This document shows, piece by piece, positions 1 to 64,000 of a stretch of DNA of 64,000 nucleotides. Both the position numbers and the translations under genes were made by a program. Source of the stretch: Basidiobolus meristosporus CBS 931.73 (Eukaryota > Fungi > Basidiobolomycota); assembly GCA_002104905.1 (NCBI GenBank), contig MCFE01000079.1:1-64000 (forward strand), written 5' to 3'. Position 1 is the first letter of the stretch; every line of letters starts with the position of its first letter. The notes beneath the pieces were generated by a model. It was not told where the DNA came from. It searched no databases and saw only the letters and a program-made list of their open reading frames with translations.

Positions 1-294
1 TATGAGGTCATTGATCCATGATAATCTCTGCATGTAAGCCCCATATCCAGGGGCCAATCCGGGTACTTCAAGTGTACGAGTAGCTATAATATACAGTTTA
101 TATGTAAAAGTAATATCTTTTCGCCAAGTAAGCAGCCGATCATTTCCATATTGTTCTGTCTGACACCGATCCTAAGAAATCGAGGCAAACAGGGCAATTG
201 GTCCCATAGCCAGAGCAAAATCTGAGGTCATAGCAGAACACTGGCATCTATTTAAGCCCAATGAAGACACCCAGCTTTGCCGCAAACCGTCACC

Positions 295-747
295 ATGAAG
301 TACAACATTCTTCTCTTTGCTTCTCTTGCTTCTGCGACCACCCTGGGCTCGCGTCCGTTGATACAGGATGTTCTGAAGGTGCAAAATCCAGTGAGCATCA
401 TGGATCTGCCAGGCACGTCGGACCCTCTTGACGCGTATGCCCCGGATTGCATCAAGACGGTCAATGCTGGTGCAGCAACGGTTCAGACGCAGCTCTACGA
501 GCAAGGATGTGCCCTGATCACCTTCTCCAGTGGAGTCATCACAAGGGACTACAAATTCAATTGTTGTGGTACAAGTGTATGGATTCGAGTCAACAGGGCG
601 GACTGGGAGGCCCTTCGCCAGGCAGGGAAGTTGGATGGCCTCCGCTACCAGCGAGTCTCAGTTAGCGACAACACCTACTCCATTGACTTTAGAAAGGTGA
701 ATGGACAAACCCCCAGTAACATTGGTCCTGAGGAATTTCTTCCATGA
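295..747 (+). CDS. Small secreted cysteine-containing protein (150 aa), family not recognised
   Basis: Intronless ORF from ATG 295 (MKYNILLFASLASATT, signal-peptide-like), 4 Cys including a CC pair. TATTTAA at ~249-255, AATAAA overlapping the stop. CpG content is normal, unlike the adjacent repeats. Confidence 0.75.
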   Translation: MKYNILLFASLASATTLGSRPLIQDVLKVQNPVSIMDLPGTSDPLDAYAPDCIKTVNAGAATVQTQLYEQGCALITFSSGVITRDYKFNCCGTSVWIRVNRADWEALRQAGKLDGLRYQRVSVSDNTYSIDFRKVNGQTPSNIGPEEFLP

Positions 748-870
748 ATAAAAGCTTGATATTCCTACATTGTTATATACCTCATGAGTAGCAACTAACT
801 ATGATAGAATACTGACAAGGGGCGGAAGGAATTACGGTTTCCTCAAAACCACAGCTTTGAATATCTGGAG

Positions 871-1194
871 TGTTGTAAATATTGTAATTCCATCTAAATA
901 TTCACCCAGCTTAGTCACCTAAATTGTAACCTACAAACTTAGTAGCATTCTACCCAAGTTCCATGTCAGGCTGTACTAAGAGCATTACACTAAAATATCA
1001 GGTACCCAGGATATGAAAAGTTGCGAAGTTGTCTAAAGCGCTCTAAACCTTTCATGCATGCTCATGGAACCTTATTGAAATATATACCATGTGTTTGTCT
1101 TGCCAAGACCATGTATCAATATAAATTTCACTTTATACTCAATAAATTACAAAGTGAACACCGCATAATCTACTTGTTACAGAGCTCTTACCAC
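871..1194 (+). mobile_element. Degenerate LTR (probably solo) of the Copia family found at 39987-44094
   Basis: Starts TGTTG and ends CTCTTACCACA. Aligns by eye to the reverse complement of 43747-44094 (cttagtcac, atatcaggtaccc, gttgtc, cataatctacttg). TSD not convincing. Confidence 0.7.
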
Positions 1195-2116
1195 AAGAAG
1201 CTCTATTTATATGGAGGACTAAGAGATGGTGTGTCTGATTTTGTATTATGAAAGAACCTCCATTCTGGCTGGCATGTGGAGTCCACAATAACCTCAAATA
1301 ATTTGCATTTTGGTGTCACTTATGGTCAGTATCTATAGAGAGTTCAATGTCCAAATCTTTGCTTCCTCCTTCCATCTTTGCTCCATTAGCTATGTTGTGC
1401 ATGACATACTTTTTGGTATCATCAGCATTCAAGTGCTTTATAGTGTTCTTTGCTATGGATATCATAAGTCCTTAAGTTTATGCAAGTACAACACTTATCC
1501 ATATATCTAGCTCTAAATTAAGGTGTTAAGCACCTGACACCTAAGTAAATGTCCATTATATCAGGAGATGTGTAAATTACTTATATATTGCAATGTACCT
1601 GACCAACAAAGTAGTAGAATTATCTAGAAGCTGATGTAAGCTTTGTGTTGCAACTAAATTTTCACTCAACTCTATCACTGGGATATTATTCAATATATTT
1701 GGGGTATTTTGTCAAAATTTCTTGTTGGGACCTGAAATATTTAATCAACAAAGCAGGTATTTGGAAAATGAGAAATATCAAAGTTCCCCAAAGACTCCAA
1801 GATGGTGTAAACATGCACTGATGACATTTCTAGAGATATCTTATATGCTTGTCTAGCCATAACTATGCTAGGGTATAAATACATCTGTTATGTAAAATAA
1901 CTTACTCAGTGCAACTATATCTTCAACTTTTTGTCCCAATTACTTTCAGTATTTCCAACACTACTACAACAAAACTATCAATTTTTCAATACTTTAGCTT
2001 GTTTGCTTGCATGATCTCTACTACTAGCTACAACCAGAACCACTAATCCCAGACTAAAGGAAACCCACAGGAGGTTTCCTTTGATAGTCAGTACCTGAGA
2101 TACTGAGAGTTTTAGG

Positions 2117-2467
2117 TGTTGTGAACATTGTAGTTGCACCTAGATATTTGTCTAACTTAGTCACTCAGATCATAACCTACAAATCTTAGAGGATTATGAG
2201 CAAGTGCCTTGTTGGGATTTACTTGGAATATATTCACCAGAATATCAGGTACCCTAAACATGAAATTTCTCAGAGTTGTCCAAACAGCCCCAAATTTTGC
2301 ACATATGCTCTTGGGATCTTATTAAATAAATTTTACATTGCTTCTCTGCAAAGACCATGTAGAAGTATAATTGTTACCTTTATATTCAACCAATCATCAG
2401 GTGAAAGTCACATAATCTACTTGCTTTCTCAATCACTTCCAATATCTCTGAAACTCTTACAACAACA
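2117..2467 (+). mobile_element. Second LTR copy of the same Copia family
   Basis: TGTTG start; 3' end cataatctacttgctttctcaatcacttccaatatctctgaaactcttacaaca closely matches the 3' end of the 43747-44094 LTR. No internal Copia sequence was recognised next to it. Confidence 0.75.
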
Positions 2468-2790
2468 GGTTTAGAATAACTTGGAATATAGCTGATATCA
2501 GGATAGTGTTTTGCTGGTCTTTGGGTAGTTTTCTTCCCAGGACACTTGTGGCAATACTCAAAGCTGGTATCTTTTACTATTAATTAGAAGCACAAGCAGA
2601 GAGCATATATATGTATCATGATTTATTTGGCTCAAATGGTATTATTACTTCTAAACACAGATATTCAAGTCATTTGTGTAAGATCGGGTTGCTTTTGCTC
2701 ATTTTCAATAATTACAATCTATTATTGCCTGTCATTTAAGTGCAGATAATTCAGATGAAAATCACCAATGAGCATATGCCTCTGATGGTT

Positions 2791-2966
2791 AGGCTTATTT
2801 GTAATGACCCAAGTTATATAGGTACTGTTAGATAGTGCCACTTTGAGACACAGTTATCAAGTAGTGCTACAGTGTGCTACAAAGGCAAAGCAGACCTATA
2901 CTTGGGACACTGCAGCACTATTTGGTACTCATTGCTCAATGTGGCATTGTCCAAGGGATCAAGTCT
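2791..2966. mobile_element. Decayed, internally deleted miniature copy of the AGACTTG-terminated foldback/PHIS family
   Basis: ctgttagatagtgccactttgag (2825-) matches the left arm. ggtactcattgctcaatgtggcattgtccaagggatcaagtct|att matches the right terminus plus ATT. The left boundary is degenerate. Confidence 0.55.
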
Positions 2967-4118
2967 ATTAGCTTATTCTTATTGGCAATAAAGACCCAGA
3001 AGTGATTAGGAGATTAAAGCTTGTCCAAGAGCACCCAAACCATGCACCACACTCCTATGAATGCTTTTTGTAGTATTTGTATGATCAGCTTTGTAATGCT
3101 CTTCTGGAAGTATATATACCTTTTATAAGTACCTTTTGAACTCAGTAAAGTATTAAGTACCATATAGCACATATGATTCATCAATTCACTTCCATTACTT
3201 GCCAGAATCTTGCAACATATATATAGTTAGGTGAACACCATATATTCTGCTAGCCCTGCAGTGGCTTCTATTATCTACTAAATTCTCACAAAAGTATCAG
3301 TCCACCCAGATGTCCCACATAGAGCAAATTGAGAATGATGAAAGCTTGATACCTTCTAGGGCTTTGCAAGTGTGAAGTAAAACTCCATATTAGCTAAGCC
3401 AATAATCAGTCAATACTCAATACTCAAATCCTCCACCAAGTAAGGGTCTCATGTTTGGCAGTTAATGAGGCAGCCTACAGAGACACAAAAATATAGTCAA
3501 CAACAGCATCTGCCAGAGACATGAATATGCAGCAAAAAAATTGAGCAGTAGCCATGATGCACTAGCTACAAAAGTCTGGCTATAGTCAATGCTGTAGTAA
3601 AATTGGCCCAAAGGAGTAAATTTGTAGGTTGAAATCAGGAGGATTAATATGAATGTAATGTCATAGCTGACACTCATCTTGTTTGAGAATAAATAGTGGA
3701 AATTGATCAAATTTAATGTGACATAAAGGAATCACATAAATTCCCATTTCTTGAACAGGCTGATTTGCAGCAATGTATGGGAATTTTATTGAGACTTACA
3801 CTCTTAAACATACTTCTTAAGCGCTTAACCGTGCATAAATTGGAAGAGTGTTGAATATAATCAATATTTTTCCGGAATAACCTGTTTAACCAATTCCGGG
3901 TGATTTGAAATAATCTAGCTAATTCTCTAGCCACAATTTTTGGTAGATTCCGCTTAGAATGACTAATATCCGTTGCATGCTGCAGATACTTTTGTTATCG
4001 CGTTTCCTTCAAGTTACCCTATATCCGCTTGACTGCTGATTAGTAATTCTTCTCCTTTTGAAGTATACGCCCTTTCAGACAGGTTATTGCAGCGTACAAT
4101 TGAGTAGATTCTCCTTCA

Positions 4119-6606
4119 ATGTTTGATAAAGCCGAGGACAAAGTCCACTTACTGAGTAACGACGATGAAAACGCAAATCTATCCGAAGATGCTGATGTCA
4201 GTAGCATCCCATTAGAACAGTCGTCTTCAAACAGTAAAAATGGAAACCCCCCTCTGAGAGTTAACAAATCTACTCCGACAGTGGGCGTCACCTCTGGATT
4301 ACCTGCTGGTTTACCCGATACATATGGTATACGAATTCTTATTAATACTACCTTAGGTTTGCATGACTCCTAACTTCCCAGCTTTCTGAATCCTGGACCC
4401 GGTAGACATAACTATTCATCAGGCAGCCCAGCAAGGAAATCTGATCGCTATCGAGCATCTTATTGAGAACGGTCAAGCCACGGTTCAAGATCGAGATCCG
4501 CAAAATATTACTGCTCTACATTGGGCAGCAATTAATAATCGAATGGCTGTAGTCCAATATTTAGTGGATAAAGGAGCAGATCCCAACGCTTTGGGAGGAG
4601 ACCTGAAAGCCTCTCCGCTACAATGGGCCTGCAGGTACTAAAGACTTATTCTCTTGGGCACCAGACTTGAACTGATAAGCCAATAACTTCAATCAGACAA
4701 GGCCTGCTTGATGTTGTTCGCTACTTGATAGAAAATGGAGCCGACCCTACACTGAAAGACGCACAAGGATTCAATTCACTACATTTATCGGTTCATTCCT
4801 CCAATCCGCTTCTTGTACTTTATATGATTGCTATCGGAATGGATATCAACTGCACAGACGACCAGGGACACACCCCCTTGATGTGGGCGGCCTACCAAGG
4901 AGACTCGTATTCAGTAGATATTATACTGAGATTCGATCCAGTGTTGGATGCACAGGACAAAACTGGATTCTCCGCTCTACATTGGGCTGTGGTTAAATGC
5001 TCTTATGATACAATCCTCTCTTTACTGAGTAAAGGCATAGATATTGAATTAACGGATCAAAAGGGCAAGAAGGCCTTTGATATAGTTCAAGAAATGAAGG
5101 CTGAAAGGATCTGGAAGCGTGCACTTCAAGGCTCAGGGATCAACAGAACGCCATTCAGCAAGGTACGCTAGCCAGCCAGCGACGACCATTTGTTTGGCCG
5201 ATGATTGATTGTTGTCTGCAGGTTACCACGAACAAAATCATATATGTGCTACCATTCCCGTGCCTATTTATGGTGCTTCAAACCTTCGCTACGTTCCCGT
5301 GGTTTATGGGGCTTCCTTTCGGCGCTTTAGGGATGATAGCCATGCACCTCTTTGTCACGAAGTTTTTACTTCGAGGCCACAACATGAAGGCAGCCATGAG
5401 CACCCCGTATTATTCCAGTATTTTCCAAGCCACGCTCGCTTATGTTGGAATCACTTGGGCGTTTGTCATTGCACCTGGTAGGATCATTGACCTGGGCAAA
5501 TGGGAGTAGATCCGTAATTAACATCATTCTTAGCCACTGCCTCATATGCCTTCACCAACATTCTGTTTTTCATTGCCGCCTCCAGCACAACCTACTTCTT
5601 CTACAAAGCATTTGCCACTGACCCTGGCTATCTCACCGCGAACCCTTCACATGATAAGGGAAAGGAGGTAAGGCCACCCTCCACCGTATGATGTTGACCC
5701 AATCGAGGCTAAAGAGCTTTCCGTTTGCAGATGATCCTTCGTTTGGCCAGCACCAACCAGTTGGATGCGCGCAACTTCTGCATTACTTGTCTTGTGAGGA
5801 ATCATCTCGATGATATATTCAGAAAATATCGGAACTAATAGGATTACCGGTTGACCATTAGATTCGCAAACCCATCCGCTCCAAGCACTGCAAAATGTGC
5901 AACAAGTGTGTTGCGAAATTCGATCAGTAAGTTAGGCTTGAGAAACCCCTACATCTCCACAATGTGCTAACACGCCCATAGTCATTGCCCATGGACTCAC
6001 AATTGTGTCGGGGTCAACAACCACATCTATTTTGTAAGCTACCTGTACTCGATGATCATAGGGATTCTGATCTATGTGTATCTGAGCTACTGCTGTAAAT
6101 ATCTAATTTCCACAAGGAAACATTGAGTGTGGCCTAATGAGATTTCCTTATCAGACCTAGATTCATCTTCGCAAATCTACGAACCCATCCCATCACAGCC
6201 TTGCTTACTGGGAGATCAAGTGTGTGGATATTTCCAATACGACGCATGGGCCTCCGTGATGGTCATATGGGTGCTGCTGAACTGCAGCTGGGCCACCTTC
6301 TTGTCGATTCTTCAAAGCTATCAAATTGCCATAGCCATCACGACAAACGAGAGCTTCAACTCGCATCGGTACAGCTATTTAGCCGCTCCCATTCCGTCAA
6401 TGACCACCGAGGTGACTGGACATCGACATCGTCGTGTCAACCCCAACCACAACCCATTTGACTTTGGATGCTACGCAAACTGCCTCGACTTCTGGAGTCG
6501 AGGAAATGCCAGTCGGTTAAAGGGGGTTAGTTGGTACGACACCTACGACATCCCAACGAAGTTTCTATATCATGAAGATGAAACACCGCTAAACGATGTT
6601 GTGTAA
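4119..6606 (+). CDS. AKR1: Ankyrin-repeat DHHC palmitoyltransferase Akr1 (multi-exon)
   Basis: Ankyrin repeats (IHQAAQQGN, TALHWAAINN, SPLHWAC, TPLMWAAYQG, SALHWAVV), TM segments, spliced [30 protein letters not shown] and TTNESFN motif. GT-AG introns. Confidence 0.92.
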
Positions 6607-7664
6607 AGAATGATCTCCTCTCTTCTAATATTGTGAGCAATTCCCGGAAAGCAGGAGCTGACTTCAGAGTGATTGCGATTTAAATTAAACGGCCACATTT
6701 ACCAATGACTGTTTGCACCGTAGCGAATGCCATCCAGGGGGAGGCTTTCTTTACATGAAATTAGTTAATATCTCTGATCTTGGCTCAAGCCGCTCCAGTA
6801 ATTTAGCAGCACCCAATAGTGTTGAGGAACCCGGATTTTAATTGATTTTTACCAAATTTGAGCGACTTACCAAATACGTAATTCTAGGGAGGGTGGGTGT
6901 GTTTCCATAGTATCGTAACATATGCCGAGGAAGCTATTTCCTTTAATTTATCGAGTGGGCTAGCTACAAGAGTCTCAACTTATCAAGCTACAGGAATCTT
7001 TGCTACAGCTGTGGATCTTGAGTATTACATCATCCCATTATCTGTTTTGTGATTCTGGGCCGGTATGGTTTATTAGCATTAGATTGGAGTATCAATAACA
7101 ATAAACAATCGTTGAACAGCCATTTTCCATGGTGTAACATTATGCTCAATCGAGTGCAACGAGCAAAAAACGAAGCGGCCAAAACAACCATCAGACTACT
7201 CAGAGTTGTCTAATAGCTCCTAGCACAATCAATCCTGAGATAAGCTTTCGAAATCAATGTAACACACAGCTGCCATATACGTTTCTCCCTCTTGAAGCAC
7301 ACATTAGAAAGCCTCCATTGACAATTGGCGGTCTGCATATCGCTGCGACAGTAAAATGATTGGCTGCCTCAAGGAATAATATACTAATTATAATTCCCCG
7401 CTACTGTTAATGAGTGCAGATGGTAGGAAAAAGAATGGGGTTGACCTCTATTGAGATTGCTTAAAACTGGCCATTGCTCCCCACATGGGATTGCTTACAG
7501 TTGGATGTATCAATAACGGTCCCTTTCAGTGTTGTTTTTGTTTCTACCAAATAGTTTTAGAGTCGAAAGTCAACGTAGGAAAATCCTTCTTTCCTGCAGT
7601 ACACAGCCAATATTCCTTAGTTTTTCTACCCAACTAGCACTGCTGACCTTTACCTTTTCACAAC

Positions 7665-10647
7665 ATGCCTGAGAGCGGAAATGCACAGCGGGGGGCCACG
7701 CTGAAGCGTGGTCGAACTCTGACCAGGCCCGATAGAAACCAAGCACCAGCTCCTATGTTGAGCGGTAAAGACAATCGACGTCCCTTCGACGCCTGGGTGC
7801 TATTCTCTAGAATCATCACATTCTGGGCGCCCAGCTTCCTGATAAGCAAGTGTGGCCTGCCCGATAAAGCAGTTCGCCAGGCTTGGAGAGAGAAGGTTGC
7901 TTTATGCATCCTGATCGCATTTATCTGTGCCATAGTGGCCTTCTTGACTCTTGGTCTCCCATACGTCTTTTGCCCACAGTCGAGTCTTATTGATTCCCAG
8001 AATTCCATATCGGTCAGTGCCGGCACTCCTGGTATGTTCTTTAAACGGACCCTATCCATTCTACATCCTAATCAAAGTCTCTTCCTCTAGGTACGTTCGG
8101 TGTGAACGGAGTCATGTGGAAACTATCCGACTTGCAGTCAGCCCCAGATGAACTGAAAAACATCCCAGCCTCCTCGGACCAAACCAACAGGTTTCAGCAC
8201 GTAACGACCTTTCCGGAGTGTCAAAAGAATTCGATACTTAACTTCGAGGCTGTAAAGCAGGATCCTTGCGCCACCGCTGTTGGGTATGCGGGATGTACCT
8301 TGGGCCCAATTAACATCGTACAGCAGACATACAATCTGGTGAATCTCAAAAAGTCCGTTGGGTACGATTGGAGCGATCTCGTCGAGAATTACTTCGTGGT
8401 TGATGGAATCGTCATGAACCTAAGCCCATATATGCAGGCTAATCCCAACCCAGCTGCTAACGATCTATTGGACTGGACGATCCGCGAGGCCATCAAGAAT
8501 AAGATTGTAGATGCCACGCGACTCTTTGTTCGCCACCCGGAGCTCAAAGATTGCATCCCATGCCTCCAGAAGAAATTCATGGCTGGCCATCTTAGTAAGG
8601 CATCTACCGGATGCTTCGGAGTCAAGCTGTTCTTCATTGTCTCCATGGTGGTGATCCTGGGCATCGTTATGTGCAGATTTATCATGGCCGTCATCTTTGA
8701 CTGGCTGATCTCGTTCAAGCTCGCAAGGCCCCCACCGAAGAGCAAGACTCAACCCATTGTGGTATCTCGTTCCTCGCCATGGGCTCTTCATCAGAACTCC
8801 AGCGTTTCAAGCTTCAGCGTGAGCAACACCAGTCTGCCCCAGGTGAATGTGAACCTGAACTCCAGTGAACTGTTCACTGTGTTGCTGGTTACCTGTTACT
8901 CAGAGGGAGAGAGCTCGATCCGCTGCACCATTGAGAGCTTGGCTGGAACCGAGTATGGTGATGACCACAAACTGTTGTTTATTATTGCGGACGGAATCAT
9001 CACTGGCAGTGGAAACGATCGTAGCACACCCGACATCTGTGTTGACCTCCTTGAGATTGATCCCGCTTTCGCAAACCCGGAGCCCATGAGCTATATTGCC
9101 GTTGCCGCTGGAGCGAAGCAGCACAATATGGCCAAGGTGTATGCTGGCCATTTCAACCACAAAGGCCATCGCGTCCCTACCGTCGTGGTGGTGAAATGCG
9201 GTACCCCGGAGGAGCAGAGCGCACCCAAGCCTGGCAACAGAGGAAAGCGTGATTCGCAGCTCATTCTAATGAATTTCTTCAGCCGAGTCACCTACAACGA
9301 TCGCATGACCCCACTGGACTATGACCTCTTCAAAAAGACCCAGCATCTCATGGGAGTTACTCCGGATTACTTTGAGATCGTGCTCATGGTGGATGCCGAC
9401 ACGAAAGTTTACCCCGATTCCTTGCGCCTGCTGATCAATTGTGTCCAGAACGATCCCCTGATCATGGGGCTTTGCGGGGAAACCAAGATTGCCAACAAGC
9501 GAGACTCCTGGGTAACCGCCATCCAAGTGTTTGAATATTACATCTCCCATCATCTTGGTAAAGGCTTTGAGTCCGTCTTCGGTGGTGTCACGTGTCTTCC
9601 TGGTTGTTTCTGCATGTACCGACTGAAGGCTAGGAAGGGGGACAATGACTGGGTGCCAATCATCACCAAGCCAGAGATTGTCCAGGAATACTCGCAGAAT
9701 GTGGTTGAGACCTTGCACCAGAAGAACCTGTTGCTGCTTGGCGAGGATCGATTCCTCACCACCCTGATGCTTCGGAATTTCCCCAACCGCAAGATGATGT
9801 TTGTGCCCCAGGCCGTTTGTAAAACCGTGGTTCCAGATGAGTTCAAGGTTCTTTTGTCCCAACGTCGTCGATGGATCAACTCCACCATCCACAATCTACT
9901 CGAGTTGTCGCTGGTGCGCAACCTGTGTGGTACCTTCTGCTTTTCTATGCAGTTCGTGGTGGTGATGGAGCTGATTGGCACCGTGTCTTTACCTGTTGCT
10001 ATCATCATGACATTTGTGCTGATCATCAATCTCGCAAACACCACGTTTGTCGACGCCTCCAGTTACTTCCCACTGATCCTTCTGCTGCTGATTCTATTCC
10101 TGCCCGCGGTGCTGATTCTGCTGACCACAAGAAAGCTCATCTACATCGCTTGGATGCTCATCTACCTGCTGGCATTGCCGGTATGGAACTTCGCCTTGCC
10201 GGTCTACGCGTATTGGCATTTCGATGATTTCTCTTGGGGAGAAACACGGTAAGTTTTGCTTTTGAATTATCACTTGCGCCACATTTGCTCATCCCCGATT
10301 CTTCTAGCCGTGTCGATGGTGAAAGCAAAGGTGATGATCATGGTAAAAAGGAGGGGGTGTTCGACTCGTCCAAGATCACCCTGAGGAGATGGGAAGATTA
10401 TGAGAGACGTCATATTCGTACCATGAAGCGCAGGGAGCGTAGACGTTTGAAGGAGATGTCCCCCACCCATCTCAACCATACTGTGCTGGCAGGTGATGAC
10501 CAGGACTCGGTTAGGGGCCTGATGGTAAATGATGCCGAAAGCTTGGGCAGCTCCTATTACGATGGTGACTCTCAGATGGAAGATGAAGGATTCGATTCCA
10601 ATCCACACCCAGGTTACCGCATGAAAAATGTTGGCAAGCCATTCTAG
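7665..10647 (+). CDS. CHS3: Chitin synthase, division 2, class IV (Chs3-like; no myosin motor domain), 3 exons
   Basis: [38 protein letters not shown] and [13 protein letters not shown] motifs, [12 protein letters not shown]. Introns at ~8033-8090 and ~10249-10308. Confidence 0.93.
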
Positions 10648-10804
10648 AGCTTTCCATCCCCTACTTCCATTGGTGCATTCATATATATATATATATATAC
10701 CCCCATCCCGTGCATTATGTTTATTAGACGATACCACCCCGCCACACTATTTCGCATTGTATTTCAATCACATCGCCCATCAAAACTCTGACAAAATAAA
10801 CCCT

Positions 10805-10920
10805 ATCTGATGCAGAGCACGATGGAGCACGGCGCATTCAATCTGATGCAGAGCACGATGGAGGGCACAACGCATTCAATCTGATGGAGAGCACGACGCA
10901 TTCAATCTGATGCAGAACAC
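10805..10920. repeat. Imperfect tandem minisatellite (units of 36, 38 and 26 nt plus a partial unit)
   Basis: Units begin ATCTGATG(C/G)AGAGCACGA; the core CGCATTCAATCTGATG occurs 3 times. Lies between the convergent CHS and PSR1 3' ends. Confidence 0.85.
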
Positions 10921-11070
10921 TGCGGACGGGTAAGTATAGAAGTTTATCTATTTTACAGGTAATTTCAAAACAAAAGGTGGATAATGTGTTGAGGGATGAA
11001 ATCAAAATAGACAACGATGTATATGGGAAAGGTGGGTTAGTGTACAAGATAAATGGTTGTTGAAATGGGA

Positions 11071-12201
11071 TCAAAGAAGACTGGAGTTTAGAATAACAGT
11101 AACGTCTTCAACATCGTGAATATCCTGCAAGAAAGGACCCAAGTCGAGTAGTTCCGAGTCATGCAGGTCATTGAACCAAGAACTAACGGGTACCGCATTG
11201 GAAGGATGTAGAAGATAACTAGTTGGCGAATTGTCTACGATTATAACGCTGTCCAAATCGCGGCCTAGCAAGGAAAGGTCCTAGAATAAACAGATCCATT
11301 ACTATCGATGCATAAAACCCACGAATATCCGAACTCGAGTACCTTAACAAAGCTTCCACCATGATTGGAGCATGCCTCTCGAAAGAGTCGATGCTTCACC
11401 ACCCTGCCTGTGTCAAGTAAATCCATAACCGGATCCGCATACTGAGGAAATCTGTTTAATCGCCAGTAGCTCCATTTTTGAAGACAAGATGAAGCCTTAC
11501 CTTCGACAGACTGGCGGTAAACACCACCACCTCGTAGTATTTACTCACTTGTGTCAAGAATTCATCAACACCTGGCCGCTTGAGTACATAAACGTTCTGC
11601 ATTTGGCCGTCGATCTCAACAGGTATAACAAAATCCACTGGTTCGACTGGCTGAAATGAACTATGAACCAGTGTTTCATCGAGGTCCAACACTAAGCATT
11701 TCTTCCCTTTATCTTCAGGATCTAGCGGAGGTAGCAATGTAGCAGAAGCTGTCTACGTAGTGGCATAAATCATCAGTAGGAGGTAGGGGAATCGAGTACC
11801 AAGAAGGTGATGCTCATTATTACCTCTTGCATCTCTAAAGGAGCAGCAGGTTCCTGTAAAGATATACGAGGATGAGTGCTCTCCATTTCCTTGGTAGACA
11901 TGGCTGTTGAGGCGCTTGAGGGCCTCGGATGTGTGGTTTCTGGGTCATTCAGCGCACTGGAGGAACCGCATATACGAACGAATAGTTTCGAGAAGAAGTT
12001 GCTCGTTTTGGCGTCTTTGGCTACAGGAGTACCTGTTGGTTTTTTAAGCTCTTAAATTTAAATGTTAAACGGTATATCCCATGATTGTCGCTACTACAAT
12101 AAATAAATAAAGGAAGCTCCCATACTCTTTGAGGTATCTGTGCCTGTGTTGGTGTGATCGTTAGCATCACTACCACTGTTTCTGGTTGGGGTTTCTATCA
12201 T
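11071..12201 (-). CDS. PSR1: NIF/CPD-family small CTD phosphatase (Psr1/Psr2-like), multi-exon
   Basis: [13 protein letters not shown] (DxDxT), [32 protein letters not shown] motifs. The 5' exons and start are tentative. Confidence 0.88.
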
Positions 12202-12590
12202 TTTAAAGGGAGGTTGGATTTGTCAGTGCTGGATCTAAACCAACACAGAATGACTAGTTTCGTGGAAAAGCAGCTTCAATGAAATATTTAGATCTAAATA
12301 CGAATAGTAAAAATACACAGGTGTTGGAGAAAGAGTTGATAACAGAAGCGAAATGAACAAAATAAAAAACTTGCCAAAAGAAATATTAATGAAGATCGTG
12401 TCAAATAGGGTTAATGATACTAGTTAATGATATTGGGTGCACGATATTGAATTAATGATCAATTTACATGTGAGAACCCAACAATGTTTGCTCAATTTAT
12501 TAAACAAATAGCCTCCAGCGCTGATCACACCACACACTATGATGATCATTCTATGATTGCTGGGCCTCAGCCAGCGTGGGTGAAAACAGT

Positions 12591-14136
12591 TCATTGCGGG
12601 GGACGATGCTGCATCAATTGATTTTGCTCAGCCATCTTACGGAACATTTCGATGGTGGCATTTTCCTTTGCTTGGTAAGCCATCAGTTTCTCTTGATTAA
12701 GCGCCGCTTTCTCTGCTCGGATTTGTTGCTGCCGTGCGTTGCGATTTTCGTGTCTTCGCTTTTCTGCCGCAAGCCTAAGGAATTCAGTTCAGCGATGCAT
12801 GAATAGCCTCACTTGTGCGCTCTCTCTCTTACCTGCTGTGGAAATCATCTCCGCCCATTAGCTCAGAATCTGGGAGCTCCACATCCGGGCTTCGCTCTCG
12901 CCGGTGGAATGCATTGTTGGCACGTCTCTTTTCCAACATAGCTTCTCTATAGTTGACGAGGATTATGAGAAAGCGGCAAAGCAGAGGGTCGAAAAGGAGA
13001 AATCAACCGTCCAGTCTCTTTAGGAACCAACTCTTCCAAGTCCGCATCTCGGCTTTTGCTGAAGTGTTTTTGATCTTTCTTTCGTAGAGCTCTCTCATAC
13101 CTGATTCTATCTTCCTCATCCATGTCTTCAAATTCCAAGATGGTAAGTGCATGCTTGGCTGATGAATCGATGCTTCGTCCTCACCTTCGTCATACGAATT
13201 TGAAGGCATACTTGGGCCTGATACAGTATGATCGTTTAGTCGCAGCTACTGGCTATGTGGAAGCTTCACACATTTACCTATCACGCGCTTTTCCCGTTTC
13301 ATCGAATCTTTCCCATTTTCCAAACCAGCGCGATGGGCAACCTCAGTGGGGAATTTCACATTAGTTGCCGTGTCGATAGAGTCACGGATAGTGTCCAGCT
13401 CGTATTGATCCTTCAAAAGGTTGATATTTCAGCTTGTTGTTCCGAACATAAAGCCCCTACACCACGTACCATTTTCTTGGCAAAGCTCCATTTGTATCTG
13501 GTCCCATTAGAGCTAGCCACCTGAGATGGCCTTATGCCATCGTAGTATTTCTCTAAAGCTCTCTTGTAAATAATCCAAACCGGGAGAGTCGAAATCACTA
13601 TACAAAGTTCACTACTGACTAGACAATTTCCCTTTGTTCCAATCTTTCACGAATTTCTTAAAGTATGTACGACTCTTGTCTGAAGACATCTCGTCGATGT
13701 ACTTTCCTTTTTCCTCTTTCAGCCAGATCTTAAATTCGGTGGCCTTCAAGAAATAATCATCCTCCGAAATGGCTAGCAAAAGCAAGTGATTTTTAGTTGT
13801 TGAACTGTAGAAAGCATCGAGAACTGGGAGCCAAAAGTTACAGTTTGCCGATAGTTTGGTTCTCTTCGAAGTGTCCTCTTCTTCCGAATCGAAGTCCTCT
13901 GAGCGACTCTTTTTCTTGTTTTTCTTACGCTTCTCTGAACTCTCATGCTTCTCCTCCCTTTCCTCATCGGAGTGTCTTTTACTATGTCTTTCACGGTGTT
14001 CGGAGTGATGCGATCTATGCTCACTGTGCTTACGCTCTTTTTCGTCATAGCGATGTGAGCCACTTCGTCGGCTAGAACGCTCCTCTTCACGGTAGCGATC
14101 TCTATCTGGATCACGTCGTTCGTTATTTTTATTCAT
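12591..14136 (-). CDS. Conserved nuclear Arg/Ser/Lys-rich protein with SCI1-like domain (about 7 exons)
   Basis: Manual splicing joins the RS-rich N-terminus, ISEDDYFLKATEFKIWLKEEK...FKKFVKDWNKGKL, KYYDGI, LEELVPKETGREAMLEKRRANNAFHRRERSPD and a C-terminal exon ending QHRPPQ*. Confidence 0.75.
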
Positions 14137-14356
14137 AACCACGGTGTATGTACTAGGTGCAATTCAGCACTTCCAGTAGATTTAAATCCCCATCCAGATC
14201 CAATTGAGGAATTCATGCATATCTACAAAGCGGGCAATGACTTATGCCATTCGCCCAGTCACCACGTATGTGGATTTTTCAGGATGTATTGAAGGGTTTA
14301 TTCAACATTCTATCACGAAGGTAATAAAAACGAAGCTACAGCAAAGTTGCAGGTGC

Positions 14357-14848
14357 TCACCAGAATTTGAGCAGGTGATACCAACTGCAGCCGTGCTTTC
14401 CCTCCTTCCATTCTTGTAAGCAATGGTCGCGGTTTTTGCTGATGGCTGAACGGCCCCAAGTGGTAACGATTTGCTTGGTAGTGGTATTAACAATGATCAA
14501 GCTAGGGATGGTGTACACCTTGAGTTGAGTGCCCAGGGCTTTTTTCACTTTTTCATCTTCAAAGGGAACACTGAGCCAGTTTTTGCCTTGGATGAAGTCC
14601 ATCATGTCCTCCTTGGTTTTATCCAGATTCACATGGACAACCACAAATTCCTCTTTATTGTCTTCTGCGAATTGAGTCAGAACTGGGGAGAAAGCTTTGC
14701 AGGGCGGACACCAGCTGGCTGAGAAATAAAGTCCAACTAGTTTCCCCTGAAGAACTTTAGGAGAAACCTCTTTCTGTTCTCCATCAACAAGGCGTTCGAT
14801 CTGATCAAGCAGTTGTCCTATATCGGTTTGTGTGGTTGAGGTCTCCAT
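14357..14848 (-). CDS. Nucleoredoxin/tryparedoxin-like thioredoxin (163 aa, intronless)
   Basis: LVGLYFSASWCPPCKAF active site, NWLSVPF and IPSLII, typical of the TryX/NRX subfamily. Confidence 0.88.
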   Translation of the reverse strand: METSTTQTDIGQLLDQIERLVDGEQKEVSPKVLQGKLVGLYFSASWCPPCKAFSPVLTQFAEDNKEEFVVVHVNLDKTKEDMMDFIQGKNWLSVPFEDEKVKKALGTQLKVYTIPSLIIVNTTTKQIVTTWGRSAISKNRDHCLQEWKEGKHGCSWYHLLKFW

Positions 14849-15138
14849 GTTTGAGTTAAGAATGTGCTCGCTCGTTGGTGTCCAAAGATCTATCTACCGC
14901 CAAAGCAGATTTTTACACATTGTTGCGTAGATTCTAGCTTAGAAGTCGTTTAGCTTCGACCCAGCATCAACTCAAATTGGACTACAGAAAATGCAGTGGA
15001 TGTGGAGAATCACGTGATACCCCGCCAAGTTTCCCCAACAATTATTCATGAAGGAAAACCCCATTTTCCTAGCATAGTTAAATTTTCTCTAATCAAGTGC
15101 ATACACTCACTCTGTCGTTGTTAGAGAGATTCGGCATC

Positions 15139-16743
15139 ATGGCTTCTCGCATGCTTTTTTCCAACTCTTTGAAATCAAAGCTTTCTACCGGCTTTCGTAG
15201 CCAGGCAAGTTATTTATATGTATACATATTTGTTTTTAGAAAACGTCACCGCCATTCCTACTCTCCTGTTCTCGGATTCTTCCCAAGAATATTGACACTA
15301 ATATCAATTTCGTATACAGGCTCTTCGCCCCTCCTCTGCTTTAGCTCAAAAGTTCTCCTCTGTAGCTAGCGCTACCGAGACTCGCACCACCACCCTTCCC
15401 AACGGTTTCAGTGTTGCTACCGAGACTAACCCTCAAGCTGAAACTGCCACTGTTGGTGTTTGGATCGATTCCGGCAGTCGTTATGAAGGCTCCAACCGCG
15501 GTGCCGCTTATTTCTTGGAGCAAATGTTGTTCAAGGTATGAATCAAGTACATTGGAGAACCCTGGAGCTTCTGGTATTAACCAAACTTCTGGACTGATAG
15601 GGTACCGAATCTCGTTCCCAAGGTGAATTAGAGAAGACTATCGAGAAAATTGGTGGCCATGTTGATGCTCATACCGGTCGCGAACAATCCGCATTTTACG
15701 CTCAAACCACCAAGGGTGGCGTTGCGCTCGCCGTCGATGTTCTTGGAGATATGTTGCAAAATTCTACTCTCGAAGAAGGAGCTATTGAGCGTCAACGTGA
15801 ATCAGTCATTAGAGCACAGCAACAAGCTGATGCCAACATGACTGAGGTTGTCTTCAACAACTTGCACGCCACCGCCTTCCAAAACCATCCTTTGGGACAA
15901 ACTGTTATGGGTTTGAGCCAAGACGCTTCTTCAATGAGCCGTGAAAAGCTTGCCAACTATCATGCTGAGAACTTCAAAGCTGACCGCATGACCCTTGTCG
16001 GAGCTGGTGCCGTCAATCACGAGGAGCTTGTTGAGCTTGCTCACAAGCATTTCTCCGCTCTCGCCAGCGCTGGCCCACGCGCACCTGAGGATTTCAAGCC
16101 ATCATTCACTGGATCTGAAATCAGATATCGTGATGATCTTGCCCCTGCTGCCCATATTGCTCTCGCTGTTGAAGGTGTTGGCTACGACTCCGAGGATTAC
16201 TACACCATTCGTGTCTTGGAGCACTTGTTCGGCGCCTGGGACCGTTCTTTGGGATCAGCTGCCTACTTGTCTTCGCGTTTCTCCCACATTGTCAACACCA
16301 ACCACTTGGCCAACTCTTTCACTCCATTCAACCTTTCATACTCCGACACCGGTCTCTTCGGTATTTATGCTGTAACCCAGAACCGTGACCATATCGACGA
16401 TTTGGTCTATTTTGCTCAAAAGGAGTTGAATCGCTATAGTACTACCGTTTCAGAAGGCGAGGTTGAGCGTGCTAAGCAACAACTCAAGGCCGCGCTCCTT
16501 CTCAACCTTGACTCTACCACTTCCATCGCCAACGATATCGGTACTCAAATCGCAATCAAGGGCCAACGTGATGAGCCCAAGGCCATTGAGCGTTTGATCA
16601 ACCAAATCACCTTGAAGGATGTCAAGAGAGTTGCTGATGAACGTCTCTGGGACAAGGAGATTGCAGTTGTTGGTCTTGGTCCCATCGAAGCCTTGCCCGA
16701 TTTCAACCGTGTCAGAGGATTCATGAGCTCCAACAGATTCTAA
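15139..16743 (+). CDS. QCR1: M16 family mitochondrial protein: complex III core protein 1 / MPP-beta paralog lacking zinc ligands
   Basis: Presequence-like N-terminus, TTLPNGFSVATE, ATVGVWIDSGSRYE, FHAEN-like and YSDTGLFGIY motifs, WDKEIAVVGLGPIEALPD. HFLEH is replaced by YFLEQ at 15509-15523. Confidence 0.85.
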
Positions 16744-17213
16744 GTAACCATCACCCTCATGTTACAAAATCATCTCATTCTCTATAATATACAGCTTAGC
16801 CTTTCTTTTTCCTTTCTGTTTTCCCATAACATATCGAAACACTGGAGTCTATAAACCATCCTCTTCCTCGTAACAGATTAAAAGAATTACCAACCGATCT
16901 TCCAGACCATCCTAGATTCATCTCCCTCTGGACCGAACAGTCGTGTAACTGCATGGTTCCAGTTGAACACGAACCGTAGCTGTCTAGACAGCCGTGACGG
17001 CCATATGTTTGTGAAATGATCCTAGACTATCATCGACTCTTGATGATTATCAAGCGCCTGAAAACCCTCGTGGTCGATAGTCAGTGCTGGTTTCGTGGTG
17101 GTACGACCTACCAAATCTCTGCTGTTACCAAGGGGGTTTCCATGCCGCAAGGCCTAGACATCATTTATTTACAAGAAAGAACAACGGCTATTTAGTGGAA
17201 TATTAGTGTTCAA

Positions 17214-18115
17214 TTAAATTACTCGGGAGAAGTTTTTGTCCCCGACGTGGCATTCGCCGAAGCAGATTTTGGTGTCAAGCTCGGTCGCTGACTCTACAAT
17301 CCCGAGGGAGTTTTTTCGATGGGATTTCCTGCGTCTATACGCTATTGTCATCATGACTGTCATCAGTCTGGACTTGATCACCCCTGGGGGAAGAAAGAAC
17401 CGTTAGTCGCAAGAAAGCTTCCACGAGGCTGCGGGATATACGTACAATTCAGGGTCAGAGCGATCCCCGTGTCCAGTAGCTTGATGGACTCCAGGACGAC
17501 GAAGAGTATGTCGAAAAGGCAGATGAACAAACCAAACAGTACGCTGTCCCGAATCATGATTCTGTACGCCTGGGTGTGATCTAGATCAGGCAGCCGGTAC
17601 AGGTTCATGATGAACATGCCTATCAGGAAGAGCGTAAGGATCGAGGTGGAAACGGCCATCCCAATGCTCCACCCGCTGGGGAAATGGATTTGGCAGCCAC
17701 CGTTGGGGGAGAGGATGAACTCTCCCTCGCGCAGATTCTGCACAAGACAGGCGGTCTGCACGGCCAGTATGATGATGCATACGCAGGCGATGAATCTGCT
17801 TCTTCTAGAAGAGTAGTAGGCCTCGATGTAGAGAACGGTGTTGATAGTCAGTAGCGACAGATAGTGTATCACATAGGTGATGATGCTGAGGGTGGTGCAA
17901 TTCGTTTTCTGGCCAAAGAAGGACGGGATGTTGGCTAGGACATTGATCAACAGCAACGCTGTCTGCACAAGGTTAAGTTTGTAGATGACAGGGTCGTCGC
18001 GGACCACCATCCTAATGGATCGGTAAGCATCTCTCCATGCAACTGGCAAGGAAACAGCGATTACAAAGAACCGAAGCTGGTCTTCAAAGTCAATAGACTG
18101 AGCAGGAGAGGACAT
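17214..18115 (-). CDS. Seven-transmembrane receptor-like (GPCR-like) membrane protein, 2 exons
   Basis: About 7 hydrophobic segments, Cys at the top of TM3 (TNCTT) and in ECL2 (GGCQI). One intron (~17377-17436) gives TLNWVIKSRLMTVMM as TM7 and a basic C-tail. Confidence 0.7.
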
Positions 18116-18951
18116 GGGTCTGTGCTGCTCAGGACAATAGCTAACCAAACGAGCAACTGAAGCCAATTTATAAGAGGAGGGATTCTCACGTTGCTTCAAG
18201 CTATCTCCGTTGGTACAACCATTCCGAGTTCTAGCCAGCATTAGATATGAAAGGGATTTGGGTTTCACATGGCTCGTTTTGAACGCAAAGGATATGACAA
18301 TATTGGCAGCCTTCAGACTAATCACCGTGGCATTTGATCATCCACAACCTATTGCAACATACGTTGGTGATGCGCCCAAACCCAAATCTCGCTCTGGCAA
18401 ACTGGTTGTGCGCTGGAATTGGCATCTCGCTAGAGATGGTCCGCCATAGCTGATAGATCTATATTTATCAGTCGCTCCGACGACTTACTCCAACCGAGGC
18501 TCTTCACTCATTTCTTTTGCAGCGCCTCGACCCCGTTGTGTGATCAGCCAGAAAAAACGAGCAAGTTCCTCGCTTTCCCGGTAAGATACACGACTCTGAA
18601 ACAACTTCCATTCGCCTATGACCTCATATCCGTCCGTTACACCCAAGTCAATGTATCCTACATCCATCAATGATCTGGTATAGATTCTCCCGGAATAATC
18701 ACCGTCCAATTAAGTTGAATAGATCAATGGACGGTTGATGTGGTTTCGAGAAAAGATACAACAGACATTAGCGAAGTCATGGTTCCCGAGCTGTGGACAA
18801 ACGCTATCTGACTCTCACCAACTCTCTGGTGAACATATTCTTACGTGTTTTACTTTTCGAGGGTTGACCTTCCCAACTTTTTTTTGTTAAAAATCTTCAT
18901 CTGGCGAGTAACAGCCTCCTACGTTCCCTTGTTTTACAAAGAAGCGAGTCC

Positions 18952-21900
18952 ATGTACAACACCGGGAGTAATTACGGGAGTGGCCCGTCGATGGGCGCCA
19001 TGAACCAACTTCAAATCACCTCCGGGTCAAGCGGTTCTATGCTTCGTAAATATCGAGCTCTACTTCGCCTTGATTGACCTCGCTTTTCTAACCCCCTACC
19101 TAGAGAAATTGTCCTTCTTGAGCCCCGGCGAGCAGCAGAAATTCGAACAGTTGTACAAGCAGAGTGTCCCAGATCCAAGCCAACAGCTAACAGGTTCCAT
19201 TTACCAACTACCTGCTCCGACCCCGACTATGCCATTAACCAAATTGTTCGTTTGCAGGCGAGGCCGCCAGAGATATTTTCCTACGTTCAAAACTCGATCC
19301 GGAGATTCTAGCCCAGATTTGGTAACGCCAGATGTTCCCAAAGTACCAGAAACAAGTGACTAACCGTGTGCGCTTTACCCATGGCATAACTAGGTCATTG
19401 GCAGATGTCAATGTCAGTGGGACCTTGACTTTCGCCGAGTTCGCCTTAGCCATGTATCTGATCAATATGAAGTTGACTGGTCAGAATGTTCCTACCCAAC
19501 TGCCAAACAACTTGCGCCAAGAAATCATCTCCGCAATGCAGGCCTCTAGTACAGGTGCTCCGAGTACGGCTTATCCGGGTTACTCGCCTAGCGGGCCTAC
19601 TATCCCCGGCGTAACGACCCCCTTAGGCGGGCCAATGTCTGGAATGAGCACCAGCTCTCCGCAATACAATGGACAGAGCCAATCCAAGCCCAGCAACCCC
19701 ACCCGATCCCAGTGGGCTGTTACCGTGGAGGAAAAAGCCAAATTCGATGAGATCTTCAAATCACTTGACAACGCACATTCCGGCTTCCTTTCCGGAGAGA
19801 AAGCCAGACAAGTGTTTACGGAGTCCGGATTGAACAAGTCCGATCTCGCCAAGATCTGGGGTCTGGCGGATATCCATAATCAAGGAAAGCTCAACTCTGA
19901 CGAGTTTGCCGTAGCCATGCATCTGATTTACGCCAAAATCGGCGGCAAGGAGATCCCGAAATCGCTTCCCATGAACCTGGTGCCTCCCTCCACCAAGGAC
20001 CTCTCGGACAGCGTGTCGAGCCTGAAGCAGATGCTGAAAACCAACAAGAGCAACTCGTTGCTTTCCAGCCCCATCCCCGGAATTCCAAAGATGGACTTCG
20101 ATCTGGATTCAGCTGATCTTAACGCAGCAAGGAAAGCTGTCTTACAGGATGAAGACATCGGGTATGTTTCCAGCAATCGTCGAAAGGTTGGTTCGTCACC
20201 CAAGCCTGCATCGCCGAAGATCAGCTACAGCGAACGCTTAGCCAAATTTGACGTAATCCGCAAGCAGATCAAGGAAAAGAAGTTGGAGCTTGAGAAGCTT
20301 TCTTCCAAAACAATGGATTCTGATGCCACAGTCCCAGGCAACGAAGCGGAGCTGGCGGCCCTCAAGAAGAAGATCCTCGATCTGCAACGGTCCATCAACG
20401 AAGCCCCAGCTTCCAACACTCTTGCCAATGGGAGATCCGAATACGACCCGGTAGGATCTGGCCAGGAACGAAAACAGCTGGAAGCGGAGTTCAACGAACT
20501 TACTTCCGAACTTCCGAATCTGACGAAGAAGGTCCAGAGCTTGGACGAGAAAATAGCGGAGCTGCAGTTGGAGCTGTTCAAGATCACCGATGCTAAATTG
20601 CACAAAACCGCGCCCTCCAAAACCAACCTGGCCAATCTTTTCCCTTTCAAGGCCAGCGGTTCCGGCGACAGCCTCTCCGAAGCGGACAGATTGAAGCAGA
20701 AGGCCGCCGAAATGCTAGCCCAGAGAATGCAGGCCTTGACCAAGCCCAACACCTCCGCGAACGATCCCTCCGTTGCCGAGGCCAAAAAACGCCTGGACGC
20801 CGCCACCGATAAGATCAACCAGGAGAAGCGAGGAAACGAGCAATACATCAGAGAAATCGAAGCCTCCTTGAGACAGTCACAAAACGAGATTCGCGACATC
20901 ATCCAGCGCACCACCCAGTCGGGAGGACCCACTTCCGCCACCAGTCTTTCCCGGGAAGACTACGAGAGAGAAAAGAGGAAATGGGATTCCCGTTTCGGTC
21001 TGGAGTCGGAAACCAAGCAATTCCTCGATGAGCTGAAGAAAATCGAATCTAAGCCTACTTCTCCGGCTCAATCCTATTCCTCATCGTATTCACGACCCTC
21101 CTTTATCTCCTCTACTGGGGCCGATACTTCTTCCAAGGCGTCTCCCACCCTCTCAAAGCCTAGTCCATTGGCCTCCGCGAAATCCAAGGAGGAGAAAGAT
21201 CGAATCATCAAAGAAGAGGCTGAGCGTCGATTGAAGGAGAGACAAGCTTTCTTCCAAGCACAGCTTCAGAAAACCAAAGAGCAGAAACAGTTGAGCCAAG
21301 CTGAAAAGTCGAGCGATTACTCTGCTTTTGGGAAATCCACAACGCCAGAGCAGAAAGATGGCTGGAAATCCTCTACTGCTTCCGAATCGACGAATGTGAG
21401 AAAACCATCCGACTCTCCTCAAGCGCCAACCAGTCTTTCTTCCAGCGCTGTCCTGTCATCTCCACCTTCAGTCAGCCAATCTGAGGAAGGTTTGCTTGGG
21501 GGCTACAAGACGTTATGGCTGAATAAGCCTTCTTCCACAAAGAGCGAGGAGCCCACCCCCCAATCATCCGTTCCCTCCTTCATCTCCAAGTCTAAGAACC
21601 CATTCCCACTCCACAGATCACCAAATCTACCTCTCCCACGGTCCCAGAACCATCAAACGAGAGCAGTAGCGAGGATGAGGATGACGCAGAACAAGAAAGA
21701 GCTTTCAGAGAGCGTATTGAAAAGGCCAAGCGCGAAGAGAGAGAAAGACAAGAGGCCCACCAGCGCGAGCAGGAGGCCATCCGCGAAGCCACAAAAGCAG
21801 CCCGAGAGAAAGCCAAAGATCTGGAGCTTAGCTCCCTCGCCGAATCCAACTCATCGGCTTTCATCAGCCATTCCAACAACGTGTTTTCCGGACTCTCTTT

Positions 21901-22612
21901 TGGCGATCGCTCCACAGAACCCTCACACAGTCCCAAGGACGATGAATGGGACGTCGTCGAAAAGGTGAAGTATTTTCCGTCTGGTTTCTTCATCTCTGCA
22001 TGCACTATACAAGCTCGTCTAACCCACCGATTCTCTGCACCACAGCCCACCAACTCCGCCACCTCCTCCTCCAAGTTCGACGAGATCTTCGGGGTGCCTA
22101 CCGAGGTAGCTCCACACGATTTCCACTCGACAACCTTCGACGACGCATTCAACATTTCACCCAACCTACCTACTCATCAAGAACCATCCAGTCAGTCGAG
22201 GAAACCTGCCGCAGTGTCGGAGGATTCGACGGTGCTGTTCCGGGCAAGAACGCTCTACGATTATCAATCCGACAACGCCGACGACCTGGGTTTCCGCGAA
22301 AACGACTATATCCAGGTGTCTCAAGTCAACGATGACGACAACGATTGGTGGTACGGGGAGCTAGAAAGCAGCGGCGCCAAAGGCTGGTTCCCCAAGAGCT
22401 ATGTTGAGCGGGAGGGCTCAGCTCCTGGTCAAGCAAGCTTCCGTGCCAGGGTTTTATACGACTACTCTGCCCAGCAGGGGGATGAGATGTCCCTCCATGC
22501 TGACGCGGTGATAGAGATTTTGGAGAAAATAGACGAGAACTGGTGGAGAGCCCAAGTCGAGGGGCGTGTCGGCCTAGTCCCAGCAATATACTGTGAGGAA
22601 TTGACCCAGTAA
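18952..22612 (+). CDS. PAN1: Pan1/intersectin-like endocytic scaffold: EH domains, coiled coil, NPF motif, two C-terminal SH3 domains
   Basis: EH motifs (TFAEFALAMYLI; LSGEKARQVFTESGL..LAKIWGLAD..DEFAVAMHLI), DEDIGYVSSNRR, SH3 motifs (ARTLYDY..WWYGE..GWFPKSYV; ARVLYDY..WWRA..GLVPAIY). Frame change near 21490-21610. Confidence 0.88.
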
Positions 22613-22717
22613 GGTTATTGTATTGTTCTGTGATGCCAGCAAATATATATAACAGGGAAAGTACACGACTGAATAAAGCAGATCAACTTGGTATTTAAAG
22701 AATGGGTATCAGTGAGT

Positions 22718-23278
22718 TCACCACCTGAGGGCGTAATGGTAAGGATTGACGACTCTGTGCGGGAGGTATGGGGTTGGTTTGTTGGGTTGGGAGTGGGAAT
22801 GGGAATAGGAATAGGCGGTGGAAAACGAAGTGGAGAAACTGGAGGTCCAATGGGCCTCGGCTGAGGTGCGGGTTGGTTGGTTCTGCGTGGGCGAGGAGAG
22901 TACGTGGGCTCTGGCGGTGGCAGTAGGCTTGTTGGTGCTACTATGGACCGAGGTTGCAGGCCTTGAAGGGGTTGATTGGGTGTCTGAAGCATTGGCAGAG
23001 AGATTCATATGAGGTGGACCATCGTGATCGGCGCTGGCTTTCAATCTGGTTTCCTCAACCTCGTTTATCTTAACCGGATCACTTTCCTGGATGTTGTAGA
23101 TCTGGAATGGCTGCCGTGTGATCGACTCATGCCCATCGTCGTTTGGCTCTTGCTGGATGTATCGAATCTTGAACGCGGTCAACGCGGGGTAGCTACGTGA
23201 CAAGGGGCCTTTGATAGGAATCATGATGGACCCATGGGCAGACGCCACGAGCCACACAACCGCCAAAAGGTGTCTCAT
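22718..23278 (-). CDS. Putative secreted Ser/Thr/Pro-rich protein (186 aa)
   Basis: MRHLLAVVWLVASAHGS signal-peptide-like start, low-complexity S/T/P C-terminal half, AT-rich TATA-like box at ~23313-23322. Confidence 0.6.
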   Translation of the reverse strand: MRHLLAVVWLVASAHGSIMIPIKGPLSRSYPALTAFKIRYIQQEPNDDGHESITRQPFQIYNIQESDPVKINEVEETRLKASADHDGPPHMNLSANASDTQSTPSRPATSVHSSTNKPTATARAHVLSSPTQNQPTRTSAEAHWTSSFSTSFSTAYSYSHSHSQPNKPTPYLPHRVVNPYHYALRW

Positions 23279-23733
23279 ATCGAATAATTGACGGGGAGCT
23301 ACCGGGCACCGGGTTTAAATAAATGGGTGGCCGAGATACATTAATATCCATCACCGCGGGAGGTCACAATCGATTTCTGGACAATGCTGGAATTCTCCTA
23401 ATCTGCAGTGGATTCGCCAGACATTCCCATCATTTCACCGGGCAGGGCTGCGTGGTTGGAAAATTCCCATTTGAGGGAATATTGCATCGATTGTCTCGCA
23501 AACATCGTAGATGCCACTCACATTGTAGCCTTCTAGATACCTTGACGTTGGTTTTATTCTACCACAAGCGATTCGGAGGAAAAGGTTTTACGTATACATA
23601 CATGAGGGGAAGTGAATTAGGGGAATGGTCGGGGAATGGTGGGGGACCTCTTTGGAATGAATGCAAATTCTAGTAATATCTCGCAATATATTACAAGCAG
23701 ATGGATATATGGGTGTCTGATTACAATGACGGT

Positions 23734-24423
23734 TCAAAAGTGCAGCGACGGTAGTGGCCTTGAGGAGAAGTTGGGCATGGGCAGGACTCTCTTCTCGGGC
23801 GAGAGCTCTAGTATATCACTAAGGCGCATGCACTTGACCGGACTCTGGGACCGGGCACTTTCGCCACGGTTGTGTGCTGATTGGATGGGCTCCTCCTCCG
23901 AATCGGAGCTTGTTGAAGCCGAGTAGATGGACCATACTGGGCTTGGAGGGCTAATGGGCGGAAGGTTGAACTTGCCTGGGGAGAAGGGGCCATGCTGCTG
24001 GCCAGGATAGGGAAGATGGGCGATTTGGGGGAAACCGGCGCTGATGTGGACCTGAGGGCTGAACAGGAATCCATTAGGTGGCAGCGGGGATTCGTGGCGT
24101 TCTGGGGAAGCCTCTGACCGATAATGCTGGCCGGATCCATCCCCAACTAGTCTAATTCTTTTATTGTGAATACGTGCATGGCGAGTTAGCTCGTCGGATC
24201 TTGAGAACCGCTTCCCACACCCGTCGAACGTACAGGAGTAAGGCTTCTCCCCTGTGTGGGTTCGGATGTGTCTGGTCAAATGCTCGAGACGCCTAAATGC
24301 CTTCTGGCAGATGTTGCACACATGGGGTCGAGTGGCTGTGGATTTGGTCATGTCTTGTGGAGAATCAATGACGTCGTTGCCAGGGAATGAGGAGACGTAA
24401 AAATAGACGTTATTTGCGGCCAT
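23734..24423 (-). CDS. creA: C2H2 zinc-finger carbon catabolite repressor CreA/Mig1-like (229 aa, intronless)
   Basis: [55 protein letters not shown]; C-terminal LPPISPPSP and RLSDIL. Confidence 0.88.
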
Positions 24424-24485
24424 TTCGAAAGAATTGGGAGGGAGAGAGACTGTCTAAAGCTGAATGATACGGAGCCGCGAGCGCA

Positions 24486-24493
24486 TATTTATA
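24486..24493 (-). promoter_or_regulatory. Candidate TATA box of creA
   Basis: TATAAATA on the minus strand, ~65 nt upstream of the ATG at 24423. Confidence 0.5.
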
Positions 24494-25654
24494 ATCAAGT
24501 ACGAAATAACCTTTGGCCAAGTCGACTCCATTCTGGCACCCCCACAGCTTTCTGGAGATCCTTTGGCCTTCGAAACAGCCCCCTTTGTCGCTCACTTAAT
24601 TTTGAACTGAGGTACCATCATCAGGTATTGGTTCCACATGATCGTCTAGGGAGTGGCCCTGGCGAGCCAATGGTCGTAACACATTTCTTATTGATTTGGA
24701 TCCTTATGGCAAGGAGGTTCCGGTCAGGTTGCAAAGGAGGGCCATAAACGACTCAGCGTTGGCTGTTGATCGTTCCTGTCGGCATGTACTCCTATTCCTG
24801 CTGATCGTCAATCCTTTGATTAACAATGCTGCGATCACATCATGTTGAGTTCCTGACCCCACGATCACCAATCGAATTGACTCCCTCCCACAGTTTACGT
24901 TGGCCGTCTCGACACAGTTATCCATACGGCATTCGCTCAGTTGATGAATGCCAGACACCTCATGCAAGCGACATTAAAACTAATATTCCTTGGGGTGCAA
25001 ATATATACATGTGTGTGTTTCGGCTCAAAACACAGACCGTAGAAATAGAAACAGCCGCCAATCCGATCCAGGCCTCAAACACCGTAGGGAGTGACATTGT
25101 TGTGATCGAGACGGTATCGGTTGGACATCCTATTCATTGCAAGCTGGAGAATGCGTAACGGCCGGGGGAACATTGGGCAAAGAGTTGCGATACAAACCAC
25201 ACGCGTCGTTAAGCAGGACGATGTGGGAATTACTATTCCAACCCTAACACCAAGTACGGCTATCGTGCCAAATAATTCAAGCACAAGATGGATGAGGAGT
25301 ACCTGTGTTTCTTGCCAATAGGCACACTGCGCTTTACGAAGGCTACATGAAACCTCGTCCATCAATGTATCGACCTGTGGAGATCACATTCATCATCATT
25401 GCGTTTTGGAAACACGAGGTAGCCACCGGCCATTGCTGCAGACGATTGGGAGGGAAGCTGAAGTCATCATACAGAAAAATCACTAATTACATTGTTTTCA
25501 TCAAACATGCAGAATTCCTGTGCTGGGTAGGCTTGTTAGCGATCTGGCCGATTAGAGCTCGACCTCCCTTTTAAACATGTTTCGCCCGCTTGTATTGCAC
25601 TCGTGTATCTTTTCTTTTAACTAACCTGAATCCTTGTTTGGCAAGCGACAAAAC

Positions 25655-27220
25655 ATGGACTCCTCATTCAGTGATAGTGGTTTGGTATTTGGCGAAAAAC
25701 CCCTCTTCGACTCGCTTTTTGATGAAACGGAACCCTCGAAAGGATACACTGGGAAGGGCGCAGGGAAACAAGAGGACGCCTTCAAAATAGAGCCTCCCAC
25801 ACGACAATCCACTAGCAGCTCAAGCGCCTCCTCCATCCCCCCGGTACATGATGAAACTTCGGAGAGCAACACCCAAACCACAATCTACCCGAATGGTGTA
25901 CATAATTACCCTCCACAAAAAAGTCAGACATTTGGTGCACTACGTTACTCGTCCACTCTAATAGCAAACACCAGCCAATTTGCCAAATCCACCCCCGAGT
26001 TGGCCCAGATAAACACTACCCAGCTGCTTGATCCATCGAATCGAACCAACAGCACCAGCAATCTTGGCGCGCCTGTCTCACCAAGCGCATCCGTGACTTT
26101 TCTGCCTCAAGGAACAACCTTGGAGCAGTACCGCACCAACGCCAAGAAATCCAATGATCCCAAGATCCAGTTCGACTTTGCCAAGTACCTGCTTGACACG
26201 GCATCTAACCTCGAGCCTACCGATAGGCCCACGGAGAAAACCCAGAAAGCACTGATCACCGAGGCACTCAAGTGGATCAAGCGACTGGCTACACAGGGGA
26301 TGGGCATAGGTCGCGCAGCGTACCCAGAAGCCCAGTTCTTCTTGGCCAATGCCTATGGGACCGCCTCTTTGGGGTTCCCATTGGACCACGAGAAGGCGTT
26401 CAACCTTTACGTGCAGGCATCCAAGCAGAATCATGCAGCTGCCACCTATCGGGCGGCCGTTTGCTACGAAGTGGGAGCTGGGACGAAAAGAGACTTCGGC
26501 CGTAGTGTCCAATTCTTCCGCAAGGCAGCTATTCTTGGTGAGACACCAGCGATGTACAAGTTGGGGATGACCCTACTCAAGGGCCTTCTAAACCAGAACC
26601 CCAATCCACGTGAAGCGATTACCTGGCTGAAACGGGCAGCCACCAATGCAGATGCCGAGAACCCCCACGCCCTCCACGAACTTGGGCTTTGTTACGAGAA
26701 AGATGGGATTCCTTCCATTATTCCGGACGAAGCATACGCCCGAGAGCTTTACACCCAAGCTGGGCAGCTCGGGTACGCACCCTCTCAGTTTAAACTAGGC
26801 TGTTCCTATGAGTATGGAACCATCACCTGCCCGGTTGATCCTAGACGCTCCATTGCATGGTATACGCGTGCTGCCGAGCAGGGAGATCCTGAGTCGGAGT
26901 TGGCCCTCTCTGGGTGGTATCTTACGGGTGCCGACGGGATTCTCCAACAGAGTGACACTGAAGCCTACCTGTGGGCCAGAAAAGCGGCAGATAAATATCT
27001 TGCCAAGGCCGAGTATGCCATTGGATATTATTCGGAGGTTGGGATAGGTGTTCAACAGGATCTGGAAGAGGCCAGAAGGTGGTATATGCGGGCAGCGGCC
27101 CAAGGTAACAAGCGGGCCATGCAACGCCTATCCGAGCTCAAGAAGTTGAGCAACTCCGGAAGCCAAAAGAAGCCCATCTCCAGGGACAAGTCAAACACTG
27201 ACAACTGTGTTATCTGCTAG
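25655..27220 (+). CDS. CHS4: Sel1-like repeat chitin synthase activator Skt5/Chs4 (intronless)
   Basis: Tandem SEL1 repeats (YPEAQFFLA, AFNLYVQASKQNH, AMYKLG, ALHELG, SQFKLG, ELALSGWYLTGA, AEYAIGYY); C-terminal CaaX DNCVIC*. Confidence 0.92.
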   Translation: MDSSFSDSGLVFGEKPLFDSLFDETEPSKGYTGKGAGKQEDAFKIEPPTRQSTSSSSASSIPPVHDETSESNTQTTIYPNGVHNYPPQKSQTFGALRYSSTLIANTSQFAKSTPELAQINTTQLLDPSNRTNSTSNLGAPVSPSASVTFLPQGTTLEQYRTNAKKSNDPKIQFDFAKYLLDTASNLEPTDRPTEKTQKALITEALKWIKRLATQGMGIGRAAYPEAQFFLANAYGTASLGFPLDHEKAFNLYVQASKQNHAAATYRAAVCYEVGAGTKRDFGRSVQFFRKAAILGETPAMYKLGMTLLKGLLNQNPNPREAITWLKRAATNADAENPHALHELGLCYEKDGIPSIIPDEAYARELYTQAGQLGYAPSQFKLGCSYEYGTITCPVDPRRSIAWYTRAAEQGDPESELALSGWYLTGADGILQQSDTEAYLWARKAADKYLAKAEYAIGYYSEVGIGVQQDLEEARRWYMRAAAQGNKRAMQRLSELKKLSNSGSQKKPISRDKSNTDNCVIC

Positions 27221-27455
27221 CTTTAATCACTCCCCGTGGTACTCACCGTAACAACATTATTCGTGCTATATGTAATGTGTATATTAAGATAATAGAGATT
27301 ATTACCACCGTAAGACTTCATAGATAAACAATCGAATTCGCAAACCCATTTCGCCGCCTGGCTTTCATATCTAACTATTTACTTTATTGATGGCAAAATT
27401 GGCAAAGAGGAATTATCTACATCCGGATGCGGTGGAAAGAGGGGTGTGTGGATCC

Positions 27456-28445
27456 TCAGTAGCAGCAGCCCTTTTTTTCATTCTCCAGCCCGTGTTGATG
27501 TAGCTTGACACGAGCTTTGGACTTCTGCCGCATTGCTTGTTCCATAGCATGCTTTTTCACCACCAGTTGTTTCGCGATCTGGAAAAAGATCTCATGCACC
27601 CCTCAATGACGGTATCAGATAGACTATACATTACGCACTTGATATACACACATATTACCCTCATCATCTTTGGCCGATACTTCATGTACTGTGTATCCTG
27701 CACCAATAGAGTTGCTGATTACTTCGGCCGCCTCATCCAAGGAGACACTCCTTTGGGCTGATGCGAGGTCAAATTTGTTTCCTACGATATGAATAACTAA
27801 TAGCAGGGTCAGCAGTCCTCTCTGTAGACTGAGCAACAGGATGCAACCTACCCAATTCCTCCGCCATATTCTTCCGCAATTCTATTTCTCGCAAGCATAT
27901 CAGCACGCATCCACACCGCACACATCAGCGGCAACAAACCTTCCACCCAGGCTTCTATATCATCGAAGCTTTTTCTCGACGTAAGGTCGTAAACGATAAC
28001 GGCGGCGTTCGCCTAGGGGATATGGTCCATTAAGTAGGTGAAGAGAGTGGGGAAGCTCAGGAAACGTGCTGTACATACACCTCTGTAGTACATAGGGGCC
28101 ATCGAACGGAAACGTTCCTGACCTGCGATATCCCATATCTGGAGACGTACTTTACAGTTCTCGACTACCCTTTTGTGCATCGCAATAAGCTCGTAAATAA
28201 CAAGGCACGGGGGAAACATACCAGTGAAAAACTCGCTTCTCACAATTTCGTAGTCATGAACGAAGCACCAATGGTAGAGGGGCAGTTCGGAGAAAAAGTG
28301 CGCTGTACATAACGGACCACCAGAGAGGTTTTTCCTACGCCTAACAAAAGAGTTTAGAACACGAATAACAGCTCCTCTGCACTTGAGTGGAGAGACCTTG
28401 GCTGCCTAGAATGACCACCTTGGCTTCAAGCAAGTCGTTCTGCAT
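27456..28445 (-). CDS. Rab5/Ypt5-subfamily GTPase, multi-exon
   Basis: Spliced KVVILGSQGVGKTSLV, STIGASFMT, IWDIAGQERFRSMAPMYYRG, IVGNKFDL, EVSAK; C-terminal GCCY*. Confidence 0.88.
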
Positions 28446-28730
28446 GGTGATTTGGTAGGTAGTCAAACGTACTGCAACAAAAGAGGAAGAGGCGTTAGTG
28501 CGTTGGGCCGAGCGAAGGAGAAGTAGAAGTGGCTTTGTAGAAAAAATCTGCGGTATGGACAGTCCACATGAAAGTGGATTTTTGTGGATGATTTATGCAA
28601 ACAGACAATGACCATGGCTTAATTGGACCGGTTCTATTGATTCTCGGACGTTCAGAACATAGATATTTAATCCAAAATTCTTCCATCATATTTAATACAT
28701 TATTAAGGTGAATAGTTTACATGGTTCGTT

Positions 28731-29801
28731 TTATGCGTAGCTAAAAAGCGCAGCCACCAAGGCAAAGAACCACAGGCCAAGGAACACCCAGAACGACACG
28801 TACTTGTCCTCTGGGTCGTATCTTCTTGCCATGGGAAGCATTCCATTGATGACGGTGTAGAGTAGCACCCCAGACGCTAATGCAAGAAGGGTGGCGCTAA
28901 TGGCCTGGTTCCAATATGTTACAAACAACACGTATCCTAGCAGGGCGCCCAACAACTGAGTGGCAATCCCTACACCTGCTGCTATGAGGAAGCTGATCCA
29001 GCGCGAGTTGGTTGCATAATAAATAGGCAATACAATCATCATCCCCTCGGGAAACTTGTGAAGTGCCAGAGCGATTCCAAACATCACTCCGATTTTGGCC
29101 GAGGCCAAGGTGGTGGTGAACGTGGCAAGACCCTCGGGGAAATTGTGGACTGCTAATGCACCGGCAATCTGCCAACCAAGTGCTTTAAAATCCCCCCGAC
29201 TTTGAACTTGTGGCTGATGCACCTGCTCGCCATTCGATTGGGGCCCTTTGATCTCGATCACATGATTCTCCACCGTTGGGTTGGAGTGGCCACCATCCAC
29301 ACTGCTGCCGTCTTGGTGGTGACTGGCCCTTCTACCTAGCACCTTTTTCACGAGCATGACGATCAGCACGCCCACGATGAACACTGCAGTAGCAAGCAAT
29401 GACGCGTGTTGAGTAGGTATGGAGCCGGAACTTTTGAAGTCCTGTATGGCCTCTGGGAACAGATCCCCTAATGTCAAGAACAACAGTACGCCAGATGAAA
29501 ATCCAAATGAGCGGGCCAGAAAGCTGGGGGAATTGGTGATTCGAAAAGCCCAACCCATCCTGACGGCTAAATCGTCCAAGAAGGGCAAAAGAGAGCCAAC
29601 TGCACTACATACCCCGCTAATGGCTGCCAGGCCAAAGGCCAATCCGACATTGCCTGATGCTAGAGTCCCTGTGTGTCCACCAGTAGTCGCGTGGCCCTCT
29701 GAAGCGTCGTCGTGACCAGGGTGGGCTTGAGCGGGGAACAGGAGACACGAAAGTGCGAAGAAGGCAGCGAGGATGAACGAATCTCTGATAATCAATAACA
29801 T
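28731..29801 (-). CDS. ZIP-family (ZupT/GufA-like) zinc/metal transporter, intronless
   Basis: AVHNFPEG and ALHKFPEG metal-site motifs, His-containing loop, N-terminal signal-like segment followed by AHPGHDDASEGH. Confidence 0.9.
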   Translation of the reverse strand: MLLIIRDSFILAAFFALSCLLFPAQAHPGHDDASEGHATTGGHTGTLASGNVGLAFGLAAISGVCSAVGSLLPFLDDLAVRMGWAFRITNSPSFLARSFGFSSGVLLFLTLGDLFPEAIQDFKSSGSIPTQHASLLATAVFIVGVLIVMLVKKVLGRRASHHQDGSSVDGGHSNPTVENHVIEIKGPQSNGEQVHQPQVQSRGDFKALGWQIAGALAVHNFPEGLATFTTTLASAKIGVMFGIALALHKFPEGMMIVLPIYYATNSRWISFLIAAGVGIATQLLGALLGYVLFVTYWNQAISATLLALASGVLLYTVINGMLPMARRYDPEDKYVSFWVFLGLWFFALVAALFSYA

Positions 29802-30198
29802 TCCTTCGGCCAAATAAAGAAAACTTCTAGAACAGAAGGGACAGGTTGGAAGATGGGAATGAAGTGGGTAATGAAGTAGGGTTTTAACATCCAGCTTGAT
29901 TTCTATTTTGAGACCATTGTAATGGTTGTATTTGAATGGAGCGCTTTTATTCGTGGTGTGTCACAACCAAGTCAGGGGAGAAATCAATGCTTTGGTTTCA
30001 AATCTGTGACTCGCTTTATAGAACACTGGAATTTGTTCTAGAAGTATTAAATATATAGCGCAGACTAGACAATGACTTGAATGCAATGGAAGCTCCCTTA
30101 TCATTAAGGCACAGTATTCATAGTATGCGTCTTGCAGCACCTGGTGAATGAACTCCTAGCCACGTTAACATCATCCCACTTCCACTAGCTGAACCGAG

Positions 30199-30224
30199 AG
30201 CTGAGCTGAAATTTCAGCTCAGCT
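30199..30224. other. Perfect 26-bp palindrome AGCTGAGCTGAAATTTCAGCTCAGCT
   Basis: Directly verified self-complementary sequence in the divergent ZIP/NudE intergenic region. Confidence 0.9.
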
Positions 30225-31014
30225 TGCTGTCACAAATTTGTAACCCAATCGAGGTTGGCGTAATTAATTAAATTAGGGTGCGTGGTAATGAGGTATACTG
30301 GGCCCATACCACATTGAAGCTGGAACAGTAGCAACTGGCCTCAGCCATATAGGCTTGATTTCCCACTTCTTGTGATACACCCAAATGCCACAAGATAACG
30401 CTCGAGTTGCATCTGATTTATTGATACTGACCACTGCTAATGACTTCAAATGACTATCTCACCTGGCATTGTAATCTACTCTCCGTGCTTTGAGGATTGC
30501 TACCTGGCTTTTACGATCGAACCGAACAATTCAAACTTCAAGAAGCCGATGGCCGAATCAAGATGGGATTTTTTTGGAACAAAATAGTAAACATCCCTAA
30601 GACATAACAAAAACAATACAACTTAAGGATTTGAGAAATATCGATGAAATGCAATCCAGATGATATCAGTTCAATCAGCGGCCCCAAAAAACATCGTCAG
30701 GAAAATTCGCCATCTCCTTCGGAATCGTTTGTCATGATTTTAGTGTCGGCTTATACCGCTTCAGGTTATCACCCTGTTTTTTATCCCCGTCTTCCGCGGT
30801 TTTCATTGTCCTTTTCACTGCGGCTGTTGTTACTAGAATTCAGTTTTTAAAGAATAATTCCAGAGTAATCTTTGTGTTGGAGAAAGTACTGACCTCCCCC
30901 ACCTTAACATTCGTTCAAAAACTCAAAAACATCGACCGCACCTTAACCCCATCACTTGGTCCAGATCCAAGGATTTTTGTAAAAAAAACCGACGTATAAA
31001 AATAACCCGCCCAA

Positions 31015-31950
31015 ATGACCTCAGAAACCCCTCAGTTCTCGACACCCGAAGAGGAGATTAGTTATTGGAAGGACAGAGCCCTCAGTTTGGAGCAGGAACT
31101 GACAGAGACCAGAGACAATCTTGAAGATTTCCAGGAATCCTCGCGGGAGTTGGAGGAAGAGTTGGAAAAAGAGCTGGCAAACGCAGAGACGGCAAATAAA
31201 GAGCTGAATCACAAATATCAAACGCTGAAACTTGAGCTGGACTCGGTACGCCAAAAGTATCAGGACTCCAAGCTGGATGCCAACCACACCATCAACACGA
31301 TGCAGAAGGAAATCGATACGCTGAGACAAGCATACGAGTTGTACAAAAAGCGAAATAGAGAGCTCGAACAGAACAACGATGACCTTGAAACTTACGGAAG
31401 GAGAGCCCAGACAAGTATTGAAGACTTGGAGGAGCATCTTAACAAAGCAGTGGAGTGGAAGATCAAACTCGAGCACGAGACCGAGGTAAAGAACCGGTTG
31501 ATGGAGGAAGTCCAGCGGCTAAAAGACGAACTCAAGGATCTTCACACCGAACTAGAGATTGTTCGCTCGCGTGGAGGTGCCCTGCCACCCCCATCACCCA
31601 CGCTTTCCCGGATTCCGTTCCCACTCTCCTCCAAAAAGCATTCCACACTCCGCCCGCTACCAGAGCCACACAAATCTAACAACCCGCTGGCTATGGTGCA
31701 AGAGATTATGGAGCGAGTGAAGACTTTGGAAGGAAGACTGGCCAGCTCTAGGAGTCTGATCACCCCTCTGTTGACTCCTTCGAGATCCAACTCTCCCATC
31801 CAGCCAACCACCCCTACCACACCCACCAAGCCCAACCTATCCAACGGCTTCGACACCAAGCTACCTTTTATGAGTCCTCCTTCAAAACTAGGGAATCGAG
31901 CCAAATCCCTGAGAGCGGATAAAACTAGACGGTTTAGTAACATCATGTAA
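31015..31950 (+). CDS. nudE: Nuclear distribution protein NudE/NDE1-like (dynein regulator), intronless
   Basis: EEEISYWK...LEDFQESSRELEEELEKEL coiled coil, LEQNNDDLE, LMEEVQRLKDELKDL. Confidence 0.9.
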   Translation: MTSETPQFSTPEEEISYWKDRALSLEQELTETRDNLEDFQESSRELEEELEKELANAETANKELNHKYQTLKLELDSVRQKYQDSKLDANHTINTMQKEIDTLRQAYELYKKRNRELEQNNDDLETYGRRAQTSIEDLEEHLNKAVEWKIKLEHETEVKNRLMEEVQRLKDELKDLHTELEIVRSRGGALPPPSPTLSRIPFPLSSKKHSTLRPLPEPHKSNNPLAMVQEIMERVKTLEGRLASSRSLITPLLTPSRSNSPIQPTTPTTPTKPNLSNGFDTKLPFMSPPSKLGNRAKSLRADKTRRFSNIM

Positions 31951-32700
31951 ACACGAACATCTACCCTGCATCCGGGTGCTGGCTGATCTTGCACCAGATG
32001 CCATGGATTGTTGAGCATGCAAGGATTTACTACTCGCACTTAATATCTTTACCCCTTTTATTATTTGCCCTGATTCTCATGGATCCTCCATACTAATCTC
32101 CCATATGCCCGCTGTGTTTCTATTGGTTTTGTTTCCCCCGCCCATGATATATTCCACCCTCTAAAAATGAAAAATCCCCGTGAAATATGATTTCCCATGG
32201 TTGATTGGCGGAAATGCCATGATATTTCGGAGGAGGAGCTGGTGAGACACAAGCCACCACGCACCACGCACGTCAGTAAAAGGAATTGTAGATGCCATAT
32301 ATCAGGGTTAATTTCGAATTAACATTAGGGTTCTTGATTGTTGGGTGAGGAATTAATTTCCAATTACCACAAGTGTTGTGCGTGCTGGGAGGATGAACAG
32401 CCACCCGACCCCATTTTGTCCCGATCGCCACAATAGACCTGGCCTCGGGGCCGATGAATATCTAGACTTGTTCTGACCATGAAACTTCCCTCACCGCCGT
32501 GCCATGGTCGTCTGACCGAATGGATCCGACTTGAATGGGATTCTATTTGATTTTAATATGGCCCTCTCCCTTTCTGACCTCTGGGTTCGCTGGCAATGAT
32601 TGGGTTTCACCTGACTCCGGATTTTTAAACCAGTCACCTATTTTGTGAGATATTTAAGCTTCGTAATGCTGCCAGGGATGAGGCATTCCTTGTTTTGAGT

Positions 32701-34562
32701 ATGTTGCCAAGAACCTTCCCCCGCACACTACCCACTGGCCTCTTCGTTTCTAGAAGTCTCGCCCAGAAGGTTGTTGTTTGAGTTGCCCCCTCCTCTGCGT
32801 GTATGCTAACCCTTTATCGTAGGGTGCTCGCTTGAACGCTGCCGCTTTGCTGCAACTGCGTAGCCTGCACCTGCACGAATACCAATCCAAACAATTGATG
32901 GACAAATACAACGTTGACACCCAACGTTTCAAGGTGGTCACCTCTCCGGACCAGGTGCTAAAAGCCACCAAAGAGCTCCTTGATCAAAGTAAGGCCCATT
33001 TGATTTCCAGTTCACTTGTAGCGCCGACGCCAACAATCTTGCCATCCAAGATGCCCAGGAGTTCGTCATCAAGGCCCAAGTCCATGCCGGCGGCAGAGGA
33101 AAAGGCACGCTGAGTAGCGGCCTTAAGGGCGGTGTCCAGCTCACAACCGAGTAAGTCGTAATGGGTAGGCGTGTCGCCATTTCCAGGCGAACTAACCCTT
33201 TCCTGTAGCCAAGAGAAGGCCAAAGATTTCGTCAGCAAGATGGTAGGCTATCGTCTGGTGACTCATCAAACCCCACCGGAGGGGGTCCCGGTCCAAAAGG
33301 TAGTGAACCCGAATGTTTCATCCGACCCGACATTGTCGTTGACATCCATGCCCAGGTGATGATTGCCGAAGCGTTGGACATCGCTCGCGAGACCTATTTT
33401 GCCATTCTCATGGATCGCGCTTCCGGTGGCCCAGTGATGGTGGCCAGTCCCGAAGGAGGAGTAGACATCGAAACGGTCGCCGCCAAAACCCCGGAGAAGA
33501 TTTTCAAGGTGAAGAGCGACCGGGGAGTTACGACGAGAAGATTGCTTACTCATCAACCCCATTCGATACCGTAGGAACCCATTGACATCTCCAAGGGAGT
33601 CCAACCAGAGCAGACCGAGAACCTGGCCAGAAAGCTTGGCTTCACCGGAGAGAAAGTGAAAAAGGTAAGCCAGGGCACGGGATTCCGATCGCGAGTGGGG
33701 TTCAACTAACGCGGGCGCTTCGCTAGGCTTCAGAGCAGATGCAGAACCTGTACAAACTTTTCATCGATCTAGATGCCATTCAGGTGGAGATCAATCCATT
33801 CGGAGAAACTCCATCGGGAAGAGGTAACACAATCCAGGTCGGATTTCCTTGATGTGGCCATCAGACTCACGGATGTCCTTTCGTTCCAGTGGTCTGCTTC
33901 GACGCGAAGATCGGCTTCGACGACAACGCCATCTTCCGACACCAGGATCTTTTATCCGAGCACGACACTTCGGGTAAATCGGTTTTAATAAGGGGGGTTC
34001 CTTGCATGCATGCGCCTGCTAACCATCGAATCATTAGAGGATGATCCTAGAGAGGTGGAGGCCGAGAAACACGGGCTCAACTACGTGGGAATGACGGTAA
34101 TTCGCAACCAAACGTAGGCGCCATCGCGTGTGTATGTGTGTACTTATCGCCCCGGTAACTTAGGGAAATATCGGATGCCTGGTCAATGGCGCAGGCTTGG
34201 CCATGGCCACGATGGATATCATCAAGAACTACGGTGGCAGCCCGGCGAATTTCCTGGACGTCGGTGGCAGTGCCACCGCGGGACAAGTGAAGGAGGCTTT
34301 CAAGATCCTCAGCTCCGACAAGCAGGTCAAGGCGGTGTTAGTGAACATCTTCGGAGGAATCATGAAGTGTGACACCATCGCTGAAGGGATCGTCCAGGCC
34401 GCTCGCGACATCAACCTAAACATGCCCTTGGTCGTTCGCCTCTCGGGAACGAACGTGGATTTGGGCAAAAAGATCCTGGCCGATTCCAAACTACCAATCA
34501 TCGCCGCCGACGATCTGGATGACGCAGCTCAGAAGTGCGCATCCGCCGTGGGCTTGGCATGA
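32701..34562 (+). CDS. Succinyl-CoA ligase beta subunit, mitochondrial; resembles the GDP-forming (SUCLG2) type; many short introns
   Basis: [94 protein letters not shown]. Confidence 0.93.
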
Positions 34563-34853
34563 ACGAAGCTTTTCGATGTCCGATGTTCAAGTGATAATCA
34601 CAACAACCCCTAGCCTACTCTCTCAACCATCCATGTCATTCCTTGAGTATGTAAATAAATTGATTATCTCCAATGGCTGTTTCGTACCACACACGCCTGG
34701 TGACTCATCACGACGCACAAGGATCCCTCGCCATGTCGTCTGGACACTCGGCTTCAATCGCCAATGCATGCGGCCTGGACACAAATTCGCGAAATTGCTG
34801 TTTATTGGGATTGGATTCACATTTACAAAAATTTCTCCGAGCACATATACATT

Positions 34854-37058
34854 TTAGGCCACCACCGAGTCGATTGGCCGCTGCCAGAAGCGATGCTGCT
34901 TCATGGCCTCCACGAACTCCTTGGCGGCGGTCGTGCCGGAGCTGGGCGAGAATTGGCGTTGAGTTACCACCCCCTGATCGCTGAGGGCTTCCTCGGTGGA
35001 AGAAAGGCGAACGCTGGGCAATTGGCAGCACTTCTCAAGGAACTCCACCCCCTCTCCGGTTGCAATCAGTGGCTTGTAGTGCTTGAACGCCTCGTTGACG
35101 AAGGTGATCGCATCCCCGGATTTCGACAGGGATTGGATATGGCTACCACCTGGAATGAAGACGCCATCGAACATGGTGCTCTTGGAATTGAACCAGGAGA
35201 AGTTGGCATCGATGGTATGACCAGTCAAGCTCTCGCTGTCTTCGGCAAGATTCTCGCTCTTGATCGGGCCCTTGTTGGGGCCGACTAGGAAGGACATGGC
35301 TCCCTCGGCCTTCAGGGCTGCGCGGATGGCATTGAGCTGCACAGAGTCGAACCCATGGCCAACAAGGATTCCGACCTTGCGGGACTTGATGGAATCCTTG
35401 GCGGTATGCTCCTGACTCAATGGTGTGGATTTCGCCCCCTTGTTCTGGGTGACTGGCGCCTTGGGCTCCTCAACACCGATCGCAGGGGCGACCTCTCTCG
35501 CCAGATCGAAGTCGATGTGGTTGAGGAGATCGATCATACGCTCCCTTACTCCCACATCGTCCACTTTGCTCATCTCGAATTTCGCCGCTTTCACCAGGTG
35601 CTCCTTTTCCGCGGCCGAAAGGGAGTTGTAGAAGAGGGTCGCCTGGGAGAAGTAATCCCTGAATTTCGGTCCGCGTGCCCGCACTTTGCTGGCCGCGTTC
35701 CTCTCCGGGTAGGTGACGTAGCCGCCTTCCTGCGCACTAGCCAGTACTGGGCAGCCGTGGCGGTTTGGATGGTAATTGACCGTACTCTTGTTGATGGTCT
35801 GGCGCATGTATCCATCCCGCTGGTTGTTGAACACTGGGCACACCGGTCGGTTGATGGGGAGCTCGTTGTAGTTGGCCCCGCCGAATCGATTGAGCTGGGT
35901 GTCGAGGTAAGAGAACAGACGACCTTGGAGCAGTGGGTCGTTGGAGAAGTCGATCCCCGGCACCACGTTGCTCACACAGTAGGCCACCTGCTCGGTCTCG
36001 GCGAAGTAGTTGTCCGGGTTCCTGTTGAGCACCATCTTGCCGATGTATTTCACCGGGACCAGCTCCTCTGGGATGAGCTTGGTGGCATCCAGGTAGTCGA
36101 AGTCCCACTCCTCCGCCTGCTGCTCCGTGAACACCTGCACACCGAATCTCCATTCGGGATAAACCCCATTCTCGATGGCCTCCCACAAATCCCTACGATG
36201 GAAGTCGGGGTCTTGTCCACCAAGCTTCTGCGCCTCGTCCCAGGCTAGCGAGTGGGTGCCCAAGGTCGGGGTCCAATGGAATTTGACGAAATGCCGCTCA
36301 CCGGCCTCGTTGACGAGCGCGAAGCTATGGACCCCGAAGCCTTGCATCATACGGTAACTTCTTGGGATGGTTCTGTCGGACAGGGCCCACATGGCCATGT
36401 GGGAGGCTTCCGGGGTGAGGGAGATGAAATCCCAGAAGTTGTCGTGGGCGGTCTGGGCCTGGGGCAGTTCGTTATGAGGCTCGGGCTTGCCCGCGTGGAT
36501 GACGTCGGGGAATTTGATGGCATCCTGGATGAAGAAGACCGGGATGTTGTTTCCCACCAGATCCCAGTTCCCCTCGTCGGTGTAGAACCGCACGGCGAAC
36601 CCTCGAACGTCGCGTACAGTGTCGGCCGACCCTTTGGATCCCAGCACGGTGGAGAATCGGGTGAACACCGGGGTTCTGCGGGAGGTCTCGGTGAGGACTT
36701 TGGCTTTGGTGTACTGTGCGATGGACTCGTCGAGCTCGAAGTATCCATGTGCCGCCGCACCGCGCGCGTGGACCACTCGCTCTGGTATGCGTTCGTGGTC
36801 GAAGTGGGTGATCTTCTCACGAAGGTGGAAATCCTCGAGTAGGGTGGGCCCCCGTTCCCCCAATTTGAGGGAGTCGTCGGTGTGGTTGATACGGGTGCCG
36901 AATTGGGTGGTGATGTAATGGTTTGGCTGGGAATCATCCACCCGGTGGGCCTCCAGACATCTATCTTTCTTGTCGGCCATCATAGAGGATAGGGAGGTGG
37001 TGGCTTTCTCCTTGGAGGAGGTGATGAATTCTTTGGTTCTCTCGGCGATGTTCTCCAT
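34854..37058 (-). CDS. catA: Large-subunit (clade 2) monofunctional catalase with C-terminal DJ-1/PfpI-like domain, CatA/L1-like, intronless
   Basis: FDHERIPERVVHARG (distal His), RFSTVLGSKGSADTVRDVRGFA, VGNNIPVFF, RLFSYLDTQ (proximal Tyr), C-terminal FDGVFIPGG; no signal peptide. Confidence 0.95.
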   Translation of the reverse strand: MENIAERTKEFITSSKEKATTSLSSMMADKKDRCLEAHRVDDSQPNHYITTQFGTRINHTDDSLKLGERGPTLLEDFHLREKITHFDHERIPERVVHARGAAAHGYFELDESIAQYTKAKVLTETSRRTPVFTRFSTVLGSKGSADTVRDVRGFAVRFYTDEGNWDLVGNNIPVFFIQDAIKFPDVIHAGKPEPHNELPQAQTAHDNFWDFISLTPEASHMAMWALSDRTIPRSYRMMQGFGVHSFALVNEAGERHFVKFHWTPTLGTHSLAWDEAQKLGGQDPDFHRRDLWEAIENGVYPEWRFGVQVFTEQQAEEWDFDYLDATKLIPEELVPVKYIGKMVLNRNPDNYFAETEQVAYCVSNVVPGIDFSNDPLLQGRLFSYLDTQLNRFGGANYNELPINRPVCPVFNNQRDGYMRQTINKSTVNYHPNRHGCPVLASAQEGGYVTYPERNAASKVRARGPKFRDYFSQATLFYNSLSAAEKEHLVKAAKFEMSKVDDVGVRERMIDLLNHIDFDLAREVAPAIGVEEPKAPVTQNKGAKSTPLSQEHTAKDSIKSRKVGILVGHGFDSVQLNAIRAALKAEGAMSFLVGPNKGPIKSENLAEDSESLTGHTIDANFSWFNSKSTMFDGVFIPGGSHIQSLSKSGDAITFVNEAFKHYKPLIATGEGVEFLEKCCQLPSVRLSSTEEALSDQGVVTQRQFSPSSGTTAAKEFVEAMKQHRFWQRPIDSVVA

Positions 37059-37106
37059 GAGGGATGGGTTTCAATGATACTACCCAACCGACGTGCGATC
37101 GGCCGC

Positions 37107-37113
37107 TTATATA
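37107..37113 (-). promoter_or_regulatory. Candidate TATA box of the catalase
   Basis: TATATAA on the minus strand, ~50 nt upstream of the ATG at 37058. Confidence 0.5.
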
Positions 37114-38799
37114 GCTGCTCCCTCCACTCTCCATAAATTGCCAACCCCCGCCCGGTTGACATCATGTCGATGGAATCGGTGCCCCGCCCACTTGATACGT
37201 TCGAAATCGTTCGATTCACCACACCACGACTAGGACGTGTACACGCATACACATTACCGTGACGATCAGAGGACATCAGTTTTAATGAAGGCCGTCATGT
37301 ACGGTCGTGTGTGATGTAAGGTAGATTCGTAGTTAGGTGGCCAGGTGATATCACTCCACCCACTACCCAGCATCACGCAGACCGATTCGATGAATAGATC
37401 GGCCAACTGATGAAATCCCGCCACCATTTAAGGAGGGAGGGTGTGCCACGACATGGTTACGTAGATATCGATCGATGATTCTTAAGACCAATGATAGATG
37501 ATTGGGGTAGTGGTTGAGTCCCCCCCCTTCCCACTTAGTCACCTTGGTCTAGCTATTTGGTGGCATCTTGGAGGAAGCGCTGCGCCCGTGAGTGGGTTGG
37601 TAACCAATGTTTCGCATGTTGGGGCGAAGCAATGGTGACTTCCTCCATATCTCGAGCGGAGATCAAGCTGTAAGCAACCAACAAACAAATCCGAATCCAA
37701 GGAGGTGTACATGTAAGTCATGGGTTCTCCGGCATAGATCTGATGATCTCCACTCCCTCCTTGATGGCTATCATGACTTCTCTGAATGGTATGAGTGAGT
37801 CGGCGGGGGGGGGTAACTCAGTTGGTAGGTTCGTATGGATCGGATGTGAGGTTCTTTCATTGGGGGGGGGGTGAGAATGCTCACTATCGCTGAAATGATG
37901 GTCTAGATGGCTTCGCCTAGGATGGTGACTTCGTCCCATTTATCCATTCTGGGATTTGGTGGCACATGGTGGTGATTGATCATTCATTTTTCACACGAAA
38001 CCATAAGATACCGCCTCCACCCCCACTCAATATATTCCGACAACTCCGATAAGCTGGATGGGCATCACCAGGGACCAGTGCGACGTCATCGGACTTGTAC
38101 TGTCCTGGCTAGATGTAGACCGATTGTCTGGCTGTCTAATGGCGCTCTCCTGTCAATTACGTTCTGATGCAGGATTTCCTGTATGATCACCCAGTCTCCC
38201 CTACAGTACCTCTGGGGTGGTACTTGACTCCATGACAACCCCCCCCCAAAAAAAACCATCCTGTCTGAAAAACGTCCATTCTACAGGGCCAGGCTTAGAC
38301 CCAAACAATAGTTTAGCTGCTTGTAAAGGCTCCCTATGGAAGATCGCATACTTGGAATTCATCTGACAATCCGCAGGTATTCTGCTCGTATCCCGATGGA
38401 ATTTTGCTGGCATCCAGCCAGTGTTTTCCCCTCAAACTTTTGGTTGTGATCCTTTGTGGAAGTAGTGAGTGGCTGATTACCAAATTTGACACCAACGCTA
38501 GTTGGCCTAGTCCCCTCTAGAATATACGTTGGCCTGTCTGCCAAATAGTTAGTACCTCAGATATTGAGAGTTGTGGGTTTAGAGAAACTTGGAATTCTTC
38601 TGAGAAGAAGGTGTTGTTCTGCTGACCTTTAGGTAGTTGTTTCTTAGAGGTTACTCATGACTGCACAATGTCTGTAGCAGAAACTTAGGTGTGCTGCTCA
38701 AGGATTGTCTACACTTGCCTTTATGATTGAACTCTGAGCAATCACTTGGTGAGGCCTATGGCTAGTAGAGTTAGCAAGCATTGATGGGAATAGGGGTGA

Positions 38800-39986
38800 T
38801 CAGGTTTCCAAATGAATAGAGGTACTGGAGCTCATCAACTACAGATGTTTGATTTTCCCCAGGCATGGCTGCACTTCCAACTCTTGCAAAAACAGCTGTT
38901 TTCTTGCTGGTATATCTTCCTGGCTATGATGGAATTCAGTCTGTTCTGGGCTTGTGGCATTGTTTGGCAAGATCTACAGCTTTTTTCTCATACTTTCCTG
39001 TCTCTGGCTTGGGTAGACTTTTCCCCTCACCTTCTCCTTTATCACTGCCAGCTTTTTCACTGCTGCTTTGTCTAAGTACTTCTTATATTGACCTATGTTT
39101 TCTCCTTGATAAATACTGCTCTAATGCATCTGTCTTGGCCTGCTTGTCCCTTACTGGCACTCTGCAGGCAGCCTGATGCTTCTTTCCCACTGGTTTCAAG
39201 ATCTCAGTGCATACTGTGATGGGCACCTGATGTAGTTGCCAGTTTTTATCACTGCCAGGTCCTTTGCTGCTGCTTTGAATATGCTCTTCTTGAGTGGAAC
39301 TACATTTTTTCTTGATAAATGTTGTGGTGGTGCATATGTGTCTGCCTGCTTTTCCTCTATTGGCACTCTTCCAGCTACTTGATGTCTCTTTGACACTTGT
39401 TTTGAGCTTTGGCCCAGCTTGTAACAGGCTCTTGAGGAAGCTGCTGGCTTTTAGCCATTGCACCCATATTCTTCTGCCTTTGGTAGTTTCTACCATTCTT
39501 GAGATACTTTCTTGCCATACTAATGCTGGCCCAAAATCTTTTTGCTTGTTTGAATCCAGCATAATGTGCATGGAACAAATTAAGCGCATTCTGCTTGGCC
39601 TTGAGTTCCTGATGGTCCCCTGGTATGCCAGCCTTAAGGTGTTGGTGTACTAGACTTCCAACAGCCTCTTGAATACTAGTCCACTCTTCATATTTGCACT
39701 CAGTGGCTTCAAGGAGTTTCAATGTCTTTTGATTTGTAGGCTTTGGTATATTCACAACATTTTCTCTCTCCCATGCTGTGATAGGTTTTTCTGTGGGCTT
39801 TATCTTTGATCACTGTTGTTTTGCTTCAAAGGCTGTGAGGTGTTCCTTTGCTGTTACATTGGGAAATGACTCAATTCTTGGATGAGACATTGAGCTACTT
39901 GAGTTCCTTCTTTGCAGCAAGGATACTGCTTTCTCTATATGGGATATTGATTGCACTACACAGATTTTCCACTCATTCTGCCTCTT
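38800..39986 (-). mobile_element. Decayed segments of the host DNA-transposon family (Lys-rich second-ORF region), inverted relative to 48380-49800
   Basis: Reverse-complement similarity to 48900-49700 (e.g. GKAGRHICTTTT.IK.KCSSTQEEH.QSSSKGPGSDK in both). Continues on the far side of the Copia insertion at 44095. Confidence 0.75.
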
Positions 39987-40041
39987 TGTTGTAAGAGTCT
40001 TGGAGATATTGGAAGTGTTTGAGAGGACAAGTAGATTATGT
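39987..40041 (-). repeat. Truncated 3' LTR (last 55 bp only)
   Basis: Matches 43747-43801 with 3 mismatches in 55 nt; fused directly to the start of RNase H. Confidence 0.88.
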
Positions 40042-40049
40042 ATATATTA

Positions 40050-43000
40050 CTCTGCCTCTGTGGTTGAAAGTGCTACGGTTCATTGCTTTCTTGAATTCCA
40101 TGAAATTGCTCCTTTACAATAAAGAAAGGTGTATCCTGTGGTGGATCTTCTGTCTTCCAAATTTTGTCCCCAATCAGCATCAGAGTATCCCACAAGATCC
40201 TGTTCTGAATCCTTGTAAGTGTATCTTAAGCAGATATCAGCAGTTCCTTTTAGGTATCTAAAAATCCGCTTAACTGCTGCAATATGATCAGATCCATAGT
40301 TCTGATTATGTTGGCTGACAACTCCCACTGAATATGAGATATCTGGACGTGTTCCAAGCATGATATACATCAGACTGCCGACCATAGATTGATAAGGAAA
40401 GTCAGGGCTTTCAGATGGCACCAAGCTCTCTTGATTTGGTTGAGTTTTGACCAAGTTAAGGTTTGTCTCCATTGGGGTAGCTGCCGGTTTACAGTCTTCC
40501 ATTTTGTACTTCTTTAGTATATCTTGAATACACTTGGATTGACTTAGGGTGATAGTCTGGGTACTTCTGTCTATGGAGAACTTAATCCCTAAGTAGTAAC
40601 TAAGTTCTCCTAGATTGGACATCTTGAACTCCTTAGATAGGCTGGATTTAGTCTCTTCCAATGTTTCTAGATTATTGGTGGCTATAATAAGATCATCCAC
40701 ATAGAGAGCTAATAGAACTGGATTTGCTCTATCTGGCTTATAGTATATACTATAGTCAGCATTACTCCTTTTGAAACTCAAAGATTCCAAATAAGAATCT
40801 ATCTTGCAATTCCAGGCTCTTGGTGATTGTTTGAGACCATATAGTGACTTTTTAAGCTTGCAGACCAAATGGGGGTTATCTTGGTCAACAAACCCATCAG
40901 GCTGGTCCATATACACATCCTCATCAAGTTCTCCATTCAAAAATGCAGCATTTACATCCATTTGATGAGTAAAAAACTTATATTTGGCTGCAATAGCCAA
41001 TATTAATCTGATGGAATTAAACTTGGCTACCAGTGCAAAGGTCTCAGTATGGTCAAGTCCTTTTGTTTGAGAGTATCCTTTGGCTACAAGTCTTGCTTTG
41101 TATCTTTCAATTGTACCATCAGCCTTGTATTTTGTCTTGAAGACCCATCTGCATCCAATTGATTTTTGGTTGATTGGTAATTTGACTAAGTCCCAAGTTT
41201 GATTTTCCATCAAGGCCTGATATTCCTCAGTCATTGCAGATCTCCAAAACTTCATCTGAGGTCTATTTAGGGCCTCTTTTACAGTCTGGGGCTCATCAAC
41301 ATGGACTGAATAGGCATAGGCTAAGTGTGTACCCTCATTGATATAGTAATTTGGGCCATATCTTGTCTGATTTGACCTCTGGGTATTTGATACTGGAATG
41401 ATCACTTCTGGGATATTCCTGGGCACTGATTCTGGCTGAACCACGGTTGCAGAGTCCTCTAGAGTGAAAAAGATTTTCATTGTTTTGCTCTGATTCAATC
41501 CTGACAATTGGTGGACTTGAGATCAAATTTTTGTCATCATCTGATGTCATTTTTTGTGAAAAATTTGAATTTTCATCAAACAACACATGCCTGGACTTGA
41601 TCAGCTTCTTGGCTTTGGTATTATAGAGTCTGTATGCCTTACTCTCATTGCAGTAGCCCAAAAATATGCACTTTACACTTTTTGGCTCAAATTTTGACTG
41701 ATTGCTGGCCAATATGCATTTTTCACTTTTTGGCTCAAATTTTGACTGATTTCCGGCCAGTTTCTTGGCATATGCTGTACACCCAAATATTCTTAGATGT
41801 TCTGCACTTGGTCTGTATCCATACCATGCTTCAAATGGAGTAGAATCACAAAGTATTCTGTTATAACTCCTATTTTTAAGGTATACAGCTGTGGCAACTG
41901 ATTCCACCCAAAAATCATAGGATAATTTTTGATCATGGATCATAGATCTTGCCATATCAATTATTGATCTGTTAGCTTGTTCTGCTACTCTATTTTGCTG
42001 TGGGGAGTATGGTACAGTAGTCTCTTGCTTTATCCCATGAATTTTGCGGAAGTGGATGAAGAGTTTTGAGGTATATTCTCCACCATTGTCAGAGCCTATT
42101 TTCTTGATTTTTTCACCAGTTTCTCTCTCCACCATAGCTTTAAACTCCCTGAACTTAGACAGAGCTTCTTCCTTTCTCTCCATGAAGTAGACCCATGTAT
42201 ATCTTGTATAATCATCAATAAAAGTAATTAAATACTTCATCCCACCTCAGAATAATTTTGCATAGGTCCACACAGATCTGAGTGAATTAGATCTAGTTTT
42301 TTCTTAGTTTTGATTAACCCAGAGCTCTTGAACAGTTGTCTGGCTTGTTTCCCATATATGCAGGCTTCACAGTGCTCCAAATTAGCTGGGGGACCAATTT
42401 TCACTTCAGAAATTAGCTAATCTTTGATCATTTTACACAAATTATCAAAATTGATGTGTCCAAATCTCCTGTGGCAAAGCATTGGTGCTTCTTCATTTAA
42501 GTTACTTATATTGGCTTCCAGATATGATGGAATATAAGTCAACTTGTATAGATTCTGATCTCTGATGCCCAAAGCAATATGAGCACCATTTTGCTCAGTG
42601 ATCCTGCATCCAGAATTGTCAAAACTGAAACTGAGTCCTTCTGCTGTGGCCTTGCTTACAGATAGTAGGTTCTTAGCTATTTCTGGTACATAGAGTACTT
42701 CTTTAAAGGTCAGTGTATGGCTTCCTTCACTGCTTCTAAGGTTTACTTGGATAGTCCCTTTTCCCACTGCATCAAGTGTTCTATTGTCACCCATGAAAAC
42801 CTTCTTAATTGGAATCTCTTGATTTTGGGTAAAAAGTTCTTTTTGGTGTGTAAAGTGTTGATAAGCTCCAGAGTCAATATACCACATCTGAGAATCCTTG
42901 TTTGTGGTCATATTTAGTGCAGATATGAATAGTCTATCTTCAGTTGTTGCAGCATTTCCATATTCAAGCTTCTTTTGCTGATTATCTTTCTTTTTGAGAC

Positions 43001-43715
43001 ACTGGTCTGATGTATGTCCTTTCCTTTTGCAGTAGTTACAAAACAGGTTGCTGTTGCCTTTGTAGGGTCTTGGGTACCTCCTTTGTTGGTTATCATTGCT
43101 TATTATAGCATTTTCTTCTTCCTTCTTATAAGCGCTTGATTTTCTTAATTCTTCATCCAGGAGCCTTCCATATACGTAATTTAAGGTCAAATCATCAGTT
43201 CTGTACTCTAGGGCTGATACAAGGCCCTCAAACCTGTCTGTCAGGCTATTCAGGATGCTAAACTTCACATCCTCATCAGTAGTTGGTATGCCCACAGATT
43301 CCATCTCATCAACCAGCAGGGTAATTCTGTTAATTAGATTTTTCATTTCTTTTCCTGGCAGCATCTTTGTAGTAAAGAATTTTTGTCTCAGATACATCTT
43401 CTTGGCAGCTGAACATGACTGGCAGGTGTCTTCTAATGCTTTCCAGGCATTCTTTGCCGTTTTTGCTCTTGAGCATTGAATTAGCAATTTGTCCTTGACA
43501 TTAAGGCAAATGCAGTTAAAGGCACTTTGTTCTTTCTTCTGGTACTTTAAGGCTTCCTCTCCCACATTTTTAAGAGGGCATTCTTCTCCTATGACAATAT
43601 CCCAAAGGCCTCTTTCTTGTAGCAGCATCTTCATCTTCACCTTCCACACTTGGTAGTTAGAACCATCCAGCTTTTCAGCAGAGGGAAAAATTCCAGTAAT
43701 AGCAGTAGTAGACAT
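40050..43715 (-). pseudogene. Copia gag-pol, disrupted
   Basis: KLDGSNYQVW (gag), CNYCKRKGHTSDQC knuckle, WYIDSGA protease, HRRFGH, FIDDYTR/SDNGGEY integrase, QMDVNAAFLNG/YVDDL RT. Stops and frameshifts, a ~45-nt tandem duplication at ~41670-41760, and RNase H truncated after RKQ*TVALSTTEAE*. Confidence 0.92.
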
Positions 43716-43733
43716 TGCAGAGAGTGACAGCTT

Positions 43734-43746
43734 GGGGCTTATAACC
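43734..43746 (-). promoter_or_regulatory. Primer-binding site GGTTATAAGCCCC (variant of the copia-type GGTTATGGGCCC tRNA-iMet half-molecule PBS)
   Basis: Directly abuts the LTR end CAACA; gag ATG follows at 43715. Confidence 0.75.
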
Positions 43747-44094
43747 TGTTGTAAGAGTCTTGGAGATATTGGAAGTGATTGGGAGAACAAGTAGATTATG
43801 TGTTTTCACTTAATGATTTATTGAATGTAAAAGTAGTATTTATACTTTTACCTGGTCTTGGCATTACAAACACGTAGAATAGGTTAAGGAAGGTCCCAAA
43901 AACATGTGTGCAAAGTTTAGGGTTGTTTGGACAACTTTGAGAATTTTCATGTTCTGGGTACCTGGTATTTTGGTGAAAATATTCTAAGTAATTCCTGACA
44001 AGGAATTTGGTCAGTATTTTTTAGGATTTGAGGGTAATGATCCAAGTGACTAAGTTAGGTGAATATTTAGGTGGAATTATGAGTTTTTGCAACA
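43747..44094 (-). repeat. 5' LTR (348 bp) of the Copia element
   Basis: Starts TGTTGCAAAAACTC and ends CTCTTACAACA on the minus strand; immediately followed by the PBS. Confidence 0.9.
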
Positions 44095-44853
44095 CTCTTG
44101 ACTATTTAGTAATTTCTCTGGGTCATTGCATCTATCTTATCAGCCACTGTACCTAACTGCCTCATTAATGCTGTGGTATAAGCTGACAACACACTTGCTA
44201 ATATGGGTGGTGGTGATGTTATGACAGCCACTTTCTGGCCTTCAACCCAGGGCACTGTATTTGCTACATTTTCATTTGCCTGATAATTATGGTTCACCAT
44301 CAGCTTCACAGAAATTCTCATTTACCAACTTGACTGGAAGCCTGAGGATTCTTCAATATTACCTTAAGTAGGTACACTGACATCATGGTTTTTTTTGGAT
44401 ATAGCCCAGCTTGTTGTACAGAATGTCAGAGCAAGCTGTTGTCCACTGTTCTTCTGCTGCTGTCAATGGTGGGGTTTTGTTGGGAACCATACAACTATGC
44501 ATTATTTTTTTACACTCATCCTGTTTCTGGAACATTTCCAGACTTCTCTGAGCTATTGTATCTATCCAATCAGCCACTGTACCAAATTGCCTCATCCATG
44601 GTTTGGTATGAGCTGAAAGCATACTTGCTAATACAAGTGGTGGTAGTGTTATGATGGCCACTTGCTGGTCTTCAACTGAATGTGCCGCTTTTGTACATTG
44701 CCATCTGCCTCAGGATTATGGGCAACTTGCAGCTCTGCAGATATTCCCAATTGCCTACTTGACTGAGAGCCTGCGGAGTCCACATTATTACTTTCAGTGG
44801 GCACACTGTTCACAGGGTTTTTGTTGGTTGTAGCCCTGCTTGTTACACTGAAA
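44095..44853 (-). mobile_element. Two further partial, tandem copies of the host element second-ORF region
   Basis: VAVITSPPPILASVLSAYT..MRQLGTVAD (44106-44321) and ITLPPLVLASMLSAHT..MRQFGTVAD (44383-44661) match 48420-48956. Confidence 0.7.
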
Positions 44854-47800
44854 GTCAAACCGCATGAAAATTAATTTGGTCCCATGGGTGGATCCAATCC
44901 AGATGAGTTGTCAAGATCCCATCTGAAGGCAGCTATAATACCAGCAGCTTGGAATAAATGACTATCTACACAACTTTGTGACAGGATCACAACAATGTTT
45001 TGCTAATCTTACACCAAAATGATGCTCATAAAATATAGCAGTGTTTGTACAGTGCTTTGCCAAGGATGGCATGGCATTGTTGCAGTTTAACACGCTTCAC
45101 AACTATCTGAGTTAATCTAACCAGCCAGTACATCCCATTACCTTATAAGGTAAAGAATTTGATGGTGACTTGACAGCCTCTTTGCAAGCCTCTGATGGCA
45201 TTATCATGGCAGTATGGCAGCCTACAGCTAGTTCTGTATAATGCCACCTTACTAAATTACCAAATGGTGTTTCCTTTTTCTACTGCCCCATGTGCAATTC
45301 ATATATTCACTGTAGTATCACCCCGGTTTAGTTGCTCATCCACAACTACCTTGGGTAATCTACATAGAATTCAAATCAAAAAATACTATGTCCTCCCACT
45401 TACTAACCTCTATAAATGTACACACCTGCTACAATTGGCATACTTCTATCACCTCAACCTTTCAGCTTTTTAGTGAGATGCTTTCAAAGTTGCCATTTAC
45501 CTTGTATTGCTGGTAACATATATCCAGAATACCCAAAAAGAACCTTTTGGTATTTAGCCAATAGACTTGTTCCGTTGGATAGTGCCACATTGAGCCATGA
45601 GTGCCAAATGATGCCATAGTGTACCAGAGAGGCCAAATGAGCCTATTCTTGGCCACAGAGTGTGAAACAGAGCTTTGCATCTTCATGCAAAGTAGCCCCC
45701 GGGCTTCACCCATGATGTAGGAGAAAATCCATTTTTTGATGTTTTTTTGTGGATCAATGTTGTGCAGAATGTGTAAGAGAACAGAAGAACTGAAGACATG
45801 CATCAGGTACGCAATACCCATGGCACTCTGAATCTAGCTCCTGTGGCTTGTAGCATGTCACAAAAATGCATGGCACTATCTTAGTCCACTGGTACTGTCT
45901 GGCACTATAATTGCTTTGTATAGATCTTACTTTAGGGCTAATAATTAAATACAGTGCCAGAGAGTACCAGTGGACCAAGATAGTGCCATGCATTTTTGTG
46001 ACATGCTACAAGCCACAGGAGCTAGATTCAGAGCGCCATTAGTATTGAGTACCTGATGCATGTCTTCAATCCTTTTGTGCTCTTACTTATCCTGCACAAC
46101 ATTGACCTAAAAAAAAAGGTCAAAAAATGGATTTTCTCAAACACAATGAGTGAAACACAGGGGCAGCTTTGCATGAAGATGCAGAGCTCTGTTTCACACT
46201 CTGTGGCCAAGAATAGGCTCATTTGGCCTCCCTGGCACACTATGGCATCATTTGGCACTCATGGCTCAATGTGGCACTATCCAATGGAACAAGTCTAATA
46301 TATTCCTTCTCCCAAGCAAGCAAGGTCCAGTATTCTCAACACACCAAGCAAGATGGAGTAGCAAATGGATACAGTAGCAGCAGAGATCTATGTGTTCAGC
46401 TGTATGCTTGTGGTATAGCTGCTCAAGTCCCATCACAAACCACTTGATCAAAAGCTGTAGATTGGTCAAGTTGGCATTGGTAATCCACTTCTGGATTAAG
46501 ATTCCTACAATGTCCACATATCAGTCCAAATGTGTCCAATATACTCTTGGTAGAAATGGCTTCAGAAGGCCACTCAAATAATACATATCCAGTTCATCCA
46601 GTCCTTGCACTTAAATTGTTGCATATGCATATGAATATTGATTGCAGCTAGTGAGAAGTACTTAGGGTAGCAGATACATTGTAATGTCTTGCCAACTCTT
46701 TCAAATTTCTCTGGTATCTCAAAGGGCTCATTTAGCTTGAAATGCCCCCTGTACAACCTGGTCATCAGTATCGGGATATTGCTGTAAAGCAAATGCATTG
46801 CTCCCAGTGGAAAGCTTTTGCACTAACATATACCCTCTATCCTAAGTATATCTGGTTTCTAATTAATTCCATATTCTGGCAAATGGCTTACAGCTTGCCA
46901 ACTTTGCTGCAATTGCATGCTGACTTTGGTACATTCTCTAGGTGTAAAGATGATGTTCTTAGTGTTGGTGTTTGGGTAAGGGTAATGTGTGTGAGTTATG
47001 GAGTAGGTCCCCTGCATCTCACACATTTGACAGCAAAACCATACATTGTGCCCAGAAAAGCCAGCTATCTTGATGGTGGCTGCAGTATCTCCAATGCAGA
47101 TAATAATATGCGCTTTTACATGACAGCCATTTGCTGTTTTCTCACTGGAAAGCATACAAACTCATCCAGCAATGGATACAGGGAGCCTTCCAGGCTAGAT
47201 GGTAATTTAGGCACAGATGCCAGTGAGACTACCATTCCATTTTGGCTCTGATACCGTAAGATAGGTGGCAGATTCATGTTGATGAGAATTAGTGGCCAGC
47301 AGAATTTGCCAGTAGAGTACTTCCTTAATGAGAATCCATCAGGTGCCAATGCAATGGCATAGTCATACATACCTTCAAAGTAGCCCTTGCTTATTAGCTC
47401 TTTGATATTCTTGCCACTTAATATATCTGGTATATTTGCACTTAGTTGATGCTGAATGCTGTACTTTATAGCTTCACAATATCTGTTGCACTGCATGAGC
47501 TTCTTTTTGTGGGGTGTTACCAGAATATATCTGGAGTGTGAACAAGGTTTTCCCCCAATGGTGGTGGATTCCTGACAACCTGGACACCTTGCAATGGTTA
47601 CATTTTCTGATGTGAATGCTATGCAACTCTTGACATGTGCTGTTATCAGGATGGTCTTTGGGCCATATGTGACAAGCATATAATGATTTTCCATTTATAC
47701 CATACACATGGTAAGTTGCATCCTAAAATGATTTGGCAAGAGATAGTAGTAAATACTCAAACCCCCCTTACTGCTATGAGTGAAAATATGCAACTTCTCT

Positions 47801-48370
47801 AGCCACAACATCACATCATTGACTGGTGGATGGATCACTGAGCTCACTTGACTCCATAATGTCTCCTTGCCATTTTTTTCTACAGGTGTTGTCTCATTGC
47901 ATTATGAGATTTTGCCAGGCTCATGCAGGATACTGTTGTCAAGAAAGATAGGCTCACAATCCATCAGTGAGCCTGCTTGTTAAGTGCTATTGCTCTGTAG
48001 GCCATATTAAGAAGGCAGGGGTGAGCCCAAAGATGTCACAAATTATCCTGACTCAGTTTGCACAAGGCAACAAGTATGGCCAGATGCCATTATAGAGGTA
48101 ACAAGTGGCCAGCAAGATATTGTTAGTACAGTAGTGACTGGGGAATGGTCAAACATGAACTGTGCGGCAAAACACTGGCCAGGATCCTTGTAATACTTCC
48201 TATGCTGTCTGCACGCTTCATGGCTGAAAGGCTTGCCACTATAGACACATGTTCTTTCTACTCCTCTCTTACAGCATTGAATCAAAGTAGTCTTGTCCAT
48301 GGGGCACACATTTTGACACTTAACAAAGTAATGCTATTATATCACTATTTGTCAATACTCATGACACTTT
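44854..48370 (-). mobile_element. Host DNA transposon copy A: decayed tnp2 (Transposase_21, CACTA/EnSpm-like) transposase region
   Basis: IALAPDGF..CWPLILINMNLPPILRY..N..PK.P..LYPLLDEF (47116-47694) and AHIIICIGDTAATIKIAGFSGHN..CCQMC (46859-47155); many stops and frameshifts; interrupted by foldback 1. Confidence 0.8.
45563..46296. mobile_element. Foldback (long-TIR, MITE-like) element 1: 344-bp arms + 46-nt loop, TSD AAT
   Basis: AAT|AGACTTGTTCC...GGAACAAGTCT|AAT; arms are reverse complements; loop at 45907-45952. Confidence 0.92.
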
Positions 48371-48379
48371 GAGACAGTC

Positions 48380-49800
48380 TTATATGTGAGACATTGCACT
48401 TACAGGAGTGTAAGAGTTAATGATGCCCACTCTAGTCAGCATTAAAAATAATGTTGTGGCACCACAAACACACATGTATGTAACACCATTCCCCCTTTGG
48501 TTTGACTTGCTTCCCCTTATATGGCTCCAAGAAATAAAGTATAGTTGTCTGGCTCCCAACCAAACCCTACTGCTGACAGCAGCAGAAGAATGGTTGGACA
48601 ACAGCTTGCTGTCATTCAGTGCAACAAGCAGGGCTACAACCAAAAAAGGCCCTGCAGACAGTTTGCCCACTGAAGGTAATAATGCAGACACCTCAGGCTC
48701 TCAGTCAATTAGGCAATTGGAAATCCCTGAACAGTTGCAAGCTGACCATATTGCTGAGGCAGGTGAAAATGTAGCAAAAGCAGTTGCTTCAGTTGAAGAG
48801 CAGCAAGTGGCTGTCACAACATCACTGCCACCTGTGTTACTAAGTATGTTGTCAGCTCATACCAAAGCATCAATAAGGCAATTAGGTGGAGTGGCTGATA
48901 GGACAGGTGTAATGGCCTGGAGAAATCAGGAAATAGTCCAGAAACAGGATGAGTAGATAAAAGGTGTCAAGCAGTTAATATTGCAGGTGGAAAAAGTAGT
49001 ATCTTTGCTGCAAAGAAGGAACTCAAGTAGCTCAGCATCACAGCCAAGAATTGAGCTATTTGCCAATGTAACAGCAGAGGAACACCATTGTAGTGGGGTC
49101 ACAGTGACATCCACTGACAGATGTGCTCATTCCCATATTTTTTACTTCCCAATTTTTCTACTACACTGATATTAGTTTTATCCTATTTGTCTTACTTAGG
49201 GGAAAAGCAGGCAGACACATATGCACCAGCACAACATATATCAAGGAAAAATGTAGCTCAACTCAAGAAGAACATTGTCAAAGCAGCAGTAAAGGACCAG
49301 GCAGTGACAAAAGCTGGCAGCTGCCTCAGGTGCCCATCATAGTATGGACTGAGATCTTGAAACCAGTGGGAAAGAAGCATAAGGTGGCCTGCAGAGTGCC
49401 AGTAAGGGACAAGCAGGCCAAAACAGATGCATCAGAGCAGCACTTATCAAAGAGAAAACTTAGGTCAATACAAGAAGCACTTAGACAAAGTAACAGTGAA
49501 AAAGCTGGCAGTGATAAAGGAAAAGGTAAAGGGGAAAAGTCTACCCAGGCCAGAGACAGGGAAGTGTGGGAATGAAGCTGCAGTTCTTGCCAATCAATGC
49601 CATAAGCCCAGAACAGACTGAATCCCATCATAGCCAAGAAGAATCACCAACAAGAAAATAGTTGTTTTCACAACAGTTGGAAGTGCTGTAGTGGGGTGAC
49701 AGTGACACCCACTGACAGAAGTGCTCATTCCCATATTTTCTACTTGCCTATATCTCTGCTACACTTATTTTAGTTTTATCCCATTTGTCTTACCTGATCA
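48380..49800 (+). mobile_element. Host element second-ORF region (plus strand, degenerate, internally duplicated)
   Basis: ORF fragments 48420-48956 and 49123-49575 are homologous to the minus-strand copies at 38800-39986, 44095-44853 and 54650-54900. Confidence 0.7.
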
Positions 49801-51508
49801 GCACTATCCTGTAAGCTGGTTGACTATCACACCTGCTTACCTTATTGCATAAGTTATCCCTCACTTTATGTAAGATTACTAGCTGTGAGTGCTTCTATAT
49901 TAGGCATATACCTGCGCCAGTACCCATGACACATGATCAACCTGTGTCACCATCCCTACCATCTTCATACCATATATGGTATCCCTATGTTACACAGGTT
50001 TCATAATACTGATTCCTGATTGGTGGGATGTGCTGTGCCTTTTAGAACCTTCTGGCACCTACTCTGAATACTCTTAGCTCATTCTGATGTTATTACAATT
50101 TCTATTGATCTCTGGAACCTTCTGGAACACCATGATTAGTAATTACTTAGCCACTGAGAAAAGTATACAAGGGAGGCTATCCCTCAACAATAAATCAGCA
50201 TCCCTTTTATCAATATTCTGACTTGTTGATTAGTGTGATCACTGCTACCTGCTGCTACCTGAACTTCCAACCCAAGACCACAGGACACTCCCAGGAAACT
50301 GCGCTGACAGCCAACTGACCTTGGAGGCACTACTTGTGAGGAATACTCAGAGTAGGTATCTTTTATTGTATTTGATTCTTCCCCCAGTTTGTTCTTATAC
50401 AGGCAAAGATACTTTTCTGTCTTTGTAACTATTGACCACAGCTGCATTCTTATCAAGTCCCTGCTGGTGGAGTTTACAGTTGTTTTGACTTTGGAAGCTT
50501 CAGTCCTTTGTCATCTCAAAGGATGCTGAACCTAGCACATACTTTTGTTCAGATGCCAACCAAGTTGGGGATTGTAGCACAATAGTTTTCCCTTGACAAG
50601 CTTGTGGCTTTATTCCCCATCACATTAGATTAGAGACAAACCCAAGTATTCCTAGCAAGCTTTTGCCAGAGGTTATTGCACCCAGTGAACACCCCACACA
50701 CAAAACACTTGAAAAGTGTTGGACGTATCTCTCCCTTGGACTTGTACACCACCACAGCTCAGTCAGTTGAGTTACATTCCAGTGAGGTAGATAAGTTTGC
50801 AGATAAAGGCAATTTGTCTACCCTGGCCTCCACATCCTCCATTGTTGACAGAGTGAAGATCCCTCTGACAGACAAAGTAGCAATATCAAGAACTCAAATG
50901 GTCATCACAATGCCTTTGGTGGAATTCTGGAACATTAATAGGCACAACAAGGAGTTACAACACTTCTTCAAGAGCAGTGCTCAAGAAAATGCACTTGAAT
51001 ATTGCAAGGCTTTATTGCAAAGACTGGTAGAGGAGGAGCTAGACCTTGCAGTACTGGCTGAAAGCCAGGTCACATAGGAACCAGTGGATGAACAGTGGCA
51101 TAGAGCTGTAGGGTTTCCACCAAAGATGTGCAAACAGAGCATTACAGCAAAAGATACTTATTGGGTGGTGGATTTTAATGGAGATGCTTGTTCAGTGTTG
51201 GGTTGGGCTTAATGTTAGTGTAGGTTATAGGGACTTATATAGGCCAATGCAATTGGCATTGAGGTACAACTGAAGTTTCAATGGATATAAATCAATTTGT
51301 ATACATGAAACATAGAGTAATCATTAGATTTGTTCTGTTGGATAGTGCCACATAGTGCCAGCCTGTTTATGGTGCCGGATCAATCTGGCACTCTACGGCA
51401 CTATCTGGCACTATAATTTCTGCCATGATGCCAGTGGTATGATACAGTTACTGGTAATTTTACTCAATCTTACTTATGTTGCTCAGAATAGTGCTTTCCT
51501 TGCTTTAT

Positions 51509-52021
51509 TTACTCTTCATATTGCTCCAGACACATTTCTCTCAGTGGATGTCTTCTTGTGTGAACACACTGTGCATTAATAAGTATCTTAACTATTTTAC
51601 CTATTCTGCTGTTATCTCCTATATATGACTTTCCTCTGTATTTACCTGCCAATATGCTGAATCTCTTCAGATATCCAAATGTGTGCTCTACCCTTACTCT
51701 GAAATGATTAAATATCTCATTGTAGAGCTTCTGCTTCCTGCTAAGCACACCATTCCTTGGCTTCCTATAAGCTGTAATACATCCTAATCTCTGACAATCC
51801 TCTCCTATATAGGCTAAGTCTGCCATACATTTCTCCCTTCTACTGAATTCAGGATGATTCTCTACCCAGAGTGCTTTGTCATGCCTACTTCCAGCAAATG
51901 GCCCACTAAACCAGATGATGTTACCCTCAATGTCAGACAGTGCTTGAAACTTCACACAGTGTGCCTTGTACTTGCCAGAATAAAAGTGCCTCTGCCCTCT
52001 AGAAGGTCTGTTAATCCTCAC
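51509..52021 (-). CDS. DDE_Tnp_4-type transposase, C-terminal catalytic part (open for 170 codons; 5' part unresolved, probably in 52030-52330)
   Basis: RP....HFYSGKYKAHCVKFQ, GSRHD, ADLAYIG, YNEIFNHFRVRVEHTFGYLKRFSIL: IS5/ISL2/Harbinger-like catalytic motifs. Confidence 0.85.
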   Translation of the reverse strand: MRINRPSRGQRHFYSGKYKAHCVKFQALSDIEGNIIWFSGPFAGSRHDKALWVENHPEFSRREKCMADLAYIGEDCQRLGCITAYRKPRNGVLSRKQKLYNEIFNHFRVRVEHTFGYLKRFSILAGKYRGKSYIGDNSRIGKIVKILINAQCVHTRRHPLREMCLEQYEE

Positions 52022-52456
52022 TGGGAAGGTATGTGGTTTGAATTGATTTGGTGCAATCTGTGTTATTTATCTGATTTTTAATACATTATGGTTAAATCTC
52101 CATCAATTGCCATGTATCCCATCATTATGTTGCAAAAATCATCCGCAAACAATGCCTTGGTACTTTTATTGATGCTTTAATCATAGGTCTATAATCAAAT
52201 AGGAAATCTGCGATTGATGTGATCTGATCCATGTCAACGTGATCCAAGATGCATCATGCATAATATATGGAAAATTCAACAATCACATTAGTTTTCATAT
52301 ATATTTCATATAAGACCAGGTTAATGCCAATATACTGCTTTATAAGTATCCAAATCCATTGCTATGGTCCCCATACCAAGCCTCAACTCATCTTTAGTAC
52401 AACCCAGACAAAACCCATCCCCCAGCTCACAGGTGCAGTCCGGACCAAAGAAGTTG

Positions 52457-53239
52457 ATGTTGGATCCGTTTGAGTTCTTGCCAAATGATTTTAGTATGGC
52501 CCAAGTGTCTATGATGAGCCTTCATACAGATATTTGGGCACTACTGATTAATTTAGCAGAACTAGATACCTCAGAGAGTCAACAAAGATGGAAGAATTTG
52601 AGTAGAAAGCTGTGGCATGAGTTCTACATCAAGATGCCAGCCAATGTATGTAAAAGGATATATAACAAGACAAGTATTGAAATCAAGAATGAGCTGAGAG
52701 TGAGGGGATTTGACAAAGAAGCCACACGGGAACAATTTCTTGTGCAATTTGCACAGTACAGGCTGGATGCGTCTGTTTGTGCCTCAACTTTGGGAACCAA
52801 AGAGATTTTGAATGAGTTTTTGCCTCAAATGACTAATGTACTACATGATATATTAGTAGAGCTAAGTGGCTTCCAAGAGCAATATACACAGGACTCATCC
52901 AGGCAACAGCTCCAAAGTATCAGACAGAGGGTAAGTGAATACCTTGAGGAATCAGATGGTGAGCTTCAGGAGGAAGAATACAGACTGCAAGCAACATTGT
53001 CCAGATTGTGCCAGCACGCCTTGCTGGATTCCCTACCATCTCATGCAACCACAGCGCGCCGGTGCATGTCAGTCCAGACCGCACCAACACCCTTCACCAG
53101 AACGCCCCACGTCAAGTCAATGCGTGTCGGGTCAACACGTGTGCTTCAGAGCAAAACTACAAGAACTTGCCAAACTGCTCATTTAGAAACAAGTCCATTG
53201 GAGCGGACCAAGTTGCGTCAACATGCGGCATCACATTGA
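52457..53239 (+). CDS. Second ORF of the PHIS-like element (unknown function; may continue in 53261-53611)
   Basis: 260-codon open frame inside the TIRs, divergent from the transposase. EIKNELRVRGF resembles a SAP-like helix; coiled-coil region follows. Confidence 0.6.
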   Translation: MLDPFEFLPNDFSMAQVSMMSLHTDIWALLINLAELDTSESQQRWKNLSRKLWHEFYIKMPANVCKRIYNKTSIEIKNELRVRGFDKEATREQFLVQFAQYRLDASVCASTLGTKEILNEFLPQMTNVLHDILVELSGFQEQYTQDSSRQQLQSIRQRVSEYLEESDGELQEEEYRLQATLSRLCQHALLDSLPSHATTARRCMSVQTAPTPFTRTPHVKSMRVGSTRVLQSKTTRTCQTAHLETSPLERTKLRQHAASH

Positions 53240-54649
53240 ACTCAGCCAAGGGCCATCTCAATGCATCAAGGCGCACATGCGCGTGCCGTTTTGCCTGACC
53301 ATCAGCAAGTTACTTCTGGTGAACTGACTGATGATGACCAACATGAAGTGCCTCAACCACCAGAGCCCTTAGCAAGTAAAAGAATGCGTCAGCGCGTGGC
53401 ACTACAGGCTGGTTCAGTTGGTTCAGTTGGAGCGTTTCAGCATGGCCAAGCTGCAGCATCATACTCATCAACTAGGAGGCAAAATACTGACTACAAATAC
53501 ACAAGTAGCCAAGATGATAGTCAGCCAGGAAGTAGTATAGGTGTGCAACGTGAGTCACTACCAAATGCTTCAGTAGTAATCCCTGTGAGAAAAAAACCCA
53601 GGAGAAGATGATGCGATTGCTTTGAATTGCTCACATTTGTAATGATCCTGACAACCCTTTTTTTTTGCGATCCAAATCAAGCCATTGCAAATCAGTGATC
53701 ATCAAATTTTTGATATAAGTAATATCAAGGTCGTCTCACATTTGAGACAGAACCCCTATAAATAAACACCCTGCATATATATACGTCATCTGTAATACCA
53801 GTGCAGCTAATGGATCTGTTTTGCACCTACACAATTGCTTGCGTGCTAGCTATGACACCTTGTCCAATCACTAGGATCAGGGATTTACTTGCTCAATGGG
53901 CAAAATTGGATATTTGATGGCAAATCAGGTAGCTTTTTCAGTAGTCAATGAGCCAATTGGGGGCTGCCAGCTTCAGGATACTTTTGGACTAATTAACCAC
54001 TGAGATACTGTCCAATTGGAGTGAGGGTAACCAAAATGGTAAGTATCTGTGTAGTTTATAGTGTGATAAACATTTATTTTCATTTACATTACAGAAACAT
54101 ATCCAAATACCGGATTTTACCTGCCATTATAGCGGTATCTGATTGCGCACGTGATGCAAACATTATGAGTTGGCGCAATCATCCGTGCCAACCTCATTGT
54201 GTCAGATTGTGCCATAGTGTGCAAGATTGTCCCGCATAGTGCAAAATTGTCCAAGAACAATCCTGCCTTCTGGTAGCTATAATATTGCGCCTGATTGTTC
54301 TTTACAACCGCGGATTGCACCGCGCACCCTGGCACGGTACAATGGAACAAGTCTATTGAGTCAGGTAATAAGGAGTATGAAAAAAAGGAAATAGCCAATG
54401 AATGCACACAAATACAGGAGGTGATAGAGTGTCCAGGGTCTGAAAGTGAGAGAATTGGCAGAAAACCAATCCAAAGCCACTTTTGTATTGTTGTGATGAA
54501 AAGTTTTAACAAAGTTTTTTTTGTGAAATCAGTGGTGCAATTATTTTTTGACAGTCTTTGCCTGGTGTTGTGATGAAATCATCACCTCTTAGATAGAGGA
54601 CTTAGAATCTGTGATGGTCTTTTGATGCAATCATCACAATATTTTTTTG

Positions 54650-56100
54650 TAGGGCCAAGCTAGCTGCTGTCCCACCATTCTTCTGCTGCTGTCAGTGGTA
54701 TGTTTAGTTGGGAACCAGACAGCTTTACATTATTTTCTGGCAGCATATATATGGGAGTGAGTCAAACCAATGGGGAAATGGTGCTACATACATGTGTGCT
54801 TGTGGTGCAACAACATTATTTATAAGGCATACTATGGCAGGTCATCATTGAATCTTACACTCATGTAAGTGCAATGTCTCAAATACAAGACTGTCTCAAA
54901 GTGGCATGAGTATTGACAAATAGTGATATAATAGTGTTACTCTGTTGAGTGTCAAACTGTGCACCCCATAGACAAGACCACCTGTGTTGAGCACCATAAG
55001 AGACAAGAAAAAAGGCCACGCGGCTATTGTAGCAAGCAACTCAGCTATGAAGCACACAGACAGCATAGGAAGCTTTACAAGGATCACAGAAACTGTTTTG
55101 TTGCAACAGTCATATTTGTCTATTCATCAGTTTAGTCAAGTGAGCCTAGCAATCCATCTCCCAGTCAATGACATGAAGTTGTGGCTGGAGAAGTTGCATG
55201 CTTCCACTTGTATCAGTAAGGGGGGCTTTGAGTATTTTCTACTACTTCTTGCAAATGTTATCCTGGGTTGCAACTTACCATGTAAATGCTGTAATTGAGC
55301 AACAAAAATGCAGCTGGCAACATATAACCCAGGGACCATGTTGATAACAACATGTGTTATCAATTGCATGGCATTCACACCAGAAAATGCCACCATTGCA
55401 AGGTTTCCAACTTGTCAGGAATCCACCACCATTGGGGAAGCAATTGTTCACATTCCAGATATATTCCAGTATAACCTTGTCTAAAGAAGCCTATGTAGTC
55501 TGACAAACATTGTGAACTATAAGGTGTCTCACTCAGTATCAATCCAGCGCAACCATGCCCAATGTATTTGATTGCAAGCATTATAAACAGCTAAAGAGCA
55601 AGGTCTCTTTTGAAGGTGTGCATGACCATGTCTCTGCCTTGGCACCTAATGGACTCTCATTTAACAATTACACTACCAACAAATCCTGCAGGCTACTGAT
55701 TCTCATTAACCTGAATCTGCCTCCTATCTTGTGGTATTAGAGCAGAAATCAGATGGCAGTTTCATAGGTATCTGGGCCTAAATCACAGTCCAATCTGGAT
55801 ACCTATCAGAATCCATTCCTGGAAGAATTTTGTACACTTTCCAGCAAAATAATGGCATATAGCCATCACGTCAAAGTGTGTAGTGCTATCTGCATCAAAA
55901 CACCCCAGCCACCCACAAGATGGCTCACTGTTCTGGGCATAATTACCAGTATTGCTGTTGAATGTGAGACATATAGGGGATTTACTCCATAACTCACACA
56001 TATAATTATTACCCAAACACCAGCACTAAGAACACAAACTTCCCACAGAAAGAATGTACAGAAGTCAGCATGCAATTGCAACAATGATGGCTAGCTGTTA
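54650..56100 (+). mobile_element. Host DNA transposon copy B (tnp2 transposase remnant, plus strand)
   Basis: 55555-55740 SALAPNGLSF..LILINLNLPPILWY is homologous to 47116-47694; 54650-55100 is the reverse complement of ~48100-48620. Confidence 0.75.
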
Positions 56101-56427
56101 GCATTGACTGGAATATGGAACTAACTGTCAAAAACTAGATAATTTGGTATCATTCAGCAGATAAAAATTTACTTAACAATTCCGGACAAGTCTTGGTCAC
56201 TGTGGGACTGATTTAAAGCCCTAACTTTGCCACTTCCTTCAGATCTATCATCCTACAATTATTCACCTATAGTTAAGATCAAATTAGCACTTTAACCAAG
56301 CATTGTGTACTAACCCTGCAATGGCTACGGAATGCTTCTCAATGTTGAGAAGCCCTCCTTACTTAGTGTCATAGTTGTATTACTTCTACAAAGGTATAAA
56401 TACTAAGCTTCTTTATGAATAAACAAC

Positions 56428-59322
56428 AGTTCACCCTATGAGAAATTATTGAGATGATCCTGTTAAAGGCTGTCACAAAGTCAAAGTCCTGTGACTAAGA
56501 GGTGCTGCTTTGATTGGCAATTGCTTCTTTTTCACACGCCTTACTTCCTGATGCAACCCTTTCTCTTACTTTTCATGCACACAAATTGGTTTATTTCCAT
56601 TGCAACTTCAGTTTTACCTAAATTGCCAATTGTATTGACCTATTCAAGTCCCTATACCTTACACTAACATTAAGCCCAACCCTGCACTCAACAAGCAACT
56701 CCATTAAAATCCACCACTTGATAAGTATTTCTGCTGTAACACTCTGGTTCCACAACTTTGGCCGGAATCCAGCAGATTTATGCCACTGTTCACTCACTGG
56801 TTCCCACATGTTCTGGTCTTTAGCCAGTACTGCAAGGTCTAGCACCTCATCAAGTCTTTGCAATAAATCCTTGCAAAATTCCAGTGCATTTTCTTGAACA
56901 CTGCTCTTGAAGAAGTGCTGCTACCGCTTGGTATGTCTATTAATGTTCCAAAATTCCACTGAAGGCATTATGATAGTCTTTTGAGCTCTTGACATTGTAG
57001 CCTTGTCTGTCAGTGGGATCTCCACTCTGTCAACAATGGAGGATGTGGTAGACAAATTGCCACTATAAACAGTGTTGCTGTCAAATGTGTGAGATCCAGG
57101 TGATTTGCTTCATATCTCACACACATAATTAATACCCAAACACCAGCACTCTCAACATTATCTTTCCACAGAGAGAGCATACAGAAGTCAGCATGCAATT
57201 GCAGCAAATTTGGCAAGCTATAAGCCATTGGCCAGAATATGGAATCACTTGGAAACAGGTGATACTTAAGATAGAGGGATCTCTTGGTGCAAAATCTTTC
57301 CACTGGGTGCAACACATTTGCTTTTTGACAATATCCCTATACTGATGACCAGGTTGTACAGGCAGCATTTCAAGCTAAATGAGCCCTTTGAGATACTGGA
57401 GAAATTTCAAAGAATTGGCAAGATATTTCAGAGTATCTGCTGCCCTAAGTACTTCTCAAGGGCTCCAATGAATATTGATATGCATCAAGAATATTACCTT
57501 TAAGTCTGTCATAGATGTGATGAGTTGGCACATGGAGGACAGCCAGGAAGACTTGGAAAATACTGAGGACAAATGTGCACATGGAGACACCAATGCCTAT
57601 GGCATTAAGAAGCTAAGCAGCCCCAATACGTAGGTAATTAGTTAAGTAATGCAAAGTTGCGTTGGGTGCAACAAGCAGCTGATTTTTATTAGGAAAACTC
57701 TAGTAAGAAATGCCAGATTTCTCATGGTCACAAGTCAACATCTACACCATTCAATATGGGATTCACTCAAACAAAAGCCAGTATGCATCTATAAGGGGGA
57801 CTAGAATCCAGCAGGAAGAAGGAATATATTGGTCAAATACCAAGAAGTTCTTTGCGGATATTCAGGAGGTATTCAGGGCAGAAGTGGTGCCAACAAAGTG
57901 TGTGTTTTCAAGATGTATATGTCTCCAGCAGTACAATATATATAGCAACTTTGCAAGTATCACACAAAAAGCCTGTAAAGTTGAGGTGATACAAGTATGT
58001 CAATTGTGACAGGTGTGAACATTTGTAGAGGTTGGTAAGCAGGAGGCCATAGTTTTTTTGATTTGAGGTATATGTGGAATACCCAAGGTAGTGGTGGGTA
58101 AGCAAATAAAGAGGGGTGATTCTACAGTGGAATATGTACATTGCACAAAGAGAGGTAGATAAAAGAAGCACCATTTGGTAAATTGGTATTATAGGATTAT
58201 ACAGAACCAGCTGTAGTCCACCATACTGCCAATATATTAGACTTGTTCTGTTAGATAGTGCCACATTGAGCCATGAGTGCCAAATGATGCCATAGAGTGC
58301 CAGAGCAGCCAAGTGAGCCTATACTTGGCCACAGAGTGTGAAACATAGATCTGCATTATCATGCAAAGCATCCCCTGTGTTTCACCTATGATGCAGGAGA
58401 ATATCCATTTTCTGATGTTTTTTTGTGGATCAATATTGTGCAGGATGTGCAAGAGCACTAAAGGATTGAAGATTTGCATCTGGTACTTAATACCCATGGC
58501 ACTCTGAATCTAGCTCCTATGGCTTGTAACATGTCATAAAAATGCATGGCACTATCTTGGTCCACTGGTACTATCTGGCACTGTATTTAATTATTAGCCC
58601 TAAAGTAAGATCTATACAAAGCAATTATAGTGCCAGATAGTACCAGTGGACCAAGATAGTGCCATGCATTTTTATGACATGTTACAAGCCATAGGAGCTA
58701 GATTCAGAGTGCCATGGGTATTGAGTACCAGATGCAAATCTTCAGTCCTTTAGTGCTCCTGCGCACCCTGTACAACATTGATCTAAAAAAAAAGGTCAAA
58801 AAATGGATTTTCTCCATCACAATGAGTGAAACACTGGGGCTGCTTTGCATGATGATGCAGATCTATGTTTCATACTCTGTGGCCAAGTATAAGCTCACAT
58901 GGCCTCTCTGGCACTCTATGGCATCATTTGGCACTCATGGCTCAATATGGCGCTATCCAACAGAACAAGTCTAATGTCATCAAAGTCTTGCTTTGAAGCC
59001 ATCAAATTACCGTCAAGTGTCATGCCATTAAGGCAATTGGATGTCCTGGCTGGGTGGATCCATTTAAAATAGTTGTAGAGCATTAAAATATTGCAACAAT
59101 ACCATGCAACTAATGTCACAGCACCAATTAAATGTTGTCAAGTTTTATCCCTTTATTTGGTGAGAAAATTGGCAAAACACCATTGTGCTCTTGTCTTAAG
59201 ATTGCAACAAGGGACACTAATTCCAAGTTGCTGGTATTATGATGGTCTCTAAATAGGATCCTGACAGCTGATCCAAATTGGATTTACCCATGGGACCAAA
59301 TTATTTTTCATAGGGTTCAACT
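56428..59322 (+). mobile_element. Host DNA transposon copy C (internally deleted; carries foldback 2)
   Basis: 57050-57520 is homologous to the copy A transposase 3' part; 56500-57050 is the reverse complement of 50790-51320. Possible short TIRs AGTTCACCCTATGAGAAATT / AATTATTTTTCATAGGGTTCAACT. Confidence 0.65.
58239..58972. mobile_element. Foldback element 2: 734 bp, 344-bp arms + 46-nt loop
   Basis: ATT|AGACTTGTTCTG...CAGAACAAGTCT|AAT; loop at 58583-58628; at least 84 bp of the inner arms are perfectly complementary. Confidence 0.92.
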
Positions 59323-59379
59323 ATTATCATTATTACTTGATATATTCCCTCCATCCAAAACATTTCTCAAATTGCAGCA

Positions 59380-61845
59380 TTATCTACAAACCAGACATAC
59401 TTAATATAAAGTGTATCTGTTGGAGCATAAGCTTCCCACTGGGAGCAATGCATTTGCTTTTCAACAATGTCCCTATACTGATGACCAAGTTGTACATGGG
59501 GTGCTTTGAGCTAAGTGAGCCCTTTAAGATACTGGAGAAACTTGAAAGAATTTGCAAGATATTACAAAATATCCATTACCCTAAGTACTTCTCATAGGCT
59601 TCACTCAATATTCATACACAAATATAATAATTTAAGTGCAACAACTGGATGAACTGGATATGTATTTATTCAAGCAGCCTTCTGAAGCCATTTTATCAAG
59701 AGTACATTAGAAGCATTGGGAGTTGTGCGTGGACAATAAAGAAATATATAACTAGAAATGGATCAACAATGCCAACTTGACACATCTACAGCTTTTGTGC
59801 AAGGTGTTTGTGATGTGATTTCAGAAGGTACACTACAAACATAAAGCTGGGCATGTAGATCTCTGCCACTACAGTATCCCTTCCCTACTCCTTCTGGCAT
59901 GGAGTGTGGAGAATATTGGGCTTTGCTTCACCTTTTGTGAGTTTCCAATGGAGTGGATGTGCGGGGAGATAGGAAGACAAGTCAAGTCACAGGTACCACA
60001 ATATCCCAATCTCAGCAAGAATCTTATTTTCAAGTCTGTAATTGAAGTGATGAGTTGGCTCATGTAGGACAACCAGGAAGAGATGGAAAATACTGAGGAC
60101 AGATGTGCACATGGAGACACATATACTTATGGCATTACAAAGCCAAATAGCTTCACTATGTGGGCAATCAGTTAAGTAATGCAAAGTTGGGTTGGGTGCA
60201 ACAAGCAACTAATTTTTATTACAAAAACTCTATCAATGTATTCCAGGTTTCTCTTGGTCACAAGTAAATTTCTAAACCATACAATTCAGAATTCACATAA
60301 GCAAGAGCCAATGCTCACCTATAAGGGGGACTAGACTCCAGAGGGAGAAGGAATGTATCAGACTTGTTCTGCTATATAGTACCACATTGAGCCATGAGTG
60401 CCAAATGATGCCAAAGTGTTCCAGGGAGGCCAAGTAAGCCTATGATTGGGCACTGAGTATAACACACCACTCTTCATCTTCATACAAAGCAGCCCCTGTA
60501 TATGACCCCCCTAATATTGGAGGAAATCCATTTTTTGACCTTTTTTCTTGGATCAATGTTGTGCAGGATGTGCAAGAGCTCAGAAGAGCTAAAGATATGC
60601 ATCTGGTACTCAATGCCAATGCCACACTGAGTTTAGCTCCTGTGGCATGTACATGTCACCAAAATGCATGGCACTGTGTTGGTTCAATGGTACCATCTGG
60701 CACTATGTTTAAATATTGGCCCCAAAGTAAAGCCTATACAAAGCACTTATAGTGCAAGATAGTACCAGTGGACCAAAAAAGTCCCATGCATTTTTATGAC
60801 CTGTTACAAGCCACAGGGGCTAGATTCAGAGTACCATGGGTATTTAGTACCAGATGCATATCTTCAGTCCTTCTGTTCTCTAACACATCCCGCACAACAT
60901 TGATCCAAGAAAAAAGGTCAAAAAATGGATTTTCTCCAGCATGGGTGGTGAAACACAGGGGCTACTATGCATGAAGATGAAGAGCTATGTTTCACACTCT
61001 GTGGCCAAGTTTAGGTATACTATGACTCAGTGGCACACTATGGCACTATTTGGCACTCATGGCTCAATGTGGCACAATCCAATGGAACAAGTCTATTGGC
61101 TAAATCCAATAGTTCTTGGCAGATTGTCAGGAGGTATTAATGGCAGAAGTGGCAGCAACCAAGTCCATGTTTGCAAGAAGTAAATGCTACCAGCAATAAA
61201 AGGTAAATGGCTACTTTGCAAATATTTCACCAAAAAGCCAAAAATTTGAGATGAAAGAGAGATACCAATTGTGGCAGATGTGAATATTAGTAGAGGTTAG
61301 GAAACCAGAGGCAATTTTTTTTTCTGATTTCAGCTATATGAAGAAAATCCAAAGTAGCAGTGGGTAAGCAAATAAGGAGGGGCAACTCTATATTGTAATC
61401 TATGAACTGTGTAAGGGAAGGTAGAAAAAAGAAATACCATTTGGCAAATTGGTATAGTGGCAGCATACAGCACTAGCTGAAGGCTGTTATATTGCTGTGT
61501 TCATGCCATCAGAGGCACACAATGAAGCTGATGCAACACTATCAAGTTTCTTGCCATATAAGGCAATTGATGCATTGGCCTGTAATATCCACTAAAATAG
61601 ATGTAGAGCACAATAAGACCGCATCAATGCCATGCAACCCTTGGCTAAACACCACCCAAACACCCTAATGTTTCTTAACTTTATTTAGCTGTAAAGCTAG
61701 CCAAATGTAGTTGTGATTGCATCATAAAATTACTGCAGAGTGTCATTAATTTCAAGCTGCTGGTTTCAAAATGGTCTCTTGATTGGTTCCTGACAGCAGA
61801 CATGGTTTAGATCCACCTGCAGTACCAAATTGTCACTCATAGGGT
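59380..61845 (+). mobile_element. Host DNA transposon copy D (3' transposase part; carries foldback 3)
   Basis: Colinear with the reverse complement of 44860-46850; ends with the same terminal-like segment (accaaattgtcactcatagggtc). Confidence 0.7.
60360..61094. mobile_element. Foldback element 3: 735 bp, same host site as element 1, more diverged
   Basis: ATC|AGACTTGTTCTG...GGAACAAGTCT|ATT; loop at 60705-60750; flanks equal the reverse complement of the element 1 flanks. Confidence 0.88.
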
Positions 61846-62699
61846 CTATCAATATGTCTGTTATAAGCCTTTATTTAAGAGTGTTGAGGAATAGGGAGCT
61901 TAGCTAGTATTGTGTTCACTAAAATTTGAACTGATTTTTATCAAGGTTCCAGCTGCTCCTTATATACATTTTGTCAGATAAATTGTTGACAATTTGTATT
62001 TCCTGATGTAGGTTGTAGCTGATGACTCATTTGATTGCACCAGCATTGCTCAATAAGATCCTGCTTAATATATCCATTTCTGTCTGATAGGATCTACTGA
62101 TTCATTTGCGGACTAATGCTACTGATTTGATAGATAACACTGATTTACTGATAGGCTAAATATATAACTAATTGATTTAACTAAAATGCAGAATGATACC
62201 AAATAGTCCAATATTTCAACAGTTGCAATGATACATTTATACTTTTTGCAGAGCTATGTAAATATAACTATTTGGTCAATATAAGGCAGTCTTAGAAGTA
62301 CATGTGTCAAGTTTCTGCTCATTTAGACAAGTTTTGGATTTACAGATGATTCTGTACTGTACTAATCCCAAATAGTTAGCAAATATCTCACAAACTAATA
62401 TCTAAATTAATATTCTTTTATGTGCCACCTTGACTGAGTGCTTGTTCATAAATACTATTCATTAGGTGGGCTACTAACTATTTCAGCACTCTTGCTCACA
62501 TAATATGTTTATATGCTTATAAGCTTGCTGTGATGTTGTGTATTTTTAGGTTAAAATTAAACAGGCAATTGACTATTAAACCTATTGGACTAAGACATTT
62601 TCCAATATATGTTAGGGATTGTATAGTATATGTAATAGTTAAGTATAAGCCTGTACTATTGATTATATACTTCAGATCAAATTACTTTGAGTGTGAATC

Positions 62700-64000
62700 C
62701 TGATTTCATTATATAATATCAGTGGATGAGTATCATCCATTCAGGTGGAGCAAAATTTCAGAGATACTTATCATATCCTGTCATACTTCCTACCATTAGG
62801 TAACTGCACTCTCAGGCTTTCTACAGCTTCTTATTCAGACATAATTGGCCCATGGTTGGCAAAGCTTGGATGTAATTTCTCTACGGTAGATCTTGAATAT
62901 CCACAGTTGCAGTACATAGTGTATTCCACTTAGACTCTTCTTCATTTACCCATAACTGAATTGGGATAAGAATTTTTTTATATTTTCCATACAGCATCTG
63001 TTGGGGCCAATACTGTGCAGCTTTATGATAGCCTTATTCTTCTCTGGTTGACCTGATGTTCTAGTTTCAGAATAGTACTTTGAATGATATTTAGCCTATG
63101 TATTCTTTATCTCTGATTTGTTATATTAAACTAACTCCACCATACTGTGCCCATGTGTTCACCACAGTGGTAGTGTACAAGTACAAGGGAGAGATATGTC
63201 CATCACTTTGCAAGTGTTTTGAGTGTAGGGTTAAATACTATAGGCATGTCTAAGTATTCCTAAGAGGGAGTTTGCATCAAGGTTGTGAATATTTCCATGG
63301 GAATGGTGCAGCCAAAACTCATAGCCAGGTAGCAATAAAGTCCATAGCTAGTTTTAAATGATGTGTTAGAGATATCTTCAGGTTTCATCCCAATCTGGTT
63401 GAAACATGACATGAGGTCAATGTTGTTAAGTATGGTGAAACCATTAAGTAGGTTCAAAACCACATTGATCCAAGGTATGAAGTAATAAAATGTTATGGTA
63501 ATTAGGCCCAGGGGTTTGTAGTCAATGCATATCAAAAGTGCTCCATCCTTTTACTTTGCAACAAGCACTGGTATACCCCATGGTTACTTGCTGGGTTCAG
63601 CATATCTTTGCTCCATTGACTGATCAACCTATTGATTGATTGCTTCCAATCCCAACTGACTCATTTGGCAGGCTGACTTGCTTATAGGAGGACTATTCCA
63701 TGTGTCAACAGCGTGATTGGCTTTTTTGACTGATGCAAGACCTACTAGCCCATCCAGATACAGATCTGTATACTCCTTCAAAAGAGTCTGGAATTTCTGT
63801 GAAGCTGAGGCAGCAAGATCCCCCTGAGATACCACTGTGGGAGACAGTGAAATACCCTTTCTAAGTCCTCTGCAGTACTACACCTTGCTAACCTCACTTG
63901 TGCCATGTACACCAGAACTGGCCAGGCTAGAAAGTATCCTTGTTGATGGTGGCTTATAAGTCTGATTGCCTCTTTTGATCCAAGTGGCCTAGGGACTCCA
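62700..64000 (-). pseudogene. Ty3/Gypsy pol (RT) remnant, heavily mutated
   Basis: LLKEYTDLY..GL......HAVDTWNSPPI, PVLVAK*KDG..ICIDYKPL, IDLMSCFNQIGMKPEDISNTSFKTSYGLYCYLAMSFG, all degenerate versions of Gypsy RT motifs. Confidence 0.8.

Follow-up and report, generated by a model that had tools for sequence, protein, structure and literature searches.

Foldback elements in the window

The window (the whole 64-kb stretch of DNA analysed) carries three long foldback elements, here termed E1, E2 and E3, in a part of a fungal genome that is rich in repeats. E1 (45563–46296; 734 bp) consists of a left arm (45563–45906), a loop (45907–45952) and a right arm (45953–46296). E2 (58239–58972) is likewise 734 bp long, with arms at 58239–58582 and 58629–58972 and a loop at 58583–58628. 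E3 (60360–61094; 735 bp; loop 60705–60750) is the most decayed of the three, its arms being 19.5% diverged. The foldback arms are ∼345 nt each, are 90–91% complementary, and are separated by 34–46 nt. As in the foldback class generally, almost all of the element consists of inverted arms, which form one hairpin; E2 folds into a single hairpin with a predicted DNA MFE of −357 kcal/mol (z = −47). At its centre lies a perfectly palindromic core of 234 nt (58489–58722), in which the loop is flanked on either side by 94 nt that pair without a mismatch. The loop is the sole asymmetric part of this core, and the nearest other asymmetric base lies 94 nt away from it.

A profile built from the six arms, run against the 64-kb window, detected only E1, E2 and E3, a 146-bp miniature derivative (2822–2967) that retains the outer ∼70–90 nt of both arms and nothing else, and the Harbinger terminus described in the next section. 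A 21-mer that is invariant among the arms was not matched exactly anywhere in collections of metagenomes, viruses or prokaryote genomes, and no Rfam family reached its gathering score anywhere in the window. The foldbacks encode only arm ORFs of 80–86 aa, none with a Pfam match, and a search of the protein collection found no relatives of the 86-aa ORF. Elsewhere, the window encodes a catalase that is itself not on record and whose best match is from Calcarisporiella (64% identity).

Affiliation with PIF/Harbinger transposons

All three foldbacks are bounded by short target site duplications (TSDs), which can be read against uninterrupted copies of the same repeats. E1 is flanked by AAT at 45560–45562 and 46297–46299, E2 by ATT at 58236–58238 and AAT at 58973–58975 (a difference of one mutation), and E3 by ATC at 60357–60359 and ATT at 61095–61097. 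An empty paralogous site for E1 and E3 lies in repeat copy c at 57821–57834 (+), where GGAATAT-ATT-GGTC, with the target triplet at 57828–57830, fits exactly. For E2, one empty site is found in repeat copy a at 45192–45212 (−; target AAT at 45200–45202) and a second in repeat copy b at 61492–61512. The comparison gives a 3-bp duplication, as in PIF/Harbinger elements, and excludes the 9-bp TSD of MuDR/Foldback elements such as Drosophila FB; a TA duplication of the Tc1/mariner kind is rejected, as it would call for an empty site longer by 3 bp than the site found. The duplicated triplet is AWT rather than TWA: AAT/ATT here, in an early-diverging fungus, and TTA/TAA in the PIF/Harbinger canon.

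E1 and E3 occupy one and the same site of a host repeat, in opposite orientations. If they derive from a single insertion, precise excision has to be postulated; if not, the same hot spot was struck twice. Copy c, which lacks the insertion, does not fall outside copies a and b as an outgroup.

The window also contains a matching transposon end. The left end of a PIF/Harbinger remnant (51326–51360, +) has the inverted-repeat terminus of the foldbacks with ATT just before it, and positions 51325–51349 match the foldback terminus at 24/25 nt (chance expectation, 0). This terminus lies 180 bp from a transposase remnant, a 170-aa ORF (51509–52021, −) with a PIF/Harbinger-type DDE_Tnp_4 domain (Pfam E = 4e-22; 79 bits, with the cut-off at 24.8). 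The copy is degenerate: its transposase gene is disrupted in the upstream part, and pattern, inverted-repeat and self-BLAST searches found no right end. Autonomous PIF/Harbinger partners carry a second, Myb-like ORF; the ORF beside the transposase (52364–53239) has no significant Pfam match. The foldbacks share a repeated subterminal motif, ATAGTGCCA, present in 16 copies where 1 is expected. We classify E1, E2 and E3 as non-autonomous PIF/Harbinger elements on account of their 3-bp TSDs and empty sites, the terminus that they share with the remnant, its neighbouring DDE_Tnp_4 ORF, and their lack of coding capacity.

Orientation of loops and arms

A prior sequence-only reading held that the loop of E2 is the reverse complement of that of E1 even though the arms of the two elements point the same way, and direct comparison bears this out, with every string that it quoted found in place. 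On the forward strand the two loops are exact reverse complements of each other (46/46). The loop itself lacks self-complementarity: compared over the loop without reversal, the two elements match at 23/50 alignment columns, and with one of them reverse-complemented they match at 50/50.

Arm orientation is read from an asymmetric patch at alignment columns 149–192. One version, alpha, occupies the left arms of E1 (45710–45751, +) and E2 (58386–58427), and the other, beta, occupies the right arms (46108–46149, +, and 58784–58825, respectively). Accordingly, TGATGTTTTTTTGTGGATCAAT occurs at 45737 and 58413 in the left arms, and CTAAAAAAAAAGGTCAAAAAATGG (46107 and 58783) and CACAATGAGTGAAACAC (46142 and 58818) occur in the right arms. 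When sites at which both E1 and E2 have unequal arms are counted, eight have the same orientation (all in columns 149–192), one has the opposite orientation (column 231), and two are uninformative. The eight concordant sites lie in a single 44-bp stretch holding two clustered patches, and they probably reflect 3–4 mutational events rather than eight independent ones.

E3 had been described as wholly inverted relative to E1 while keeping the E1 configuration. Its flanks agree with this description: E1 and E3 sit at the same position of the larger repeat in opposite orientations, and the loop is inverted along with the flanks, so that the two elements show no relative flip despite 15–19% divergence. 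The arms of E3 do not bear on it, as the asymmetric patch is absent and both arms carry an identical hybrid version. Since the arms of E3 are symmetric at the patch, E3 was rejected as a means of polarising the flip between E1 and E2.

The flip between E1 and E2 is a segmental inversion whose breakpoints fall inside the arms and on the loop side of column 192: the outer patches are in place, the loop is reversed, and no bases were gained or lost. As both elements are 734 bp long, the exchange was conservative. In E2 coordinates the inverted segment is at most 58428–58783, everything between the two patches, and at least 58583–58628, the loop alone. The lone opposite site, column 231 (58466, mirrored at 58745), is compatible with an exchange point somewhere from column 193 to column 231, and would place the exchange between 58428 and 58466. 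This is the only flip event visible among the three copies.

Co-evolution of the two arms

The two arms of each element change together. E1 and E2 differ in mirrored fashion in both arms at 19 columns, compared with 4.3 expected (p < 5e-5). Mirrored double differences likewise number 18 between E1 and E3 (9.7 expected) and 17 between E2 and E3 (10.4 expected). Sites at which neither arm of one element agrees with either arm of the other number 15, 9 and 12 for E1/E2, E1/E3 and E2/E3, respectively. Two long perfect runs are seen within single elements: the 94-nt run beside the E2 loop (permutation p = 0.0013) and, in E3, a 41-nt run over the patch, where one hybrid version is found in both arms (p = 0.003). 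The arms thus undergo concerted evolution, the homogenisation that accompanies inverted-repeat-mediated inversion.

Origin of the inverted centre

We consider it likely that the foldbacks are mobilised by a PIF/Harbinger DDE transposase and that the centre of E1 or E2 was inverted by exchange between its arms, passively rather than by a programmed flip-flop. The common ancestor of E1 and E2 would have had two arms that were already unlike at the 44-bp patch. In one of the two lineages, homology-driven exchange between the inverted arms would then have inverted the loop together with up to ∼155 nt of each inner arm. This may have happened through crossing over within one molecule, through template switching during replication, or through repair of a break close to the hairpin tip, with an antiparallel sister chromatid or a further copy serving as template. 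Non-crossover exchange between the arms would keep them similar, so that exchange between inverted-repeat arms yields both arm homogenisation and spacer inversion. The flip would be a passive by-product of a near-perfect palindrome, neither programmed nor replicative; both the molecular route and any choice of the ancestral isomer are inferences. The sequence-only reading had proposed passage through a hairpin or cruciform, or arm-to-arm recombination. The data point to the second of these, as the inversion ends inside the arms, the patch is unmoved, and the arms co-evolve. Against arm-to-arm exchange, it can be held that arm orientation depends on two clustered patches and probably on few mutational events.

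A possible, though not probable, alternative is that conversion or break repair recently replaced the centre of E2 (or E1) with sequence from an antiparallel member of the family, a register that is open to a donor because the element is near-palindromic. The flip would then be a chimera of two copies rather than an inversion inside a single element. E1 and E2 differ at just three positions of the central 136 nt (columns 303–438), each a singleton specific to E1 and none in the loop (0/46), compared with 73/604 (∼12%) outside; the Fisher p-value of 2e-4 applies to a region picked after seeing the data, and an unbiased permutation of the longest run gives p = 0.054. Between E1 and E3 this region has diverged by 16%, and it is thus not intrinsically slow-evolving. 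If real, the low central divergence would favour an inter-copy donor over a purely intramolecular flip. However, there are sites in columns 215–302 at which both E2 arms are unlike both E1 arms, which limits any conversion tract to ∼136 nt, and the opposite site at column 231 would have to be homoplasy.

The term flip-flop, applied to these elements in the sequence-only reading, implies repeated toggling. The window documents a single event, and E1 and E3 are unflipped relative to each other. It is unlikely that the loop toggles recurrently, at a rate near that of point mutation or even within one culture, with the family acting as genome-wide flip/flop reporters; similarly doubtful is the accompanying proposal that breaks or template switches are triggered by the hairpin tip and can be mended in either register. 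If such toggling were recurrent across the genome, the family would be a convenient natural marker of palindrome instability, the alpha/beta patch, read together with the loop orientation, would document how palindromes are processed in an early-diverging fungus, and homogenisation of the arms would help long-armed Harbinger derivatives to stay mobilisable.

We regard it as quite unlikely that the E2 loop was simply misoriented during assembly. The 94 nt of perfect complementarity flanking the loop make the assembly graph ambiguous for short k-mers or reads, as the 234-nt core is asymmetric in the loop only. Nevertheless, a read of at least 110 nt covering the loop and position 58488 suffices to fix the orientation, and the contiguity of 64 kb through nested repeats of 75–88% similarity suggests a long-read assembly. 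Moreover, the one site of opposite orientation (column 231) is located beyond the perfect core and is consistent with a genuine inversion.

Parvovirus and poxvirus hairpin termini, which were offered as an analogy, are inverted whole by nick-and-copy at each replication. The foldbacks resemble them in that two isomers of an imperfect palindrome exist, with the unpaired part reverse-complemented, and a very stable hairpin is possible. Replicative flip-flop by hairpin transfer, or by cruciform processing in each copying round, is nonetheless very improbable here. Unlike the termini of linear replicons, the foldbacks are internal, cut-and-paste chromosomal insertions with 3-bp TSDs, empty sites and a DDE transposase partner, and have no evident role in replication. 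Hairpin transfer would invert the whole palindrome, whereas the flip is partial and the outer arm patch lies outside the flipped segment. Among the ORFs compared with Pfam, none encoded a nickase or Rep-like protein, and the relative orientation of E1 and E3 is unchanged over 15–19% divergence.

It is barely credible that there was no inversion, E2 being an E1-type element on the other strand whose patches arose in parallel by recurrent quasi-palindrome correction: the second patch does resemble alternative mini-inverted-repeat corrections (TTGACCT-T9-AGGTCAA in beta, TTGAT..ATCAA in alpha), and such template-switch changes can recur in parallel (PMC8604942), but at least 3–4 parallel multinucleotide events, in two patches and both arms, would have to yield eight identical states that one inversion explains.

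Two further candidates were rejected. RIP-like mutation as a cause of the unchanged AT-rich loop disagrees with transition:transversion ratios of ∼1–2:1 across arm pairs and with the 9/46 differences between the E1 and E3 loops. A site-specific invertase switch of the Hin/Gin or FLP type has no recombinase, either in the 734-bp element or among the ORFs scanned at 44–64 kb.

Comparison with known systems

The foldbacks share with Tourist-like PIF/Harbinger MITEs a 3-bp TSD, termini held in common with a DDE_Tnp_4 element, a non-coding sequence, the presence of a miniature deletion derivative and a repeated subterminal motif. Typical MITEs have short terminal repeats, whereas these elements are 734 bp long and consist almost entirely of two 345-nt inverted arms. 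Such very long inverted arms, together with a short loop and snap-back folding, are instead features of foldback transposons such as Drosophila FB, Galileo and Tetris and Caenorhabditis elegans Tc4. Those elements belong to other superfamilies (foldback-type transposons are known from the MuDR/Foldback, P and Tc-like superfamilies, with duplications of 7–9 bp or other lengths), and the partner here is PIF/Harbinger. Galileo, for example, is assigned to a superfamily other than PIF/Harbinger (PMC4168063). The PIF/Harbinger superfamily thereby gains a long-armed foldback family, from a poorly sampled fungal lineage. Our literature search found no report of loop isomers in the FB, Galileo, Tetris or Tc4 families.

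With a single event for which well-known mechanisms suffice, the significance of the flip is modest as it stands; the elements are a small, clean example in which arm homogenisation and spacer inversion, both known outcomes, can be read side by side. In Saccharomyces cerevisiae, template switching at inverted repeats likewise produces homogenised arms and an inverted spacer, with switch points inside the arms, and has been termed reversible (PMC8604942). The yeast arms are ∼10–16 bp long with spacers of 2–5 bp and lie in genes (PMC8604942), compared with ∼345 nt and 46 nt in a mobile element here. At a far larger scale, the human Y palindrome P6 combines frequent non-crossover conversion between its arms with a much rarer intra-chromatid crossover that inverts the interior, although its arms are ∼100 kb long, gene-bearing and not mobile (PMC3723533). 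Flips of stem-flanked loops are also seen in the hairpin-associated minute inversions of plastid spacers such as trnH-psbA (PMC2903610) and in homoplastic bird microinversions (PMC3123225). These have short stems, are not transposons and, in the plastid case, are organellar; such flips are sometimes recurrent and occur within a species (PMC2903610, PMC3123225).

Anatomy and insertion of the foldback elements

From 44 kb on, the window is a repeat nest of ~40% G+C. The foldback elements E1 (45563–46296, 734 bp), E2 (58239–58972, 734 bp) and E3 (60360–61094, 735 bp) each consist of two inverted arms of ~345 nt with a 46-nt loop between them. Arm complementarity is 90–91% for E1 and E2, and 80% for E3. 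On folding, E2 forms a single hairpin with a DNA minimum free energy of −357 kcal/mol, versus a mean of −91 for 20 shuffles. The motif ATAGTGCCA is repeated within the arms and occurs 16 times in the window, compared with one occurrence expected. Four of the six arms contain an ORF of 80–119 aa extending to the element terminus (58237–58497 (−), 58714–58974 (+), 46056–46298 (+) and 45462–45821 (−)); these are probably fortuitous, and they returned no relatives in the protein collection and no Pfam domain matches. An arm 21-mer had no match in metagenome, viral or prokaryote-genome collections. The family also includes a 146-bp miniature derivative (2822–2967) that keeps only the outer ~70–90 nt of each arm. 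This derivative sits in the gene-rich portion of the window.

All three elements lie within a larger host repeat, repeat U (~2.3 kb), of which the window holds three copies: copies c (57061–59317) and b (59361–61831) in tandem, and copy a (44858–47082) inverted and 12 kb away. E1 and E3 occupy the identical position of copies a and b. Copy c has no insertion there, and its GGAATAT-ATT-GGTC (57821–57834) is exactly the E1 locus minus the element and minus one ATT. Copy c instead carries E2, inserted separately at a site ~630 bp from the first; copies a (target AAT, 45200–45202) and b both lack an element there. These empty paralogous sites identify E1, E2 and E3 as insertions with 3-bp target-site duplications (AAT/AAT, ATT/AAT and ATC/ATT, respectively). 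A 2-bp TA duplication was rejected as a mismatch with the empty site. It is uncertain that E1 and E3 descend from one insertion. Copies a and b are 25–28% apart, c and a 19%, and c and b 18–28%; copy c is thus neither an outgroup of the other two nor the most divergent copy, so that either an element was precisely excised from copy c or the E1/E3 site is a hot spot that was hit twice. An ORF inside or beside repeat U (47116–47694 (−)) weakly resembles Transposase_21 (CACTA/tnp2 type), at an E value of 5e-6 that does not reach the Pfam cut-off.

The loop of E2 is inverted between arms of constant orientation

As the sequence-only reading had claimed, reverse-complementing the E1 loop yields the E2 loop exactly, and the strings quoted in that reading all lie where it placed them. 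Read directly, the loop regions of E1 and E2 match at 23 of 50 positions; read in reverse, they match at 50 of 50. Because the loop is not self-complementary, its orientation is unambiguous. To score the arms, each element was aligned to its own reverse complement, and columns with unequal arms in both E1 and E2 were compared. Eight such columns, all within 149–192, give the same orientation, one (column 231) gives the opposite, and two are uninformative. The shared arm orientation reported earlier is borne out by these eight sites, yet they form two clustered patches and probably reflect a handful of mutational events. As separate insertions, E1 and E2 can be compared in orientation only through how their internal markers are arranged: alpha patch, loop, beta patch in E1, against alpha patch, reversed loop, beta patch in E2, where alpha and beta are the left- and right-arm versions of one asymmetric patch (45737–45758 and 46107–46130 in E1; 58413–58434 and 58783–58806 in E2).

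With E3 as the reference, both patch states include derived changes, and matching arms of E1 and E2 have these in common, which indicates one asymmetric ancestor whose centre was later inverted in one lineage. A parallel origin of the patches would require several identical multinucleotide changes. The inverted segment of E2 comprises at least the loop itself (58583–58628) and at most 58428–58783; the single opposite site at column 231 would confine the exchange point to columns 193–231. As both elements are 734 bp long, no bases were gained or lost in the flip. The window contains one flip. At their common site, the loops of E1 and E3 point the same way with respect to the flanks despite 15–19% divergence, a constancy that does not suggest rapid toggling of the loop. 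To this extent E3 keeps the E1 configuration, as first proposed, but its configuration is not readable from the arms, both of which carry the same hybrid patch.

Arms of one element evolve together

Differences between elements concentrate at mirrored positions of both arms in all three pairs. In permutation tests, where the expectation is that of arms mutating independently, E1 and E2 differ in both arms at 19 mirrored columns (4.3 expected, p < 5e-5), E1 and E3 at 18 (9.7 expected, p = 0.002), and E2 and E3 at 17 (10.4 expected, p = 0.014). In the same three comparisons, the two arms of one element are jointly distinct from both arms of its counterpart at 15, 9 and 12 sites, respectively. 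Mismatches between arms are also patchy. For example, E2 has 94 perfect nt on each side of its loop (p = 0.0013), and E3 has a 41-nt perfect run precisely over the patch, with one hybrid version on both arms (p = 0.003). Mutation-prone sites could lie behind some of the mirrored co-variation; the identical states and long perfect tracts point to sequence copied between arms. RIP-like mutation was rejected, with transitions to transversions at ~1–2:1 across arm pairs.

The patch reads TTGACCT-T9-AGGTCAA in its beta version, TTGAT..ATCAA in alpha, and TTGACC..GGATCAA, an intermediate, in both arms of E3. On our reading of these strings, the two versions resemble different ‘corrections’ of one short, imperfect inverted repeat, and the changes are multinucleotide, of the type attributed to template switching.

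Origin of the flipped loop

Exchange between the arms of inverted repeats has two known outcomes, arm homogenisation and spacer inversion (PMC8604942; PMC3723533). Work in yeast attributes both to template switching from one arm to the other; spacer inversion follows a switch to the sister molecule, and inversions are reported as reversible (PMC8604942). Human Y palindrome P6 undergoes frequent arm-to-arm conversion and rare intra-chromatid crossovers that invert its interior (PMC3723533). Hairpin-associated loop inversions are also described in plastid spacers (PMC2903610) and bird nuclear DNA (PMC3123225). A literature search of incomplete coverage turned up no description of loop isomers for foldback transposons or MITEs.

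Like yeast inverted repeats and palindrome P6, the E1/E2 pair shows homogenised arms alongside an inverted spacer. Because both outcomes occur together, we favour arm-to-arm exchange over the other explanations and interpret the flipped loop as most likely one inversion mediated by the inverted repeats, with homogenisation between the arms alongside. The arms of one foldback element would exchange sequence, leaving the centre inverted and the arms homogenised. The arm-to-arm recombination first suggested is favoured by the mirrored co-variation, the perfect tracts and the bounding of the inversion within the arms.

This exchange may have been purely intramolecular, or repair may have copied the centre from another element of the family in antiparallel register. 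The second route would fit the central 136 nt, which differ at just 3 positions between E1 and E2, versus 73 of 604 elsewhere, although they are 16% diverged between E1 and E3. However, this contrast was picked post hoc and an unbiased longest-run test gave p = 0.054, so we treat it as a lead only; the column-231 site fits a purely intramolecular event instead. A less likely alternative is an assembly error at the E2 loop, which is the sole asymmetry inside a 234-nt perfect core; reads of at least ~110 nt suffice to orient it, however, and the column-231 site lies outside that core. The likeness to parvovirus and poxvirus flip-flop termini drawn by the sequence-only reading fits poorly: E1–E3 are chromosomal cut-and-paste insertions, the flip is partial and leaves the outer arm asymmetry unchanged, and the scanned ORFs include no nickase.

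A PIF/Harbinger partner

The foldback terminus recurs once more in the window, at 51325 (24 of 25 nt, preceded by ATT; none expected by chance). It borders a PIF/Harbinger remnant (51326–~54650), unique within the window, in which an ORF on the minus strand (51509–52021), 180 bp inside the terminus, encodes a DDE_Tnp_4 domain (E = 4e-22, 79 bits), the fold of PIF/Harbinger transposases. The upstream part of this transposase gene is broken, no Myb-like ORF was recognised in the remnant, and a search of the window did not find its right end. Taken jointly, the 3-bp duplications, the common terminus, the DDE_Tnp_4 ORF, the miniature derivative and the arm ORFs without domains identify E1, E2 and E3 as non-autonomous PIF/Harbinger elements of foldback shape, forming a new family.

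Neighbouring genes and repeats

The left 38 kb of the window contains long ORFs. These include a class IV-type chitin synthase with a CHS4-like domain (8102–10252) and, 15 kb away, a Sel1-repeat protein (25634–27220); proteins of this kind activate chitin synthase III in yeast. Others encode an EH-domain protein, a ZIP transporter and an M16 peptidase. A large-subunit catalase on the minus strand (34854–37058) has a DJ-1/PfpI-like C-terminal domain. Its best relatives are from Calcarisporiella thermophila (64% identity) and Umbelopsis (55–58%), and cyanobacterial catalases score nearly equally (58–59% identity versus 55–64% for the best fungal sequences). Judged by its fungal relatives, the host is probably an early-diverging, Mucoromycota-like fungus. 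A Copia-type LTR retrotransposon on the minus strand (39083–43790) separates the catalase gene from the repeat nest; its gag, integrase and reverse-transcriptase ORFs occupy different frames. Two tandem repeats were also seen, one with a 38/26-nt unit immediately downstream of the chitin synthase ORF (10805–10920) and the other with two copies of a 48-nt unit within the Copia element (41663–41759).
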